Assembly (NCBI GenBank): GCA_964187785.1
Contig: OZ076411.1
Coordinates: 76,198,001 to 76,262,000 of the forward strand
Direction: 5' to 3'
DNA from: Amphiscolops sp. MND2022
Taxonomy: Eukaryota
DNA length: 64,000 nt
Shown: piece after piece, positions 1 to 64,000 of the stretch
Layout: the number at the start of each line of letters is the position of its first letter
Position numbering within the stretch: the stretch's first letter is position 1
Translations under genes and position numbers: made by a program
The notes under the pieces: generated by a model
Told to the model about the DNA's origin: nothing
The model's database searches: none
Seen by the model: only the letters and a program-made list of their open reading frames with translations

Positions 1-2148
1 TTGTCCCATTTTCGAGTTTTTGGATGTCAAACATTCATGTACTTAGAGAAACCAAAGCGAAGAAAACTTGAAAATAGAGCTTTGGAAGGTTTTTTCACTC
101 GGTTATAGCAACAATTCTAAATCATATCTGATCGGATTTTTCGATAGCGCAGAGCTCATCATGAAAAGTAGCTGAAATGTAAAATTCAACGAGACTAGTT
201 TTCCAGGAAAAACACACTTCGCAAACAATGAAAATGGCAGTGAATTTTTCTTCGAACTCAACGAAGGGGGGAGTGAAGTAGAGTTGCAAAACACGGAATC
301 ATTCGCCGATACACACAACTTGATAAAAGATGTGAGTGAGTTGCCAAACGATAATTTAGGCGGTAATCCAGAAACTTTGGTTAACGAAATTTCCGACGAG
401 AGTATAACACAAAATCATCCGCATACTTCAACTGTGCATACTACGACTAGATACGAACGAAAAGTCAAGCCGCCCAACAGATACGCACCAGGTACAAGCA
501 GCAACTTGTCTTACAATTTAGGTTCGTCTGAGTTCGATGAGATTGAAACGCTTGCATACCATAGCGATTATGTTGATCAAGAGTTACCGAAAAGCATTGA
601 AGAAGCACTTTTTTCTCCAGAGTGGTATCGTGCAATGAAAGCGGAATACGTCTCTTTTCAGAAAAATGAAGTTTGGGACATTGTTGAAATGCCAGAAGGA
701 AAAAAAACCTCGTTACAGGTAAATGGCGTTTTGCACTTAAGCGAAACAGTAAAGGAGAAATTATTAGGCACAAAGCAAGACACGTAGCTAGAGGATTCAG
801 ACAAAAACGAGTTGTTGAATACGATCAAACATATAGTCCGACTGTCAAAATAGTAACACTTCGAGTTTTACTGAGTTCGGCAGTTCAAAACGAAATGAAA
901 TTGAAACAGTTAAACATAATAACCGCTTACTTGAACGCAGGTATAGAAGACAAAATTTTTGTTGATCAACCACCAGGATTTGTTAAGAAAAATGCCAACG
1001 GCAAAAGCTATGTTTGTAGATTGAAAAAATCACTTTATGGATTGAAGCAGTCCAGTCGCAACTGGTTCATTTCCCTAAAACATTTTTTGCTCAGCATTCA
1101 GTTCAAGCCGAGCAAAAGTGATCCATGTTTGTTTTTGAGGGAACGAAACGGTCATAAGGATTTTGTAGCAAGTTGGGTAGACGATTTAGTCTACTGTAGC
1201 GACGATATTAATTTTACAAAAATTTGAGAAAGCACTGAGCACAAAGTTCTTGATCAGTGAAGTTGACGACTTGAACTGGTTCTTGGGAATGCAAATCAGA
1301 CATGAAAAAGGTAGACTAGAAATTTCTCAAGAAAACTACATTGAAAAATTACTTTGGAATGAAAGATGCCAAAGGACTTTTTACGCCTGTTGCTGAAAAG
1401 CAACTAATCAGTAAGTCGGACTGTCCTGACGAAGGCAGCAAAGACCAAAAGGAGATGAAAAATTGTAAATTTCGTGGAATGATTGGTTGTCTGAATTACT
1501 TAGCGAACACAACAAGACCTGATATAACTTTCGCCGTCAGAGCCTTAAGTCGATACGTTCAAAATCCAGGCCGTAAACATTGGTTACAAGGAAAACACAT
1601 TTTGAGGTATCTAAAGGCAACAAAGTGTAGGAAACTGACGTAAAAAAATCCAAAACACTCGCGCTCACAGGTTTCAGTGATGCCAACTGGGCAGGAAAGT
1701 TAGATGATAGGAGGTCCACCAGTGGTTTTTGCTTCTTTTTGATTTCAGAATCAGGAGCTATTAGTTGTTCTCTATTAGAGTTCTAAGTTACAGACAACCG
1801 TGGCGACCTCTACAGCTGAGGCAGAAACAATGTCGTTATTTGCAGCTTCTCAAGAACTTGAATTTCTGCAGGGCCTAGCGAACGAGACCGTAATTGACAC
1901 TGAAAAACATACTAAGGTACATGTAGACAATCAGGCTTGTTTCACCATAACTAAAATTACAGTGAATTCTCAGAAAATGAAGCATTTTGCAATTAAGTTG
2001 AGCTTCTCACAAGAAAAAAAGAAATGCGACATTTGGATGTTGAGTTTTGTCCAACCAGTGAAATGATTGCCGATTTGCTAACTAAACCATTACCAAAAAT
2101 TAAGGTTGAAACGTTCAGCAAAAGACTCTCCGGAGAGTGTAACTTGTA
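1..2148 (+). mobile_element. Degenerate Ty1/copia pol remnant (integrase C-terminus, RT, RNase H)
   Basis: Broken-frame motifs FRVFGCQTFMY near base 10, [105 protein letters not shown]; many stops and frameshifts; runs off the window start. Confidence 0.93.
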
Positions 2149-2157
2149 ATCGAGCTC

Positions 2158-2363
2158 CGAAAAGGGGGGATTTTTAAAATATAAGAAGTCATAGCATGTT
2201 TCGAAGCTAGAAACAAGATTTTTAAAATGTTTGAACAACTTCTCCAGTTAAAACAAGTGACGCTTTTTGTATTTCAGCGGGATATAATCATTACCTTCTG
2301 ATGTTTGTTTTGTAAATAACTTTTCTGTTAACTTCTCTGAATACAGTTGAATTGAAACTAACA
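2158..2363 (+). repeat. Polypurine tract and probable 3' LTR of the copia remnant
   Basis: AAAAGGGGGGA directly after the RNase H end, then an AT-rich ~190 bp ending AAACTAACA; the expected TG start is mutated and no partner LTR lies in the window. Confidence 0.45.
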
Positions 2364-2373
2364 ACTCTTCGTC

Positions 2374-4460
2374 TCACTCAGCCTCAAAAGTGAAATCGAC
2401 GATGCAAAAAATTAATACAGCACTCCATTGGTTCACTGGTTGACCCAAAGCTCCTAGTGCCTTCAGGTGCTCATTGGTGATTTCGTGTAGTTTCCTGAGA
2501 CCAGAACCGGATTCTACTTTCATGGACGACTGAGACCAGATGGCTTGTAAATGAGCATGCACTATTCTTCGTGTGTTCTCGTATATGTCTTTCAGTAGCT
2601 GCCACGCAATGGGGTAGTTGGCATCTGTGATTCTAAGTGAGCTGAATATTTTCGCTGCATCACCTTTTATGCTGGCCTTCAGGTAATTTAGTCTCTCAGA
2701 TTCCGAAAAAAAGACTGCTTGAGCCCACTAGGGGGAGCAGAAATTAACTATCAACGAGGAGCGAGGATCGCATGGAAACAAAGTGCTTGACGAAATTCTC
2801 GGCAAGAAGTGGGATCTCCTCCAAACCAGGCCGCATGCTGAGAAGTTTTTCAATCATGTCCTCTTGGGGGTGCGGTTCAAAGTAAAATCCAGTCTCGCTT
2901 TTGAAGCCCTCAAAATTCAAGTTCAAGGACACAGAGGTTGCTACGAGGATTATGAAAACTATCGCGAGTTAATCTCGAAAAACACAAAAACCTCCTTGGC
3001 AGCTTAATAACTGGTGCATTTTCAATCATTCGTTTCTGTTTTATGCTGTAAATGCTGGGTACTTTGTATTTCGTTAGATGATATTAACATCTACTTTTAC
3101 CAAAAAAAATTCGTGGAATTAGATAGCTCTTGATTCGATTATTGTCGTTTTATTACTTCAACTACTTCTGAGGAAAAATGTTGAGTTAGTAGAGAGTGAA
3201 ATTTACAATGACCAAGAGGAGGCAATGGAATTCTTGAACAAATTTGAAGGACGAAGTGTATAAGAATTACTATTTATCTACATGTTTTCCGCAGAAGTTG
3301 TATATCAAAAACCTAATACTAGTGTAAGGAATCCTTATAACGGGGTTATATTTTAACAATCCTCGTGAATCTTGTAATGTTTATTGTTTACACGTATACA
3401 AAATCCTTCGTTTTCACCAATTATTAAAAATCCTCATGTACAACGAATTATTAGAACATTGAAATAGGTAATGTTAATACAAAAAATAATACATTAGGGG
3501 CCAGTGAAAACTCTCTTATAAAGCTTTCGAGTATTGTTAATAAATTTTTGAGGTTTTTGGAAGTTGTGTCTTGTAATGCTGCTGCTTGGAAGAGGTCAAT
3601 ACCAGTTACCCAATTGGTATAGGCACCTGTGAAAATTGGCATTTGGAGCTTTGGCAGACGCATGCGTCCTGTAGTCGTCGGACTTGGAGAGGTTGATGCG
3701 GCTGCTGTAAGTCCCGCTTCAACTGGGTCTTGATAATGTCAATTAGGGCACTGAGTTGAGATATGGCGATGTTCAACCTAGTCTCGTAGTCTGAACATAC
3801 CTCCTGTTCTTGTGACTGCTTGGCATTGTCTTCAATTTTGAGCTCGATCTCTGCGTCCCACCTTGGGTTGTATGGCACTTGTTCTGCAATGTAGAAAACA
3901 GCGCCTCTGCTTCGCATAGCTTCTGACTGGAAACTGCGTCAAGTGCTACGAGGTCATCAACTCTGGTCTCGTATTTTGTGAAAGCTGCCTTGTGTCCTGC
4001 CCTCAAACGCATTAGTTTGCGAACATCTTCTTCCCAGTTGTTTGTTTCTGCTTCAACCATATCCGGGTCGCTGGACCAAATGTTCGCGCCGATGTCCCTC
4101 TGTTGGATGCGAGAGTGCTTCACTTGTAGCTTGTGAAGTCGACTCGCCTTCGATTCTAAAATGGCAAACTAAAAGACTGCGATTTTCTGCTGAAGAGACT
4201 CGAACAAAACTGTGTGAAAGCATTGAAAGCTTTATTAGACGAAAAGATTGTTGCTTTTTGCCATTCAAGACAGTTCACAGCTCTCATTATGGGGGGTGAG
4301 GTTTTGAGAACGAAGCACAATGTTTAGAAATCATGTACCAGTCAATCGACACAAATGACACAGGATTATGCAATCAGAGTTATGTAATTGCATGCCTGTT
4401 GGCTAACAAATATGTTGTGTGCATTTGCAACACACACGGTTCAATTTGGTTCACACAACA
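2374..4460 (-). mobile_element. 5' remnant of a BEL/Pao LTR retrotransposon (LTR, PBS, gag), interrupted at ~2729-3580
   Basis: Minus strand: MVEAETNNWEEDVRKLMRLRAGHKAAFTK, RLPKLQMPIFTGAYTNW..DLFQAA, then after the insertion ERLNYLKASIKGDAAKIFSSL..NYPIAWQLL..LRKLHE..QPVNQWSAVLI (DUF1759-type gag). PBS at 4061-4078; LTR ends ...CGAACA at 4081; far LTR end (~4460) is tentative. Confidence 0.85.
4061..4078 (-). promoter_or_regulatory. Primer-binding site of BEL/Pao element
   Basis: TGGTCCAGCGACCCGGAT lies 2 nt after an ...ACA LTR end and directly before the gag ATG; resembles the common BEL PBS TGGTCCTTCGAGCCGGAT. Confidence 0.75.
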
Positions 4461-4659
4461 AATAGGCAACGTAAAAATTTATTGGGGCGAAAGCAACGAT
4501 AATGGGGTTAGGAAAGGTCAACAAAACAAGGATAACATTCAGCACGTAATGACTGTCAACTTTTATGAACTCAAAAATTCGTTTTCAACTAAAATTTACA
4601 AATCATAGTTCCAACCAAAAATATAAACGAAGAAAGAGTAAAATTGTGCTGTTTTAGGG

Positions 4660-5452
4660 ATGAATGAGCATGAGGCTGCATTGGGACTGACAACGGACCT
4701 GGAGTTGGGGAGCCTTCCCTTGACTCGGGTGAAGGCAGGTGGTGTAAGGGACTTCTTGAGGCAACGGAATATCCCATTGTTGCACGTGCCAATCCTCTGC
4801 TGCGTTGCACCAACGGAGCAGCGAGGAGGGCTGCAGTTTGCTTCCTGAGTGAGAAGCAGCTTCTGTCAACCTTCAAGGGTCCACGGATGAAGGACGTTGC
4901 TTTTGACGGTCTTCTAGAGGCTCCCTGGCGATACGAGGCCCTTTACCCAGACCCGCTAGGAGATTAATATGTGGATGTTGTCCAGGATATTAGCAGTTAC
5001 TTGCTCCTTGCTCCTTGCTCCTTGCAAGTGGTGGTAGGGCATGGAGTGGTTGGCATACCGACACCAACCCTGGAGGAAGCGTTACCAGTCAGTTGGAGAG
5101 GGAAAGGAAGTTGTGGTTCTTCACCACTCGCACACGTGAGGTGAAGATCCTCCGCAGAAAAGGCGTTGTACCTCCAGCAGATAGGCCTCGTTCCCTGCCC
5201 AGTAAGCTCCGGGATGATTTGCAGCAGTTCCGGGAGCACATAGTGTATTGCATCTAAGAGCCCCCCGATGTGGTCCTGTTCTCCCCATTGACCACGCACT
5301 GTGTGCTGACGGGACCAGGGCCAGCTGCTTTGATGACCACTACACTGAATGTCGAGGAGTCTGAGGAGGAAGGGCTTCAGTGCCAGGGCGCAGTGTCAGC
5401 CTCAAGGAGTGAGACGCGTCGTAAGGGTGCCATGTTCACGAAAGCAAAGTAG
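4660..5452 (+). pseudogene. JmjC-like (cupin, Fe(II)/2-oxoglutarate dioxygenase) pseudogene, copy 1
   Basis: Joined frames read SYLLLASGGRAWSGW-HTD-TNPGGSVTSQLERERKLWFF ... YCI*EPPDVVLFSPLTT-H-CVLTG, i.e. HxD...H triad with JmjC-type RKLW and xEPGD strands; two stops, frameshifts, and a TTGCTCC x3 expansion. Confidence 0.7.
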
Positions 5453-5639
5453 GGGAAAAGACGGTCCAGGATTCTTTGGGTGAGGATCGCTTTGAAACAA
5501 AATAATATACAAAATACAAATACCCACTTCTTCAAAAGTATTCCACTTGATGTCAATTTAACTCGGACGGTTCTTAGTCAACAAACGAAGTCAAAATCTT
5601 TTCACTTTTTTGGGGAACCATTTTGAAATTTTTTCCAGA

Positions 5640-6809
5640 TTCTTATAGGCGACACATGGCTTCGAACCACGTCAAGCAAGATACGGAAGTCGACAAGTAG
5701 CTGTAAGCACCGAAAGTGGCGCTGAATTGGCCTCACATGTTTTCAGTTGCTTTATAGAAAGCCCCCAGCCCAAACGAGACGTAATTTTGAAAATTAACTT
5801 ACAAAACGCTTTCAATTCGAGAAACCAAAAATTCATGCTACAGAAAGATTTGAAGCACCCTGGGTTTATAAGTACTCACACTCGGCGTACAGTCAGTCAA
5901 GTTTTCTTTTTCACGGTCATTCAGTAATCAAATCTTGTGAAGGGAGCCAGCAAAGAGATCCTGAGACTCCAGTTTTATTTTCGAACCATTTTGTTGAGAG
6001 GAAAACGCGCTGGGACTCAAAAGTAAACCCACGAAAAGCGAATTTTGTTTGATGACATCACTGAAAAACGACTATCGACAATTTTAGCATCTTTCCACCA
6101 CTGTGCCCCGAGATCAAAACACCAAAGAAAGATGAACTTATGTTTTTGGTTCACCGCTCGGCCCGATATCGCAGGCAGACTTATTGGAAAAGAAAATTAT
6201 TGAAATGGAAAAAGGTAATGGAATTGTTGAATAACTAAACGCGCATTATGATTTTTATTTGTTGAAACATTGCTTCACTCTGCCAAAGTTGTTGTTCTTC
6301 CTGAGAACGTGTACATGTTTTAATCTACCAGCTCTCTTGGAAGCTACTCGGAAAAACAACTAGGAAAGCCCTCTCGATGGAACCCAGAAAAATTGGACAC
6401 AACCTGTCTACGTCAAAATCGCCCAAGATTTGATTTTTGGAATGGGTAAAAAACGTTCGAAAATTTTAAACGCTCATCTAGACCAATTCGGGTCTCAATG
6501 GCTGAACGTCGTTCCTTCCAAGAACTTGGGCTGAATCTTGATGACAAACAGCGTCCGATTTCAATTGGCTAACGTCTCTGAGCCAATATCTGTGTTGCGC
6601 AAACGTGCCACTGTGGTGAAAGAGTTGAACATTCTCTGTAAAATACTGTGTCATTCGCACGATGATCAACGAGTTGGCAGATTTTTGAAGCAACGGATTC
6701 CAATGGCTCTTCAAAATGGCAATACGGGATGTGTTTTAGAAACTGTTCAAAACAATTTATTACATATAGTTTTTCAAACCTCTATATCATTGCAGCTTTT
6801 TTAAAAAAA
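5640..6809 (+). mobile_element. Degenerate CRE-clade (R2-group, restriction-like endonuclease) non-LTR retrotransposon, 5'-truncated
   Basis: Fragments KINLQNAFNS, EGSQQRDP, LFDDI, LLKHCFTLPKLLFFLRT, WLNVVPSKNLGL and terminal FLKQRIPMALQNGN; short A run at ~6803-6809. Confidence 0.75.
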
Positions 6810-6894
6810 GTTTCATACTGGTCGATTGGGATAGTGGCTGGTATGAGTAGCTTGTTTGTTGTTTTTTTATACTTGTCTTCTGGGATAGTGGCTC

Positions 6895-7016
6895 GTAGGG
6901 GGTCCCTACTTTCGTTGCAGACCACTGGTGAGTGTCTTCACCCCACCCCCCCCCCCCCCCAACATGATGAACACCTGATTGATGACGAAGATCCATGATA
7001 TGTGATAGAGGAAAAA
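6895..7016. repeat. Short dispersed repeat, second copy at ~34290-34404
   Basis: Both copies show a 7-bp hairpin, TTCGYYGCAGACCAC, a C run, CAACATGATGA, GATGAC(G/A)AAGA(T/A)CCA(T/A)GATAT(G/C)TGATAG and an A-rich end. Confidence 0.55.
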
Positions 7017-7789
7017 TTGCCACACTGAATCATATAGTTCAGTGTGTGACTCCCGAATTCCTCGCCCTCAAGTCGGTTCTTTTTAGACGAAAAAAAACTA
7101 GCCCTCACACACGCTAGGAATTCCAAACTCACACAATGAACTATGTATTTTATGGTACCAGTTGTCTGTCTTTTATCACTCAGTAATTTTACATCCTTGT
7201 TCATTTGACTGGGCAGAATTTACATTTCAGAAACGTGTTTCTCACTGATGATGAATGTACTGACATTCAAAAAACTATTGAACAGAACACCCGTTTTCCT
7301 ATTTTTGAACAAAATGATAGTGTTTTACAAGTGACTAAAATTGAAAAAACACTCAGCAGTGACATTTATAACTTAGTGGAAATCAAAAAGCTTTTGACGA
7401 GACTCGAGAGCAACACAACTGCTGATGCAATCAATCGAACTTCATCTCTTGTTTTGAAACGGGTCTGTATCAGCTTAGCGTGAAAAAATCAGGTAGTGAT
7501 TCAAAAGAAGACAGACAGACAGAGAGAGAGAGCCAACACTATAATTTTATTCGATGATAGCTGACAGCTTACCATGCAATGAGTGTAATTGACTTATGCA
7601 AGCATAAGTAGTTTTCTCGAAATTCACAAACAACTTTGAAAAAAGACAAGTTTATTTGAAGAGGAAACTACGCCAGGTACTAGCTACTTTGAAAAACAAC
7701 TTCATTTGACTCAGTTTGCAGATGACTTTTCAATCGACTTTTGAAGACATGTAGGGTCATACTTGGATCTCGCATATTTAGCTGTACTG

Positions 7790-8500
7790 AGTTCCACTTC
7801 AGTGAAAAACAATGGAAGAAGTTGAAACGGATGAAAAATTAACCATATAGATAACTTGATTCGTACGGAAGTTCCATCGATATGTTGCCGTAGGAAATTT
7901 CAACGAATTTTTAGAAACTTTTTTGCTCATTAATGAACTGAAAGAAGTAAATCAAAGATTTGAACATAATCTTGTGACGTATACTGACTATACTCTTGTT
8001 TTTTCTCAACTCAAAAGATGACTTGATCTTTGAAGAAAAATACACGCTCTTCAAGGCCCAATTCGTCTTTTTTTCCAGTGAGAGCAATAAAAAAGAATTA
8101 ATTTTGGGAAACCGTAAAGAATAGTCCAGGTGACTGATCACAAAAGCTTGGGAAAGCAAAGGGAGTACCTCTGTTGGGAACCTGTTCAGTACAGTTTGGA
8201 ATCCAAGGTGCCTCTCAATGATTACACCTAAGTAATAGCAATGATTCAACTTGTTCATTATGGTGGAGCCTACAGTAACTGTCTCTAAGTCGCTGATGCG
8301 TTTATCACTTTTGACGCAGAAGTAATTGACTTCTGTTTTACTTGCTTTCAAATTCGATAGATTGAAACAAAATTATACTTCCAACTTATTAATATTGTCT
8401 TGTAATACTTCAAGAGCAACCTCGTATTTTTTATCACTTCAAAAACAAAACTAAACAAACATCAGCATACTGTAATATTGGAACAGTTCGGCTTGTATTT
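7790..8500 (-). mobile_element. LINE (L2/CR1/Jockey-like) RT C-terminal fragment
   Basis: Minus strand ILQYADVCLV (decayed YADD), KASKTEV, YYLGVIIERHLGF, AFVISHLDYS. Confidence 0.75.
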
Positions 8501-8529
8501 CGAATTCCGATCTCGCGTTTGATTGTTTC

Positions 8530-11500
8530 AATAAACTAGCATCTTGCGCAGAAACTTTCGATCAAAAACCAAATTGAAGTTGGGTGAGTACCCCCTGACT
8601 CTCTGCGTAAGCAGTTATTTGTTTGTGCAAACATTTCTCCAGGATTTCTGAGAACGGAGTAGTGATAGAAATGGCAATAATTTAATGGGTATAAGATGTC
8701 ATCTTTTTTGGTCAGTAATCGGATTGATGGACCTATCCGGGATAGAAACACGCGATCGAAATTGTCGCAGTAGAAAATTGTCAAAAAGTTAGAATCAGGT
8801 AAGAGTTTGAAGAATGACTCCAGTCAATAATATTCAAACAAGCGCCATAAATCAGATGGTTATTGGGCGGCTCCTATACTCCCCAGGAATGCTTCTGAGA
8901 TAAAGCGGCTTTCTATTGCGTCCTTAAAAGATAGTAAAGTCTTCAAATTTCCTGTCGTGAAAATGACTTCTCCGACATTGTGAGCTGACAAGTTTTGTAC
9001 CTTTAAGAGTTGATTTTGACTGAGAGACGTCCATGTGGTTTGTGTCCAGGTGTAACAGCATTGCTTCTTCGTGGTTTTGGCGAATGATGGGTTCGGAAAT
9101 TGAGCTGTTTTCAGATTGCAATTGTTGGTTGAACTCTCATGCTTTTGGAAGTGGGGCAACGTGAGGTGGGTTGTCTGGGACAGTTGGTTGTTCCCAATTT
9201 TATGATCTTCTAACGCGGTGTTTGTTGTCGATTCAGTTTGTTCGACAGAGATGATACTGTGTGGAAATTTGGGGCTTTGTGATGACAACGGGACGACTTA
9301 ATCGAGACCCGGATTTTATTTGTTGGTGCTGGAACTTTTTGGGGCGACCTGTTGTCAGTCGGTTGCTAGTTTATTGGAGGATTGACTTTTTGGTTGAGTG
9401 TAACGGATGGTGGAGATACAATAACTATCTTGTCTATCACCGTTGTATACGAGGGGATGAACATCATTGCCATCGTGTCTCGTTTTGGTGGTGTCGAGGT
9501 TCATGTTTGTTTTCTACACAAGCTCATGGAAGGATACATTGATCGCCTCTTTGAATGATAGAGTAGTGTGATAGTATAACTCCGGGATCTGGTAATGTTC
9601 ACAACCTTAGTCTGGTTCTTGGATATAAGTTTCGGTAGTAGTGCCGGGTAGTAGAGGACGTCCAGTCAAGTTTTATAGTTGGGGGATTCCTAGGTCCTTT
9701 TCTGAGTATTTTAGTTAGTCGGTGTTTACTTCGGTATATTTGATGAGGCGTCTGATGAGCCATCTCCGCTGCCAGTCGATGGATGGTTCACCAGAGCACT
9801 CTACGAACACTTGTAAATCGTGTTCTTTCGTGGTTCTGATATTCTGTAAAATCGATAGTCAGTGTAATCCCCGAATCCAAGACGTGGCTCTAGGAGTTTT
9901 GTTGGTCTTTAGATGACGTGTCATTGTTTGTGGCTGCATGGTTTGCTGTAGGTACATTAGATGTTGGCGGTATTGGGATGTTGTTCGACGGTGTTGCTAT
10001 AGTTGTAATCCACCACGTGAGTGGCTTGCCAATTTTGCTCTGTAGTAGCAATCTTTAGTACCATAGGTTTTTTTTCAAAGGTGTTGCATGGTGTGCTTTG
10101 GGTTTTCTGGGAACGTTTAACCCTGTTGCGTTTTCCGCAATTTCGCAATTGATGGCCTGGGTTTTCACAGCTGGAGCAGTGTCCTGTTGTTTTTGGTGGT
10201 CTTTCCTGGTGGGGTTGGTGGTTGGCGTCTACGTGGGGTACCCCATCTATTGGTGTTTCATCCGGTGGTTCTTAGCCATTCAGCTCAATCTCGCTTTCGT
10301 ACGACTCCGTTTCCAAAATGGCTTGGTTTAGGACGTTTTTGAGGAGCGGCTAAATTTTTGCATAGAAGGCTGTCTCTATGAATTTGGGGGCGTCCTCTCC
10401 CTCTGCTTCATGACCTAAGTTTTGGTAATGTACCAGAAAACCTGGAATCGTTTGTTGGCTGGGGTTTATCAACAAATTATCCTAATTGCATTGTGCTGTT
10501 GCTATTGATTGTGGTAAATCGTGGTCTTTCGTGGTTCTGATTTTCTGTAATATCGATTGTCAGTGTAATCCCCGAATCGAAGACGTGGCTTTAGAAGTTT
10601 TGTTGGTCGTTAGATGACGTGTCATTGTTTGTGGCTGCATGGTTTGCTGGAGGTACATCAGGTGTTGGCGGTATTGGGATGTTGTTCGGCGGTGTTGCTA
10701 TAGTTGTCATCCACCACGTGAGTGGCTTGCCCATTTTGCTCTGTAGTAGCAATCTTTGGTATCATAGGTTTTTTCCACAGGTGTCGCATGGTGTGTTTTG
10801 GGTATTCTGGGAACGTTTAACCCTGTTGCGTTTTTCGCAATTTCGCAATTGATGGCCAGGGTTTCCACAGCCGAAGCAGTGTCCTGTTGTTATTGGTGGT
10901 CTTTCGTGGTGGGGTTGATGGTTGGCATCTAAATGGTGGACCCCATTTATTGGTGTTTCATCCTGTGGTTCTTTGCCATTCAGCTCAATCTCGCTTTCGA
11001 GATAGTGTACCATAGTTTCGTACGACTCCGTTTCCAAAATGGCTTGATTCAGGACGTTTTTGAGGAGCGGCTGCATTTTTGCCTAGAAGGTTGTCTCTAT
11101 GAAATTGAGGGCGTCCTCTCCATACGCTCCATGACCTAAGTTTTGGAGAAGTACCAGAAAACCTGGAATTGTTTGCTGGCTGGGGTTGAACAACAAAATA
11201 TCCCATTTGCATTGTGCTGTTGCTATTGATTGTGGTTTGACGTTTTTTGGACGAAACCCTGCTAGTATGTCATTAAGTGGGCTACGGTTTACGTCCGTCA
11301 TATTTTTGAAGGTCTGGAGGGCCTCAACCTTACGTAGTGAGTAGAAAGACTGGATTTCTCCTCATCAGTGCTTTTTGAGTATACTTTGAGGCTTGTTTGG
11401 AATAAATCTTCAAAGTGTTCGAAGTTGTCGGTTTTGCCATCGAAAGTTGGCATGGTTGTGGACATTGATAGGGCAATCTGACGACACTTGAATTTTGTTT

Positions 11501-11780
11501 TGGGTTGCCGTTTGCAACGGTTGAAGGAGCTTCAACTGTTGAAGATCGTTGGTGATTGATGTTGGTTCGCTGTAACGCCTGTCATCATGTTGAGACTATC
11601 GTTTCTACTCCTGTTTCAAGCGTCTGTACTAGTAGCGCTGATCGATACATCCGAGAACCTTCCTTGATATCGATTACAGAATTGAAACACCCTTGTTCCA
11701 AAGAAGAGTTTGACAAGTTGTCAACCTTGGAAGACAAGTTTTCTGATAGACGGAGGTCTTCTTTTTGACTATGTGTTGTT
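8530..11780 (-). mobile_element. Degenerate Gypsy-like gag/protease region
   Basis: Minus strand MPTFDGKTDNFEHFEDLFQTSLK, ALQTFKNM, KPQSIATA, YGKMQPLLKNVLNQAILETESYETMVHYLESEIELNG, zinc knuckles CFGCGNPGHQLRNC and CDTCGK; decayed protease-like sequence further left. Confidence 0.7.
9814..11235. repeat. Tandem duplication inside gag (units 9814-10514 and 10515-11235)
   Basis: Two ~700-720 bp units, roughly 85-90% identical by eye, each starting TAAATCGTG and ending GCTATTGATTGTGG. Confidence 0.9.
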
Positions 11781-11786
11781 GGTGAC

Positions 11787-12540
11787 AGTCATCAGAAAAC
11801 CGATTGGGAACATGGTTGAAAACAAGTCCTAAACGTTCAGGAACGTGATGAAACTTGTTGAAAGTTGAGAGAAAAGTCGACAATCTGCAAAGCCCCCAAT
11901 GGGTTTTATCAAAGACTGTTAGTCATAGAGCCATGAAACTTGGTGCACATTTGCAGGTGGCTAACACACAAACACACCGGTCAAGTTTTCAGGTCATCTA
12001 TCAATTGTAACCTCCTTTACTCCTCACATGTGTGTTATCCAATCCGAAACGAAAACATTATTGTTTACTCATAATACCAACTTAGAATGAAACTCTGTTG
12101 AAACTGGTAATACTTACATTGTGTAAACATACTTTCCAGCCCAACTAACAATCTTCCCAATTCCACCTCATAGTTTGTTTACACAGCCAGTAACTTCATA
12201 TTATGCTTTAAATGTCATTTATTTATACGCATTCATGTTTGCTCAAGATTTACAGCAAAAGCGTGAACCAGATTTCTACCATTACTAGATGAAGATTCTA
12301 ACGATTGAATAGCTTTGGTCACATAGGTTCTCAGAACCACGAGACTAATCAACTTTCTAAATTCTTACAACTTTTCACTAGAGTCGGAGCGAACACGTAG
12401 CTACTCTCATAGGTGAAGGGCCGGAGCGCGTGAAGATACAGACCGGAAAGTTTGTGACGCATCTCACCATATCCAACGCAAAGTAGAGCAGGATCACCAG
12501 GAAATCCTACGGGTCACATAGGACCCACCAGCCAAAAGAT
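11787..12540. repeat. ~750-bp dispersed direct repeat, copy 1 (LTR-like or leader of the Gypsy-like family)
   Basis: Colinear with 17536-18333 from AGTCATCAG to CCACCAGCCA(A/G)AAGAT, roughly 75-80% identical; no TG..CA ends or TSD found. Confidence 0.75.
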
Positions 12541-12934
12541 ACAGTCCGACAGTATTGTGACTCTGCGAGATTGTGTTTTTAAGACTCAACGGTTTGATAT
12601 CAACATATGTGAATATTTTCCCAACAACTCTGCAGACAATGCCCAAACGTTGAGTTTTTGGAATGCAGCTGTGGAGCACGGTATGACAGTCAAAGAAATT
12701 GATGACAACTCATCTTGTACCTATGATGACAACAAAAAAGCTGAATTTTTGTTACAGATAAAAGAAGCCGCTCCAAAGCGAGAACGCCTCGGTCAGGCAG
12801 TTCGAAAAGCACTAAGGCTCAAGTATCAACTTCAGATACCCGAAGCGTTCGCATACGTAAACAAAGAGAATTGGAGCCGGTTTGGTGAGTTGCAGCAACA
12901 AAACTCTAGCATTACAAGGGTGATAATATTAATG

Positions 12935-15900
12935 TCAGCAATGCACGATGAAAGTGAGATACAATACAAATTGGTTCCGGAGAAAAAGAAACGTTTCATT
13001 GACGAAACCATTGTTCACAAGGCAAAAAGACACGATAATCAATTTGCAAACAGCGAAGACATTGATCAAGATACGTATACAATTGAGAACCAGGAATGGC
13101 TCCCCAAAACAATCTAAATTCAAGGTAGCAAATAACGCAATACTTAGAGCAGGAGACAATGGTGACTTTCTGTGGAGTTTGGAAGACGCCCAGCAAAGAC
13201 TAGAAGATGTTCCGTTAGGTTTGGTGACAGACATAACCCTTGAAAAAGATACTTGGCCACGAAAAGCTCCGGAACTTGACGACAATGGTCTCAATGCGAA
13301 TGAAAGCCAAGAGCCAAGAAATGAAGCTAGATCATTGCAAATAGAAGAACTGATCATACAATCGCGCGGTAAAAGAACCAAAAGCAACAAAAGTTCTGTA
13401 TTTCTGAAAACGTCAAGTGTGAAAAGTTCTCGATTTGGAGCTACACGCTTTGTAAGAGCAAGACGAACTGCAAACCCTCCTAGATAAACTGAGACGTGAA
13501 GTTAAGGAAAGCGAAACAGCTGATTTGTAAGAACAGCTGGCCCCCAGAACCAAAATAGCCGGAAAGGTAATAGAAAGGCCGCAAACGCCCGTATGAAAAC
13601 CAGTGAATGCAGTAAAAGCAGCGCACGGAGGCCAATGCACAAGAGGGGGACATGTAACCCTTACTGAAACTAACCACTTCCACAGAAGCCGATGCGCGAG
13701 ATAATTGGCGGGATGAAAGAAAGACTGACTACCGTGCTGGCAATCAAAGAGCAACAGTCAGTTGTGAAATTAGCCACATCGAAACCGTCAAAGACCAATT
13801 CTGCAGGCCAAAGTTGGTTGCCACTCATAAATTGAGGCAACCGGAATGGTGCATTTGAAGTTCCACAGTTTGCGAACAGGCAGAAGCAGTATTCACCAAA
13901 TCACGAGCCAAACTTTGCTTCAAAAGCAAGAGATGACTTTTTCATCAGATCTAGCTTGCCAAAGTTGAAGCTGTCAGACTTTTCTGGTAACCCATTGGAG
14001 TGGCCAGTGCGTTCGCAACTGTTCCACGCAACCAATCATGCAGCGAATATGGACGATAGTGTAAAGATGATTTCCCTGAAACCTATGACTACGGGCAAAG
14101 TCAAAGAGGCTATTGATAGCATGAGATACTCTGCTGAGATGTATAATGTGGCGTGAAACGAGCTAATCAGTAGTTTTAGGAAACGTCAAATAGATTTGAA
14201 ACTCAGTTGAACCGAATTAACTCCTTTCCACCTATGAAACCTTATGACGGAGCCGCATTGATCAAGTTGGCGAGAATAGTGGCGAGTTGCTGGGAGACTA
14301 CGTGGGAAATCTGAACTGCCTCATTTATGTCAAGCTAACGAACCTGTATCACCCTAGACTCGTTGTGTTCAGTGAATGGCTCATTAATATAGCAGCTGTA
14401 CAAGATGAATTCTTCGACCCCGAATGCCGATCGCGCGAAGTCGAGCTACTAGGAAAAGGCTAAAAGCTCCAGGTTTGCAACTTCAGCAAAAAACACAGCG
14501 AAGGACAATTCGAAAACCAAGAGAGAGTGTGTGCTGAAAAACGGCAAATCTCGAATATGGACATGTAAGAATTTCAAGAAGAACTTCGAAGAGGACAAAA
14601 AGCGAATAGACTGAGACAGTGCTTCAATGCCTTTAACATGGCAGATGGTAGAGCTAACGCATCACAGATTGCTACACCGACCATACAAGAACGTGAACAA
14701 ATGCGAAATGTTGAAAATGTCGAGGACTTCTCCAACTTGTCCTCAATGAGAAGCAGTGGTGTGCTTCCAGTCATCCCAATAACGATAGTGTGGAGAAACG
14801 CACTAAAAACAATCGCTTTGTGTGACGCTGGAGCTAGTCTGTCGTTTGTGGACGAGAGTTTGATGAAAGAGCCAGCCCTTTTCATTGTTGCAGGATTCAT
14901 GGAACGTCAGGTATTAGTAGCAAACAATTTCGAGTCAAAATTGGTGATCAAGACCGACAAATCAATAAAAACACCCCCGCCTATAGTCATTCCAAAGTCA
15001 ATGCAGGAAATCGAACGTACAACCTCAAGATGTTGAAGGAAACATATCCTCACTTGTCAGTTTTGAAAGACTCTCTGCCCCATCAACTTGAAAAATGTCA
15101 CAGTCATTTTGGACCAAGAATGTCACTACTTGCATAGAGCAACAGAGTGTAGAAAATGTGGAAATGCAAAGCATTGGGCAGTGCGAACGAAGTTAGGATG
15201 GATGCTCAGTCAACCCTTGCAACAACAAGAAACTGCGAAATTCGGAACTGAAAGTTTAGTTGCTGCAGAAGTGGACCAATTGATGGAGCATGTGAAGTAT
15301 GCTTTCCACCACAGCATTTCCGGAAAGTCCAAGGGGATCAACGTGCCTTTGAAATGCTCAAAGCAACCACAAGGTTCAATGGAAAGAAGTATGAAAATTG
15401 GTCTCCTTTGGAAAAATGCAGAGCCGTATTTGTCAAGTAAATACATTTCAGCGGTGAGTCAATTGAAGTCTCTCGAACGCTGACTGGAAAAGGATGAAAA
15501 CTTGAGACAACATTACAAAGAGACTTTTGATGTTGACGTATATATTGTTTTATAAGAATTCTGAGCTTGAAAACACTAAAACTGACCTTCAGTGGTACGT
15601 TCCACCTCTTCCTGTGCTGAACTCGAAAAAATTTGACAGTATGAGACGGGTATGCAACGCAGCATCAACATTTGCAGGAGTCTCACTCAATGATAGTTTG
15701 ATGGCTGGTCCCGACCCTCCACAGTCTCTCATAGGCTATATCTTCATTTTCGAGAGAAGCAGACTGCCTGGACAACAGTCGTTGAGGCGATGTTGAGTAC
15801 CCCCTGAAGATTGCAAGGTGGTTCGATTTTTGTGGAGAGACAACAACAATGATCCTTTCTCTGTTTGTGAAGATGGAATACACATATTTGGAGCAAAATG

Positions 15901-17525
15901 TTCGCCACTATGTGTCAACTATGCATTACAACAAGTCGGACGAGACTGCAGATATGACAATGGGAGGGTCGCAAAGTTGATCAACAGAAACGTTTTATGG
16001 ACAATTTTGTGAAGTCAGTAGCTTCAGAGGGAGAAACAGTTGGTTCGAGTGTACAAGAACCTTGCGGAAGACCTCAGCGGATCGTCGCTTTCAACTAACG
16101 AAATGGATTTGCAACTCCGAGAAAGTAATTGAAGAAGAACATCCTGAAGATAGATCATTCGCGCTAAGTCAATCATTTGAAACAGATTTCTAGACACCGA
16201 CTATCTTGGGACTGCATTGAAATCTCAAGTATCCTCTGTGTTTGACCCATTGGGATTGTTTTCTCTTCTCACAGCGAGAATGAGGTTGTTGCAGAATGAA
16301 ATTGTAGAGTAGCGCCAATGAAGCAACAATCAGTTTCCCGACTAGAGCTACAAGCAGCTATGTATGGGACTCGATTGAAACAACTGATCGTAGGTGAACA
16401 CGATATTGATATTGAACGAACTTTCTTTTAGATTCGACATCTGTTTTGCAATGGGTGCATGGAGCATACAAAAACCATCGGTCTTTGTGGCAAAGAGACT
16501 CGCTGAAATCCTTAAAAATTCAACCATTGATCAGTGGCGACATGTCGAAGGAACCAACCTGCCGACATTGGAACATAGAGGAAATTCTATTCGTGATTCG
16601 GAAAAGACAAAATGGTTCATAGGTCCGGCATGGCTTCAAGAGAAAGATGATGCTCGATCGCAAACCTCCCGCTTTTGTTTCAACAAAAAGCAGAAGAAGA
16701 CAAAGAACATGTACTTGAAGTCGTGTCAGAAGAAAAAGACATAGAATGGGTGAAGTTCAGTTCTCGAGAAGAATGATCCGGATCTTCACCTACTTCGGTT
16801 CCAATCAGAATACAAAGGAAAAGTAGTCATGACAGAAGACTTGCAGCAAGTGATCCAAATGTTACTGCGGGAAAACCAGATTGTTAGCTTTGGTCCACTT
16901 TATCAAGCATTGGCCACAGGAAAACCTATTGCATCATCTGATTACCTGAATAAACTTAATCCATTTTTGGAAGAACAGAACCTCATGCAATTAGGAGAAC
17001 GACTGCGTCGGTGTGAATGGTTAGAAGCTGCAAGAAAGGTATGATGGCAATAGTGGAGAACAGAACACTGACAGATGATGTACTTTCCAAAACCATGTGT
17101 CTAGTCAAGCATATATTGAAATAGAGACTAGTGTAAAAAACGATCCTGAGGATTTAGAAGCGATGACTCCGAATCACTTCCTGCTAGGACGCGAAGGTCC
17201 AGCAACTCCATTCAATCCAGACGCTCAGCAATATACAGATCTGTGAAGAGTGTTTAGAGTATCGCAAGCATATGCAGACACGATCTGGAGCGGATGGAAC
17301 AAAGAATTTTTACCTCAACGGAATGACAGATCGAAATGGAATGAAGAAGTTAGGCAACAGGCAACGATTTGGCTTCGAGAGTTGATGAGAATGTGAAACG
17401 AGCACACTAAAAGATTGGAAGTATCATGGAAGCGATGGGTAAGTGAGATCAGCGCTGGTGAAAACGGAAGATGGAAAGCTCAAAAGACCAGTAGTGAAAC
17501 TGGCACCACTAATCAATGAAACTGT
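12935..17525 (+). mobile_element. Heavily degenerate, internally deleted BEL/Pao gag-pol
   Basis: LPKLKLSDFSGNPLEW (gag), LCDAGASLSFV (protease), RTKLGWMLS, RRVCNAASTFAGVSLND..AGPD and HIFGAKCSPLCVNYAL (RT), RLELQAAM (RNase H), MTPNHFLLG and LVKTEDGKLKRPVVKLAPL (integrase C-terminus). Confidence 0.92.
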
Positions 17526-17535
17526 TCTTCGCGCA

Positions 17536-18333
17536 AGTCATCAGCAGGACAAAAAACGATTGTCAACTTGCTGGTTGAGACACAATATGTCAAGTTTTAG
17601 AAATGTCGATGACAATTTAGAGAAAAGTCGACAATCACAATTCTGCAAAGCTCCCAATGGATTTTTTCAAAGACTGTTAGTCACAGAGCCATGAAACTTG
17701 GTGCTCATATGCAGGTTGCAAACATGACAAACCGACCAAGTTTCAAAGTCATCCCAGCATTATCACCCTCTACTCCAAGATTCGTGATATCCAAGATCAT
17801 CGAGCCGAAATGTGAACATTGTTATTCACCCATATGACCACCTCAGAAAGTAACTCAGAACAATGTTAAAGAACGTTGAACCTCTTAGATTGTTCAATCA
17901 TAAGATCTTTACATTGTGTCAGCATACTTTCTAGCCTACTCAACAATCATGCCAAATTCACCTCACAGTGTACTGACAACCAATATCTTCATATTATGCT
18001 TTAAAAGTCATTTATTTATACTTACTTATTTTTGCTCTACATTAACTCAAGAATTGTAAACTAGATTTAGACCATCACTAGATTAAGATTTTAACGAATA
18101 AATAACTATAATCAATTTGGCTCTCAGGACTACGCGACTAATTAACTTTTCGAATCTTTACAACTTTTCGCTATAGTCAGAGCGAACAAGTAGCTATTCC
18201 TAATAGGCGGAGAGCCGGAGCGCAAAAAGATACAGATCGGGAAGTTTGCGATGGATCTCAGATTTTTAATTCAGGGTGAAGCAGGATCACTAGGAGATCC
18301 TACGGGTTACATCGCATCCACCAGCCAGAAGAT
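17536..18333. repeat. ~750-bp dispersed direct repeat, copy 2
   Basis: See 11787-12540; abuts the last integrase codons of the BEL element where PPT and LTR would be expected. Confidence 0.75.
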
Positions 18334-18559
18334 GCTTTCTTTCGATACAAGAAAAGCGGGATTGTTTAGTAACGGTCCACAGTACTAATCGACGGATCAG
18401 GGCGGCGTAAGGCTTGTCAAGTTCCAGCGCAAGATAAGGGCGAGGAGCCGTTACAATGATCAGTATCCCTTAGTCTCTTAGACATCCGATTTCCCAGTTT
18501 GTTAGTGTTGTATTCGAAATCCCTTCCAGAAACGCATTGTTTATCACCAGCTATCGAAC

Positions 18560-21130
18560 TAGTTGTTTTGACCCTTTCGTGGTTACAAGTAGAATTTTCT
18601 TCAGTTTTTTTCTGTTTCGAGGCCGGAATACGTATCAATGGTACAACTGAAGATGCTGACAATATAGTTTTTTTCCGTAAATTTGTCGGCTTTGACTGGT
18701 TCGCTCTCCTCGAAAATTGTGCAACGTTTGCGGACGCTCCAAGAACGTTGTAGAGACATTTTTTGAAACCCACAAAAGTAGTTTTCCCTGCATCTAATGC
18801 TCAGTACAAGTTAAAAGGACGACAAATCCATCGTACAATTTTCAGGAAAGCTGAACCGACTTGGTGAAGACTGCGAATGCACCAGTATGACAGTCCAAGC
18901 AGAGAAAGACATGTACGAGACGCCCTTTTATCGGGGATTAGGTCTAATGACAATTGAGCAAGACTATTGGGGCCGGAAGACTTCAAGGGCAACATCGATA
19001 GCTGCATATCGCTTGAATGTGTCACCTAACAATCTAGTGACTTTTCAAAATCTTGTGGAACCACTGAATCTCCAACTGTTGCCGCGGCCAAGCTGTTCTC
19101 AAAGGCAACTCGGCGGCAGCTTGATCGACATGGCACCTCTGCGACCCAACAGGCCTCGAACAAGCCACGTGCCCGCTGTCAATTCTATGGTTTAAAACAG
19201 CACTTACGCTCAAAGTGTCCACCTTGCAATCTAAATGTCAGCCTCGAACTCGCCAGACGCAATGAAGAAAATCAAACAAAGATTGATAATACCGGGTACA
19301 TGTGTACCTTTATCAGCGCCTCAATAGCTGCCAAATATGATCTGAAGGTCCGCGCGAAACGCAAGGTGACTGCCTTGGTAAATGGCGACCCCCAGGTTAC
19401 AACATGTAGCGCTCAAGCTAAAATTTAGGTAAACCAAAAGACCTACCAAGTTGCTTTCACAGTCGCAAAACACATGGTTGAGGATGATATTCTCGGGCTT
19501 CACATCCTCCGACAACATCACTCTGTCAAACTGGAGTTACGCTGTTATTTGTGCCGCACTCAAAAAATTGGCTCTCTCTCTCTGTAATGAAATCTCCTCT
19601 CCGAATATACTTTTCGGTTTCAGGTCAGTTTATAATGCAAAATCGACCTGTAACAAACTTCAAGACGTCGCTTTCATGAAGTCCGAAGTTAACCGCATGC
19701 TCACGGGCACAGTTCAGGTTTCCACGTCTCACTGGCGGGCTCATTTTGTCGTTAAGGACGAACCCAAGCCAGGGGAGTTGATTGACTGTTCATAGAAATT
19801 TATTTGTCATACCTCCAAGGATGCGTTTCCCTTCACGAGTATGCACGACCTGCTTAACCAAGCGGCTGAGGTCAATATTTTTTTTCGAAAATTGTTTTGC
19901 AATCTGAAACTTATCAAACACCACTCCATCGCAAGGGCACGCCAGTCACTGCGTTTGAAGTAAACGGACAACTTTTAGAGTTCACAAGACTTATCTTCGG
20001 TGTCGAAAACGCAAAAGCGGCATTTCAACGAAAAATGGCGTCCTTTCTGCGCCGCCACAACTTCAAGGGAACGCTACCCTATTTTATTGATGTGATCATC
20101 CGAGGCAGATCCGAGGAAAAATTCTGAGAAAATTTCAGGAACATCACGAAAGTGTCCCATATTTTAGGGTCTGACACTGAGCAAACCTCTTTGGCTGTAG
20201 CTCGGAGCGACACTCAGTCAGGGCGTCAAACTTGTTGTTTTCTTGTCGAGAACTTCTAAACACAGCGAAACTAATAGCCTACTCGGTTGTTGAACGGTGA
20301 GCAATGGCCTTCTTGGAAGGCTTCCGTCGTTTCTCGGACTTGTTATGTACTTCATGCGTTTCTGTTCGCACCAAACAATAGCCCTCTTCATATTTAGACC
20401 CATTTCTCCCAGAAAAAAACTGACAATTGATTCGCTGGCGCCTGGAACTATCGAAATATCTCTTCGAAAAAAAATATGAGAGAAGGTCTCAGAACGTGCC
20501 AGCACTGTGTCGATTAGCGACCAGAGAGCCCAGCTGTGAAATCCTTCACGAGACATTTGTGCATCCAGGTCCAGGAGTGCTGTGACTGTACGAGTACATT
20601 CAAAGACACAAAGCCCCAATTTGTTTGGATGACGCGAAAAGGCATACCGAGAACTGCAAAGCGTTCGCTCTATGGGAACCACCCTTGTTGCGGCCACATG
20701 CAGTAATTTTATATGGTCCTCCAAATTTTGGGAGCGACTATCAAAACGACATTGTTTGTCCTAAACGAACGACTCAAAGTAAAAACCAATATCTTAACCA
20801 GTTTAGTTCTACAAGTTTAGTAGGTGTCTGTTCGCTTTCCTTCTCCTGGACTTCACGTCTAGTAGCGTCCTCGAATGTCTCCCGACACTTTTGGCCATTT
20901 TCGGATGCCCAGGGTACATTCACTCCAACTCGGGCACACACTCTGTGTCATCGGAGTTCCAAAACTACTGCTACCAAACTGCGGTTGCGACCTCTAAGAC
21001 TACAACTTAGCATCCTCGAGGCAATGGCCAAAACGAGCGCTGCAACAGAATTATGTGGAAGGCCGTTACACCCCACAAATCGCCCACAGTCTGACTGGGA
21101 AAGTGTCCTACCATCAGCGCGATTTAGAAA
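18560..21130 (+). mobile_element. Degenerate Ty3/Gypsy gag-pol
   Basis: gag RHFLKPTKVVF..KLNRLGEDCEC and HLRSKCP; protease ending DDILGL; RT STSHWRAHFVV, QTPLHRKGTPVTAFEVNGQLLEFTRLIFGVENAKAAFQRKM..YFIDVII; integrase IFGCPGYIHS..HPRGNGQNERCN; domain order PR-RT-RH-IN. Confidence 0.88.
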
Positions 21131-21189
21131 CTTTTCAAAACCATACTTTTAAAACCACTTTCTTCACCACCTTTCAATACCGAAAAGAA

Positions 21190-22551
21190 AATAATCGAGG
21201 CACATTTTGTAATCTAAACCACTCTGTAGTACAAAGAGTGAGACAATGTACGGTCGTATTAACCAAGCAGATTTTCAAAAAGTATTCTGCCAAGTGATCA
21301 AATCGGCCAAACGACTCTCGGCAATATGACCAAGCAAAAGTTCCTTTCACCACTCCAAACCATTATTCAGAGTTCCGGAATTTTTCTAGGAGTTGATTGG
21401 AGAATTGTTGCTGAAAACAAAGGAATGCAATAACGATTGCGAATAATTCCTGAATTACGAGTTTTTGTGTTTCAATTACATTTTCGATTATCAATCTAAC
21501 AATTACTTACATTTAGTGCTAGGATAGCGATTATCACGACAGTTTCACAACACATTTCAGATTCAGGTGAGGGGACACAGGGAGAAATCGAGCAGGAAAT
21601 TCATGTCATTCATCAGCCAAAGACTGAATGGAAAAGAAAGGACAGTTGTAAGAACCAAGAAGTAGGAAGGAACTTTTTGGCAGAATCTAGAAATGGCCAA
21701 AGTACGTTTGGACAAAATTGTATCAAATGTTCAACTTTTATACAAGCTTCTTGTAACGGAACGACAAATCTTATCAATCATTTGAAAAGGTGTAATCTGA
21801 AAACTTCAAAACTGAGTGGGCAGTCGTCAGTTAAAGCAATGTTTCCATCAACAAATGCTCCGTCAAGGCATGGTTTGAGAGAAGTTGCAAAGCTGTTATA
21901 CGTGGACAATATTCCAATGACTGAAGTTGTAAAGTCCGACACTCTGCAAAGTTTATTTCCATATTGCGGATATCATGATAATAACTACGGCAGTTTGAAA
22001 AAAGAACTCCACAGTGAATACGACATGGTTGTGAAAAAGTGCTTCCTGGGTGAAAGAAAGGCCATAAATCGGTCTTCCCGTGTTGGCGTTTGACAAATGG
22101 ACTGCATTTGTTAACACAGAATACATCGGAATTCACTTATATACAATGAAAACAAGCTACTGTCTTGTACTTGTGCATTTTACCGGTTTCTGGAGAAATC
22201 AAGAGAAAGGAGAATTAATTGCTGGACGACTTCAGATTTTTGGAATAACCCTGGACGACAAATGTTATCATTTTATTCATTACAGACAGTGGTTCAGATG
22301 TTTAAAAAATGGTTGAGAATGTTGGCGGTTTTCATATGAGCTATCTTTTTGGAATAAGCAAGACCCATTTTAAGGCCGACTGTCACCACAGCACCATAAC
22401 AGAAATGTTTTCTTGAATAAAAACTCTAAACATATTTAAGTACTGGATTTAGCATTTTCTTGTAAAGAATTTCGTTAAATGTTGTTGATTCAATTACAAT
22501 TTCAAGTATTTGGGATCTAATTGAACTAATTAGCAATTACAATTAAATCAC
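21190..22551 (+). mobile_element. hAT-superfamily transposase remnant, copy A
   Basis: BED finger CIKC...CNGTTNLINHLK (ORF 21677-22093), LAFDKWTA (first catalytic Asp region), FITDSGSDV (second Asp region), CAATTAC-type subterminal repeats. Confidence 0.75.
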
Positions 22552-22872
22552 TAAGACTTTAGGAATACTAAAGCATGTTGTATCAATCAAAATTAAAACA
22601 ACAATGAAAGTTGAGTTAAAATTATTGTTATTAACCGCCAAGTCAAAACTTGATCACACAAACTTCAAAAATGACTCATTTTATGATATGAATAGCAAGG
22701 CCTTTTCGAGAGTATTTTTACCGATATCGGAGAAATATTTCCAAAATATAAAATATTTGGCATGTCCGGGAATCGAACCCACGCCGGTCAAGTACCGGCT
22801 TTGTATTCTACCGATAGGCCAAGCTGCCTTAATATTTGTTTGCTTTGAATTAACGATATTGCGACCGCAACA
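22552..22872 (-). repeat. 3' LTR of BEL/Pao element (TGTTG...TTA)
   Basis: Starts right after the PPT, ends at the TSD, matches 31370-31690. Confidence 0.92.
22758..22828 (-). ncRNA. tRNA-like Pol III cassette inside the 3' LTR
   Basis: 71 nt GGCAGCTTGGCCTATCGGTAGAATACAAAGCCGGTACTTGACCGGCGTGGGTTCGATTCCCGGACATGCCA followed by AATATTTTATATTTT; B box GGTTCGATTCC, A box with one change; imperfect cloverleaf, so not a functional tRNA. Confidence 0.65.
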
Positions 22873-23022
22873 TCCTCCGGGCCCAAGAAAAAAAGGTTTT
22901 ATAGTGCAAAATTTTTTTCTTTTTAAATGTTTTGTGAAACATGTTTTTACATGAAAATTATTTTTTTATACATGTTGATACATGAAGCATAAATGAAGGA
23001 AGTGGATGAAGCAGAGCATTGT

Positions 23023-26000
23023 TTATTCGGGAAGGGGAAGGACGGGAGCGAGTTTGATCACTGGGCGTACAAGGTTACCAGATGCTGTTCTGACTTCAGC
23101 GGACCTGGCGACGGCGTCTGTGCCGAAGTTAAGCTTTACGACACGAGCTAGTGGATAGTACCCTCTAGGTGATGTCGGTTCAACAATCCACACGAGGTCT
23201 CCGGTATTCAGATCTCTGTTTGAATGAGATGACCACTTCGAACGGCGGTTCAGAGTGGGAACGTATTCTCTTAACCACCTGCTCCATACTATGTCGGAAT
23301 AAGCTTGCGCTCGAGCGTAACGTTTGCGATGGTCGACGTCTGCATGCTGATGCGAAGGCAGTACTGAACTTGAAGTTCCATGTAGAAAATGATTTGGAGT
23401 CAAGGCATCCAAATCGGTCGGATCGGCACTAGCAGGTACTAACGGTCGTGCATTCAAACTTTGTTCCACGAGGCAGAACGTGGTTGCAAGAATTTCATCT
23501 GTCAGACGTCTGTTTTCGAGGACAGCGTAGAACACGTGCTTGAAACTACGTACTAAACGTTCCCATACACCTCCATGGTGTGGAGCACTGGGTTGGTTAA
23601 ATTTCCACTTGATTCGTTTCTTGACAAGTGCTTCAGCGAGGACCTGTTGATTCCAGTTTCTGACGTTCTGTAACAGTTCTTTGTCACTCGCTACAAAGTT
23701 GGTGCCATTGTCTGACCAGAGAACTGATGGGGTGCCTCGTCGGGCAGCAAACCGTTCAATTCCCATCACACAACTACTGGTGTCCATTGACGGCACAACT
23801 TCAAAATGGACGGTCCGAGTAGTCAGACAAGTAAAAGGAATCCCCAGCGTTTTTCAGTAGAACGTTTCACGGACACGTAGAAGGGACCAAAGTAGTCAAT
23901 TCCTGTGTTGCGGAATGGAGGTTCTCTGTATGCAAGTCTTTCCCGGGGAAGATCGGACATCATGGGAGCTAACGTTTCAGCCTTGCGCTTACGACAAGTG
24001 ATGCACCTGGATACAACTGATCTCAAGGTTGGTCTCAATTTGACGATTGCGTATTCCTGCTGGATCAAAGTCCTTAAGTATTCAACACCCTGGTGGCATT
24101 GGTTGATATGAAAGTTCTCCAGGAACCGTCGAACAAAAGGATGACGGCTATCCAGTAAAATTGGGTGTTTCATGTCAAACGAGGCAACATCTAGTTGTTT
24201 TGTGCGACCAGAAGTTCGCAGTAAACCATTAGGTCCAATGAAAAGGGAAAATTCAACAATTTTAGAAGACTTGCTGAGGGGGAGTGACTTCAACAAGCAT
24301 TTCTTTTCAGTGTTAAAAGACTCGAGTTGTACCAGATAGAACAATCTCTTTTGGGCATTGTCGAGTTCAGTTGGGTCTGTAATAAATCCAGTTTCAGTGC
24401 GCTTGGATTCGTTCTTGGGAAGGAGTCGCAACATGTAAGCCACAATGCGCAGAAACTTCTCGTACGAACTGTACTTCTGCCATTTGAAGGTTGCTGCAAT
24501 TTCGGTTACTGTTGCGGTGATTGTAGTACACTGATGTTCTTTGGTTTTGATAACTTTATTGGAATCAGCGCCTTCATTGAGCTTCACTTTTTGACCAAAT
24601 TCTTCTGGGAGTTTGAAAGGGAAGTCGGATGTTTTTAGAAAGTCTGGTCCTGTCAGCCAACAACTGTTCAAAAGATCAGTTGCAGACATTCCACGTGTGC
24701 CCGTATCAGCCGGATTGTGAGCTGTAGGGACGTAGTGCCACTCATCAACAGTTGTTAAGTCAAGAATCTCGCATACTCGGTTCGCAACAAAGGTGGGTTG
24801 CTTTTCCAAAGAAGTTAACCACTGAAGCACAGTTGAACTATCGCACCACATGAAAGTTCTGTCTATCTTCAAAGACAGTGCACGGAGGACCTCGGCGCGA
24901 AGTCGTGCTGCAAGTAATGCGGCTTGTAGCTCTAACTTTGGAACAGTTAGTGCTTTCATAGGAGCCACTCTTGCTTTTCCAAAGACGAAAGCCAGCTGTG
25001 TCACAACACCGTTGTCATTTATTAGTTTTCCTCGCAAGAAAGCGACTGCGCTGAAAGCATCTTGTGAGCTATCACCAAACACGTGCAGCTCAATTGTTTC
25101 AACTGTTTGACAGAAGTAACTTCTTGGTATGGTAATTTCATTCAAAGTTGACAACTCTTTGCTCCATTCCAAGAACTTTGTTACAATGTCGTCTGGCAAG
25201 TTGTCGTTCCACTGCTGGCCACTAAGCCTCCAAATGTCTTTCAAAAGCAGGCGCGCTTTGATGGTGACCGGCGCAACGAGATCAATTGGGTCGTATACCG
25301 CGGATACCAAACTCAGAACAACCCTTTGAGTGACATCTTGGTCGGTGTTTGGACTTGTTCCTCTGCTAACAACTAGGGTGTCTGTTGAGTGATTCCATTT
25401 CATTCCAAGAACGTGCGAGAATTTCTCCGCAGTCGGAAACTCTTTCTCTTCTGTGGTTCTGCTGTCGCTGTTCGGATCCACTTCGATGGGGATGCTTGGT
25501 ACATTAGACACAAACTTTGTCAGTTTAAACCCCCCCAAAGCGAGCATTTTAACAAGATCCTTTGCTTTGTTAGAGGCTTCGTTAGCTGTTGGACTTGATT
25601 CGAGGTTATCGTCCATATAAAAGTTGTTGTGAACGCTTCGTGCTGCATCTGGGAAGTTAGCTTGGTTATCTGTGGCAGTTCGTTTCAGAGCGTAGTTAGC
25701 GCATGTTGGCGAATCTTTAGAGCCGAAAATATGCCGAACATACTCGAAAACAGCAACTTCAGCTGCTGGGTGCTCCCGCCACAAAAATCGAAGTGATGGT
25801 CTGTCACGTGGGATAACTCCAACTTGGAGAAACATTCCTTCGATGTCCGCAGATACAGCAAAAGGATATTGACGGAAACGGAAAAGAATGTGTATTAGGC
25901 TCTGCAGCAAATCTGGTCCTGCTAGAAGAGCACTGTTCAGGGACTGACCATGAAATTTTGCGGCTCCATTAAGAACCCTACGGACTTTGCCAGGCTTGTG

Positions 26001-29000
26001 AGGATGCACGACCGGATGGTGCGGTAAATACCATTCTCGGGGCTGGTCTACTTTAAAATAATCAGTTTTGTCCACTTGAACAATATAGCCTTTCGAGAAA
26101 TCGTCGCTAATTGTTTTCGTGTAACTGGCTTTCAAATCGGCAACTTTTTGAAGACGGCGCTCTAGCGATTTCAGTTGAATAAGTGCAGAAACATAATTGT
26201 TCGGTAAACAACTTTCGTCGTCGGCCCACATCTTACCCACTTGGTATCGGGACCCATCGTGGTATGTTGTTTCATCAAGTATCTTTGTCGCTCTCGCGTC
26301 GGTTGCAGAACGGGAATCCACTTGTTTGTACGCGCCGTACGACTCAATGTCGTACCAGCTTCGGAGTCGGTCCGAGAAAGTACAATCGTGCTCTTTCTGA
26401 GTAACAGCTTTGAAGCATGTCGAAAATAGACCCGTGGTCGACGGAAGGGGACCACTCAGTACCCAGCCCAACGGTAAACGGACGGCAACTGGGGTATTTC
26501 GGCGGTCGGATTCGAAATACTCCAGTGGGCGGAAAGCGTGGAAAACGTCCTGACCAAGAATCATTTTCACATCTGTGTAGCTGTACTTCCTAAGAGCGAT
26601 TGGTTCTAAGTGTGGATAGCGAGTCTTCAAATCATCTACGTCAATCACATCATTTCCAATAGTCAATTGATCTCGCACATAAGGTTTAACAGTAAAGGAA
26701 GAGCAAGAGCCACCCGAATGAACCGGTGTCAACTTGAACTCGACCATTTGAGTGTCAACAACCTTGTTGGAGTTAATTCCGTGTACAGTCAGTTTAGTCG
26801 GAGTGCCGCGCACGTCAAATTTGTCAGCTAGCTCGGAGGAAATCCAAGAATGGCTACACGCTGGGTCGCACAAAACTAAGACTTTTGCAGATTTCTCAGA
26901 AGTTTGCACTTCTACTTCCGTTATTTGTTATAATCCTTTCACATCAGAGATGGAAGGGAGGCATGAGGTGACTTCGTCTTTCTTTTGGATCGCTGTCGTT
27001 ACGCTACAAGTAGTTGCTTCACTATTGCCCGCTTTCCCAGATTCAGATTTTCTCGGGACAATCTTCTCTGCACCATATAGCAAAGTGTTGTGCGTACTTC
27101 CATCTTTGGTGCATTTGCGTGGCTGGGGGCAATTGCGGAAAGAGTGTTGTCCATTAAAGCATGAGAAACAAAGTTTGTTCTCGGCAACAACTTTCGCTCG
27201 TTCTGTTGGAGTCTTCTTTCTGAACACTTGACATCGCCACAACGGATGCTTATCTTTGCAAACTACACAATTAACCAATTAACTTGGAATTTCTGGGTTG
27301 ACGGCTTGGTTGCGAAGGTATTTTAGTGGAATTTGTTGTTGCAGCGAACACTTTAGAATTGGTCTTGGTTTTCGTTACGTTTCCGGTTGGAGTTTCTTCA
27401 ACTTTTGGTTTTCCTGAGGAAGCTTTCATCCTCTCGTGAGCTTCGGTTTTGTCCTTCAGCCAATCATTGAAGTCAATCAGAGTCGGTCGGCTCAAATCTC
27501 GCTTCACCGTATACATTGACCACCCTTCTTTCAAGTTCGGGGGAAGCTTTTGAACCGCTTGACCGAGCAATGAAGCACTCGAAAGATCTTGAACGTAGTT
27601 CAGAGATCGGAAAACACCAACCAAGGAGCAAATTGTAGCTGCATAACTTATGATGCTTTCGCTGTTATGCATTTTCACTGGAGGAACATTCGCTAATTTG
27701 TCCAAGTAGGCACTGACCACAGTCTGTGGTTGGCCAAATTTTCGTTCAAGAGTCTTCAGTGCGTCCTTGTACATTGTCCCACAGTACGCAAACTCAGCAA
27801 TTGCTGTTTTGGCTTTTCCAGTAACAAGTGTTTTCAAGTAAGTGAGTTTCACGTCGTCTGTAAGTGAAGAAGAATCAATGGCACTCTTGAACTGGCCGAA
27901 CCATTCATGCCATTGAAGAGGGTCGCCATTAAACTGTGCCAGTTTCCACTCAGGAAGATGGTCTTTCTTCGTCGAACTCAAAAGCTGTGCAAGGTCTTGC
28001 AATGTGAAGCTATTTACAGACGGTTGTGGCAAAGTAAACGAACTAGCAGGTACAAAAGGAGGGGCAGTAACACTGGGAAACGTTTTTACAGTTTGAGGTA
28101 CACCACAGTTTGTTGTCGATGTTACCACAGCAGTCGGCTGCACGTAGTAAACAGTTCCTCCATTCGTTATTGGGAAAACTTGTGCTGTAGATAAGACACT
28201 ATTGTTGGATGGATTGACTGTGGGTAAGCTGGTAGCGGGGGGTGGTACTACAGAGGTGGTGACTGCTGATTGTTGCAAGGATTTGGAATCCGGAAAACTC
28301 CAGGCAGACAAGTTAGGTAAAATGTGATTTACTGGAAGTGTGACTATCGGATTAGGTCGAGGCTGAGCTATTGTTGGTGCTGAAGTGATACTTACTGAAG
28401 GACAAGGATGTTGCAAAGTGCTAGCATTGTTCAAAAATAAACCAGTAGCAGCGAAGTTAGTAGCAGTTAAGTTAGTTTGACCGGGGAAACGCGGAAGCTG
28501 GCCAGGTAAACTAGCAAACGTGTTGTTAGGGTGGTTCAAAGACTCAGTTGTTGTAAGCGACAGTGGAGTCGTACCTGTGGTGTTTTCCGTTTGGGGCGGA
28601 ACATTATTTTGCACCGTAACAAATGTAGGCGCTGATACACTAGTGTTTTCAATTGATGGAGATGCAGCTAAGGCCAATGGTTGCGTACCAACGATCTGTT
28701 CCTGATTCGATTCAACAATGGGTGCTTCAGGGGCACGTTCATTGGTAGCAGATATCAAAGTGGGAGAATTATTAACCCAATTGTTAACTCGGGTTGACTG
28801 ATGTTCGTGGCTCTCCTCACTCAAAAGTGATAGCGTCTCCTGGAATTCTTCATTTGTCGCCGACAGATCATCTTGAAGTTCTAATTGAATCAGTGTCGCC
28901 TCAGCCAGTTTTTTGCGGTTCTCTTCCTGCAAGGCGACTCTAAGTGCAAGTTCTTCCTTGAGACGCTCTTGTTCTTGCTGCATTCGTTTGATTTCAAGAT

Positions 29001-29507
29001 CTTGCTTTTGCTGAGTCAGTCGGAGTGTAGCTTCATTTTGCTTCTCAATTTCTTCACGCCTTTGTTTTGCAAGGAGTAGCTCTTTCTGCCGTTGACTTGA
29101 CGTCTTTGATCGAAGAGAGCTTGAAACTTTACTAGACTTTGTCTTGTTCGTCGATAGAACTATTGAAGTTTGCGAAGCGTTGTCAGTTTGCAGACATTTC
29201 TCCAGATAATTGCGAGCTTTCGTCAGTATTTCATCATTTCTGACAATAACGTCGTTTAACCACTTTTCCAAGTCTGGCTTCACTGACTCTGGGTTGGTTG
29301 ATTTGTTGGCTAAGTCTAGGAGTTGTTCGTTTTTTGCAAAGGTTTTAGTCATAGCTTCCTCACACGAGGTGATTAATCGATCAACGCGAACACGTCGTTC
29401 GGCATTTCCAACGGCGTCATTGAGTTTTTTTGACGTTGTTGAGCTCCGCTTTGGCTTTAGCGCGGCTATCATGCAACTTGGCGACTTTCTCTTGCATCCT
29501 ATCAGCC
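23023..29507 (-). pseudogene. BEL/Pao gag-pol polyprotein with about four lesions
   Basis: Likely start MADRMQEKV at 29507; LPEWKLAQFNGDPLQWHEW, knuckle CVVCKDKHPLWRC/CFSCFNGQHSFRNC, VLCDPACSHSW, YLPHHPV, VSADIEGMF, NFYMDDNL, LHVFGDSSQDA, VPKLELQAA, TGIDYFGP, WSDNGTNF, APHHGGVWER. Lesions: extra A ~29430, insertion ~27275, TAA at ~26928, 1-nt deletion ~23845. Confidence 0.95.
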
Positions 29508-29949
29508 ATTGAATGTTTTCCTAACTTTTTGGATCAATGTAGTGTGTTATTAGGACACGAATTGTAGTGTTTCCAGCACTAAATTATGTTCAAAACAGCA
29601 GAATCACTTACAGAACATCAACCAGACAACTAAATCCGGACACAATACTGAAAGTTAACTATGCGGTTGTCTATTAATGAAAATTCCACAGTGACAGATC
29701 AAAAGAAGATACTACAAAATTTACAAGTACAAAATCTACGAGTTTAAAATGTTGCGGAGTATGTTGCGTTGGAAAGACGGTTAATTTATTTGTTTTGGTT
29801 CAAAAATAGGCACTAAGGAACTACGAGGACGGTATAAGACAAGAGTAATGAAGAACACGCAGTTATGGTATTGAAACGGTCGTTTTGAACGTCAACCGGA
29901 CAGTCAAGTCCGGACACAGTCCAAAACTTGGAGGAAAGTTGTTGCGACT

Positions 29950-30591
29950 TCAACCTGACAATGAAGTCTGGACACTGTCACAACAACAGTCCTTTGGGGA
30001 GGAAGAAACTTCACTTTGATTTGAAGCCTTACGGGCACGTTTACTTGGTCGCTCAGGGCGAGTTTTGGCTGTAATCTGCGCTAGATCGGTTTCTTTTCGG
30101 AGAATGATGTCCAAATACTTGAGTTCAAACTCAGGTCTTTGGTGTATTGCCTTCAATTCGTTCAAAATTTTTGGATCATTTTGTTTTCTTGTCGAAAAGA
30201 AATCGGTTTCAATTCGGAAAACAGGAATGCTTTGCGTTTTTAGAATATCAGAAATGTCGGGCGTTCTAATTCGGTGGCAATACACAAGAGCCCGGAGTTT
30301 GTTTTCTAGAGATCGTAAAATATCTAGTAATTGAGAAACAGATAACGCTCGAAAATTGTTGCTTTTATGTTTTGACAAGCTATTGTTCAGCACATCGTGC
30401 CAAATCACGATCTCATTTTTTTGCAAAATCTTTTAGCAACAAATATTGGACAATTTTTTGCGGGTTTTTGCTTGATTATTCAAACTAAGGCCCGGAATGG
30501 TGTAAATTTTTTCTTTTAGGAAAGAATTTTCTTCAGTTGGTAAAGTCTCCAAAGCATGATGCAATGAGCTCGCACCCAAAATAAACACCAT
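29950..30591 (-). pseudogene. SGNH/GDSL-hydrolase-like ORF (two frameshifts) between PBS and gag
   Basis: Joined frames: MVFILGASSLHHAL (block I-like Ser), IYTIPGLSLN (block II Gly), IVIWHDVLNNS (block III Asn), ELKAIHQ (late His), basic tail RPSKRARK. Fold call is by motif order only. Confidence 0.5.
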
Positions 30592-31350
30592 TACATTTTA
30601 CAATACAATACCTTTTTTTGGAAGATTTTCTTTTTTGACTACTCACAAAGTTAGTAGTTCTTTTTTCAATGCAAAAATTTGTTGCATTATTCAAGCGTTT
30701 TTTTTCAAAGAATTGTTCGGACACTTCACGAAAGATGTTTTTTTTCGAATTGAAACATTGTTGTGTTTAGTCAAAGGTTCCTATCAAAGGCCCTGCTATT
30801 GAAGGAGCAACGGTTTCACAAATGACATCACAAAAAAAGGTAGTTTAAGTTTTTTTTTGTTGCTAACGACCTAGGGGCTCCAGGATTTCTGGGCTATCAC
30901 TGGGTATCTTGGCTGGGGGGTTACATTCGTCTGTATAGGCGAGGGGGCGTTCCCTAGTCAGTTTTCAGTTCAGCTGGTAGTGAAGTAAAACCTCTCGATT
31001 CCTGCTGTCGGTTAGTTAGCTGCGAATTGTAATTGAAATTGAAGTGGTACCGACTTGGCTGATATTTTTATTCACATTGCCGGATAGTAATTGCACGTGA
31101 GAGGATAAATTGCTGTTATTGAAAGAGCAAATCACAATGTTCAATCGAAATAGGAAAAGTAAAAAGGAAAATGAGGGGGCTGTGAGCTGTAAATCAAGCT
31201 GAAATATACTGTGACAAATATAATCAACCGATTTGCTTTTGTAGAGGTGCAAGCGTCAAACTTTGGCAGTCTGAAGAGAATTTCTTGAACTAATCAACAG
31301 CCAATTCAAGATTCATGAATAATAGGCACTTAGTTTTTGACAATTTCGTG

Positions 31351-31367
31351 CCTCTCAATGTCCACCA
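31351..31367 (-). promoter_or_regulatory. Probable primer-binding site of the 22552-31690 element
   Basis: TGGTGGACATTGAGAGG begins 2 nt after the 5' LTR end; cognate tRNA not identified. Confidence 0.55.
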
Positions 31368-31369
31368 TA

Positions 31370-31690
31370 TAATACTTTAGGCATACTAAAGCATGTATTA
31401 TCAATCAAAATTAAAACAACAATGAAAGTTGAGTTAAAATTATTGTTATTAACCGCCAAGTCAAAACTTGATCACACAAACTTTAAAAATGACTCATTTT
31501 ATGATATGAATAGCAAGGCCTTTTCGAGAGTATTTTTACCGAAATCGGAGAAATATTTCCAAAATATAAAATATTTGGCATGTCCGGGAATCGAACCCAC
31601 GCCGGTCAAGTACCGGCTTTGTATTCTACCGCTAGGCCAAGCTGCCTTAATATTTGTTTGCTTTAAATTAACGATATTGCTACCGCAACA
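31370..31690 (-). repeat. 5' LTR of BEL/Pao element
   Basis: Same length and about 97% identity to 22552-22872; flanked by the TSD. Confidence 0.92.
31576..31646 (-). ncRNA. tRNA-like Pol III cassette inside the 5' LTR
   Basis: As 22758-22828 but with consensus A box TGGCCTAGCGG at +8; B box GGTTCGATTCC; TTTT 4 nt downstream. Confidence 0.7.
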
Positions 31691-31695
31691 ATCAC

Positions 31696-33073
31696 AAAAG
31701 GTAAATACAAATATTTGAGAAGCGCATAATCGAGGCATATTTTATACTCTGAATCACTCTATAGTACAAAGATTGAGACAATGTACGGTCGTATTGCGCA
31801 GGCAGATTGTCAAAACGAATTCTGCGAAGTGATGAGAACGGCCAACCGACATTCGGCAATATGACTCAGCAAAAAATTTTTTCACCACTCGAAAACATCA
31901 TCCTCAGTTCAGGAGTTCTTCTAAGAATTGATTGGAGATTTGTTGCTGAGAACCGGAGATTGCTATTAAAAGTGCAATTATTTCATGCAATTACGATTTT
32001 TTGTGATTCAATAAAAATTTCGGTAATCATTCTAACAATTTCTCACGATCAGTGCTAGGATAGCGATTATTACGATTGTGTCAGAAATAATGTCAGATTC
32101 TTGTGATGAAACACAGGGAGAAATCGAGCAGGAAATTCATGTCATTCATCAGCCAAAGATTGAAATGAAATAAATGGATAGTTGTAAGAACCAAGAAGTA
32201 GGGAGGAATTTTTTGGCAGAATATAGAAATGGCCAACGTACGTTTGGACGAAAACATATCAAATGTTCAACTTTTATACAACTTCTAAAAACGTAACAAC
32301 AAATCTTGTAACCTGAAAACCTCAAAACTGAGTGGGCGGTTGTCAGTGAAAGCAATGTTTCCTTCAACAAATGCTCCGTGAAAGCAGGGTTTGGGAGAAG
32401 TTGCAAAGCTGGTATACGTGGACAATATTCCCATTCCTGAAGTTGTAAAGTTCGACACTCTGCAAAATTTATTTCATTGTCGCGGATATCATGTTATTAA
32501 CTACGGCGGTTTGAAAAATGAACTCGACGGTGAATACAACATGGTTGTGAAAAATTGCTTCCCGGGTGAAAGATCATAAACCGATTTTCCCGTGTTGGCA
32601 TTTGACAATGGCGCTGGACTTCATTTAATAACACAAAATACATTGAGTATCACCTCTATACAATGAAGTCAAGCTCTCTTGAACTTGTGCCTTCTACCGG
32701 TTTCAGACTTTTTACTTGACTTTTGGAATGACCCAGGACAACATATGTCTATTTATTACAGATAGTGGATCAGATATTTAAAAGATGGTTGAGAATGTTG
32801 GCGCTTTTCATATAAGCAAGCTTCTGGAATAAGCAAGACCCATCTCCAAGGCCGACTGTCACCACAGCACCATAACAGAAACGTTTTCCTTTAAAAAACT
32901 TGAAACTTATTTAAAAGTTCGATTTATCATTTTATTGTAAATAATTTCGTTTATATTTGTTGATTCAATTATGATTTCAAATTTTTGGGAACTAATTGAA
33001 CCAATTAGCAAATACGATTAAATCACGAAAATTCAATTACAATGATTTGTAAAGCGAATAATTGCTAACCCTG
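31696..33073 (+). mobile_element. hAT transposase remnant, copy B
   Basis: Colinear with copy A from ATAATCGAGGCA, about 80% identical; extends to ...TTGCTAACCCTG, a possible TIR end. Confidence 0.7.
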
Positions 33074-33689
33074 CTGTGAAATTTTGATTTTGAAATTTTT
33101 AGACGTTTCTTTTGTTTCAGCAGTTTTTTAAGGCAGTTTGGGTAAGAATGTTAGGGAAATTCTGTTCTGGTTCACTGACCATCAGCTTCTCTTCTCGAGT
33201 GAGCCGCGGTGCCGTCATTGTGAACTGCGCCGGTGAGCCTGGGATGAAACACGTGGATGCCAGGACCCATGACCATTTGAGATAGGCTGGGTTGAAACGA
33301 AGAACTGAATTGAAAAAATAGTTGTAATCAGAAATCGCGGAAGCGTTTATAATAGCAAATGACGAGCATATCAAATGACGAGAATTATATCAGCATCGAG
33401 TACAAATAGCAACGGTACAGGTACTTGTCTGTCAACGAAAATGTGCATTATCAAACAATAAAGGCATCGCACTGTGGAGAACCTGAGTGCGCGTCATCAA
33501 AAGTTCAGAGTGCGCCACCATCTGCTAGCGTCTCTGATACCCCCCTCGCTGCTTCATGTAGACGTCTTCTTGGATTGGTAGTTTCAGTTATCCCGTCTTT
33601 AAGTCCATCTGATTGAACTGTACACTCAGGTACACCTCGCACACGAGTCAACACAACTTTATATAGTAGGTGTCAAGAAAAACAATGCC

Positions 33690-34200
33690 TGGCATCTGCG
33701 TGAAACCCAGTGCCTTGTTGATACCACTTTTCGCCCGTCGTCTAGTTTGTGTACCTTTTTCGCTGATGACGCCCTGTCGTAATGTTCCAACTCTTGGTCC
33801 ATGGCTGCTCTACTATTGGGTTCCTCAAGTAGACTCTTGCACGGCTTGAAAGGCCACTCGAAACTAAAGCATCACAGTGAAGTGCCAGGTTCTCCAACTC
33901 TTTACCTGTAACATAGTCATCGAAACGTTGAGGCGTCCTTCGAGTCCTTCCAGATATTCAGGTTGTCGTCTGTGGGTCCATATTACCATGGGAACTCTGA
34001 GCGAGAGAGAAGTGTCCGAAGAAATTGATTCATCTAATACTGTTTGTTGGGATTGACTTTCTCTGGAACTTGACGATCACCCTGGTTTGTGTTGTTTTTG
34101 TTGTTTTGTTTGTCAGTCGCCTGTAATAGTGACTGATATGAGTAGGTTGCTGTTCGTTTTTCTTGTTGCTACCTGTCTACTAAGAGAATGAATGGTATGA
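33690..34200 (-). mobile_element. Ty1/copia fragment (integrase-RT junction)
   Basis: Minus strand GRTRRTPQRFDDYVTG, RAAMDQEL, LDDGRKVVSTRHWV. Confidence 0.65.
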
Positions 34201-34718
34201 ATCGCGCATGAATCAGTTTCCAATTTATCCAAAAATGAAGCCAGTATCCACATTTCCTCTTTTTATGGAATGAAGTCTTTTACTATACTATGGAGTTACC
34301 TCCATTCGCCGCAGACCACGGCGTGTGCCTTCTCCCCCCAACATGATGACACACATGGCACTTGATAGATGACAAAGAACCAAGATATCTGATAGTGAAA
34401 AAAAGTACAAGTAGGCCTCAAACAGCAGAGTTCAAACTACCAGCTTTCAGAGCTGTTGCAGTCAATTGTTTTGGAACTTGATTCATCTGAAAAGCTGAGC
34501 AAGTTTGTTGCATGCTTCGGTCGCTTCGCTTCGCAATTGGTCACTTGACTTAAAGTCTTTTGGTTTAATTATTTTGGTCGCTGGGCCTAATTTTAAGCCA
34601 AATATTTCGGGTAATGGTCACTCTGCTCAAATTCAATTGGCTCAAACTCACTAAGTTGAGAACGCGTGGGAAATTTCGTCGAAACTATTAAAAAATTGTA
34701 GTCAGCTATTTTCCCATA

Positions 34719-35113
34719 CCCCTAGTGAACTAAATAAAGAAGCGAAGCGGAACGACGTGCCATTCGGCCATGCTTCAATGTTGGTACTTGGCATAAGAGC
34801 GGAGCGATCGAACCACACAACAAATATGCCAAAAAGTTTTCGTTTGTTGTTGTTTCCTAAAGATTTTGGTAAAAATTCAATTCAGTTTTGTTCTGAATAG
34901 GTTGTTTTTAGCCATTGTTGCTTGAGTTAGAATGGACTTGGTTTAATTTTGTGGTCAATTGGCCTAAAATTTGGTGGCCAAATGACCCGACGAATAATTT
35001 AGGTCAAATGTCTTAAAGCCAAGTGACTTGTGAACGCTCCCTCCGCCAAGTAGCAACATTGAGGTTTGGCTATAAGGATTGTCGCTTCGCTCCTGCATTT
35101 AGGGCACTAGGGG
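34719..35113. mobile_element. MITE with ~85-bp imperfect TIRs (CCCCTAGTG...) and TA flanks
   Basis: 34717-34805 is the inverted counterpart of 35036-35115; interior has AAGCCAA(A/G)TGAC-type repeats; lies among further such repeats from ~34540. Confidence 0.6.
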
Positions 35114-35645
35114 TATAGGAGCATAGCTGATAACGTTAAACAATAATTCCGACACGCGTTTTCATGTTGGTGAATTCAATTGGATTTCAATTTTCAGCTA
35201 TTCAGATTGCAGTATAAACAAATATTCTGCTCGCTCCCATGTTTCCTATGTTGGTTGGATTTTTTGTCTGCCGCCCGGTCAGGGGGCAACTTATGAAAAA
35301 AGAAGCGTTTTTAAAAAAAAACCCTGATTGATGACGACTGTTGTTCCATGAGTTGTAAATTAGAGTCAATCTAATTTGTTGCGATTTGCAACTTAGAATC
35401 ATTCTAATTAGTTGAATGTTTGAAATAAAATCAATCTAATTTGCTGAAAAGTGGGAGAGCAAGTTAAAGTTTTAACTCGACTGAATTTTACTAAAGTGAC
35501 AGAAACTGTGGGAAATGAGAACAAAGTATGAACAAATTACGAATTCAATGACGTACACATTTTTGCATGTGAGTGTTAGTCAGCATGAATAGTTTGAGAT
35601 TCGAATGTTTAGCTTTCATCTGCTTGCCTCAGTTGTGCTTCAACA
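34766..35645. repeat. ~880-bp composite repeat; second copy is 43250-43604 + 44167-44410 + 50711-50995
   Basis: About 90-95% identical once the insertions in copy 2 are removed; both copies end GTGCTTCAACA. Confidence 0.9.
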
Positions 35646-35697
35646 TACCGCCCGCCTTGAAGGATCGGTAGATTCTTTAATGATTTCAGATTTTGCA

Positions 35698-36906
35698 ATG
35701 AACCCAAAAGAAACGGTGGACGCGGGTGCGGATGTTAGTGACAGCGAGGAGGGGCCTTAAACAGTCCCAGAATAGAGTCGTGTTGAGGAGGTGTTCGCTG
35801 AAGTGGAGCAGCGTGGAGGACTGGCGTGGCGACAGACGGGAATTCTTCCACTGTTGGTGGTCTCCATCTTCAGCTGGGGGAACAAATTTCCAACTGTCCC
35901 AACGGTGGTTCGAGGCGCTGCAGCAGACAGTCTCTGTGATTTGGCTGCCAGAGTCAAGTCACTTTGGAATAAGGGTGCTTGTGCGTACTCGGACTTTTTG
36001 CAGTCAGCAGGAGCCACTGTTACAAGTCGCAGCAAGGGGAGGGACAACCGGGGTTTTGAGGGCAGCAGAACGTGCTCGTTTGTGTTGCCTGACTCGGCTG
36101 TCAATTGTCTTGCTCCGGACTACATCAAAGTTGGATCCAAGGCACTTTTAGCAGCGAAGGGGCCTTGGATATTATGTGGACATATTGAACCAGGTGGGGG
36201 AGAGAGTATTGCCAAGCTATCGTCCGGCCGCAAGCTGTGGATCATAGCTACCAATATTGGCTCTTCCAGATTCCTTATGTCCATTCAAAGCTTTGATCAT
36301 TTTTATCAGCTCTTGATGGGTGCAAAGTCAGAACGTTCGAAAACGCATAAGCATAACAAAAGAAACATTCGTGGTTTGCGGTTTCACTTAGCTGAAGAAG
36401 GTGACGTGTTAATTCAGCCTGCTTTTTATGCGCATTGTGTTCTAACGGGTCGAGCTTATGCTGCTGATGGTTCTACTCGATTGGCACTTGTGCATGGTTG
36501 GGAGGGACTGGATTTGCGCCACACTAGGCGAGCTAGCAGTGTTTTTAACAGTGTCAGTACGGGTTGCGGAAGAGGCTATATCTCACAGTGGTTGAAGAGG
36601 TACGGAAAGGATAAGTTGTTGTCACTTCTGACTGTCAGAGACTGGAAGCTTGCCCTGGCAGCCTGGCGTAAGTTTCAAGTTCAAGTCAGTCTGAACCCAT
36701 CAATTTCTCTTTCCCGTACTGAGACGTCTGTTAGATCTTTCCTCTCTCGGAGTGATGTACTGGAACACTTTGAGGCCTTCGTTAACTATGGTTTCAATTT
36801 GGAAGCTCACCTTCCAGTTCCCAAATTGGAGCTGTCAGCGAAGTCCCGAAGAAAGGAAAATCGCTTGCTGGCTAACTTGAAAAAGGGGATCAGAGTTTAC
36901 GTCTGA
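35698..36906 (+). pseudogene. JmjC-like dioxygenase, copy 2 (371-codon open frame; two stops near the upstream ATG)
   Basis: KALLAAKGPWILCG-HIE-PGGGESIAKLSSGRKLWII ... LAEEGDVLIQPAFYA-H-CVLTG; ATG at 35698 is in frame but followed by TAA (~35758) and TAG (~35773); no introns evident. Confidence 0.7.
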
Positions 36907-37817
36907 TGAAGAATTGGATCTTCCTCTTGCTGCAGTTGTAGAGTACATGCCTCGTGACGAACTTTGAAATTTTGTTACTTCCATATGAACAGAATAATTG
37001 AATGAATTAGTCAGTTTATTTTTCAACCATTTGAATGAGTCACGAGTGCATGTATGAATTTCCATAAGAAGTGAGTTGAACTGAAATTCCATACTGATGA
37101 ATTGATAATGAACCAGTTGGACCGCAAGCCACGTCTGCTAGATTATGGGGATTGAGAGGTTTGAAATAACTATAATTTCGAGAATGATAATGAAACCAAA
37201 AGAGATCGTCTGCTACTGATAAATATAAATGCGAACATCCACATTTCGGTAGGTTGTATAAGTAAAATATCCAATATTCCATTTGATGATAAATAAATTT
37301 CATTGGTCGGTGCCTCTGAGCTTGATCTGCCGAAGCCCCGCCAAAGCCTGCATAGCAGCAACAAACCATGAAACAGCTGGTGATTGTAGGAAATCAGAAA
37401 GTACCAGAAAAGACCAAATGTAAACAGGTGAAACGAAATAAAGTGAATAATTGTCAATTCTTATGTAAATTATTGGGGTGAACGTGAAGTCAAACGGCCA
37501 TAACTTTAGATATAAGTCGAAATCGAAAATTCGGCATCCTAGAGCTTTTCACAGAGATGCCAGGGCGCCATTTAGAGGGGTTCATATATCCGTAAATTGT
37601 ACCAACAAAAGTCGGGACCGAGAAAACATCAAGTATTTCGGTATTCCGAAATAGATGTAAGACACATCAAATTGCTATAACTTCAAATAGAGACCAAAAT
37701 CAAAAATTCAGCTCCCAAGACATTTCCACAGAGATACTAGAGCGTCATTTAAGGTGGTCCATGCGTCTGTATAATGTAGCAACAAAATTCGGGACCGAAA
37801 AAGTTGTCTGAGTAACA

Positions 37818-40800
37818 TGCCCCGATTTTGCTCTGATATACTTGAATTCTCTTAAGTTAGAACTGTTGCATCTCTGACCAAATCAGGACCTGATATAGCT
37901 TGCGGGGGATCTATGGGGAGCTTTCTAAGCTTGACTACTGCCCGCATCAGGGTTCCACTGGTTGTTCTGACTTTTGCAACACGATTTATCTCATCATTAC
38001 CGGAGTAAAGATCTATTACACGAGCCATTTTCCAGTGCAAAGGAAGTTGATTGTCCTCAGCAATGAAAACTAAATCACCTTTTGCGAATTCTGGACCGCT
38101 TGTGAGCCATCGTTTTCGTATTTGTAGCGTATCCAAGTAATCTTGATGCCAAGACTTCCAGAATGGAGATTTCAGTTTTTCCAGAAGCTTCAATCTGACA
38201 TTGAGATGTAAGTTTTCATCACTTTCACTTGCGGTCAGCGAATGTAAATCGTTCATCCCTCGTCCCAGTATAAAGTGAGCTGGAGTGAGCGGCTGTAAAT
38301 CATTGGGGTCAGCAGACATTGCAGTGAGAGGTCTAGAATTTGGAATTCCTTCGATTTGAAAAACGAAAGTGTTCAATTCATCATGAGTCAAGATTTGCGT
38401 ACCCACACAACGCCTCAAGTGTCGTTTCATTGATTTATTAGCTGCTTCCCAGAGTCCTCCGAAGTGTGGAGCTCTAGAAGGAATAGTAATCCATTCCATT
38501 CCACGACTATTGATGTAATTTTTGATTGAATTTTCATTTGTGTCTTTACTGAAAAGACTTTGAACTTTCGCAATGTTATTTCTGGCTCCAATGAAATTGG
38601 TACCATTGTCACTGAAAATCTTTTCTGGTGGTCCACGCCTTGCAACGAATCGTTTCAAAACTGCGATGCAAGAATCTTTTGTCAAACCAGTGTCTAATTC
38701 TATGTGAACAGCCTTTGTGGAAAAGCAAACGAAAACTGCAATCTATATCTTGTTGTCTGGCTTGGTGATAATAGGTCCTACCAAATCAATACTAACATTA
38801 ACGAAAGGTTTGATAGGCGTAACTCTCTCGGAAGGTAAGTCAGCCATAAGTTGAGCTAGAATTCCACTAGAGAATCGACTACATTTGACACAATTCCGGA
38901 TAAATTTGTTGGCAACAGTTTTACCTCGAATTATCCAGTATTATGATCTACTGGAGTTGAGCGTTAGCTGCCCCCCGCCATGAGGTGGTAGCTTCATGAA
39001 ATTGTCGTAAAATCAGTACTGGCAGATGAGAATCAGGGTGAAAGACATGAGGAAATTTTTAATACTCGGCAAAAGAACTTTTTGATAATCTACTACCAAC
39101 GCGGATTGTACCAGTATCTCCATAAAAAAAAAGACATAAGTTGAGAAGCTTGCCTTTTCTGCTTACTTTCTACCCAGCTTTCAAACGAAAAAAAAATCTT
39201 CTGTGAAGATTTCTTTTTGGTGAAGTGAAATGATGAGAAACTTCGCCTTTGCGCGTCTTGAGGGACTAAGACTCAAATGACTATTGACCTTTTGAAGTAG
39301 GTCAATAGCTAAATGCACGTTTGCTGCTACACGAATGACTTTGCTGAGAGTGCTGTTTCGTTTAATGTCAAATAGAGGTTCCACGTCTTGAGCGGCAGTG
39401 ACTGTAGTAGTGTTGAATTTCTGCTTTTGTTCTGTTTGTACAATTTTTCGCATTTCATCATCGATTTTTGAAGATAATTGAGGCCAAGTGTCCTCTTGAT
39501 GCAAGAACCAATTGGGACCGAACCACCAGAAGTTATTCGTGAGTAAGTCTTGGACCATCATTCCTCTTGATGCACAGTCTTCCGGATTCAAGTTGGACTT
39601 GACGTGATACCAATTTTCTCGAAGAAGAATTTGCTGAATTTCGGACACTCTATTGGCGACGAAACAGGTCCATGTTCGTGGTAGCTGCGAAAGCCATTGG
39701 AGAACTATCGTGGAATCAGTCCATCCATAGATAGTTGGGCTTGGTAGATTTGTGAGTGCAAAGACTTCCTTGATTTTGACAAGTAGCTTGATTCCAAGAT
39801 AGGCATCACAAAGTTCCAATCGAGGCAAAGAGACTGTTTTGATGGGTGCAACCCGTGTCTTGCTTGCGACGAGTTTCGAGACAATATGCCCGTCAATATC
39901 TGTCATCCGTGCGTAGATGACAGCGGCATATGCAATTTCAGAGGCATCTGTAAACGAATGAAGTTGAACATTCGCGATTTTCCCTTGAGGAGAGATACAT
40001 CGCTGTAGCTTGAGTTCTGCCAAATTGGGCAATTAATCTTTTATTTGTTTCCATTCATTCTGAATTTCTTTAGATACAAGTTGGTCCCATTCAAAACCTT
40101 GTACCCAGAGTTTTTGAAGTAAGACCTTAAATCTGATGACAATGGGAGAAAGCCACCCAACTGGATCGAACAACTTCGCTGTTTCTGAAAGTAACTGTCG
40201 TTTTGTCACGTTTCCTTCAATTGTTAAATTTGAGTAGAGACTGAAGTGATCTAAGTTGGGTTTCTGTGACACACCCAGCGTTTTTATTTGGTAATTGTTA
40301 TCCATGAATTTATCTTGGTTGGTGCTTTCTCGTAGATTTTCTGGCAAAGACAAGGTGATTTCATGATGACTATAAGCCCACTTCCGTAGCTCAGATCCAT
40401 AATTGCTCAAAACTGCGCAAATTTCATCTACTTTTGTTTTTGCATCTTCAATTGAATCGGTACCAGATAAATAGTCATCAACATAGAAATCGTTTTTTAT
40501 TGATTGAGCGTTATCTTTGTCTTTACACAGATTGGCGACTTCTACAACACTTCGAGTTGAATGAAATGCCGAGGAAGCAATTCCATAGGTAACACGAGTC
40601 TTTCGAAACTGCTTGATGAAGTCTGTGTTTGAATCCCACCATAAAAGTCTGTGAAAAACTTTTGCAGCCTGTTCTAATGCAATTTGTCGGTACATTTTTG
40701 CGATATCTCCCGATAGAGCAACTTTATGCAACCGAAAACGAATAAGAATTGAAAACAAATCTTGTTATACTGTTGGTCCTATCATGAGAGAACCATTGAG

Positions 40801-43250
40801 TGAATTGCCAATACTGGATTTGGCAGATCCGTCAAATACCACACGCAACTTTGTGGTTGTTGAATCCTCCTTGTGAACACATTGATGTGGCAGGAAGTTT
40901 AATTGATGATCAGGTTTTACAATTTCATTGTCAGGAACAGGTTCAAGATGATTGAGATTGATGAATTCGTGATTAAAATCGGTGTATTTTTTTAAGATTT
41001 GGCTTTGAATTTAGACGTTTTTCAAGATTTAGAAAACGACATTTCGCTTGAGTAAAAGTATCTCCCAATGGAGAACTGTCAGGTTTGAAAGGCATACCAA
41101 CATGAAATCTGTTATCTTCGATGTAGGTAGTTTCCTTGAAATGCTTCTCACAAGCAATTTCTTCATCACTGTACCTTTTTGCATCAGGGACTTCCTCAAG
41201 CTCCCAAAATTGTTTCAGGTTGAAGGAGTTGGTGATACATAGTGAAGTGGTGACGACATTTGATTGATGGTCTCTTGTAACACCAGATGCAGTCCAGCCA
41301 AATATGGTGTTTCTGAAATGAAGACCATTGTCTTCTTGAAATTTTCCGTCAAGGAAGATTTGCTCTGCAATAACAGAGTCCAAGATCATTTCCACTTTTC
41401 TGGGTTTATTGAATTCAGGGTCTGCTAAATCCACTGACCTTAAATGGAAACATTTGGCAATACTGAATTCGCGTTCAGGTAGTACTTGGGTAAGGCTGGG
41501 TAAGACATATGCATTGACTGTAATGGCACTATGACCAGAACTTGGTTTCAATCGCAAACTAACACTACCGGAACGGTAAGTTTTGGAAACATTTCGAATT
41601 CCGTTGATGGTAAGTTTTTGTTTATGACATTTCAAATTCATCCGCTGCACTGCGGACTCTGAGATCAAACTGATCTGTGATCCGGTGTCGATCATGGCTC
41701 GACACATGGTGATTTTTGAAGAATCACTTTCAACGGGAACCATTGCAGTAGGAACGATGCCAGAGGCAATTCCAGCAGTCGCCTGGTTTGTGGTAAATGA
41801 ACCAGAAACAGCTCCTTCTGGTGCATCAGGTAAGTGTAACAACGAGATGTGTTTTGAATGGCATGTTTTGCAAGTATGCTTTGACTTGCATTCCTAAGTG
41901 CTGTGACAAAAGTTCAGACAATTAAAGCATAAATTCGACGTCCAAACGAGATTTTTGCGGTCCTTAGGACTCATGTTAGTGAATTTCTTGCAAGAATAAG
42001 TTCTATGATTTTCCGAACAACAAGGACACTTTTCAACAATAGCCTTGTAGTTTTGAGTAGGTTGAGATTTCTCTTGAGAATTACTTTTAAGATGTGGACA
42101 TTCTGAAGCCTTGGGAACTGATTTCGTGGCTGATTCAAGAGCTTGAGCTCTTCTGCCAATAAACTCTCGTAACTGCGTCAGGGTTTGTGGTTTGGTACCA
42201 GGGTAGTCGTTTTCCCAAAGAGCCCTCGAAGCTTGATCCAACCTTTCTGCAATCATTCGAACACCAATGAAGTCTTCTAAATTGTCTCCGAGTTCTAGAG
42301 CCTTGATCGCCATCAAATTTTCTTCGAAAGTGACAAACAATTTGCGTAACTCAGATGTCGAATTGCCCGTCATTGACTTCAAATCGAAGATAACATCTAA
42401 ATGACTGTTAAGAATCAATCTAGGATTGTTATAGCCGTCAACAAGCGACTTCAAAGCATTTGGATGATTCGAGCTTGATAACGGCAAGTGAGCAACTAAT
42501 TGAAGAACTTCGTTGATAAGTGAGGTTTTCAGATAATTGAATTTTTGGATTACTGGAATGCTGGGGTTATTATCAACTGAGGCCATAAACGGAGTGTACG
42601 CCTTTGATCTAATTCATTAGGTCTAATGGAATTAAATCAAACTTTCAGATCTAATTTAGGTCCAACTTTAGGTCTAACTTTCAGATCTAATTTTATCTAA
42701 AATACTTAGTCTAACCCCTTTATGATCTAATATGTGTTCTGAAAGCGAAAATATAATGTGGGGCATGTGCGATGTATGCACGCTCGCCCTCACCGTCGCA
42801 AAGATCAGCTCCACTACGATCGCTCCGCGATCTCCGTTCCCGCTAGGTCTTTGCTCCTGTTCGACCTCGCTTAGCAAGATGGGAATATAGGCGGCCCCAA
42901 GGGGCCGCGGGGAACTAGAGGAATTGGGGACATATCCGAGGCACGTTTTATACTTCATATCACTTTTTAGTTTTAGATCCTCATTGACTTATTGTTTTTC
43001 TCAAATTAGATCAACTTAGAAGAGATTTTTAGACCTGATTATTTAGATCAATTTATTTAGATCTCAGTTTTGCTTCCTCTCTTAGATCTATTTCATTAGA
43101 CCTGATTCCACGCACCTGCCATAAACTGCTCATAGAACGGAACCCACTTCTTGTATTCACCATTGAATTTCGGCAGGTCGAATTTGGGCATCTTGATAAG
43201 GCTGCTGTGACTAATGGATGTGGCGTTTGTTGGTTCTGGAAGGGGTGCTG
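37818..43250 (-). mobile_element. Degenerate BEL/Pao gag-pol, 5'-truncated by the composite repeat
   Basis: MPKFDLPKFNGEYKKW, QKFNYLK, CPCCSENH, AMIDTGSQISLI, GDIAKMYRQI, FYVDDYL, LHSFTDASEIAYAA, LPRLELC, FSDNGTNF, APHFGGLWEAA, LTPAHF; PPT-like AAATCGGGGCA before TGTTAC at 37817. Confidence 0.94.
42591..43117. mobile_element. Non-autonomous DNA transposon (9-bp TSD, MULE/Merlin-like) inserted in BEL gag
   Basis: TSD GCCATAAAC at 42582-42590 and 43118-43126; removal restores gag ...FYEQFMASVDNNP...; weak TIRs; many TAG(A/G)TCTAA subterminal repeats. Confidence 0.85.
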
Positions 43251-43604
43251 GCCATGCTTCAATGTTGGTCCTTGGCATGAGAGCGGAGCGATCGAATCAC
43301 ACAACAAATATGCCAAAAATATTTCGTTTGTTGTTGTTTCCTAAAGATTTCGGTAAAAATTGAATTCAGTTTTGTTCTGAATAAGTTGTTTTTAGCCATT
43401 GTTGCTTTAGTTAGAATGGACTTGGTTTAATTTTGTGGTCATTTGGCATAAAATTCTGTAGCCAATTGACCCGACGAATAATTTAAGCCAAATGTCTTAA
43501 AGCCAAGTGACTTGTGACCTGGCTCCCTCCGCCAAGTAGCAACATTGAGGTTTGGGTATAAGGATTGTCGCTTCGCTCCTGCATTTAGGGCACTAGGGGT
43601 ATAA

Positions 43605-44158
43605 GGTAAATGGTCACTTGGCTTAATGCCATTTGGCTTAAAGTCAGTTGGCTTAATACAATTGGTCACATGGCTTAATTTTTTTAAGCTAGGTGTCTCG
43701 GGTATTGGTCACTTGGCTTAAAGTCATTTGACTTAATACCACTTAGTTGAAAACTTGTGGCAGATTTTGTCGAATTTATCTTGATAACGTAGTCAGCGTA
43801 TTATTATAACATATATCAAGTACCCCTCGGATATGTCCCCATTTCCTCTAGTGCGCTGCGGCCCCTTGGGGCCGCTTATGTTCCCGTCTTGCTAAGCGAG
43901 GTCGAACAGGAGCAAAGACCTAGCGGGAACGAAGATCGCGAAGCGATCGTAGTAGGAGCTGGTCTTTGCGACGGTGAGGGCGAGCGTGCATACACCGTAA
44001 ATTCCCCTAGTTATGATATTTCCGGGAGTTGACATATTTGTTCCTTGAGTTGGAATGGAGTTGGCTTAATTTTGTGGTCACTTGGCTTAAAATTTTTAAG
44101 CCAAATGACTCGACGAAAAAATCAAGCCAAATGGTATTAAGCCAGGTGACTGGTAACC
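43605..44158. mobile_element. Non-autonomous DNA transposon (8-bp TSD, GGT termini, Merlin-like)
   Basis: TSD GGGTATAA at 43597-43604 and 44159-44166; TIRs GGTAAATGGTCACTTGGCTTA / GGTTACCAGTCACCTGGCTTA; empty site visible at ~35110. Confidence 0.85.
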
Positions 44159-44991
44159 GGGTATAAGAGCATAGCTGATAACGTTAAACAATAATTCCGA
44201 CACGCGTTTTCATGTTGGTGAATTCAATTCGATTTCAATTTTCAGCCAATCAGATTGCAGTATAAACAAATATTCTGCTCGCTCCCATGTTTCCTATGTT
44301 GGTTGAATTTTTTTGTCTGCCGCCCGGGCAGGGGGCACATTATGAATAAAGAAGCGTTTTTTACAAAAAACACTGATTGATGACGACTGTTGTTCCATGA
44401 GTTGTAAATTTTTGTCGAATTTATGACAGCGACTCACAATGGGCAGTAGTGACAAGTGGAGTGCCCCAAGGGTCAGTCCTGGGACCAATACTTTTCCTTC
44501 TTTACATCAACTCCATGTCAAATGGCGTAACATCCAAAATGTTCTACTTTGCTGATGACGCGAAAGTTTACAGAGCAATCACCAACCTAGCAGAGCAGGA
44601 AGAACTACAAAAGGATCTTTACAAGTTGAAGAAGTGGTCCAATGGCGGTGATCTCGAGTTCAATCTGACAAAATGTCACCAGCTTAAACTGAGTTTAAGA
44701 ACAACATCATCAAATAGAACGTAATCCCTGGATGGTACAACACCCTTGACAAGGGTTAACAGTGAGAAAGACCTCTGAATTATAATCGATACAAAACTCT
44801 CCTTTCACGAACACATTCCAAAGAAAACAAAAACAGCTACTGGCATTTTAGCGATCATTAAAAAAGGCTTCCTGAATGTTATTGCAGGAATCATCAAAAC
44901 ACTGTACAAAACTCTCGTTAGACCTCATCTAGAGTACGCCAACCAGTCCTGGAAACCGTATCTGAAGAAACATATATTGAAGTTAGAAAGT

Positions 44992-47900
44992 TGTTAGAGA
45001 TCGATGAAGGTCAAAGGACCATTAAAGGTCAACTATCTCAGACTATACCAGACTGAACTAATTGAGTATATTTTTGTTGTTCGTAAACATGTACCTGTTG
45101 TTTTATCTTCACTTGACTGAATCACTTTATCAACTCACAACACAAAATAAAGTATTGACAATAACCACTCTTCACCAATCTTCCGACAACCCAGCTACGA
45201 CCAAAAGGAGCCCAGGCCCTAATAGGTTATGGACCCAGCAATTTGGTGAGTTTGCCTTTTCCTTAAAAAAAACCTTTTTCTGCTAACTTTGACTATGCTC
45301 GTCTGATCTTATTTTTCGCTCTCCATTTTTCCTTTTTGCGTCTCGGATATCCACAACTTTTGCTATTTGTGCCGTCCGTTACCGCCTTTCGCTTTCGCTA
45401 ACTTTGTAGCTTATCTTCGTGGGAATCCCTGTTTTGCTGCCCTCATTTTTGTTTCAGTTACTTCTTTCTGCCTGTTTCGGGCTTTTGTTGGAGTTTGTGA
45501 GGGATGGATCGACCTTTGCAGTATCTCCAGTTCTCTGGCAAGGAAGAAGATTTCGCTGTGTGGCAGGTGCGATTCGAGGGGTTCTGTTTCACGAAGAAGC
45601 TGCTGAACGTGCTGAATGGAACAGATGCTGGCACGAATGACAAGAAGTACGAAATTTGGGCGTACTTGGTACAGTGTCTTGACAGCCGCAGTATCCTGAT
45701 GCTGACGAACGACTGCAAGGGTGATGGTCCGAAGGCATGGCAACTACTGCGGGACCACTTCAACAGCACCGAAACACCGAGGTTGATGAACCTATTGGAG
45801 AAGTTCACAACCCTGCGTTTGGAGCCCACGGAGAGCATGGTTGACTACCTGACTCGAGCGGAGTAGGTGAGAAAGCAGTTGGAGCTCGCTGGTGAGAAAG
45901 TTTCTGAAAACATGTTAACTTCGATAGTTCTTAAGGGTTTGCCTTCCGAATATGACTATTTCAAAACTGTGCACGATTTTTCGAAAGATCAGGCGTCTTT
46001 TGCGGAAGTAAAGAAAGTATTAAAAAATTTCGAAAGTTCTCGTAACCTACAAACTGCGACAGCTAGCAATGAAAATGTTGCCTTGTTATCCAAAGGAACT
46101 GTTGCGAAAAGTTCCGCGCGTAAACCTGAAAAGTTCAATGAAAAGTGTAGGCGTTGCGGTAAAAGTGGACATGAACAAGCCACTTGTAGAGTATCCCAGT
46201 GTAACTTTTGAAGGCGTTTTGGCCATGAAGAGAATAAATGTTTCAAGAAAAACCCTCTTTTGAACCCTAAGTCAAGTGCTGAGACAGGAGAGTCAAACCT
46301 AGCTGAGGACTTAGTTTTCTTTTGCGATGGTAGTGAGACTGCACTCACTAGCCAAAAATGCGAGGTGAAAGAGCACACTTTGGTCATCGACTCTGGTGCT
46401 TCCTCGCATATGTTTTTTGACCGTTCCCCGTTCTTCGACTTTAGCGAAGAAACACAACGCAAAGTAAAAAATGCGAATGGGACTTTTTCGCAAGTTGAGG
46501 GTGTTGGAAAAGTTTCTCTTTTACTTTTGGACAAAGAAGGGATCGAACGCTGTGTGACATTTTCCGACTGTCTTTTTCTTCCTGATCATTCTCATAACTT
46601 GATCAGTGTTAGCAAGTTGAGACAAAACGGGGCTCAAGTGAATTTCGGAAAATCTCTGAGCATTTTTGTCAATGAAAGAGCAACTAATCCCTTTGAAGAG
46701 CACGCTAATCTTTACGTTTTGAAAGGAAAGACATTTGATTTTTGCTCTTTTTCCGGCGAAAACGAAAAAGCGGTGTTGTGGCATCATCGCCTTGGTCACA
46801 ACAATTTCAAAAATGTGAAACGTTTGGCTCATCATGTTTCGGGGATGAGCTTGAAACACAGTGCTTTTGACAAACTTTGTTGTTGTGAAGTTTGCAAAAT
46901 TTCTAAGTCACGACGGCAACCAGTATCGCGAAAAATGGAGACACGAAAATCTTCAAAACTTGATCTCGTCTTCACTGACATTTTGGGACCGATGCCAACT
47001 ACTTCGCTTGGTGGCAATCGATACGCTATTACTTTTAGCTTCAGCTACGGACAGCTACAGCAGGTACTCAGCGGTATATTTCCTCAAATCGAAAGAGGAG
47101 TGCCTAGATAAATTCAAAGTTTTTTGTGCGCAAGTGGGAACGCCCAGAGCATTCCGTTCTGATAATGGGAAAGAGTACATTTCCAAGTCTTTTCGAAGTT
47201 TTTGTATATCAAACCGAATCAAACGTGAGCATACTGCCCCTTATTCGCCTCATCAAAATGGCGTGAGTGAACGTCGCTGGCGAACAACAGTCGAAATGGC
47301 TCGCTGCATGCTAAAAACAGCAAAACTCGGCAATGAATTTTGGGTTCGGGCCTTACACACTGCTTTCTACATTTCAAATCGTTGCCTCACAGTTAGTTTA
47401 CCAAATGGTAAAACGCCCTTCGAAATGTTTTTTGGTAAAAAACCAGATCTTTCCAATATGAAAGTTTTTGGTTGTACTGCTTTCAAACACATTGAAACGC
47501 ATCAAGACAAACTTTCCGATAAAGCCACCAAAGAAGTTTTTGTTGGTTATTCTGAGGATTCCGAAGCATACATTCTGTACAATCCTTATTCTAAAAAGAC
47601 TTCGTTTTCTCGCAACGTCTCCTTTGATGAGACTTCTTTTGACTTTTTTGCTGCGCACCCAAGTCAAAACATCCGAGCATTTGTAACCAAAAAACCGGCA
47701 CCGAAACAAGTTTTGACTGAAACACAGAAACATTTTTGCGAAATGTCTTCAGTTCCTATTTTACCGACTGAAACATTGAATGATTTCGAAACTGAAACAA
47801 CTCCTAACCCCGTTGATGTTGTTTCATCTGAAAACATTGATGCCAATGAAAATAGTGCTTTTTTGCGGTCTCGAAGTGGGAGATATATCAAACCGCCTGC

Positions 47901-50238
47901 GTATCTAGACGACTACGTTCTTTTAACGGATGACGGCGTTGAGAATCTAACTTATCGTGAAGCAATGAAGTCATCGCTTAAAAGCGAATGGATCGAAGCT
48001 ACTCGAAAGGAGTACGATGCGCTCATTGAGAACAAAACCTGGGTGCTTTCTCCGCTTCCCCCGGGCCGAAAAGCAATTGGAAGCCGGTGGGTTTTTAAAA
48101 TTAGGCGACACGACGACGGAACTATTGAAAAATTCAAGGCTCGTTTCGTAGCCCAATGGTTTTCGCAAGTTTTTGGGAACGATTACGATGAAACGTTTGC
48201 GCCTACTGCCAAACTTTGTTCCTTGAGGATTTGTTTTGCGCTCGCTGCTTCTTGGTCGACTTTTGTTTTTCAGTTAGACGTCCGTTCAGCCTTCCTCAAT
48301 ACGAACTTGAGTGATGAAATTTATATAGAACAACCAGAAGGCTTCGCGCAAGCGGGGGCTAATGGTGAAACACTTTATTGCAAGCTTCAAAAATGCCTTT
48401 ATGGTTTAAAGCAAGCAGGGAGGGAATGGAACAAAACTTTAACCCAGTGGTTTTTGAAGAACGAATTTGTACAGTCTGCCAAGGATCATTGTCTTTTTCG
48501 TTGCGATGGGACTAATGGTTCCCAACTTTTTGTACTAGTTTGGGTCGACGACATTTTGTACTTTTCAAACAACGACAAAATGCTGCATGATTTCAAGGCG
48601 TAACTCAGCGATGCATTCAGCATCGATGATCGTGGGAAAATGACTTGGTTTTTCGGATGCAATGTTGAACAGTCACGCGGTCGCATTTCTCTTAGTCAGC
48701 GGTCATATATAAAGGACATTTTGCGCAAAAGTCATATGTCTGGTTGTAAACCAGTCAGTACTCCAGCTATTCCCCATACGAAACAGTCAAAATCGGACTG
48801 CCCTATCGAAGGTAGTGAAAATTCACTTGATATTTGCGAACAGAAACAATATAGTAGCTTAGTTGGAAACTTAATGTATTTGTCCGTTGTTAGTCGCCCC
48901 GATATTTGCTCTGCTGTCTATAACTTAGCACAATTCGTTTCAAATCCTGGTAAAGCCCATTGGTGTGCATTGAAACACCTTCTCCGTTTTCTCAAGGGCA
49001 CCGAGTCTCTATCTCTTGTGTATAACCGCTCTGAAAATCTCGAACTTTCTGGTTTTTCGGATTCCGATTGGGCCACCGACAAGGACGATCGCAAGTCAAC
49101 TTCGGGTTTTTGCTTCCAACTAAGTCGTTCTGGTAGTGTTGTCTCTTGGGCGTCCAAAAAGCAAGGGTGTGTGGCACTTAGCTCTTGTGAAGCCGAGTAT
49201 GTTTCGTTGGCTTTGGCTGCACATGAAGCAGTCTATTTGCAAGGCTTGCTCACATTCTTCTGCTTGATGACGGTGGACACGCCTGTTCTGTTGTGTGGTG
49301 ACAATCAAGGGGCACTCGCACTGGCCAGCAACCCTGTCGCCCACAAACGTGCTAAACACATAGAAACCCGACACCACTTCATCCGTCAACTGGTTGAGGA
49401 CAAACGCATTCAACTGTCTTATGTCTCCACAAAAAACGGGTGAACGGAAATGGGTCAAAAGAAATGGGTCGAATCGGCCTCCTGTGCCATGGGTCGAATC
49501 TTCACCGTTTCGGAATTGGGTCGAATGGACTTGGGTCGACCTTGGAAAATGCCAAGTTCAAGGGAGACAACATATTGATTTCGACCCAAGTCCATTCGAC
49601 CCAATTCGACCTCAGTCAATTCGACCTAAGTTATTCGACCAAAAGGGTCGACCTAATTCTTTTCGACCTATTTCATTCGACCCATTTCATGCAATCCACA
49701 AAAAACAACTTGGCTGATATCTTCACCAAGAACCTACCCAAGCCTACCTTCAATGAGCTCTCATCGCAACTCTTCGTCATTCAGCCACCCCGATCAACAA
49801 CTTAACCCTTGCCTCCCTCACAACTCAATTATTTTACATTTCTCATTATTGTGTTTATGTTATCACTGGGACTATGACGACTTTCAGCTTCTCTTCAACT
49901 GATGGATAGAGCCATCTCAACCGCTGCCTTGACACGACAGATGGTCAAGCAAAGTGGTTCGCCATCATCAAACAACAACCCTCGGAGTCTCTCATCGAGC
50001 GGGGGTGTTAGAGATCGATGAAAGTCAGAGGACCATTGAAGGTCAACCATCTCAGACTATACCAGACTGAACTAATTTAGTATATTATTGTTGTTTGTAA
50101 ACATGTACCTGTTATTTTATCTTCACTTGACTGAATCACTTTATCAACTCTTAGCACAAAATAAAGTATTGACAATAACCACTCTTCACCAATCTTCCGA
50201 CAACCCAGCTACGACCAGAAGGAGCCCAGGCCCTAATA
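44992..50238 (+). mobile_element. Full-length Ty1/copia element (inactive), 5-bp TSD
   Basis: 233-bp LTRs 44992-45224 and 50006-50238 (about 12 differences); TSD AAAGT; PBS GGTTATGGACCCAGC (45225-45239); PPT GAGCGGGGG; gag knuckle CRRCGKSGH, VIDSGASSHM, LWHHRLGH, FRSDNGKEY, HQNGVSER, YGLKQAG, VWVDDI, GFSDSDWA; several stops and frameshifts. Confidence 0.97.
49438..49697. mobile_element. 260-bp MITE (9-bp TSD) inserted in copia RNase H
   Basis: TSD ACAAAAAAC at 49429-49437 and 49698-49706; removal restores YVSTKNNLADIFTK; imperfect TIR ..GAAATGGGTC; GGGTCGA repeats on the left, TCGACC repeats on the right. Confidence 0.92.
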
Positions 50239-51294
50239 AAAGTGTCCAGAGGCGAGCAACCAGACTCGTACCCGGCATTGATAATCTTAACTACGAAGAC
50301 AGGTTAAAAGAATTGTATCTTCCAACTCTCGAGTACAGAAGACGGCGCGGTAGAATGATTGAGGTATACAAAATACTAAATGAATGTTACGACAGGAAAG
50401 CGACTGAAGGGTTATTCGAATTGAACGAAAGAGAGACCAGAGGTAACCCTTACCAGCTGAAGACAAAGAAACCGAGACTAGCAATTAGAAAGAACATTTT
50501 TGCTCTCGCTGCAGTAGCGGATTGGAATTCATTGCCAGAAACAGTTGTGCGCTGTGACAACGTATACGCTTTTAAAAGAAGTTTAGACAGACACTGGGAA
50601 CACAAAATGTTCAACACCGAGTTCCTTGTGAGAAATGGACTCACATGAAAGGGCTGATCGACAGAGGCTGTGGCCTACAGATCAGAAAAGAACCTGTGAA
50701 CCTGTAAATTAGAGTAAAATCTAATTTGTTGCCATTTGTAAATTAGAATCAATCTAATTAGTTGAATGTTTGAATTAGAATCAATCTAATTTGCTGAAAG
50801 GTGGGAGAGCAAGTTAAAGTTTTAACTCGACTGAATTTTACTAAGGTGACAGAAACTGTGGGAAATGAGAACAAAGTATGAACAAATTACGAAATCAATG
50901 ACGTATACATTTTTGCATGTGAGTGTTAGTCAGCATAAATAGTTTGAGATTTGAATGTTTAGCTTTCATCTGCTTGCTTTAGTTGTGCTTCAACAACGAC
51001 GATCCAATTCTAATGAAAGGTAAAAATATATTCTGCTCCATTCGACCGAGTTTTCTGTGTGGTAATCCTGCAACGAATATTTGGGAAAACATTTTCTGTT
51101 TGGCATTTCAGCTAATTTTAGGAATTTCCCGCCAAAACCCACGTATTTCGACCAATATGGCACCAGATTGGCGAAACTTTGGTCTCCTCTCTTTTTTTGA
51201 GAATTCCAGTCCCGGAACAAATGAAGTTTCGGCCGAGAAACAAATTGTACTTGGATTGTGCTTTCCTCTTCATTTTGATCTTTTCTAGAAAGCA

Positions 51295-52881
51295 ATGAGC
51301 GACACAGACCAGGCTAGAAAAGAATCTAGAAAAGAGCCTCGTGCAGTTCAAATCATCGAAGCTAAAGGCAATCATACTTTCGAATTAAATTTGGAAAACC
51401 TCAAAGAAATTGTTCAGAGACCTCATGTTAGAGACAAAAGAGTCATGGTGTTATCTGTTGCTGGTGCATTTAGGAAAGGGAAATCGTTTTTGTTGGACTT
51501 TCTTTTGAGGTATTTGAAAAAAATCAACTTCGGTGAATCTGGTCGTGATTGGCTTGGAGATCCTGAGCAAAAATTAACCGGTTTTTCTTGGCGAAGTGGA
51601 TCAGAGAGAGATACCAACGGGATTTTAATGTGGAATGAACCTTTCTTCATCAAAACAGCAACTGGTGATGACGTCGTTGTGCTTTTAATGGATACACAAG
51701 GGTCTTTTGATAACCAGTCTACTGTTCGAGATTGTGCGACAATATTCGCACTCTCCACAATGATAAGTTCATGTCAGGTCTTCAATATTAGTATGAACAT
51801 TCAGGAAGACGACTTGCAGCATCTTCAGCTTTTCACAGAGTATGGTCGTCTTGCTCTACAATCGGCTCAGGGGAAACCATTCCAGAGACTCATTTTTCTA
51901 GTCCGAGATTGGAGTTTTCCTTACGAGTATCCATATGGTCCTGAAGGAGGTGCAAAAAAGTTGAGCAAAATTCTTCAAGTTTCTGAAAAACAACATGATG
52001 AGTTGAGGAATGTTAGAGCACATATTACTAGCTGCTTTTCCCACGTTGATTGCTTTTTGATGCCACATCCAGGTCTCAAAGTCGCTACCTCTCCTGAGTT
52101 TACAGGACAACTCAGGGATATCGAACCAGCTTTTCAGGAACAGTTATCAAACCTCGTCAGTTATTTATTTGACCCAAGTCACATTCAGTGTAAATTAATA
52201 AACGACCAGTCAGTTACAGCTGCTGATTTAGTAGCTTACTTTGAATCTTACATGAAAATTTACCAGGGTGATGAATTACCCGAACCAAAAACGATGCTAC
52301 AAGCTACTGCCGAGGCGAACAACTTAGCCGCTGTTTCTGCAGCTCGGGAGTTGTACCAAAGCGAAATGGAGTTATTCTGCGGCGGTGATAAACCTTATAT
52401 GAAGGCTGAAGTTCTGGAAACACATCACAAACATTTGTCAAGTCGAGCAGTTGATAAGTTCAAATCAATCCGAAAAATGGGTGGAACTGAGTTTAGTGAG
52501 CAGTATGCGTTGCAGCTCAGTGAACAAATTAACGATCTTTATGTGGGTTATCATAAACAAAATGAGGCGAAAAACTTGTTCAGTACTGCCAAGACACCTT
52601 TAACTTTATTCATTCTCATGATTGTGTGTTACTTTGCGTCGGCAGCTTGTGCTATGTTGGGTGCGATCACTTTCTCGAACCTCTTCAATATTTGTCTGGG
52701 CGTTATGATTCTGTCAATCTGTACTTGGTCTTATTCTAGACTAACAGGAGACTATAGCGAAATAGCAGTTACCATCGACACGTGTGCTGAAGTTGCATGG
52801 GACAATTTCGTGTCTACCGTAGTACAGAAAGTTACCGAAAAAGGGTCTCAATCAATGGTGACCATTTTAAATATGACTTGA
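51295..52881 (+). CDS. ATL: Atlastin (dynamin-like ER fusion GTPase), single exon, 528 aa
   Basis: G1 GAFRKGKS, G2 WRSGSERDT, G3 DTQG, G4 LVRDW; EATAEANN-type helical bundle motif (QATAEANNLAA); two closely spaced C-terminal hydrophobic segments; uninterrupted frame. Confidence 0.96.
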   Translation: MSDTDQARKESRKEPRAVQIIEAKGNHTFELNLENLKEIVQRPHVRDKRVMVLSVAGAFRKGKSFLLDFLLRYLKKINFGESGRDWLGDPEQKLTGFSWRSGSERDTNGILMWNEPFFIKTATGDDVVVLLMDTQGSFDNQSTVRDCATIFALSTMISSCQVFNISMNIQEDDLQHLQLFTEYGRLALQSAQGKPFQRLIFLVRDWSFPYEYPYGPEGGAKKLSKILQVSEKQHDELRNVRAHITSCFSHVDCFLMPHPGLKVATSPEFTGQLRDIEPAFQEQLSNLVSYLFDPSHIQCKLINDQSVTAADLVAYFESYMKIYQGDELPEPKTMLQATAEANNLAAVSAARELYQSEMELFCGGDKPYMKAEVLETHHKHLSSRAVDKFKSIRKMGGTEFSEQYALQLSEQINDLYVGYHKQNEAKNLFSTAKTPLTLFILMIVCYFASAACAMLGAITFSNLFNICLGVMILSICTWSYSRLTGDYSEIAVTIDTCAEVAWDNFVSTVVQKVTEKGSQSMVTILNMT

Positions 52882-53420
52882 AATGAAACATTTTTTTTGG
52901 GTTTCGTTTCCGTGAAGCATATAAGCTTTCATGGTCGCTGTTGCTTCTAATTAATTTTTCATGCAATAGTCAATCGAAGATTGAGAACAGACAACCATTG
53001 TGTAGCTACAAAGGTACATTTATCGTAAATGAGATTATTGTAAACGGAAACCTAGCATCGAAAAAGTTCCACTGGTCTCAGACCTTAATTATTTGATTTT
53101 TTTGTTAAAATCATACCAAGTACAATTTCAGCTATTTTTGGTAAGTCATTCGCGATGAGTCGTTTTGAATAAAAACGTAGAAATTCTTTCTAATAATTTT
53201 TTGTTGGTTCAAACAAGAAAAGAACACTGGGTATTCGAGCTTTGTTTGTGAAGAAAAATGTCGAGGTGAGGGCATGTTTTCCCTAACGTTTCTCTGAGAC
53301 AGTTGTGCTTAGAATCTTATCGTCAAAAATTTCGTTTTCGAAACCACTATTACAGGCACACACTAGGTGAACCAAAAAACGGAACGCGTGAAATTATTTG
53401 AGATCTAAAAGTTTCAAATA

Positions 53421-54315
53421 CAGTACTGTGATTAAATAGAACGTCCCGGGAGGACATGGTGCAAGAGATCCAAAATTTTAAATTCCTAGGTTTCTGCAGA
53501 TTGTCTAGAATTCAATGATATATTTTTTGTTTCAAAAACATTTCAAATGTAAAAATTATCGCACTTTTTCACCTCGAAACGTTATTTCCTATCTTAATAC
53601 ATGTAAATCGACGGAATTTTACCTTTCGAGCCTAACTTTTCGAAAATGGTTGGTTATTTTTGAAATCAAAATACATCCATGGATTCAGTATTCAGTGTGA
53701 TAAATAATTGAGCATAAAACATTCCAATAAAACTGAGGATAAAACGGTCAAAAATTGGAGAAAAACAGAAAAAAATCCCAAATTTGTTCAAAATCAGCTA
53801 TTTGTAACTTTCTCTATTTTTGTCCCAGAAAAAAATTAAAAACACTAATATAAACTAGATGAAATTCTAAGACATTTTTATTTCTGATGTTTTTCAAAAT
53901 TCTTGACGGATTTTGAGAAAATCGAGCTTAAAATCGCCCCGCCCCTACAGCAAAAAGGGAGGACAAAGTGAAACATTATTAAATACACGTATTGCACATT
54001 CTAATAGCGCAGATCTGTTCTTATTTAACAACGCTTCTGATTTGCTGAGTAGGGATTTTGATAAGAGCCAATGAAAAGTGTCGATAGTTATGACGAGATC
54101 AATTGATTGACAGAATAGCATGAGAGATTAGCCAATAGGAGATGAATATAAATGAGCCTCAAACGTTCTTTTTCTCTAGAAACATAGTTTAACGAGTGAT
54201 ATAGGGGGACATAGAGAAAGAGATCCAAAATGTTTAGTGAGAGCAAATAAAAATTGGTTGATAACGACGCTCAGCGCATAGGGGGACGATTTACGATTTC
54301 TTAATCACAGTACTG
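53421..54315. mobile_element. Tc1/mariner (pogo-like) MITE
   Basis: TIR CAGTACTGTGATTAA at both ends, each flanked by TA. Confidence 0.85.
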
Positions 54316-54433
54316 TATTTGTGAACACATGTTTCAAAACTCTGACCAATGCAATTTAGCTTGTCGGTCATTCGCTTTGACAACTTTTCTTCGAAGCAAA
54401 TAAACGTTCACACATCAAAAGTGTGAAGGTAAT

Positions 54434-54638
54434 GGGAAGCATATTTGAGGCCCGAAGCTAGTGTAATTTGAGGCCCGATCAATTCGGTGACTATTAGCGT
54501 CAGATAATATTATATCAGCCAATATGTATTTAAAAGATTAGCCTATTTTATATGTGAATATAGCTGACTACGTTATAATAATAATTTCAATGAACAAATT
54601 TTCGGGCCTCAGTTTATCGGGCCTAAATAAACGTTCCC
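54434..54638. mobile_element. 205-bp MITE, 8-bp TSD with one mismatch
   Basis: TIRs GGGAAGCATATTTGAGGCCCGA / GGGAACGTTTATTTAGGCCCGA with doubled AGGCCCGA; flanks AAGGTAAT and AAGGAAAT. Confidence 0.75.
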
Positions 54639-55924
54639 AAGGAAATGACTGGTAAAGACGTCTAGAGTTTTTCCGAACGTTTGGGTCATTCGTTATCGAA
54701 GATTCGATTACGTAATGAGATGTTGATTGACAGAGACGGATTTTTCACCTAGTTTTTTGTGATTCAATCGTGAAAATCATGCTAATGGTCATCATTCTGG
54801 CGTCATCAGGTGGGCGGAGTTTTGGCGTCCGGGGATCACGCTTCATCGCAACCAGCTTCTCGAAGAACCTCGTCATCAGCTAGTTCCAAGAAACAGTCGT
54901 CAGCGGGCGCTGCGAGACATTCTCACTCGAAGCACGACTGACACTTAATTGAGAGATTGAATCAAGAATCAAATTTATACAAATGAATACAAATGATGCT
55001 TGCTATTGAAACCCTGTTTCCTCGCGCTTTGAAAACCCCTTTTGTTCGCTTTGTGTAGCTTCTGCTGCGGGTTCGCGTCAAAAGTTGGAAATTGCGCTGG
55101 CAGCTTTTTCCTGCTTTTGACGGAACATTTTTAAAGGAAATGTTTTGTGCAAAATTTTCCCTTGATATTTGAATGTTATACGAGTTGAAATCAGCTAGAT
55201 AATCACATACCACTGAATGGTATCGAAATTACGGTTGTCTAACGAAAGTTCATTATAAAGTTAGATGCAGCTTTTAGCTTTTGACAGGGGTTTCTCATCT
55301 TTGAAATTTTCATTGCTGAAATGTTTGTATGCAATGTAGACGTTTGGGAAACGGGGTGGATTAATAAAGAATGAATTAATTGATTGACTGAAGATTGAAT
55401 GTAATATGTAAGTACATCATATAAGTATGTATGTGTTAACCATGACAACTTCCCGTGTTCTACTTTTTCACTCCTTATCTTATCTCTCTTAATCCGGGTA
55501 TGACGTCATGCATTGCTCCCTTCTCATTCGCTCAAGCCACTGGCCAATGAAAGCAAAGTATTTTCGAATTCTTTCATATAATTGGTTGAACATTTTTCTT
55601 GGACACAAAAAAGTTCCTAGAATTTGATCAATCTCGAAACTGCATGTGTCAGATCCGATCGAATAGAAAATGTTATGGTTTTCGTCTCAAATACAGGTCG
55701 GTTTGTTACCCTATCACCGGGGACTGAATGAGTATCCGGATTTTTAGAATAGGCATTATTTAATAATTATAATGAATGCTTGGTTGTATGTAGTTGTAAT
55801 ACAAAGTAGAAGTGCCTAGACAGACATGTTTGCCCGCATTTTGTTCATCGGATTTCCTCCTTCAGTAAATTTAGTGTTCACATCACGTTTTTCACCTCTG
55901 CTCTACAAGATTTGTACCTCTACT

Positions 55925-56118
55925 CAGGGGCGGTTTTAGGATTTTCTCAACGGGTGGGCGGATTTTCAAAATGGGCGCACCGGAACGAGAACACGAGTTG
56001 AATATTTGAAAGTAGCAAAACTCGGCTCATTTTACCGGATGTGAGATCAATTCATTCCATGCATCTATCCAAAGGGGCAGGCGGTCGCCGCCCCCCATCC
56101 CCCTTAAAACCGCCCTTG
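55925..56118. mobile_element. 194-bp hAT-type MITE
   Basis: TIRs CAGGGGCGGTTTTAGG / CAAGGGCGGTTTTAAG; exact 8-bp TSD CCTCTACT. Confidence 0.88.
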
Positions 56119-57586
56119 CCTCTACTGTATTTATTCGCAAAGAGCCAACTTATTTGTTGGCTTTAAATATTTGAAACAAGTTTTGGCACCATTAATTAGC
56201 TTCAACCGATAAACTGGCCAAATATGCGAAATACCAATTTCTTTAACAATGCATTGAAACTAAAATTTAATATGCATTGGGAAAAACTCCCAAATTATTC
56301 CCCCGTACAACCCTCGAAGTATGGAAAACTTTCAACTTCTCTCGCAAAGAAAAGAAAAATGTCATTGTCAAACGTTCAATTGTTTGAAGAAAAACCTTTT
56401 GAGCGAATTTGCGTTTTTGAAATTTTTGAAAAAAATTGGCGATGTCAAAAGCCTTTTTTCAAATCACCTTTCTAGAAGAACTATAGTTTACTAAATTTCT
56501 CATAAAAAGTCACTAAAATTCAACCGAACTTGACTTGATTCAAATGTTCAAAATGGTCGGACAAACTCGTCAAAAACATCTAGCGAAGGAACTGGCATTT
56601 CAAGGTATTTTAGCTGAGGAAACAAAAATTCTGTCGCTTAGCCAACTATTTCTGAATAGTTATATGCGGTCTCACTCAAAAGCGAATGAACGCGTCCGCT
56701 TTCAGTTGTTTATCACCTATCCAATGTAATTTTGGGGCCATGTATAGGACCCATTTCGTGAAAGTCCTCTTTTTCGCCAAGCTAGTTGAGCAGTTGCAAC
56801 TTTTCACTTTTCTTTTCCAATGAGGAGGTCGTTATTTGGACTTTCGAAATCGATTGTTTCATTACTGCGTAAGGGCTGAAAACTCCTCGAAGTTTGAGAT
56901 GAATAAGATTTCTTTGAAGCCTATCAATAAATTCCGAAAAGACTTCCGTATTAGTGAGAATAATCGATTTTTTGCTTTTGGCAGTTTTGACAACATTCGG
57001 AGGTTCAATGTTTTTTTTTAGTCGGAGCTTCCTTAGAAAGAGCATACTATAGTAGTGGCTATTTTTTCAAGACCGACGAAGTGACAGATTTTATAAATTT
57101 CTATAAATTTTGTTCAACTTGTTTATTATTTCTGCGATAGCAGGAATAATGTTGAAATCTGAATTATTGAACTTTTTTCAGTTCATTTTCGTCTGATTGC
57201 GAGCATTTACTTAAAAATCAGTTATTTTGTTCGGCAGTGAATATAAATGTGAGATTTAAATTTCTGAAGCTGCCGACAAAAATTCGTTCCTCGTGCGATG
57301 GAACGAGCGAGTGGTAATTATGCTTTCGTACGCCGAGCTATTGAGATGAAGCGAACGAGTGTTATTTGTTCGTTCCCCGAGAGCTTCGCCTGCATTCAAA
57401 TGCGAATGCGAAACTTCGTCTACGTTTAGTAATTATATTTTCTTTAGTCCGAGAAGAATTAAAGTCGGTGTAAACTGGTACAGTGATTAATTGTGCGCTA
57501 TATAATGATTAAACAGGAGTGTTCAATTTTTCCAGATATGCTTCGATTAATGAACATGAAAGGCTAACAAGCAGAAATAATACTGT

Positions 57587-57610
57587 GCCCCGCAGGGGCC
57601 TATTTTCTAG
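57587..57610 (+). other. Possible Helitron 3' terminus
   Basis: GCCCC-GCA-GGGGC hairpin, 7 nt, CTAG, then T; 5' end not located. Confidence 0.45.
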
Positions 57611-58887
57611 TTACACTCTTTTCTTGACTCATACTGAATATACTTGTTTCTCATATGACATCTAACACGTACATTAATTCGGATGAAACGTTTTCGAAGT
57701 TCGGATGTAACGTTTCTATTTCTCGTATCCATTATACCAAAATTTATATGATTTGCGTCCATTGTAAAGCTTTAGGGTCAGGTTTTCAGTACTATAATTT
57801 TTTTGGATTCATCCAATCTTTATTCAACAAGTGATACTAAAACCACGCCCCCGGGTTTACTTGCGCCGACTTCGGCCGTTCCCGGCTTGTTAGAATTTAA
57901 AGTATAAACTAAGACCGAGCTTCACAATTTCAAAGTACTTTCCAATGTGGGCTTTCAGAGTTTACAATGTGTCGGAAAAATTTTATTTTCAAACGCTTAC
58001 ATTGGTGAATTGTTTCAGAATTTTACATTGAAACGCTTTGAACAATGAAATTTCAAGCTTCAATTTATTTGGGCATCAGAAGTTTGTTTGCAATGCAAAG
58101 AAATCACAGTTGTCAAATCACAGAAAGTTCGTTTGAGGATGAAACTCAAGAAATTATCCATATTTGATGATTGTCTGTTCCAATTGGTTATGAAAATTGG
58201 CGTTTTGGTTTCACATGGTAGTTTTTGAATCGTTCATGTTTTTTAAATAGAATTTGGATCATGTTTTATTTCCCCCCGCGGCCGCTTGGGGGGATAAGAA
58301 ACAAGATACAAATACCATTGCATTGACATCGTTTGCGCTGAAATTTCTGTTCACAGTAAAATAATTGATGTCAACATAATCGTCATTTTTGTCCACTTTG
58401 ATCAATAAAACCGTGAAATCTAAGAAATGATCTACACCAAAATACCCAAAATAATTATACCTGAAATCTACAATGTAATAGGACCTGATGGTCTGTTTAG
58501 ATCATGCGCTTTCTACGGTTTAGAGCTCTGACTACAACTTTTTTCTAGAGAAAGCCTAGGGTTCAGGGCGCAAGGTTTCTAGACAGAATGTCGTGGTTTC
58601 CAACGGCGTATTTTCTGCTTATTCATATAGAACTATACAATATATGACCGATCACCACAAAATCCGCAACTCAAATTGGGAATAGGGTCAAACTTCATTC
58701 GGTGAAATTAATTCGAGGATGTCACTTCTGTTTTTGGCCGGAGAAATTTTCAAGTCAAGGATTCTAAAAGCGTTTATTTATAAGTTGCAGAAAAGTACCA
58801 ACGAATTCAATCGTCATTTTTCGTTACCAGCAGTGTTTTCGGAAATATTTAGAATTAGAATTTAGAAATTCGCATTAGAATATTTAC

Positions 58888-60223
58888 ACAAGCCGGGACC
58901 GGCCCAAGTCGGCGCCATATCCAAGGCTCAAAAATAGCAAAAGGACTTCCAAGTGTCAATTTACAGTACTCGAAAATCGAAAAAGCAAAAAATATGAACC
59001 GAGTGGCGCGCCGGGCCCGCTAGCACGAGCCCCTGGCGCGCTAAAAGGGGGACACTTCGAAATTGTCAACATTTTTGTCGCAGTTGAAGGGGGGACTTTT
59101 GGAGAAAAAACAAATTTTCGAAAAAAAAGTCTCAATGCCGAAAAACTGAAAGGGGGGAACCTTTGGGGTTTTTTAACATCCATTCTGTCGCAAAACATCA
59201 AAAAATTGAAGTGGGGAAAAACTTTTATTTTCGGAAAAAAATCTCACAGTGCCGAAAAACTGAAAGGGGGACCATTTGGGATTTTCCAACATCCATTCTG
59301 TCGCAAAACAGCAAAAAAATTGAAGGGGGGACGCTTTGGGAATTTTTTTCCCGAAAAAAAAGTCTCGCAGTGCCGAAAAAAATTGAAAGGGGGGACCCTT
59401 TGGTCCCACCCGGTATGGTATGTTACGCGGGAAAACAGAAAAAACCTTTTTGGTTCAGTTCGCTAGACCAAATAGTGCAATTTGGTGCAATAATATTTTG
59501 TAGAACTTTTAACTATTTTGGTCAGTTCGTGTGGATTGAAAAAAAAGCCACTATAATAGTCGCGTTTCACTTCATGAAGCGCCGACTAACAAGACGAGAA
59601 CGTCCAAAATGGACGCGCTCTGCTCAGGGTACTGAAGCGATAAGGATTGAATATGTCAGAAAACTGTTTTTAGTCGGCGCTTCATGAAGTGAAACGCGAC
59701 TATTATAGTGACTTTTTTTCTATCCACACGAACTGACCAAAATAGTTCTACAAAAGTACAAGATATTATTGTACCAAATTGCACTATTTGGTCTAGCGAA
59801 CTGAACCAAAAAGGTTTTTCCTGTTTTTCCGCGTAACATACCATACCGGGCGAGACCCAAAGGGTCCCCCTTGCGTTTTTTGATGTTTTGCGACAGAATG
59901 GATGTTGAAAAATCCCAAAGGGTCCCCTTTTCAGTTTTTTCGGCATTGTGAGATTTTTTCACGAAAATGAAAATTTTTGTTTTCTTCAATTTGTTCATGT
60001 TTTGCGACAGAATGGATGTTGAAAAACCTCAAAGGGTCCCCCTTTCAGTTTTTCGGCATCGTGAGACTTTGGCGCGCCACTCGGTCCATTTTTTTGAGTA
60101 TGTAATTTTTTCGAAAATTTTTTTTTCAAAAAAATTTCGATTTTCGAGTACTGTAAAAGAGAATACTTGACACTTGGAAGTCTTTTTGCTATTTTTGAGT
60201 CTTGGATATGGCGCCGACTTGGG
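58888..60223. mobile_element. ~1.3-kb foldback-type element (long inverted arms, ~80-bp spacer 59590-59669)
   Basis: Outer CCCAAGTCGGCGCCATATCCAAG..CTTCCAAGTGTCAA and inner CCCGGTATGGTATGTTACGCG..CTTCATGAAGCGCCGACTAA blocks occur in inverted order on both arms, with internal AAAAACTGAAAGGGGGAC repeats; an orphan terminus lies at 57863-57890. Confidence 0.85.
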
Positions 60224-61620
60224 TTAGTTGCGAGAACGGTTAGTTGCCAAATGTGTGATAGAGACTAGCGATAGTGACTGCTAGTGAAATGTCTCGTTGA
60301 ACATTGTCCTTGCACAGTGAAAGATGCACTAAAGCCGTCTTATACAAGTTTCCTGGTACATATATACAGTAGCGTTCTAAAATAAAGCTACTCCATTGCT
60401 TAGATTGCAGATTTCAAATCTAAGTCTTTTGAAAAAAGTCACGAATAGGAAAAGTTTTTGGGTAGTTTGTAAAAATATTTCAATTCTACGGCGAAAATTA
60501 CATACGTTAAAAATTGTGAATTTTGACGAAATTGTATCATATTTGCACTTTTTCACTTATTTCACAAAGTTGAAAATATATTTTTGAAAAATTTTCAGTC
60601 AATAATTTGCCCCCAAATCTCTTGAGGATGCTGACATGATTTGATTGAAAAACTTCTTCGATTTTAAATAAAAATCAATTTTCGAAGTACAATTTTTTAG
60701 CTAAGTTACCTAGAGCTCAACTAGATATTTTATAGCCTATCTTGATACATGTATTGCTTTGCTCATAGACACACAGTATAATGAACATTTTTTTCTGATT
60801 GAAAATAAATGCTCGATGAGGACAGCGTTTTCGGGAGATGAGGAATTTCCGAATAACTCTAATTTCCAAAAAAAATGAATTTAGGCCTTTCAAATTTCGA
60901 TTAAAACTTTTCATAAATTTCCAATTTCCAACGTTCTCAATACGGTTTGTAATTTCAAACAAACGTTTCGTAAACTAGATAAAAATTTAACTTTTGTAGC
61001 TGACAATTTTTTGTATTTGTGTCTACGGTACTGGTGACTTCATACAGCCGAGTTTACAAAATAGGTCTCTAGAAAATCACGAAGCAAAAATTCCGATTGA
61101 CCCCGCATAATTTTGCAAATTTGTAAAATACAATTTTTAAGTATTCTCACTTTATGATTTTGTATCTCTAAATATCAGGGGATCAAATAACGGTCGCTAT
61201 AGCGATAGCATCAGAAGCGAAAATAGCGATTAGCGATTTACATTTGGCAAACCAGCGAATAGCTGCTTTCAATACCGGGTCACACATCTGTTACTAACCC
61301 TTTAGCGATATTTAAAAATTTCTTGAAAAGTTGCAGTGCCGAAAGAACGACCCAAGGGAGGACCATTTGATATCTTATGGTTCTGCAGATCAAGTTAAAA
61401 ATGTGACATACTCAACGGGTAGGCCTTCGGTTTCTTTGATAACGTTTTATAGCTTGGGTGTGAAGTCTTATAAAAAGGATTGAAATCTTTTGCAGAGTGT
61501 ACATAATGAATGAAATCTGTTTGCTGGATGCTAGAATTCATTTTTGTATGCGACACCGCTCAAGCTATAAGCTGGACGAAGTTAAGCGTTGGAAGCGATA
61601 AGTGGCAAAGCCTCAGGCGT

Positions 61621-64000
61621 TCAAATCATGCCAGGCAATTTCGTTTGCGATGAATCTTGCTAGTCAAAACCGCTCCATAGACAATCCTCCGAGAAATTGT
61701 AGCATCAAATTCTTTTGATCAAAAATTGAATATTGCTTTCATTCTGGTTGAAGTTCGCGATAGATTGAGAAGCTTTTCGCATTTCAGCATCATCAGTCTC
61801 TGAAAGACAAACATCAGTTGTAAACATTAGACATGAAAAATTCATAGCAACGTCATTATTTTTTTTGGAACAACATGCTAGAAATGAGTCATCAGTTCGT
61901 TCTGATGATTTTGCTTGCGTGTGTTCATGCTGGATCTCGCAGATGGGTCTTCGCTTCCCGGCTAAGATGTGGACCACTTTGGTGTTGTTGGTCTCGAGGG
62001 TAGTATTGCATTGTTCAAAGTGTTGCTGAACCGGAATGCTTTTCCTAGCATGATCTCGGAATCGAGCGGATAAATTTGCCAGACATATAGCCTGTGTTAC
62101 AACTAGGACCTTTGATTTTATAAAGTACTCGGCTGCTCGTGATCATTGCAATAGGTGTTTTTAGCACAGACATGTACGTCATCAGTCTCCGCAAGGTAAA
62201 TGTAGGTTGAACTTCGTGTGACTTCAACGCCTTGGTAAACTTATCCGTGAGTTTGCCCCGATATTGGATGGGTTCTTTTTTCGGTGTTTGCTAGTTAGTT
62301 CTACTGGTTTTTTGTGAGTTCGTGGGGTTTATTGGTTTCTTTCCAGGTTGCTGCAGACCTGTTCTAATCAGTTGTCGAATGCTGCCCATGTTGAGGTTGT
62401 TTGGTGGATCCGAAAGACGCAGCTGCCTATCGCCTCAGACTTCTTGTATTGCGTCGGAGCAAGAGCTCGGGAGCTGTATCGATAAATATAGTCCTGTATC
62501 AGTTGGCTGCTTTTCATTGATGCAAGATTTTCATTCATGGCAGATTGCTGTTTTGCAAATTTTTTCAAGTATAAAGTGGTTTTCGTGTTGGGAGGGATAA
62601 AAACCAAATGGAGGGGTCATCCAACTGCGTCAACAAAAAATTGCTCAAGTTTGAAAATTTGATGTGAGCTCCTAATTTTTGCATGCCATTGTAATTCTGG
62701 TCACAAAACTTCAGACCGTTTGACTTTTGGAGGATGTTTATCAAAAAGGATCTGCTTTTATCAAATCATGCCAGGCAATTTCGTTTGCGATGAATCTTGC
62801 TAGTCAAAACCGCTCCATAGACAATCCTCCGAGAAATTGTAGCATCAAATTCTTTTGATCAAAAATTGAATATTGCTTTCATTCTGGTTGAAATTCGCGA
62901 TAGATTGAGAAGCTTTTCGCATTTCAGCATCATCAGTCTCTGAAAGACAAACATCAGTTGTAAACATTAGACATGAAAAATTCATAGCAACGTCATTATT
63001 TTTTTTGGAACAACATGCTAGAAATGAGTCATCAGTTCGTTCTGATGATTTTGCTTGCGTGTGTTCATGCTGGATCTCGCAGATGGGTCTTCGCTTCCCG
63101 GCTAAGATGTGGACCACTTTGGTGTTGTTGGTCTCGAGGGTAGTATTGCATTGTTCAAAGTGTTGCTGAACCGGAATGCTTTTCCTAGCATGATCTCGGA
63201 ATCGAGCGGATAAATTTGCCAGACATATAGCCTGTGTTACAACTAGGACCTTTGATTTTATAAAGTACTCGGCTGCTTGTGATCATTGCAATAGGTGTTT
63301 TTAGCACAGACATGTACGTCATCAGTCTCCGCAAGGTAAATGTAGGTTGAACTTCGTGTGACTTCAACGCCTTGGTAAACTTATCCGTGAGTTTGCCCCG
63401 ATATTGGATGGGTTCTTTTTTCGGTGTTTGCTAGTTAGTTCTACTGGTTTTTTGTGAGTTCGTGGGGTTTATTGGTTTCTTTCCAGGTTGCTGCAGACCT
63501 GCTCTAATCAGTTGTCGAATGCTGCCCATGTTGAGGTTGTTTGGTGGATCCGAAAGACGCAGCTGCCTATCGCCTCAGACTTCTTGTATTGCGTCGGAGC
63601 AAGAGCTCGGGAGCTGTATCGATAAATATAGTCCTGTATCAGTTGGCTGCTTTTCATTGGTGCAAGATTTTCATTCATGGCAGATTGCTGTTTTGCAAAT
63701 TTTTTCAAGTATAAAGTGGTTTTCGTGTTGGGAGGGATAAAAACCAAATGGAGGGGTCATCCAACTGCGTCAACAAAAAATTGCTCAAGTTTGAAAATTT
63801 GATGTGAGCTCCTAATTTTTGCATGCCATTGTAATTCTGGTCACAAAACTTCAGACCGTTTGACTTTTGGAGGATGTTTATCAAAAAGGATCTGCTTTTA
63901 TCAAATCATGCCAGGCAATTTCGTTTGCGATGAATCTTGCTAGTCAAAACCGCTCCATAGACAATCCTCCGAGAAATTGTAGCATCAAATTCTTTTGATC
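61621..64000 (-). repeat. Tandem array, 1140-bp period, derived from the 3' part of a Penelope-like retroelement
   Basis: Units start at 61621, 62761 and 63901 with about 4 differences between the first two. Minus strand KQPTDTGLYL, LAPTQYKK..TSTWAAF (RT C-terminus), TLRRLMTYMSVLKTPI, VLYKIKGPSCNTGYM (GIY-YIG-like), YRELQPE; lesions are shared by the units. Confidence 0.88.

What the first reader, a model, noticed from the sequence alone, without database searches (positions are those of the whole stretch)
22552..31690. LTR retrotransposon whose LTRs each contain a tRNA-like Pol III transcription unit
Seen: 44 nt inside each 321-bp LTR, in element sense orientation, lies a 71-nt unit with A box TGGCCTAGCGG at +8, B box GGTTCGATTCC, GGCA/TGCC acceptor-like ends, a perfect GCCGGT/ACCGGC hairpin and TTTT just downstream. 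PPT, PBS and TSD show these are the real LTRs, so the unit was copied through reverse transcription. Established: plant Cassandra TRIMs carry 5S-derived Pol III promoters in their LTRs, and TFIIIC-bound boxes can act as chromatin barriers. I know of no BEL/Pao equivalent. Inference: a small-RNA source, silencing barrier or tRNA-fragment decoy. A 9-kb Pol III genomic RNA is unlikely given the many T runs.
Basis: partly seen in the sequence, partly recalled or inferred. Interest (0 to 1): 0.85.

Follow-up and report, generated by a model that had tools for sequence, protein, structure and literature searches.

The report
tRNA-derived promoter module in BEL/Pao LTRs
Both end repeats of a 9-kb BEL/Pao retrotransposon in an unidentified animal genome carry a decayed tRNA copy that keeps intact RNA polymerase III promoter boxes; related families carry it at the same spot, which extends a feature so far described only in tiny non-coding elements (Helenus) to a full-size coding element.

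Summary
A minus-strand BEL/Pao element (window 22552-31690) has two 321-bp LTRs that are 97% identical, a 5-bp target duplication, a PBS and a PPT. Each LTR carries, 44 nt from its 5' edge and in sense, a 70-71-nt tRNA-derived unit with A and B boxes and TTTT downstream.

It is not a tRNA. ARAGORN finds nothing, Rfam scores 18 bits against a cut-off of 29-47, and it folds no better than shuffled sequence.

The unit is not a private insertion. Of 11 related loci, seven carry an intact or decayed unit at a comparable LTR position, including families with only 70-75% Pol identity. Two nested families lack it and one has a degenerate stump. The simplest history is one gain with later losses, so the unit is dispensable.

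Between two 92%-identical subfamilies the 5' two-thirds of the unit was replaced as a block, while the boxes and their spacing were kept. Across types, B-box identity is 90% against 41% for the rest of the unit.

No free SINE copy turned up in about 325 kb.

The closest known case is Helenus (Kojima 2024), which is non-autonomous. I read this as an accessory TFIIIC/Pol III module in U3. Activity is untested, and a neutral passenger remains a serious rival.

The parts
22552..31690 (-). Complete BEL/Pao LTR retrotransposon (9139 bp), now defective
   Evidence: LTR pair; Pfam domains; 90-93% nucleotide identity to copies in L001, L002 and L008.
31370..31690 (-). 5' LTR, 321 bp
   Evidence: Begins TGTTGCGG.
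22552..22872 (-). 3' LTR, 321 bp, 9 differences from the 5' LTR
31576..31646 (-). tRNA-derived unit in the 5' LTR (type A). A box 31629-31639, B box 31587-31597, hairpin GCCGGT/ACCGGC.
   Evidence: Rfam is sub-threshold: tRNA-Sec 18.2 bits and mascRNA 15.9 bits. Fold z-score -0.42.
22758..22828 (-). tRNA-derived unit in the 3' LTR. One A-box change (G to T). B box 22769-22779.
31561..31571 (-). Two TTTT runs, 5 and 12 nt past the 71-nt unit (8 and 15 nt past its last C). Candidate Pol III terminators. The same runs occur in the 3' LTR at 22743-22753.
   Evidence: Read directly.
31350..31367 (-). Primer binding site TGGTGGACATTGAGAGGC, 2 mismatches from the clade's usual TGGTGGCCATAGAGAGGC
22873..22884 (-). 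Polypurine-type tract GGGCCCGGAGGA, identical in all families of the clade
31691..31695 (-). Target-site duplication GTGAT. The second copy is at 22547-22551.
27274..29520 (-). gag open frame (DUF1759)
23026..27278 (-). pol (protease, RT, RNase H, integrase, DUF5641). Broken by an in-frame stop near 26928-26930 and a frameshift near 23838-23844.
   Evidence: tblastn of P0004 against the element, plus the frame map; Pfam.

Best explanation
The U3 part of the LTR of a clade of autonomous BEL/Pao retrotransposons carries a decayed tRNA copy. What survives of it is essentially a type-2 RNA polymerase III internal promoter: an A box at +8 and a B box 42-51 nt further on, followed by T runs.

Shown:
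- It is inherited with the LTR through reverse transcription.
- It is shared by sister families.
- It is not a working tRNA.
- Its boxes are far better kept than the rest of the unit.
- In one sublineage, the one this window belongs to, the 5' two-thirds was swapped for an unrelated tRNA-like sequence, and boxes and spacing were preserved.

Inferred:
- The module works at the DNA level. It would recruit TFIIIC/TFIIIB/Pol III to each LTR.
- This would give a short sense RNA of about 80 nt, ending at the TTTT runs, and/or a TFIIIC-bound boundary just upstream of the element's own Pol II promoter region. That region is marked by the conserved CTTGCTAT and AP-1-like TGAGTCA motifs.
- It is an accessory that helps expression or resists silencing. 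It is not an essential replication signal.
- The swap, and probably the original capture, are best explained by reverse-transcriptase template switching during minus-strand synthesis. The donor would be a co-packaged tRNA or another element's RNA, and the universally conserved T-arm sequence would supply the homology.
For: - Anatomy.
- Not a tRNA: ARAGORN finds none. Rfam gives 18 bits against cut-offs of 29-47. Fold z-scores for the five unit types are -1.2 to +0.4.
- Same LTR position in related families: L001, L002, L008, L012 (88-93% nucleotide identity to the window element), L003 (70% aa) and L010 (75% aa), with a degenerate version in L004. A different unit occurs further into the LTR of L006, which has 53% aa identity and comes from another assembly.
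- Pol tree: the unit-bearing families fall in one 100/100 clade.
- Block replacement between types A and B: 41/44 identical in the 5' flank, 15/46 in the unit core, about 98% in the next 60 nt; Fisher p = 1.5e-9.
- Box conservation across types: B box 90% and A box 60% pairwise identity, against 41% for the other unit columns. Only 18 of about 5000 random block pairs do as well. The 5' parts of all types are no more alike than shuffles.
- A-to-B box spacing is 42-45 nt in four types and 51 nt in the fifth (and counting).
- The youngest LTR pairs belong to unit-bearing copies: L001 and L006 100%, L003 99.5%, L010 99.1%.
- Precedent: in Helenus LTRs the conserved boxes are read as a Pol III promoter, and Cassandra is reported to be Pol III transcribed (PMC10886601).
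Against: - No transcript, ChIP or reporter data exist. Pol III use is inferred from sequence only.
- Two families nested among the unit-bearing ones lack the unit (L009, L011) and still have LTR pairs 98% identical. L004 has a degenerate stump with 99.4% identical LTRs. One type-B copy (L012) has lost its B box. The module is therefore dispensable.
- Among individual type-A copies the unit is no better conserved than the rest of the LTR: 4/70 against 3.5% overall, and 9/70 against 10.6% overall. This is expected after insertion and says nothing for or against function.
- Box conservation between types could reflect separate captures of different tRNAs, since all tRNAs share these boxes, rather than purifying selection within the LTR.
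- Only one copy per family was sampled, and the backbone of the tree is poorly resolved (supports 42/21 and 60/77).
- The first T run of four or more lies 45-60 nt downstream in types C, C' and D, so the predicted RNA length is not conserved.
Confidence: 0.5

Rival explanations
1. Neutral passenger. A tRNA retro-copy or SINE head landed once in the U3 of an ancestral LTR, at a place where extra DNA is tolerated, and has simply been carried along. It looks promoter-like because it was a tRNA, and because occasional recombination with co-packaged tRNAs or other unit-bearing elements refreshes it. It does nothing for the element.
For: - The unit is flanked by a CAAATATT direct repeat, and unit-less L011 has a single copy of that motif, like a filled site against an empty site.
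- It is lost in L009 and L011, degenerate in L004, and has lost its B box in L012, with no sign that transposition stopped.
- It is not extra-conserved among type-A copies.
- Kojima proposes SINE insertion into an LTR as the origin of such LTRs.
Against: - B box 90% identity against 41% for the rest of the unit, across lineages whose LTRs are otherwise hardly alignable.
- A perfect B box is kept in five unit types, and the A-to-B spacing stays in the working range.
- The A/B swap restored a full box pair instead of leaving a scar.
- No free copies in about 325 kb.
Confidence: 0.33
2. The Pol III promoter exists for short derivatives. The unit would drive Pol III transcription of internally deleted, TRIM-like offspring (Helenus-type elements) that parasitise this BEL/Pao family. 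The autonomous element would be the progenitor of, or share LTRs with, such TRIMs.
For: - Helenus TRIMs with tRNA-like LTRs exist in six animal phyla and are thought to depend on autonomous partners.
- This LTR is 321 bp, within the Helenus LTR size range.
- The orientation fits Pol III read-in from the 5' LTR.
Against: - No pair of unit-bearing LTRs less than 1.5 kb apart was seen in the sample.
- TTTT runs 5-15 nt downstream of the unit would stop Pol III inside U3 in types A and B.
- Animal Helenus make 4-bp TSDs and match Gypsy PBSs; here the TSD is 5 bp and the element is BEL/Pao.
Confidence: 0.1
3. RNA-level tRNA mimic. Because U3 of the 3' LTR is part of every genomic RNA, the unit would act in the RNA. 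It might be a T-arm/tRNA-like handle for packaging, for a tRNA-binding host factor, for RNase P/Z processing (as with mascRNA of MALAT1), or as a source of tRNA-fragment-like small RNAs.
For: - Sense orientation and a U3 location.
- The best-kept part is the T-arm sequence.
- Weak full-length matches to the tRNA, tRNA-Sec and mascRNA models.
Against: - All matches are far below the family thresholds.
- No cloverleaf and no stability beyond shuffles.
- The T stem is only 2-4 pairs, and the acceptor pairing is not kept between types.
- Cleavage at this position would remove R from the genomic RNA.
- The 3' end of the unit is not complementary to the PBS, so it cannot serve as the primer (read).
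Confidence: 0.05
4. A working tRNA gene spread by the element.
For: tRNA length, A and B boxes, and a T run downstream.
Against: - ARAGORN finds none at default settings or at 90% thresholds. Only at 80% does it give inconsistent calls.
- Rfam is below threshold.
- The D stem and T stem are broken, the anticodon-like hairpin has a 6-bp stem and a 5-nt loop, and there are 3 extra nt before it (read).
Confidence: 0.02

Closest known systems
Helenus (TRIMp3; Kojima 2024, PMC10886601)
   Same: - LTRs contain a tRNA-derived sequence in which mainly the A box (TRGCY..YGG) and B box (GGTTC) are conserved.
- It is not a functional tRNA.
- PBS and PPT are present.
- It is interpreted as a Pol III promoter captured in an LTR.
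- Multiple families occur per genome.
- LTRs reach up to about 320 bp.
   Different: - Helenus elements are 311-1263 bp and non-coding. This element is 9.1 kb with gag-pol.
- Animal Helenus give 4-bp TSDs and pair with Gypsy. Here the TSD is 5 bp and the element is BEL/Pao.
- The paper argues that autonomous partners must use Pol II promoters and are unlikely to share such LTR sequence.
- Xenacoelomorpha, or whatever this host is, is not among the reported hosts.
Cassandra and Ajax (5S-derived Pol III promoter in TRIM LTRs)
   Same: A small-RNA-gene internal promoter carried in both LTRs and propagated by reverse transcription. Cassandra is reported to be Pol III transcribed (as cited in PMC10886601).
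   Different: The promoter is 5S (type 1), not tRNA (type 2). The elements are non-autonomous, and occur in plants (Cassandra) or nemerteans (Ajax).
tRNA-derived SINEs (SINE2)
   Same: A degenerate tRNA head that retains A and B boxes but no cloverleaf.
   Different: SINEs are free-standing, have a body and a LINE-type tail, and move by LINE machinery. Here the unit is tRNA-sized only, has no tail, is embedded in U3, and moves only as part of the LTR. No free copies were found in about 325 kb.
tDNA / TFIIIC-bound insulators (yeast tDNA barriers, ETC sites, mouse B2 and human MIR SINE boundaries) - from established knowledge, not tested here
   Same: A and B boxes can bind TFIIIC and act as barriers or enhancer blockers whether or not they produce RNA. 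The unit sits just upstream of the LTR's presumed Pol II control region.
   Different: There is no evidence of TFIIIC binding here. Those cases are host loci or SINEs, not built-in parts of an LTR.

Membership tests
BEL/Pao LTR retrotransposons (Belpaoviridae) | Pao-type aspartic peptidase (Peptidase_A17) with RT, RNase H and integrase in that order, and a gag with DUF1759 | tested here: met
   Pfam: DUF1759 3.6e-16, Peptidase_A17 1.1e-40, RVT_1, Integrase_H2C2, rve, DUF5641 3.6e-22. 533 homologues at E<=1e-30; the listed ones carry precomputed Pao-type Pfam domains.
BEL/Pao LTR retrotransposons (Belpaoviridae) | Direct LTRs with a PBS after the 5' LTR, a PPT before the 3' LTR, and a short TSD | tested here: met
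   321-bp LTRs 97% identical, PBS, PPT, 5-bp TSD GTGAT.
Helenus / TRIMp3 | tRNA-derived sequence with conserved A and B boxes inside each LTR | tested here: met
   Rfam gives a full-length but sub-threshold tRNA alignment for the L010 unit.
Helenus / TRIMp3 | Terminal-repeat retrotransposon in miniature: non-autonomous, no coding capacity, about 0.3-1.3 kb | tested here: not met
   9139 bp with gag and pol. Relatives have intact 1470-1762-aa Pol or Gag-Pol.
Helenus / TRIMp3 | Transcribed from the LTR's Pol III promoter | not testable with these tools
   No expression data. TTTT runs 5-15 nt after the unit argue against a Pol III genomic RNA for this element.
Functional tRNA gene | Cloverleaf with 7-bp acceptor stem, D, anticodon and T arms; passes tRNA detectors | tested here: not met
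   ARAGORN finds 0. Rfam 18 bits, below the cut-offs. Minimum-free-energy folds are not cloverleaves; z-scores -1.2 to +0.4.
tRNA-derived SINE (SINE2) | Free dispersed copies with their own TSDs, and a body or tail beyond the tRNA head | tested here: inconclusive
   No copy outside these LTRs in window plus 11 loci, about 325 kb. The sample is small and TE-centred, and the whole host assembly could not be searched.
Cassandra / Ajax | 5S rRNA-derived sequence in the LTR | tested here: not met
   No 5S hit in the Rfam scans of the LTRs.

The most novel reading that the evidence does not exclude
The LTR of an autonomous BEL/Pao lineage keeps a live Pol III/TFIIIC module by repeatedly re-capturing tRNA sequence from RNAs packaged in its own particles. 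This would happen by minus-strand template switching at the invariant T-arm.

Three observations point this way:
- The 5' two-thirds of the unit is unrelated between lineages, while the boxes, their spacing and the flanks persist.
- One subfamily shows a clean block swap.
- The first 7 nt of one unit type equal the 5' acceptor strand of the tRNA predicted from the family's own PBS.

Such autonomous elements would then be the source from which Helenus-type Pol III TRIMs arise by internal deletion. That differs from the published origin model of a SINE inserting into a TRIM.
Probability: 0.2. Interest if true: 0.75.

Novelty: new variant of a known kind. Interest (0 to 1): 0.55.

Why it matters
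Pol III promoter modules in LTRs (Cassandra, Helenus, Ajax) are known only from miniature non-coding elements. The one paper on tRNA-type LTRs argues that the coding partners must use ordinary Pol II LTRs.

Here a coding BEL/Pao clade carries such a module in U3, keeps its boxes through large sequence turnover, swaps its core, and sometimes loses it. This gives:
- a natural presence/absence series for testing what a TFIIIC/Pol III site does for a retroelement (small RNA, boundary against silencing, or nothing);
- a candidate origin for Helenus-type TRIMs;
- a warning for tRNA and SINE annotation in such genomes.

Tried and rejected
- **tRNA detectors.** ARAGORN on the window and all loci found nothing. 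With thresholds lowered to 80% it gave inconsistent pseudo-calls only. Rfam at gathering thresholds on the window found nothing.
- **Large Rfam scan.** An E-value scan of L010 plus L003 (49 kb) lost the weak tRNA match that the narrow scan finds, and returned only chance miRNA-like hairpins.
- **Self-priming.** The 3' end of the unit, with or without CCA or the trailer, is not complementary to the PBS in any type (read). Rejected.
- **Integration next to tRNA genes (Ty3-like).** There are no tRNA genes in the flanks of any locus. Rejected.
- **RNase P/mascRNA-type processing.** Only a 15.9-bit match against a cut-off of 42.5, and no acceptor stem. Rejected as unlikely.
- **Public collections.** An exact-pattern scan of JGI metagenome contigs found 0. 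A protein-guided scan of the same collection found no relative. Bacterial and viral collections were not scanned, as they are irrelevant to an animal genome.
- **More family members.** A dense LTR phylogeny was not possible.
- **Host identity.** The atlastin ORF is equidistant (55-57%) from many bilaterian phyla. Unresolved.
- **Consensus or repair.** Copies were only compared.
Full report
**1. Observation**

The element lies on the minus strand. The two 321-bp LTRs are at 31370-31690 (5') and 22552-22872 (3') and differ at 9 positions. They start with TGTTGCGG. A perfect 5-bp duplication, GTGAT, flanks them at 31691-31695 and 22547-22551. The PBS, TGGTGGACATTGAGAGGC, follows the 5' LTR after 2 nt. 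GGGCCCGGAGGA precedes the 3' LTR.

Pfam places the coding part in BEL/Pao: DUF1759 gag, Peptidase_A17, RVT_1, Integrase_H2C2, rve and DUF5641. This copy is defective. pol has an in-frame stop near 26928-26930 and a frameshift near 23838-23844.

The tRNA-like unit starts 44 nt inside each LTR, in the element's sense (31646->31576 and 22828->22758). The A box is at +8, with one G-to-T change in the 3' LTR copy. The B box GGTTCGATTCC, the GGCA/TGCC ends, the 6-bp hairpin and two TTTT runs within 15 nt downstream are all present. An A+B box pair at tRNA-like spacing is expected 0.15 times per 64 kb in Markov simulations.

**2. What the unit is**

It is tRNA-derived but not a tRNA.
- ARAGORN finds no tRNA in the window or in any related locus.
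- Rfam at curated thresholds finds nothing. Permissive scans give full-length but weak alignments: tRNA-Sec 18.2 bits and mascRNA 15.9 bits for the window unit, and tRNA RF00005 18.3 bits (cut-off 29) for the L010 unit.
- None of the five unit types folds better than shuffled sequence (z from -1.2 to +0.4), and none gives a cloverleaf.
- D and T stems are broken, and the anticodon-like hairpin has the wrong geometry.

What is intact is the promoter: the two boxes and their spacing.

**3. Relatives**

The closest Pol proteins (89-96% identity) and a ring of families at 68-75% all come from one ENA long-read assembly, ERZ25074608. More distant ones (53-56%) come from two other ENA assemblies and from the acoel Symsagittifera roscoffensis.

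I located the LTRs in each locus and read them.

| Locus | Relation to window element | Unit in LTR |
|---|---|---|
| window, L002, L008 | same subfamily | type A (L008 carries a decayed copy) |
| L001, L012 | 88-92% nucleotide identity | type B, same LTR position, different core |
| L003 | 70% aa | type C, same position |
| L010 | 75% aa | type C', same position |
| L004 | 71% aa | shortened, degenerate remnant at the same position |
| L009 | 72% aa | none |
| L011 | 68% aa | none |
| L005 | 56% aa | none |
| L007 | 56% aa, Symsagittifera | none |
| L006 | 53% aa, other assembly | type D, class-II-like, about 105 nt into its LTR |

All families at 68% Pol identity or more share the PPT, the TGTTG LTR start (TGTTGC in all but L004) and a TGGTGGCCATAGAGAGGC-like PBS (L001's diverges after TGGTGGCCAT).

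**4. Gain and loss**

A maximum-likelihood Pol tree unites the nine ERZ25074608 copies with 100/100 support. Inside that clade:
- (L004 degenerate, L009 none) are sisters at 100/100.
- (L010 type C', L011 none) are sisters at 88/95.
- L003 and the A/B group are separate branches. The backbone is unresolved.

Types B and C share their first 17 nt (13 of 17). Types C and C' share the 3' end and flank. Types A and B share the 3' end and flank. The units are therefore homologous insertions. One gain at the base of the clade, followed by at least two losses and one decay, is the most economical history.

The unit is flanked by a CAAATATT direct repeat, and unit-less L011 has a single such motif. 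This fits an original insertion or template-switch duplication, and it fits precise loss between the repeats.

Unit-less copies still have LTR pairs about 98% identical. The unit is therefore not required for transposition.

**5. Block replacement**

The window element and L001 are 92% identical over 5.7 kb. Their LTRs are 41/44 identical before the unit and about 98% identical in the 60 nt after it. From unit position +4 to the start of the B box they are only 15/46 identical, which is the random level. Fisher's test gives p = 1.5e-9.

So the 5' two-thirds of the unit was exchanged as a block. The breakpoints lie at AAGGC and at the T-arm/B box, the one stretch shared by nearly all tRNAs. The new core again has an A box at +8 and a B box 42 nt further on.

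The simplest mechanism (inferred) is template switching of reverse transcriptase during minus-strand synthesis, onto a co-packaged tRNA or another unit-bearing element RNA. The sense orientation of the unit fits minus-strand switching. It does not fit plus-strand read-through into the primer tRNA.

**6. Are the boxes special?**

Across types A, B, C, C' and D, pairwise identity is 90% in the B box, 60% in the A box, and 41% in the other unit columns. Only 18 of about 5000 random pairs of 11-column blocks do as well. The pre-B-box parts of the five types are no more similar to one another than to shuffles. A-to-B spacing is 42-45 nt in four types and 51 nt in type D.

This is what selection on a type-2 Pol III promoter would give. 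It is also what repeated capture of different tRNAs would give. Either way, something keeps a boxed unit at this place in several lineages.

Among individual type-A copies the unit is not better conserved than the rest of the LTR, as expected for post-insertion decay. Two of L008's changes, including the one in its B box, are CpG transitions.

**7. Free SINE test**

The 70-mer, the whole LTRs, and a relaxed A+B box scan found no copy outside these LTRs in the window plus 11 loci, about 325 kb. The one exception is an isolated degenerate tRNA-like stretch beside L003. The sample is small, and the host assembly itself could not be searched.

**8. How it most likely works**

The unit lies in U3, upstream of motifs shared by unit-bearing and unit-less LTRs (CTTGCTAT and an AP-1-like TGAGTCA/TGACTCA). 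These probably belong to the Pol II promoter.

I therefore read the unit as an accessory DNA element that recruits TFIIIC and Pol III to each LTR. In types A and B the product would be a sense RNA of about 80 nt ending at the TTTT runs. It may also act as a boundary. This is inference from sequence and from the Helenus/Cassandra precedent; nothing here measures it.

A Pol III genomic RNA is excluded in practice by the immediate T runs. Rivals, in order of weight:
- a neutral passenger;
- a promoter serving short TRIM derivatives;
- an RNA-level tRNA mimic;
- a real tRNA gene.

**9. Known relatives of the idea**

Kojima (2024, PMC10886601) described Helenus. These are TRIMs of 311-1263 bp with tRNA-like LTRs, found in fungi, six animal phyla and Selaginella. 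Mainly boxes A and B are conserved, and usually there is no functional tRNA.

The paper notes that 'not a few' Repbase LTRs contain tRNA-like parts but follows up only the TRIMs. It argues that autonomous partners must use Pol II promoters and are unlikely to share such LTR sequence.

I found no report of a BEL/Pao or other autonomous element with this feature. The library is limited to open-access papers.

The present case meets the LTR criterion of Helenus and fails the 'miniature, non-autonomous' criterion. It is a new variant of a known kind, not a new kind.

**10. Limits**

- One copy per family was sampled.
- There are no expression data.
- The host is unidentified. It is a metazoan: the atlastin ORF in the window is 55-57% identical to atlastins of many bilaterian phyla, and the only named TE relatives are from acoels.
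Copies were only compared, and breaks were only located.

Noticed in passing
window 34766-44410 (-): A second, distantly related BEL/Pao element (about 34% identity in the peptidase region), fragmented, with LTR-like repeats at 34766-35361 and 43250-44410. The latter is about 565 bp longer. It carries no A/B-box unit.
   Followed up: partly
window 44992-50238 (+): A Copia-type element (RVT_2, rve, gag_pre-integrs) between 233-bp direct repeats that are 95% identical.
   Followed up: partly
window 51295-52881 (+): An uninterrupted 528-aa atlastin-like ORF (GBP domain, 3.6e-87). It is 55-57% identical to atlastins from molluscs, annelids, nemerteans, hemichordates and arthropods alike. The gene is intronless, or a retrocopy. 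It shows the host is a metazoan but does not resolve the phylum.
   Followed up: partly
L003 5753-5759 and the PBS at the end of the L003/L004/L009/L011 5' LTRs: The first 7 nt of the type-C unit (GGCCATA) equal the 5' acceptor strand of the tRNA predicted from the clade's PBS (TGGT-GGCCATA-GAGAGGC). Type B matches 5 of 7; types A, C' and D match 1-3 of 7. This hints that the unit's 5' part came from the primer tRNA. A 7-nt match is weak evidence (read).
   Followed up: partly
window 31475-31520 (-) and the equivalent LTR parts of L001, L009, L011: A CTTGCTAT motif and an AP-1-like TGAGTCA/TGACTCA site are conserved downstream of the unit, in LTRs both with and without the unit. They are probably part of the Pol II promoter or enhancer in U3.
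   Followed up: no
L012 7920-8240: A type-B 5' LTR in which the B box and T-arm are replaced by an unrelated 11-mer, while both flanks are intact. The element is truncated and no 3' LTR is present in the locus.
   Followed up: partly
L005 21950-22330 and 22920-23300: Two direct repeats of about 380 bp, 970 bp apart, in a different assembly. Each has an A/B-box tRNA-like unit in its middle, and they sit beside 28-nt tandem repeats. The ends are not TG..CA and no PBS was seen. This could be a tandemly arranged tRNA-related repeat or a TRIM-like element.
   Followed up: partly
L003 5250-5335 (-): An isolated degenerate tRNA-like stretch (B box GGTTCGAGTCT, interrupted by a T7 run), about 370 bp upstream of the L003 element. 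It is unrelated to the LTR units.
   Followed up: no
L004 3613-4920 and 14392-15704; L005 4334-5539 and 14413-15619: The repeats extend beyond the LTRs into the flanking or internal sequence (1.2-1.3 kb). This suggests tandem or recombined element arrangements that share an LTR.
   Followed up: no
L008 5731-12487: This copy of the window's family is rearranged. About 3.5 kb of the internal region is inverted relative to the rest. Its type-A unit carries CpG-transition changes in the B box and the hairpin.
   Followed up: partly

Follow-up and report, generated by a model that had tools for sequence, protein, structure and literature searches.

ORF0, an accessory gene upstream of gag in a BEL/Pao element, belongs to a family that lies inside the element boundaries in three classes of transposon. 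It was found in the window, i.e. the whole stretch of 64,000 nucleotides that was analysed. We see an even chance that ORF0 is a conserved SGNH-fold accessory gene, which has been swapped across transposon classes, is translated by leaky scanning and works as a serine esterase against a host target, not as a component of the particle. The question of what SGNH esterases do for transposons has stood open since such proteins were first seen in the ORF1p of LINEs, and the usual idea is membrane handling.

The initial annotation described a twice-frameshifted frame with GASS, PG, HDVLNNS and late H motifs between the PBS and gag (Table 1). This description was confirmed: the motif pieces (GASS and PG; a short bridge; WHDVLNNS and a later H) are spread over three successive frames of the minus strand, and an alignment with three natural intact sister copies revealed two short frame-breaking deletions, near 30470 and 30423, as well as one in-frame deletion near 30028. 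ORF0 and gag belong to the same 9.1-kb element and are enclosed by its LTR pair. Paired LTRs, a 5-nt target duplication, a PBS-like and a PPT-like sequence are present, as in BEL/Pao elements, the LTR of this copy ending in TA and not in CA. Domain matches in the window copy comprise DUF1759, Peptidase_A17 and RVT_1, and the BEL/Pao domain set (DUF1759 gag, RT, Peptidase_A17 and integrase in a Gypsy-like order) was found, with the sister locus L206 being used in the RT tree. A search with one exact pattern uncovered no tRNA gene matching the PBS.

Table 1. Coordinates of ORF0 and of the parts of its BEL/Pao element in the window
Feature	Position	Strand	Remarks
5' LTR	31370..31690	-	321 nt, starts with TG, ends with TA in the window copy
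3' LTR	22552..22872	-	97.2% identical to the 5' LTR
Target-site duplication	5' copy 31691..31695, 3' copy 22547-22551	-	5 nt
tRNA-like segment in the 5' LTR (also in the 3' LTR)	31577..31646	-	A- and B-box-like motifs; weak Rfam match and relaxed ARAGORN
PBS-like 18-mer	31350..31367	-	begins with TGG, 2 nt past the LTR
5' leader	30592..31349	-	upstream half varies between subfamilies; sister comparison
ORF0, accessory gene with predicted SGNH fold	29950..30591	-	start ATG 30591, stop TGA 29952-29950; two frameshifts and an in-frame deletion
Spacer, ORF0 stop to gag ATG	29510..29949	-	single ATG inside (29618)
gag-pol, BEL/Pao type	23026..29509	-	gag ATG at 29509; DUF1759, protease region, RT, Peptidase_A17, integrase; interrupted in the window copy
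Polypurine-tract-like sequence	22873..22884	-	read from sequence

Sister L007 is collinear with the window element over 28405-31690 (96%), and in most other sisters the collinearity extends from gag to about 30620-30860, the leader being different. Neither an insertion boundary around ORF0 in this sister comparison nor own termini or a target duplication flanking ORF0 itself were found. A separate insertion at 29950-31000, for which boundaries were to be sought, was therefore rejected, because the sisters are collinear through ORF0 into gag. The collinearity, together with the dN/dS values given below, bears out the earlier view of ORF0 as a cargo gene and shows it to be integral to the element and under purifying selection.

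The surroundings of the element contain further features. Two copies of a 1.3-kb repeat (21182-22554 and 31717-33029) flank it in the same orientation; they are 79-89% alike and one of them has a weak BED-finger match. A JmjC-like ORF (35776-36903, plus strand) adjoins a neighbouring BEL element on the opposite strand and resembles the JmjC ORF of L127 (2583-3461, minus strand) and L128 (30% over 119 aa, E 3e-8). The JmjC ORF of L127 and L128 (Pfam E 2.6e-5) has antisense orientation within the leaders of BEL copies that are bounded by LTRs. At another locus, L136, an intronless MYST acetyltransferase ORF (2586-3545, minus strand) lies head to head with a BEL polyprotein and is a candidate cargo or flanking gene. 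The window also holds one long ORF coding for a member of the guanylate-binding protein/atlastin family (51289-52878, plus strand; Pfam GBP E 3.6e-87) and a tandem repeat with a period of 1140 nt (61621-64000), whose copies are identical over the compared stretch.

A DNA search of the own genome with ORF0 yielded 41 matches (40 scored of 552 candidates). In the protein search of the same genome (1.07 Gb, animal-type content), the best 150 of 3336 candidates were scored; they are 58-99% identical, and most of them lack an internal stop. Since the genome holds many matches, most of them stop-free, the ORF0 of the window is not a chance frame. Relatives were also seen in two metagenome contigs and among database proteins, at no more than 43-46% identity to their best match in this genome, so that the family extends beyond the assembly. 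No relatives were found in viral contigs, and no longer, fused form was among the scored matches, which is weak evidence. A link of SGNH/Oskar-like genes to adintoviruses was dropped because the listing checked contained 0 occurrences. ORF0 is optional: the family is present in 2 of the 20 top-scoring BEL loci, one copy being a fragment, and in 0 of the 20 top-scoring Gypsy loci, all of which were the best scorers against Pfam, a sample that favours such elements.

Loci at 57-74% identity (n=20) carried ORF0 5' of BEL gag-pol in 18 cases, while one had pol upstream only and one gave no match. Another 40 more distant loci, hand-picked for diversity, comprised 19 BEL/Pao, 12 LINE, 2 Gypsy and 3 EnSpm/CACTA-like carriers, 2 copies in a tandem array and 2 unclear cases. 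The pol of these BEL/Pao carriers goes down to 24% identity. ORF0 lies between paired LTRs in the BEL and Gypsy copies. The LINE carriers, which have an ORF1 of the PHD type or another type and an endonuclease-RT ORF2, are full elements with a common 5' end, a TA tail and target duplications, and ORF0 is located within; in L081, L082, L091, L095 and L108, its own stop precedes the ORF1 ATG by 53-99 nt. A full-length three-ORF LINE at L094 is flanked by a 74-nt perfect direct repeat at its ends (region 4690-4764), an unusually long target duplication. The three EnSpm-like copies (L103, L104, L106) are collinear (92-96%), and ORF0 is followed by a SET-domain gene and a transposase-like gene (DUF1258 E 2.7e-8; Transposase_21 E 1.3e-4, below the cut-off). 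Inverted end-like repeats are separated by about 18 kb, and together these features support the assignment to the EnSpm/CACTA class with moderate confidence. The element, which measures about 18 kb, also contains long subterminal tandem repeats. Finally, L101 and L102 (G000:C10:424000-441200) represent a tandem array near a scaffold end, whose 1.9-kb unit contains ORF0 without carrier genes and has lost the block V His.

In an ORF0 tree of 54 rows, for which long-branch warnings were obtained, the carriers are mixed and not grouped by type. AU tests with a mixture model were performed on 32 rows, the 22 dropped rows being near-duplicates or having outside or unclear carriers. The tests, whose groups were set by carrier and which were run once the first tree had been seen, rejected a single ORF0 clade for BEL (p 6.7e-8), LINE (p 1.9e-15) and BEL-A (p 6.9e-5). 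In the RT tree (38 of the 40 loci used), 16 BEL-A RTs, which make up an overlapping set, fall into one clade with a support of 98/99. Repeated exchange of ORF0 among the BEL/Pao, Gypsy, LINE and EnSpm-like transposons of this genome is therefore likely. A second SGNH family with canonical motifs (DS, PG, GGN, DxxH; loci L129, L131, L139, L140, L193-L198) occupies the same place as ORF0 in 4 of the 20 top-scoring BEL loci. It occurs in BEL leaders, the copy of L139 being in frame with gag-pol; further BEL elements (L193, L194) have it within each of their two LTRs, and in L196 it precedes a LINE ORF1. Internal ATGs are nearly absent in four of five copies. A profile comparison of the two families, one side of which had only 7 rows, gave no match (probability 0.4%).

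Internal AUGs have been lost from ORF0. ATGs were counted in 31 of 32 loci, which are related, half of them being BEL-A, and hence not fully independent; one locus was dropped for having no ATG near the start. Inside ORF0, 82 ATGs were observed and 242 expected, whereas antisense and next-ORF controls were not depleted. In frame, there are 3 ATGs in 6219 codons of ORF0 (117 expected) and 114 in 8109 codons of the next ORF (121 expected). Moreover, 52 of the 79 out-of-frame ATGs in ORF0 open frames of five codons or fewer. The base at -3 is a pyrimidine at 26 of 31 ORF0 starts and a purine at 21 of 29 next-ORF starts. Judging from these sequence features, it is likely that ORF0 and gag are read from one RNA by leaky scanning: part of the scanning ribosomes would start at the weak AUG of ORF0, and the remaining ones would slide over about 1 kb of AUG-poor sequence to gag or ORF1. 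ORF0 would then be a drop-in cassette. However, the leader holds several upstream ATGs, which counts against leaky scanning. It need not apply to the EnSpm-like copies either, because ORF0 follows an AG there and the next gene is kilobases away.

The loss of AUGs and the weak start context show that the RNA is under selection. ORF0 could accordingly be a hitch-hiking repeat or serve only to attenuate translation, its protein being useless to the carrier. The tandem array without carrier genes and the many elements lacking ORF0 are in line with such a role. However, dN/dS (Nei-Gojobori, bootstrap intervals) was 0.06-0.29 with intervals below 1 in 16 of 23 ORF0 pairs, whose carriers are BEL and LINE. 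Two pairs were saturated. The remaining five, to which every Gypsy and EnSpm-like pair belongs, were young and had values of 0.37-0.94 with intervals spanning 1. For the downstream gag-pol, values of 0.09-0.20 were obtained in three measurable pairs. ORF0 is thus under purifying selection in BEL and LINE carriers. The dN/dS of about 0.1 between subfamilies, like that of gag-pol, largely refutes a useless protein, and the retained active-site residues and the lack of own termini also speak against it, making it highly improbable.

According to the initial annotation, ORF0 and a Pol III-type LTR would together define one lineage. A tRNA-like segment is indeed present in the LTRs of the window element; its match to the Rfam tRNA clan is weak (E 1.5, below the gathering score), ARAGORN called a tRNA in 6 of 10 segments with relaxed settings, and none within the window by default. 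In 14 of 24 BEL-A loci, the segment lies close to the beginning of the LTR, with conserved A and B boxes and a divergent middle, and the LTRs of other carriers contained no tRNA-like segment. A B box was present within 1.7 kb in 15 of 34 LTR-element loci, namely 14 BEL-A loci and one in which it lies outside the LTR. A/B-box segments were seen in LTRs of coding BEL/Pao families (window 31577-31646, L053-L070, L105, L114). The coupling of ORF0 with the tRNA-like LTR did not hold and was rejected because ORF0 also occurs in BEL elements without it, in LINEs and in Gypsy and EnSpm-like elements; the segment marks a subclade, not ORF0. It is an unlikely mRNA promoter since ribosome scanning requires a capped Pol II transcript.

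ORF0 is predicted to adopt an SGNH-hydrolase fold of the flavodoxin-like alpha/beta type. The model was derived from a natural intact sister copy and not from the broken window copy, and Foldseek TM-scores were only 0.44-0.48. The ZfL2-1 esterase was absent among the rows listed in this comparison. The 25 Pfam families that were listed for 99 ORF0 members did not include GDSL/SGNH, and a PDB sequence search gave no match. Some of the nearest ESM Atlas clusters at 0.93 carry Lipase_GDSL_2 on 23-46% of their members (155-157 shared features), which is a lead only. Structure prediction and Foldseek comparison support the fold that had been suspected from the motifs, and the alignment rows support the block order S-G-N-H. 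The block I Ser (S7 in 92 of 97 rows) is located after strand 2-5 at the start of helix 7-14, in a GAS/AAS and not a GDS motif. The block II Gly is G33 (92 of 99 rows), the block III Asn is N70 in the motif HDxxN (91 of 99 rows; register inferred from order and secondary structure), and the block V His is H150 (92 of 98 rows), ahead of the last core helix. Each of the four residues is at least 90% conserved, even at 27% identity. The block V Asp (DxxH) is often, not always, present in SGNH/GDSL proteins (PMC4021074); in ORF0 it is absent, position 147 being variable with K, R and Q as the commonest residues. Since these four residues of catalytic type persist although the acid does not, ORF0 may be a Ser-His esterase, but the missing acid together with the atypical motifs of blocks I and III means that catalysis is not assured.

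ORF0 might also be an SGNH module that binds without catalysing a reaction, as the OSK domain of Oskar does. Its partner would be RNA or a component of germ-line granules, and it would guide or protect the transposon RNA. Dead enzymes usually do not retain catalytic residues, and the conservation of Ser, Gly, Asn and His thus speaks against such a module; OSK moreover ranks 31st in the structure comparison, after active esterases. We therefore regard it as quite unlikely.

With respect to the host-directed esterase that we favour, the Ser-His dyad would deacylate a protein or metabolite of the host, and the Lys/Arg-rich tail would bring the ORF0 protein to the nucleus or to nucleic acid. The benefit would most likely be relief from silencing, independent of how the carrier moves. 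This account of dyad, tail and benefit is the weakest part of our reading. A host-directed, possibly anti-silencing role is our first choice because this benefit would be common to LTR, LINE and DNA elements, and because of the basic tail and the other chromatin-type cargo that elements of this genome carry (SET beside ORF0, JmjC in BEL leaders); the anti-silencing role itself we only infer. It is somewhat unlikely that ORF0 is a pan-transposon counter-defence cassette, i.e. an AUG-free SGNH enzyme gene that is passed among LTR, LINE and DNA transposons of a genome. If this were true, the cassette would spread since its product inactivates a host silencing factor through deacylation and since leaky scanning allows its cost-free placement before any first gene.

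Alternatively, ORF0 could be a lipid-binding or lipolytic esterase through which the RNP or particle of the element reaches membranes, a role that has been proposed for the ORF1p esterase of ZfL2-1. This esterase cleaves pNP acetate and interacts with negatively charged phospholipids, and such ORF1p contain arginine-rich motifs (PMC3905857). ORF0 is likewise basic (net +3 to +40), would be co-translated with gag or ORF1 and is carried by retroelements at 33 of the 40 divergent loci. However, its carriers also include the EnSpm-like DNA transposon, whose life cycle involves neither an RNP nor a particle, and ORF0 stands alone and is not tied to a coiled coil. The occurrence in a DNA transposon and the basic tail fit a membrane role less well, and we consider it rather unlikely.

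One family that is selected in BEL/Pao elements and LINEs and present in Gypsy elements and a cut-and-paste-type DNA transposon would have a job that is independent of the transposition mechanism. The AUG-free design provides a simple explanation for the passage of accessory genes from one class of element to another, and many natural intact ORF0 proteins of 200 residues are on hand for assays.

Several SGNH cargo genes have been described, i.e. in ORF1p of CR1, RTEX and Penelope elements (PMC3905857), as the GDSL/SGNH ORF3 of Vesta LTR retrotransposons and Athena Penelope-like elements of bdelloid rotifers (PMC5408684), in amphibian Ngaro elements (PMC9210276) and as Texim in fish Helitrons (PMC4021074). 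A survey of BEL/Pao elements mentions only env, and its main text has 0 occurrences of 'esterase', 'lipase' and 'hydrolase' (PMC3118150). Outside subscription papers and Repbase, no report of SGNH genes in BEL/Pao or CACTA-like elements was found. Like ORF0, the Vesta ORF3 is a stand-alone SGNH gene of an LTR element that is common to unrelated retroelement classes of one host lineage; however, it follows pol in non-BEL clades, whereas ORF0 comes first among the ORFs of its BEL/Pao, Gypsy and LINE carriers and of a DNA transposon, has no block V Asp and has been cleared of internal AUGs (PMC5408684). The ZfL2-1 ORF1p esterase (CR1/L2/RTEX) resembles ORF0 in its SGNH fold, its location at the retroelement 5' end and a nearby basic motif, but it is an ORF1p domain with a full S-D-H triad and a coiled coil, whereas ORF0 is a separate ORF before a PHD-type ORF1 or gag and has no conserved triad Asp (PMC3905857). 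The SGNH ORF of Ngaro and Texim are extra genes on transposons as well, including a rolling-circle DNA element; their carriers and their positions are different, Texim contains introns and also exists as host-like copies, and cross-class exchange of one SGNH family is not shown for them as far as these reports describe them (PMC9210276, PMC4021074). The tRNA-like A/B-box segment within the LTR resembles that of Helenus/TRIMp3, which are short, non-coding and non-autonomous, whereas the window element encodes gag-pol; autonomous elements need Pol II, as the Helenus paper argues (PMC10886601). A parallel in arrangement is provided by rice tungro bacilliform virus, in which leaky scanning proceeds through the AUG-free ORFs I and II: a long upstream ORF with a weak start and no internal AUG precedes the main polyprotein (PMC5902531). 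For this plant pararetrovirus the mechanism was established by experiment, whereas it is deduced from the sequence for ORF0, which retains some short out-of-frame AUGs (PMC5902531).

Follow-up and report, generated by a model that had tools for sequence, protein, structure and literature searches.

A JmjC-like gene carried antisense by BEL/Pao and Gypsy LTR retrotransposons and a Polinton variant, a candidate anti-silencing cassette of an animal genome

Introduction

Fungal KDZ transposons carry TET/JBP proteins, which modify DNA bases, and the VANC anti-silencing proteins of VANDAL elements are reportedly sequence-specific binders. As is proposed for the gene described here, these are transposon-encoded factors acting on host epigenetic marks, but they belong to DNA transposons and neither is a JmjC protein. 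The counter-attack of animal transposons on heterochromatin is an open question for which few enzyme examples exist, and in the review PMC6431247 the words 'demethylase' and 'dioxygenase' do not occur. Antisense ORFs between pol and the 3′ LTR (aORF-3R) were described in maize Grande (gene23), rice RIRE2 and Silene Retand; they are found in plant and fungal Gypsy elements, they are conserved across copies without an assigned function, and an accessory role from their own promoter was proposed (PMC7264820). According to PMC9289625, Gypsy elements of Phalaenopsis have an AlkB protein (m6A demethylase), with RNA shown as its substrate, fixed as an extra ORF in one recent lineage and read as a means of counter-surveillance. 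Giant endogenous viral elements of Amoebidium, that is, giant DNA viruses, contain reader-less, multi-exon JmjC-only genes, recognisably KDM4, whose putative activity was proposed to serve escape from heterochromatin (PMC11244446). The bdelloid ORF3 (DEDDy exonuclease, GDSL esterase) is one enzyme cassette found in unrelated retroelements of one genome, the abstract of PMC5408684 names no chromatin enzyme among them, and DNA elements take no part.

Here we analyse a 64,000-nucleotide stretch of the Amphiscolops sp. MND2022 genome (the window), in which a sequence-only reading had pointed out two divergent JmjC-like genes. The frame at about 36 kb proved to be real; instead of a dispersed host gene, it represents an accessory gene that a BEL/Pao LTR retrotransposon carries in antisense orientation.

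Results

The JmjC-like frame of the window

The JmjC-like gene lies at 35698..36964 on the + strand, antisense to gag-pol, and is broken in the window copy by two stops near its start and a frameshift near 36890. An in-frame ATG at 35698 is separated from the open stretch by stops at 35758-60 and 35773-75. The stop-to-stop frame 35776-36903 (+) comprises 376 codons, 371 of which match relatives, and the HIE..H, GRKLW and EEGD..HCVLTG motifs all fall in one + strand frame. The frameshift was recognised relative to the open copies, whose C-terminal 24 residues match window positions 36893-36964 in a different frame. Thus, the motifs named in the sequence-only reading for a 371-codon frame were recovered, while 35698-36906 does not form one open frame. 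The open copies of this subfamily encode approximately 432 aa. The supposed lack of a reader domain holds true for the window subfamily. Family members have a single frame of ~330-430 aa, with the LTR and pol as its bounds. Pfam gave no JmjC match for the window protein, and sequence searches of Pfam and PDB with this protein or its near relatives returned nothing. Its JmjC identity rests on fold and profile evidence.

The BEL/Pao element carrying the gene

The window BEL/Pao element extends over 35339-50995 and is flanked by a 5-bp target duplication (ACGAC at 35334..35338, with the identical 5 bases after the other LTR at 50996-51000). The JmjC-like gene is situated between pol and the 3′ LTR. 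The 307-bp 3′ LTR (35339..35645, − strand, TG...CA) shares its boundary and direct repeat in 10/10 copies. It is adjoined by a putative polypurine tract (35646..35660), purine-rich on the − strand and identical in 10/10 copies, whose role is assumed from its position; this tract adjoins the start of the JmjC-like frame, the start codon of which is 52 bases from the LTR boundary. The interval between cargo and pol contains ~177-bp tandem repeats (37362..37700, approximate bounds) seen as self-matches, and their copy number differs between elements. The gag-pol region (37852..42613, − strand), comprising a gag part, protease, RT, RNase H and integrase, is interrupted by stops and is 93-94% identical to other copies, and a gag-region remnant left after an insertion (43118..43248, − strand) matches the sister copy at 94%. 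An element with 233-bp direct repeats, recognised by its ORFs and the repeat pair, is inserted in the BEL element at 44992..50238 (+ strand); judging from motifs in its translation, we take it to be of Copia type. The 5′ LTR (50703..50995, − strand) lacks 15 bases and is 94.5% identical to the 3′ LTR, which, together with the nested insertions, marks the window copy as an older, decayed one.

Pfam analysis of the sister copy identified Peptidase_A17, DUF1759, DUF5641, RVT_1 and rve, assigning the element to BEL/Pao; the gag-pol with DUF1759, Peptidase_A17 and DUF5641 and the order PR-RT-RH-IN are those of BEL/Pao. All ten of the closest copies checked are located in one type of ~8-9.3 kb element with 307-329 bp LTRs (TG...CA). 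A perfect 5-bp TSD was detected in eight of them, as in the window copy, and the LTR pairs are ≥99% identical in nine and 100% identical in four; the family is a young one. Their gag-pol is on the strand opposite to the JmjC-like frame and is unbroken (1762 codons) in 3/10.

The window includes a second, nearly intact BEL element (23023-29520) without JmjC-like cargo, which is 30% alike in RT-RNase H and is a natural control family. Directly after the 5′ LTR of the cargo-bearing element, an intact single-exon gene of an atlastin-type GTPase is found at 51289-52881 (Pfam GBP, E 4e-87), which is possibly a retrocopy.

The second JmjC-like copy of the window (4602..5473, + strand) belongs to an HxD lineage, runs antisense to gag-pol and is disrupted by a frameshift as well as by stops. 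It lies inside the 1.6-kb 5′ LTR (4081..5654, − strand) of a different BEL/Pao family, recognised by matches to both LTRs of loci L139 and L203, whose LTRs have TG..CA ends. In this lineage an open copy scores 24.4 bits with Pfam JmjC, just over the cut-off of 24. The two window copies are ~30-32% identical over ~105-120 core residues and, as previously proposed, are not recent duplicates. Their description as TE-flanked was correct but understated, as both sit inside LTR elements. The copy at 4.6 kb is part of a second BEL group, in which both 1.6-kb LTRs contain a JmjC-like member, and a Gypsy group likewise has one inside both of its 3.4-3.6 kb LTRs.

Family size and distribution among element classes

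Searches of the 1.07-Gb genome with five different members gave at least 113, 102, 109, 123 and 124 match rows; in each search the best 103-120 of 364-637 candidates were scored, the lists overlap partly and fragments were counted separately. Judged by these matches, the family occupies several hundred places as a lower bound, and many copies are broken. Among 72 ten-kb stretches with a family member, an opposite-strand pol was detected as BEL in 36, Gypsy in 25 and Polinton PolB in two, a Gypsy pol on the same strand was seen in one, and eight had no pol. Most of these stretches were placed downstream of the cargo, and a sense layout with an upstream pol could hide among the eight, five of which are LTR-borne, Gypsy-tail or Polinton-type copies. 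At 17 of 20 more distant loci the opposite-strand pol was again of BEL type. The antisense position between pol and the 3′ LTR, by which aORF-3R are defined, is kept at 10/10 of the closest and 17/20 of the more distant loci, counts that cover loci found through the cargo and leave elements that lost it uncounted. Distant members are antisense in Gypsy elements as well, several of them between pol and a frame that we interpret as env-like and for which Pfam gave no match.

In a Polinton variant, 3/12 PolB loci examined have a pair of JmjC-like genes that lies between PolB and the terminal repeat, and the other nine had no JmjC-like gene in the 10 kb after PolB. This variant, without an identified capsid, has an rve match over the cut-off, weak Pox_A32 and DNA_pol_B matches (E 0.03 and 0.02), visible PolB motifs and a 187-bp terminal repeat. 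The mobile JmjC family anticipated from the window alone is confirmed: its members are carried by LTR retrotransposons of the BEL/Pao and Gypsy types and by a Polinton variant. The gene may be missing from the majority of BEL, Gypsy and Polinton copies. A further Polinton link, at locus L180, was discarded: there the cargo stands after the tail of a Gypsy pol and before env, and the Polinton genes are a nested insertion.

Several other arrangements were observed. A 16-kb element derived from a Polinton, seen at L192 (2932-7508) and L182 (4552-9097), has its PolB gene between inverted repeats of 4.6 kb that are 99% alike; each repeat holds two JmjC-like genes, the second of the pair with a changed iron motif. 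At L121 (1438-7212) the Gypsy pol beside the cargo terminates with a Macro domain (PF01661, 23.3 bits, cut-off 22), an ADP-ribose binder or eraser, and elements of this type may carry two modification erasers. One Gypsy copy (L065, 2863-5840) has further antisense frames between pol and the JmjC-like gene. Runs of N occur in a few loci (among them L008 at 1105-1365, L065 and L137) and were kept unaltered. At L176 (4008-4904) and L177 (4430-5194), a very distant JmjC gene (HxD, Pfam 30.3 bits) is antisense between pol and an env-like frame of another Gypsy family and may represent a separate capture event. The same genome has a third multi-copy JmjC family (C1:26460262 and similar rows), with 206-codon frames at no fewer than 11 identical-scoring places; a 684-codon frame nearby has a weak BRCT match. 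Against the family profile, the zinc-finger JmjC encoded by a DNA transposon of this genome reached only E 0.6 or worse; kinship was unsupported, and it is a different family.

Predicted fold and active site

AlphaFold2 prediction on 76 aligned members reached a pLDDT of 95.6 and a pTM of 0.91; an earlier fold from 10 sequences was poor (pLDDT 44.6) and was set aside. Foldseek returned JmjC proteins (E 1e-8) with TYW5, FIH and ceKDM7A first, and after VIA re-alignment 50/50 among the matches listed were JmjC proteins (Z 13.1-15.0). Rows 1-20 were KDM2A, KDM7A, PHF8, PHF2 and ceKDM7A (Z 14.0-15.0, rmsd 3.4-3.8), with 231-246 residues aligned over residues 1-348, that is, the whole model. JMJD5, JMJD6, TYW5 and FIH, at Z 13.1-14.0, are tied with much of the KDM2/7 range, and the rmsd of FIH is 7.3-7.7. 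KDM4/5/6 were absent among the 50 matches listed, and KDM5B appeared low in the Foldseek results. Atlas neighbours were unnamed JmjC clusters and JMJD4-like proteins. The family profile had only five matches among 177,635 PDB sequences, all of the KDM7 family (E 0.17-1.8, not significant), and a profile of the most distant lineages had a single, unrelated match in PDB. Identity to any solved JmjC protein is 10-15%. Pfam JmjC (PF02373) had no match in 10/10 near relatives and matched 3/26 distant relatives below the cut-off, while two element-borne members pass it (30.3 and 24.4 bits).

The iron triad is present in 66 of the 73 rows covering all three columns, as H-E-H in 62 and H-D-H in four. 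The middle position is Glu in 69/76 and Asp in 4/76 rows, unlike the HxD motif of KDM2/7. HxE is shared with KDM4/5/6, the only families for which it is given in Table 1 of PMC2938197, all of them demethylases, and no conserved Cys/His cluster of the KDM4/5/6 zinc-site type was seen among the near-invariant columns. The 2-oxoglutarate residues, aligned to PHF8, are T/S in 72/76 and the strand-4 Lys in 72/76 rows. A Thr stands four after the last His in 67/76 rows; according to the same Table 1 (PMC2938197), Thr instead of Asn after the last His is a KDM2/7 mark. Where KDM2/7 have a Tyr in the 2-oxoglutarate site, the family has a small residue, and no PHD, CxxC or F-box domain, the domains fused in KDM2/7, was detected by Pfam. 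Across lineages that are only ~20-25% alike, no columns are kept better than those of the iron and 2-oxoglutarate residues. A basic C-terminal tail is present in 14/16 of the open copies listed, and one LTR-borne Gypsy lineage is without it. The protein is thus predicted to have a JmjC fold in which the iron site is intact and the 2-oxoglutarate contacts, Thr and Lys, are in place. In the VIA re-alignment it comes nearest to KDM2/KDM7, by a narrow margin, and in Foldseek TYW5 and FIH lead. Owing to the missing Asp and reader domains it was filed as a JmjC family separate from KDM2/7, which looks most like lysine demethylases.

Selection, exchange between elements, and origin

Pairs between two young subfamilies gave dN/dS of 0.17-0.24 (3/3, Fisher p at most 4e-12), and pairs of one Gypsy lineage gave 0.19-0.32 (4/4), with 0.36 in another Gypsy lineage. 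Three close within-subfamily pairs (0.55-1.9) and the single pair tested in the LTR-borne BEL lineage (0.70, p 0.2) were not significant, and saturated pairs are uninformative. Twelve of the 15 control frames gave 0.88-1.62, the other three being the mirror frame that shares third positions, and pol pairs gave 0.06-0.17, with 0.65 in one close pair. The JmjC-like frame is under purifying selection.

In the cargo tree of 46 rows, BEL and Gypsy labels need four changes each. BEL monophyly was rejected when the seven BEL rows were held together in a 20-row cargo tree, from which database proteins, near-copies and three long-branch lineages were left out (p-AU 0.0006); in RT-RNase H, the elements of these seven rows are 57-73% alike. 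In the tree, the Polinton copy falls within the retrotransposon copies. As the tree cuts across element classes, the gene has moved between them several times, and the tree, being unrooted, gives neither direction nor donor. When one copy was compared with its sister subfamily (two near-identical copies as partners), dS was 0.20 in the cargo and 0.005 in pol, indicating that swapping continues at short range.

No relative of the family was found in viral contigs (one scan), phage records or two metagenome scans, and viral fold matches were weaker than cellular ones. The 25 database relatives, all of them looked up, and all search matches are unnamed or 'hypothetical'. One of these proteins, P0010, is only 50% identical to its best match in the window's genome, which points to at least one other genome with the family. 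The host has its KDM2/7 in a separate gene that is split, and the exons of this gene match the family profile at E 0.07 or worse.

Discussion

With moderate confidence, we favour a histone methyl-lysine demethylase deployed against the silencing of its carrier elements. An antisense promoter in or beside the LTR would drive the gene, with antisense transcription at the LTR as for Grande gene23 (PMC7264820); the basic C-terminal tail would take the protein to the nucleus, where the enzyme would demethylate histone lysines and thereby loosen the silencing that the host imposes on the elements. KDM7 enzymes remove repressive marks (PMC4233403), and the mark attacked would likely be a repressive one, H3K9, H3K27 or H4K20 methylation, on all of which KDM7 acts. 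A hint that trimethyl marks may be accessible comes from the Glu that stands in for Asp. Lacking a reader or DNA-binding domain, the enzyme would act broadly, not on its own element alone, which would explain why unrelated elements gain by picking the gene up. This broad action leaves open what advantage carriers have over non-carriers, and the absence of any evident means of aiming at the own element, as there is no reader domain, counts against the demethylase reading. A wider proposal is offered tentatively, being somewhat less probable than not in our judgement: that these are undescribed, deeply diverged stand-alone histone demethylases, forming an anti-silencing cassette that BEL/Pao elements, several Gypsy lineages and a Polinton have exchanged within one animal lineage, whose genome they may have helped to make transposon-rich.

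The same cargo gene could instead encode an enzyme whose substrate for hydroxylation or demethylation is a protein other than histone or a tRNA base, in the way of FIH, JMJD5/6 or TYW5, which we consider unlikely but worth serious weight. Possible targets include a small-RNA silencing factor (Piwi-type proteins carry methyl-arginine), a translation factor or wybutosine, which affects frameshifting. TYW5 and FIH indeed head the Foldseek list, JMJD5, JMJD6, TYW5 and FIH are within ~1-2 Z of the best match, a stand-alone, reader-less JmjC is typical of hydroxylases, and wybutosine is tied to retroelement frameshifting in PMC2938197. However, the HxE and HxxxT motifs fit the demethylase clade of Table 1 in that source, the KDM2/7 proteins align across the whole model with about half the rmsd of FIH, and the basic tails suggest a nuclear protein. 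The single unbroken gag-pol frame of three of the ten copies shows that the host BEL family needs no frameshift, which also speaks against this reading. An oxidation of methylated nucleic acid, either m6A on element RNA or 5mC in DNA, seems improbable. A 2-oxoglutarate oxygenase acting on RNA has a precedent in LTR elements (PMC9289625), the basic tail could bind nucleic acid and the lower rows of the viral fold matches include AlkB-like proteins, but the fold and the strand-4 Lys are of JmjC and not of AlkB/TET type (Lys vs Arg, PMC2938197), and the presence of the gene in a DNA-only Polinton variant argues against a role on RNA genomes. A histone target is better supported than nucleic acid.

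Fission-yeast Epe1 is reportedly a JmjC protein with a non-enzymatic role, and non-enzymatic JmjC roles have been reported. A mainly non-catalytic protein that binds or displaces silencing factors, or an antisense RNA as the working part, a role discussed for such transcripts in PMC7264820, nevertheless has only a small chance in our view, a touch above that of nucleic-acid oxidation, because the catalytic residues are the columns best kept across the diverged lineages and the codon-level selection favours a protein. As for a neutral passenger, or a host JmjC family merely lying among transposons, many copies are broken and eight of the 72 stretches lack pol, but this is very improbable given the fixed position in elements with LTRs and TSDs and the purifying selection. 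The case that would have placed the family in a host orthogroup at stable loci fails, as the copies keep a fixed position within elements. The host KDM2/7 gene is separate and split, and the host-gene reading is refuted by the cargo position together with the pol tally.

Under the histone demethylase reading, retrotransposons would bring their own eraser of heterochromatin marks. Antisense extra ORFs of LTR elements have so far stood without an assigned function (PMC7264820). The one described here has an enzyme identity that can be tested, is maintained by selection in recently active elements and has moved between element classes. The family represents JmjC diversity missed by Pfam, and as a natural reader-less enzyme its substrate range could inform the evolution of JmjC specificity. 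A literature search, with thin coverage of subscription journals, Repbase-type reports and supplements, found no JmjC cargo in LTR elements; domain lists in the supplements of screens such as PMC9289625, which lay outside this search, could mention one. Each ingredient has a precedent (PMC7264820, PMC9289625, PMC11244446, PMC5408684), whereas JmjC cargo in LTR retrotransposons was not found in that literature.

The gene resembles aORF-3R in position, orientation and conservation across copies, but it has an enzyme fold, it occurs in BEL/Pao as well as Gypsy elements, and it is also found between pol and env and inside LTRs. As with the Phalaenopsis AlkB, a 2-oxoglutarate oxygenase has been fixed as an extra ORF; here, however, it is of JmjC class, deeply diverged and spread over many families of two superfamilies and a Polinton. 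The Amoebidium genes likewise lack readers and have a putative activity, whereas those described here are single-exon, reside in small retroelements and in most lineages are beyond Pfam detection. The bdelloid ORF3 provides the parallel of one cassette shared by unrelated retroelements in one genome, with other enzymes. KDM2A, KDM7A and PHF8 share with the family the H-I-x-x-G-G and H-x-V-L-T motifs and the Thr and Lys for 2-oxoglutarate, and they are its best whole-model matches; the differences are Glu for Asp, the absence of the cofactor-site Tyr, PHD and CxxC, and an identity of 12-15%, and we claim a likeness in fold and active site, not orthology.
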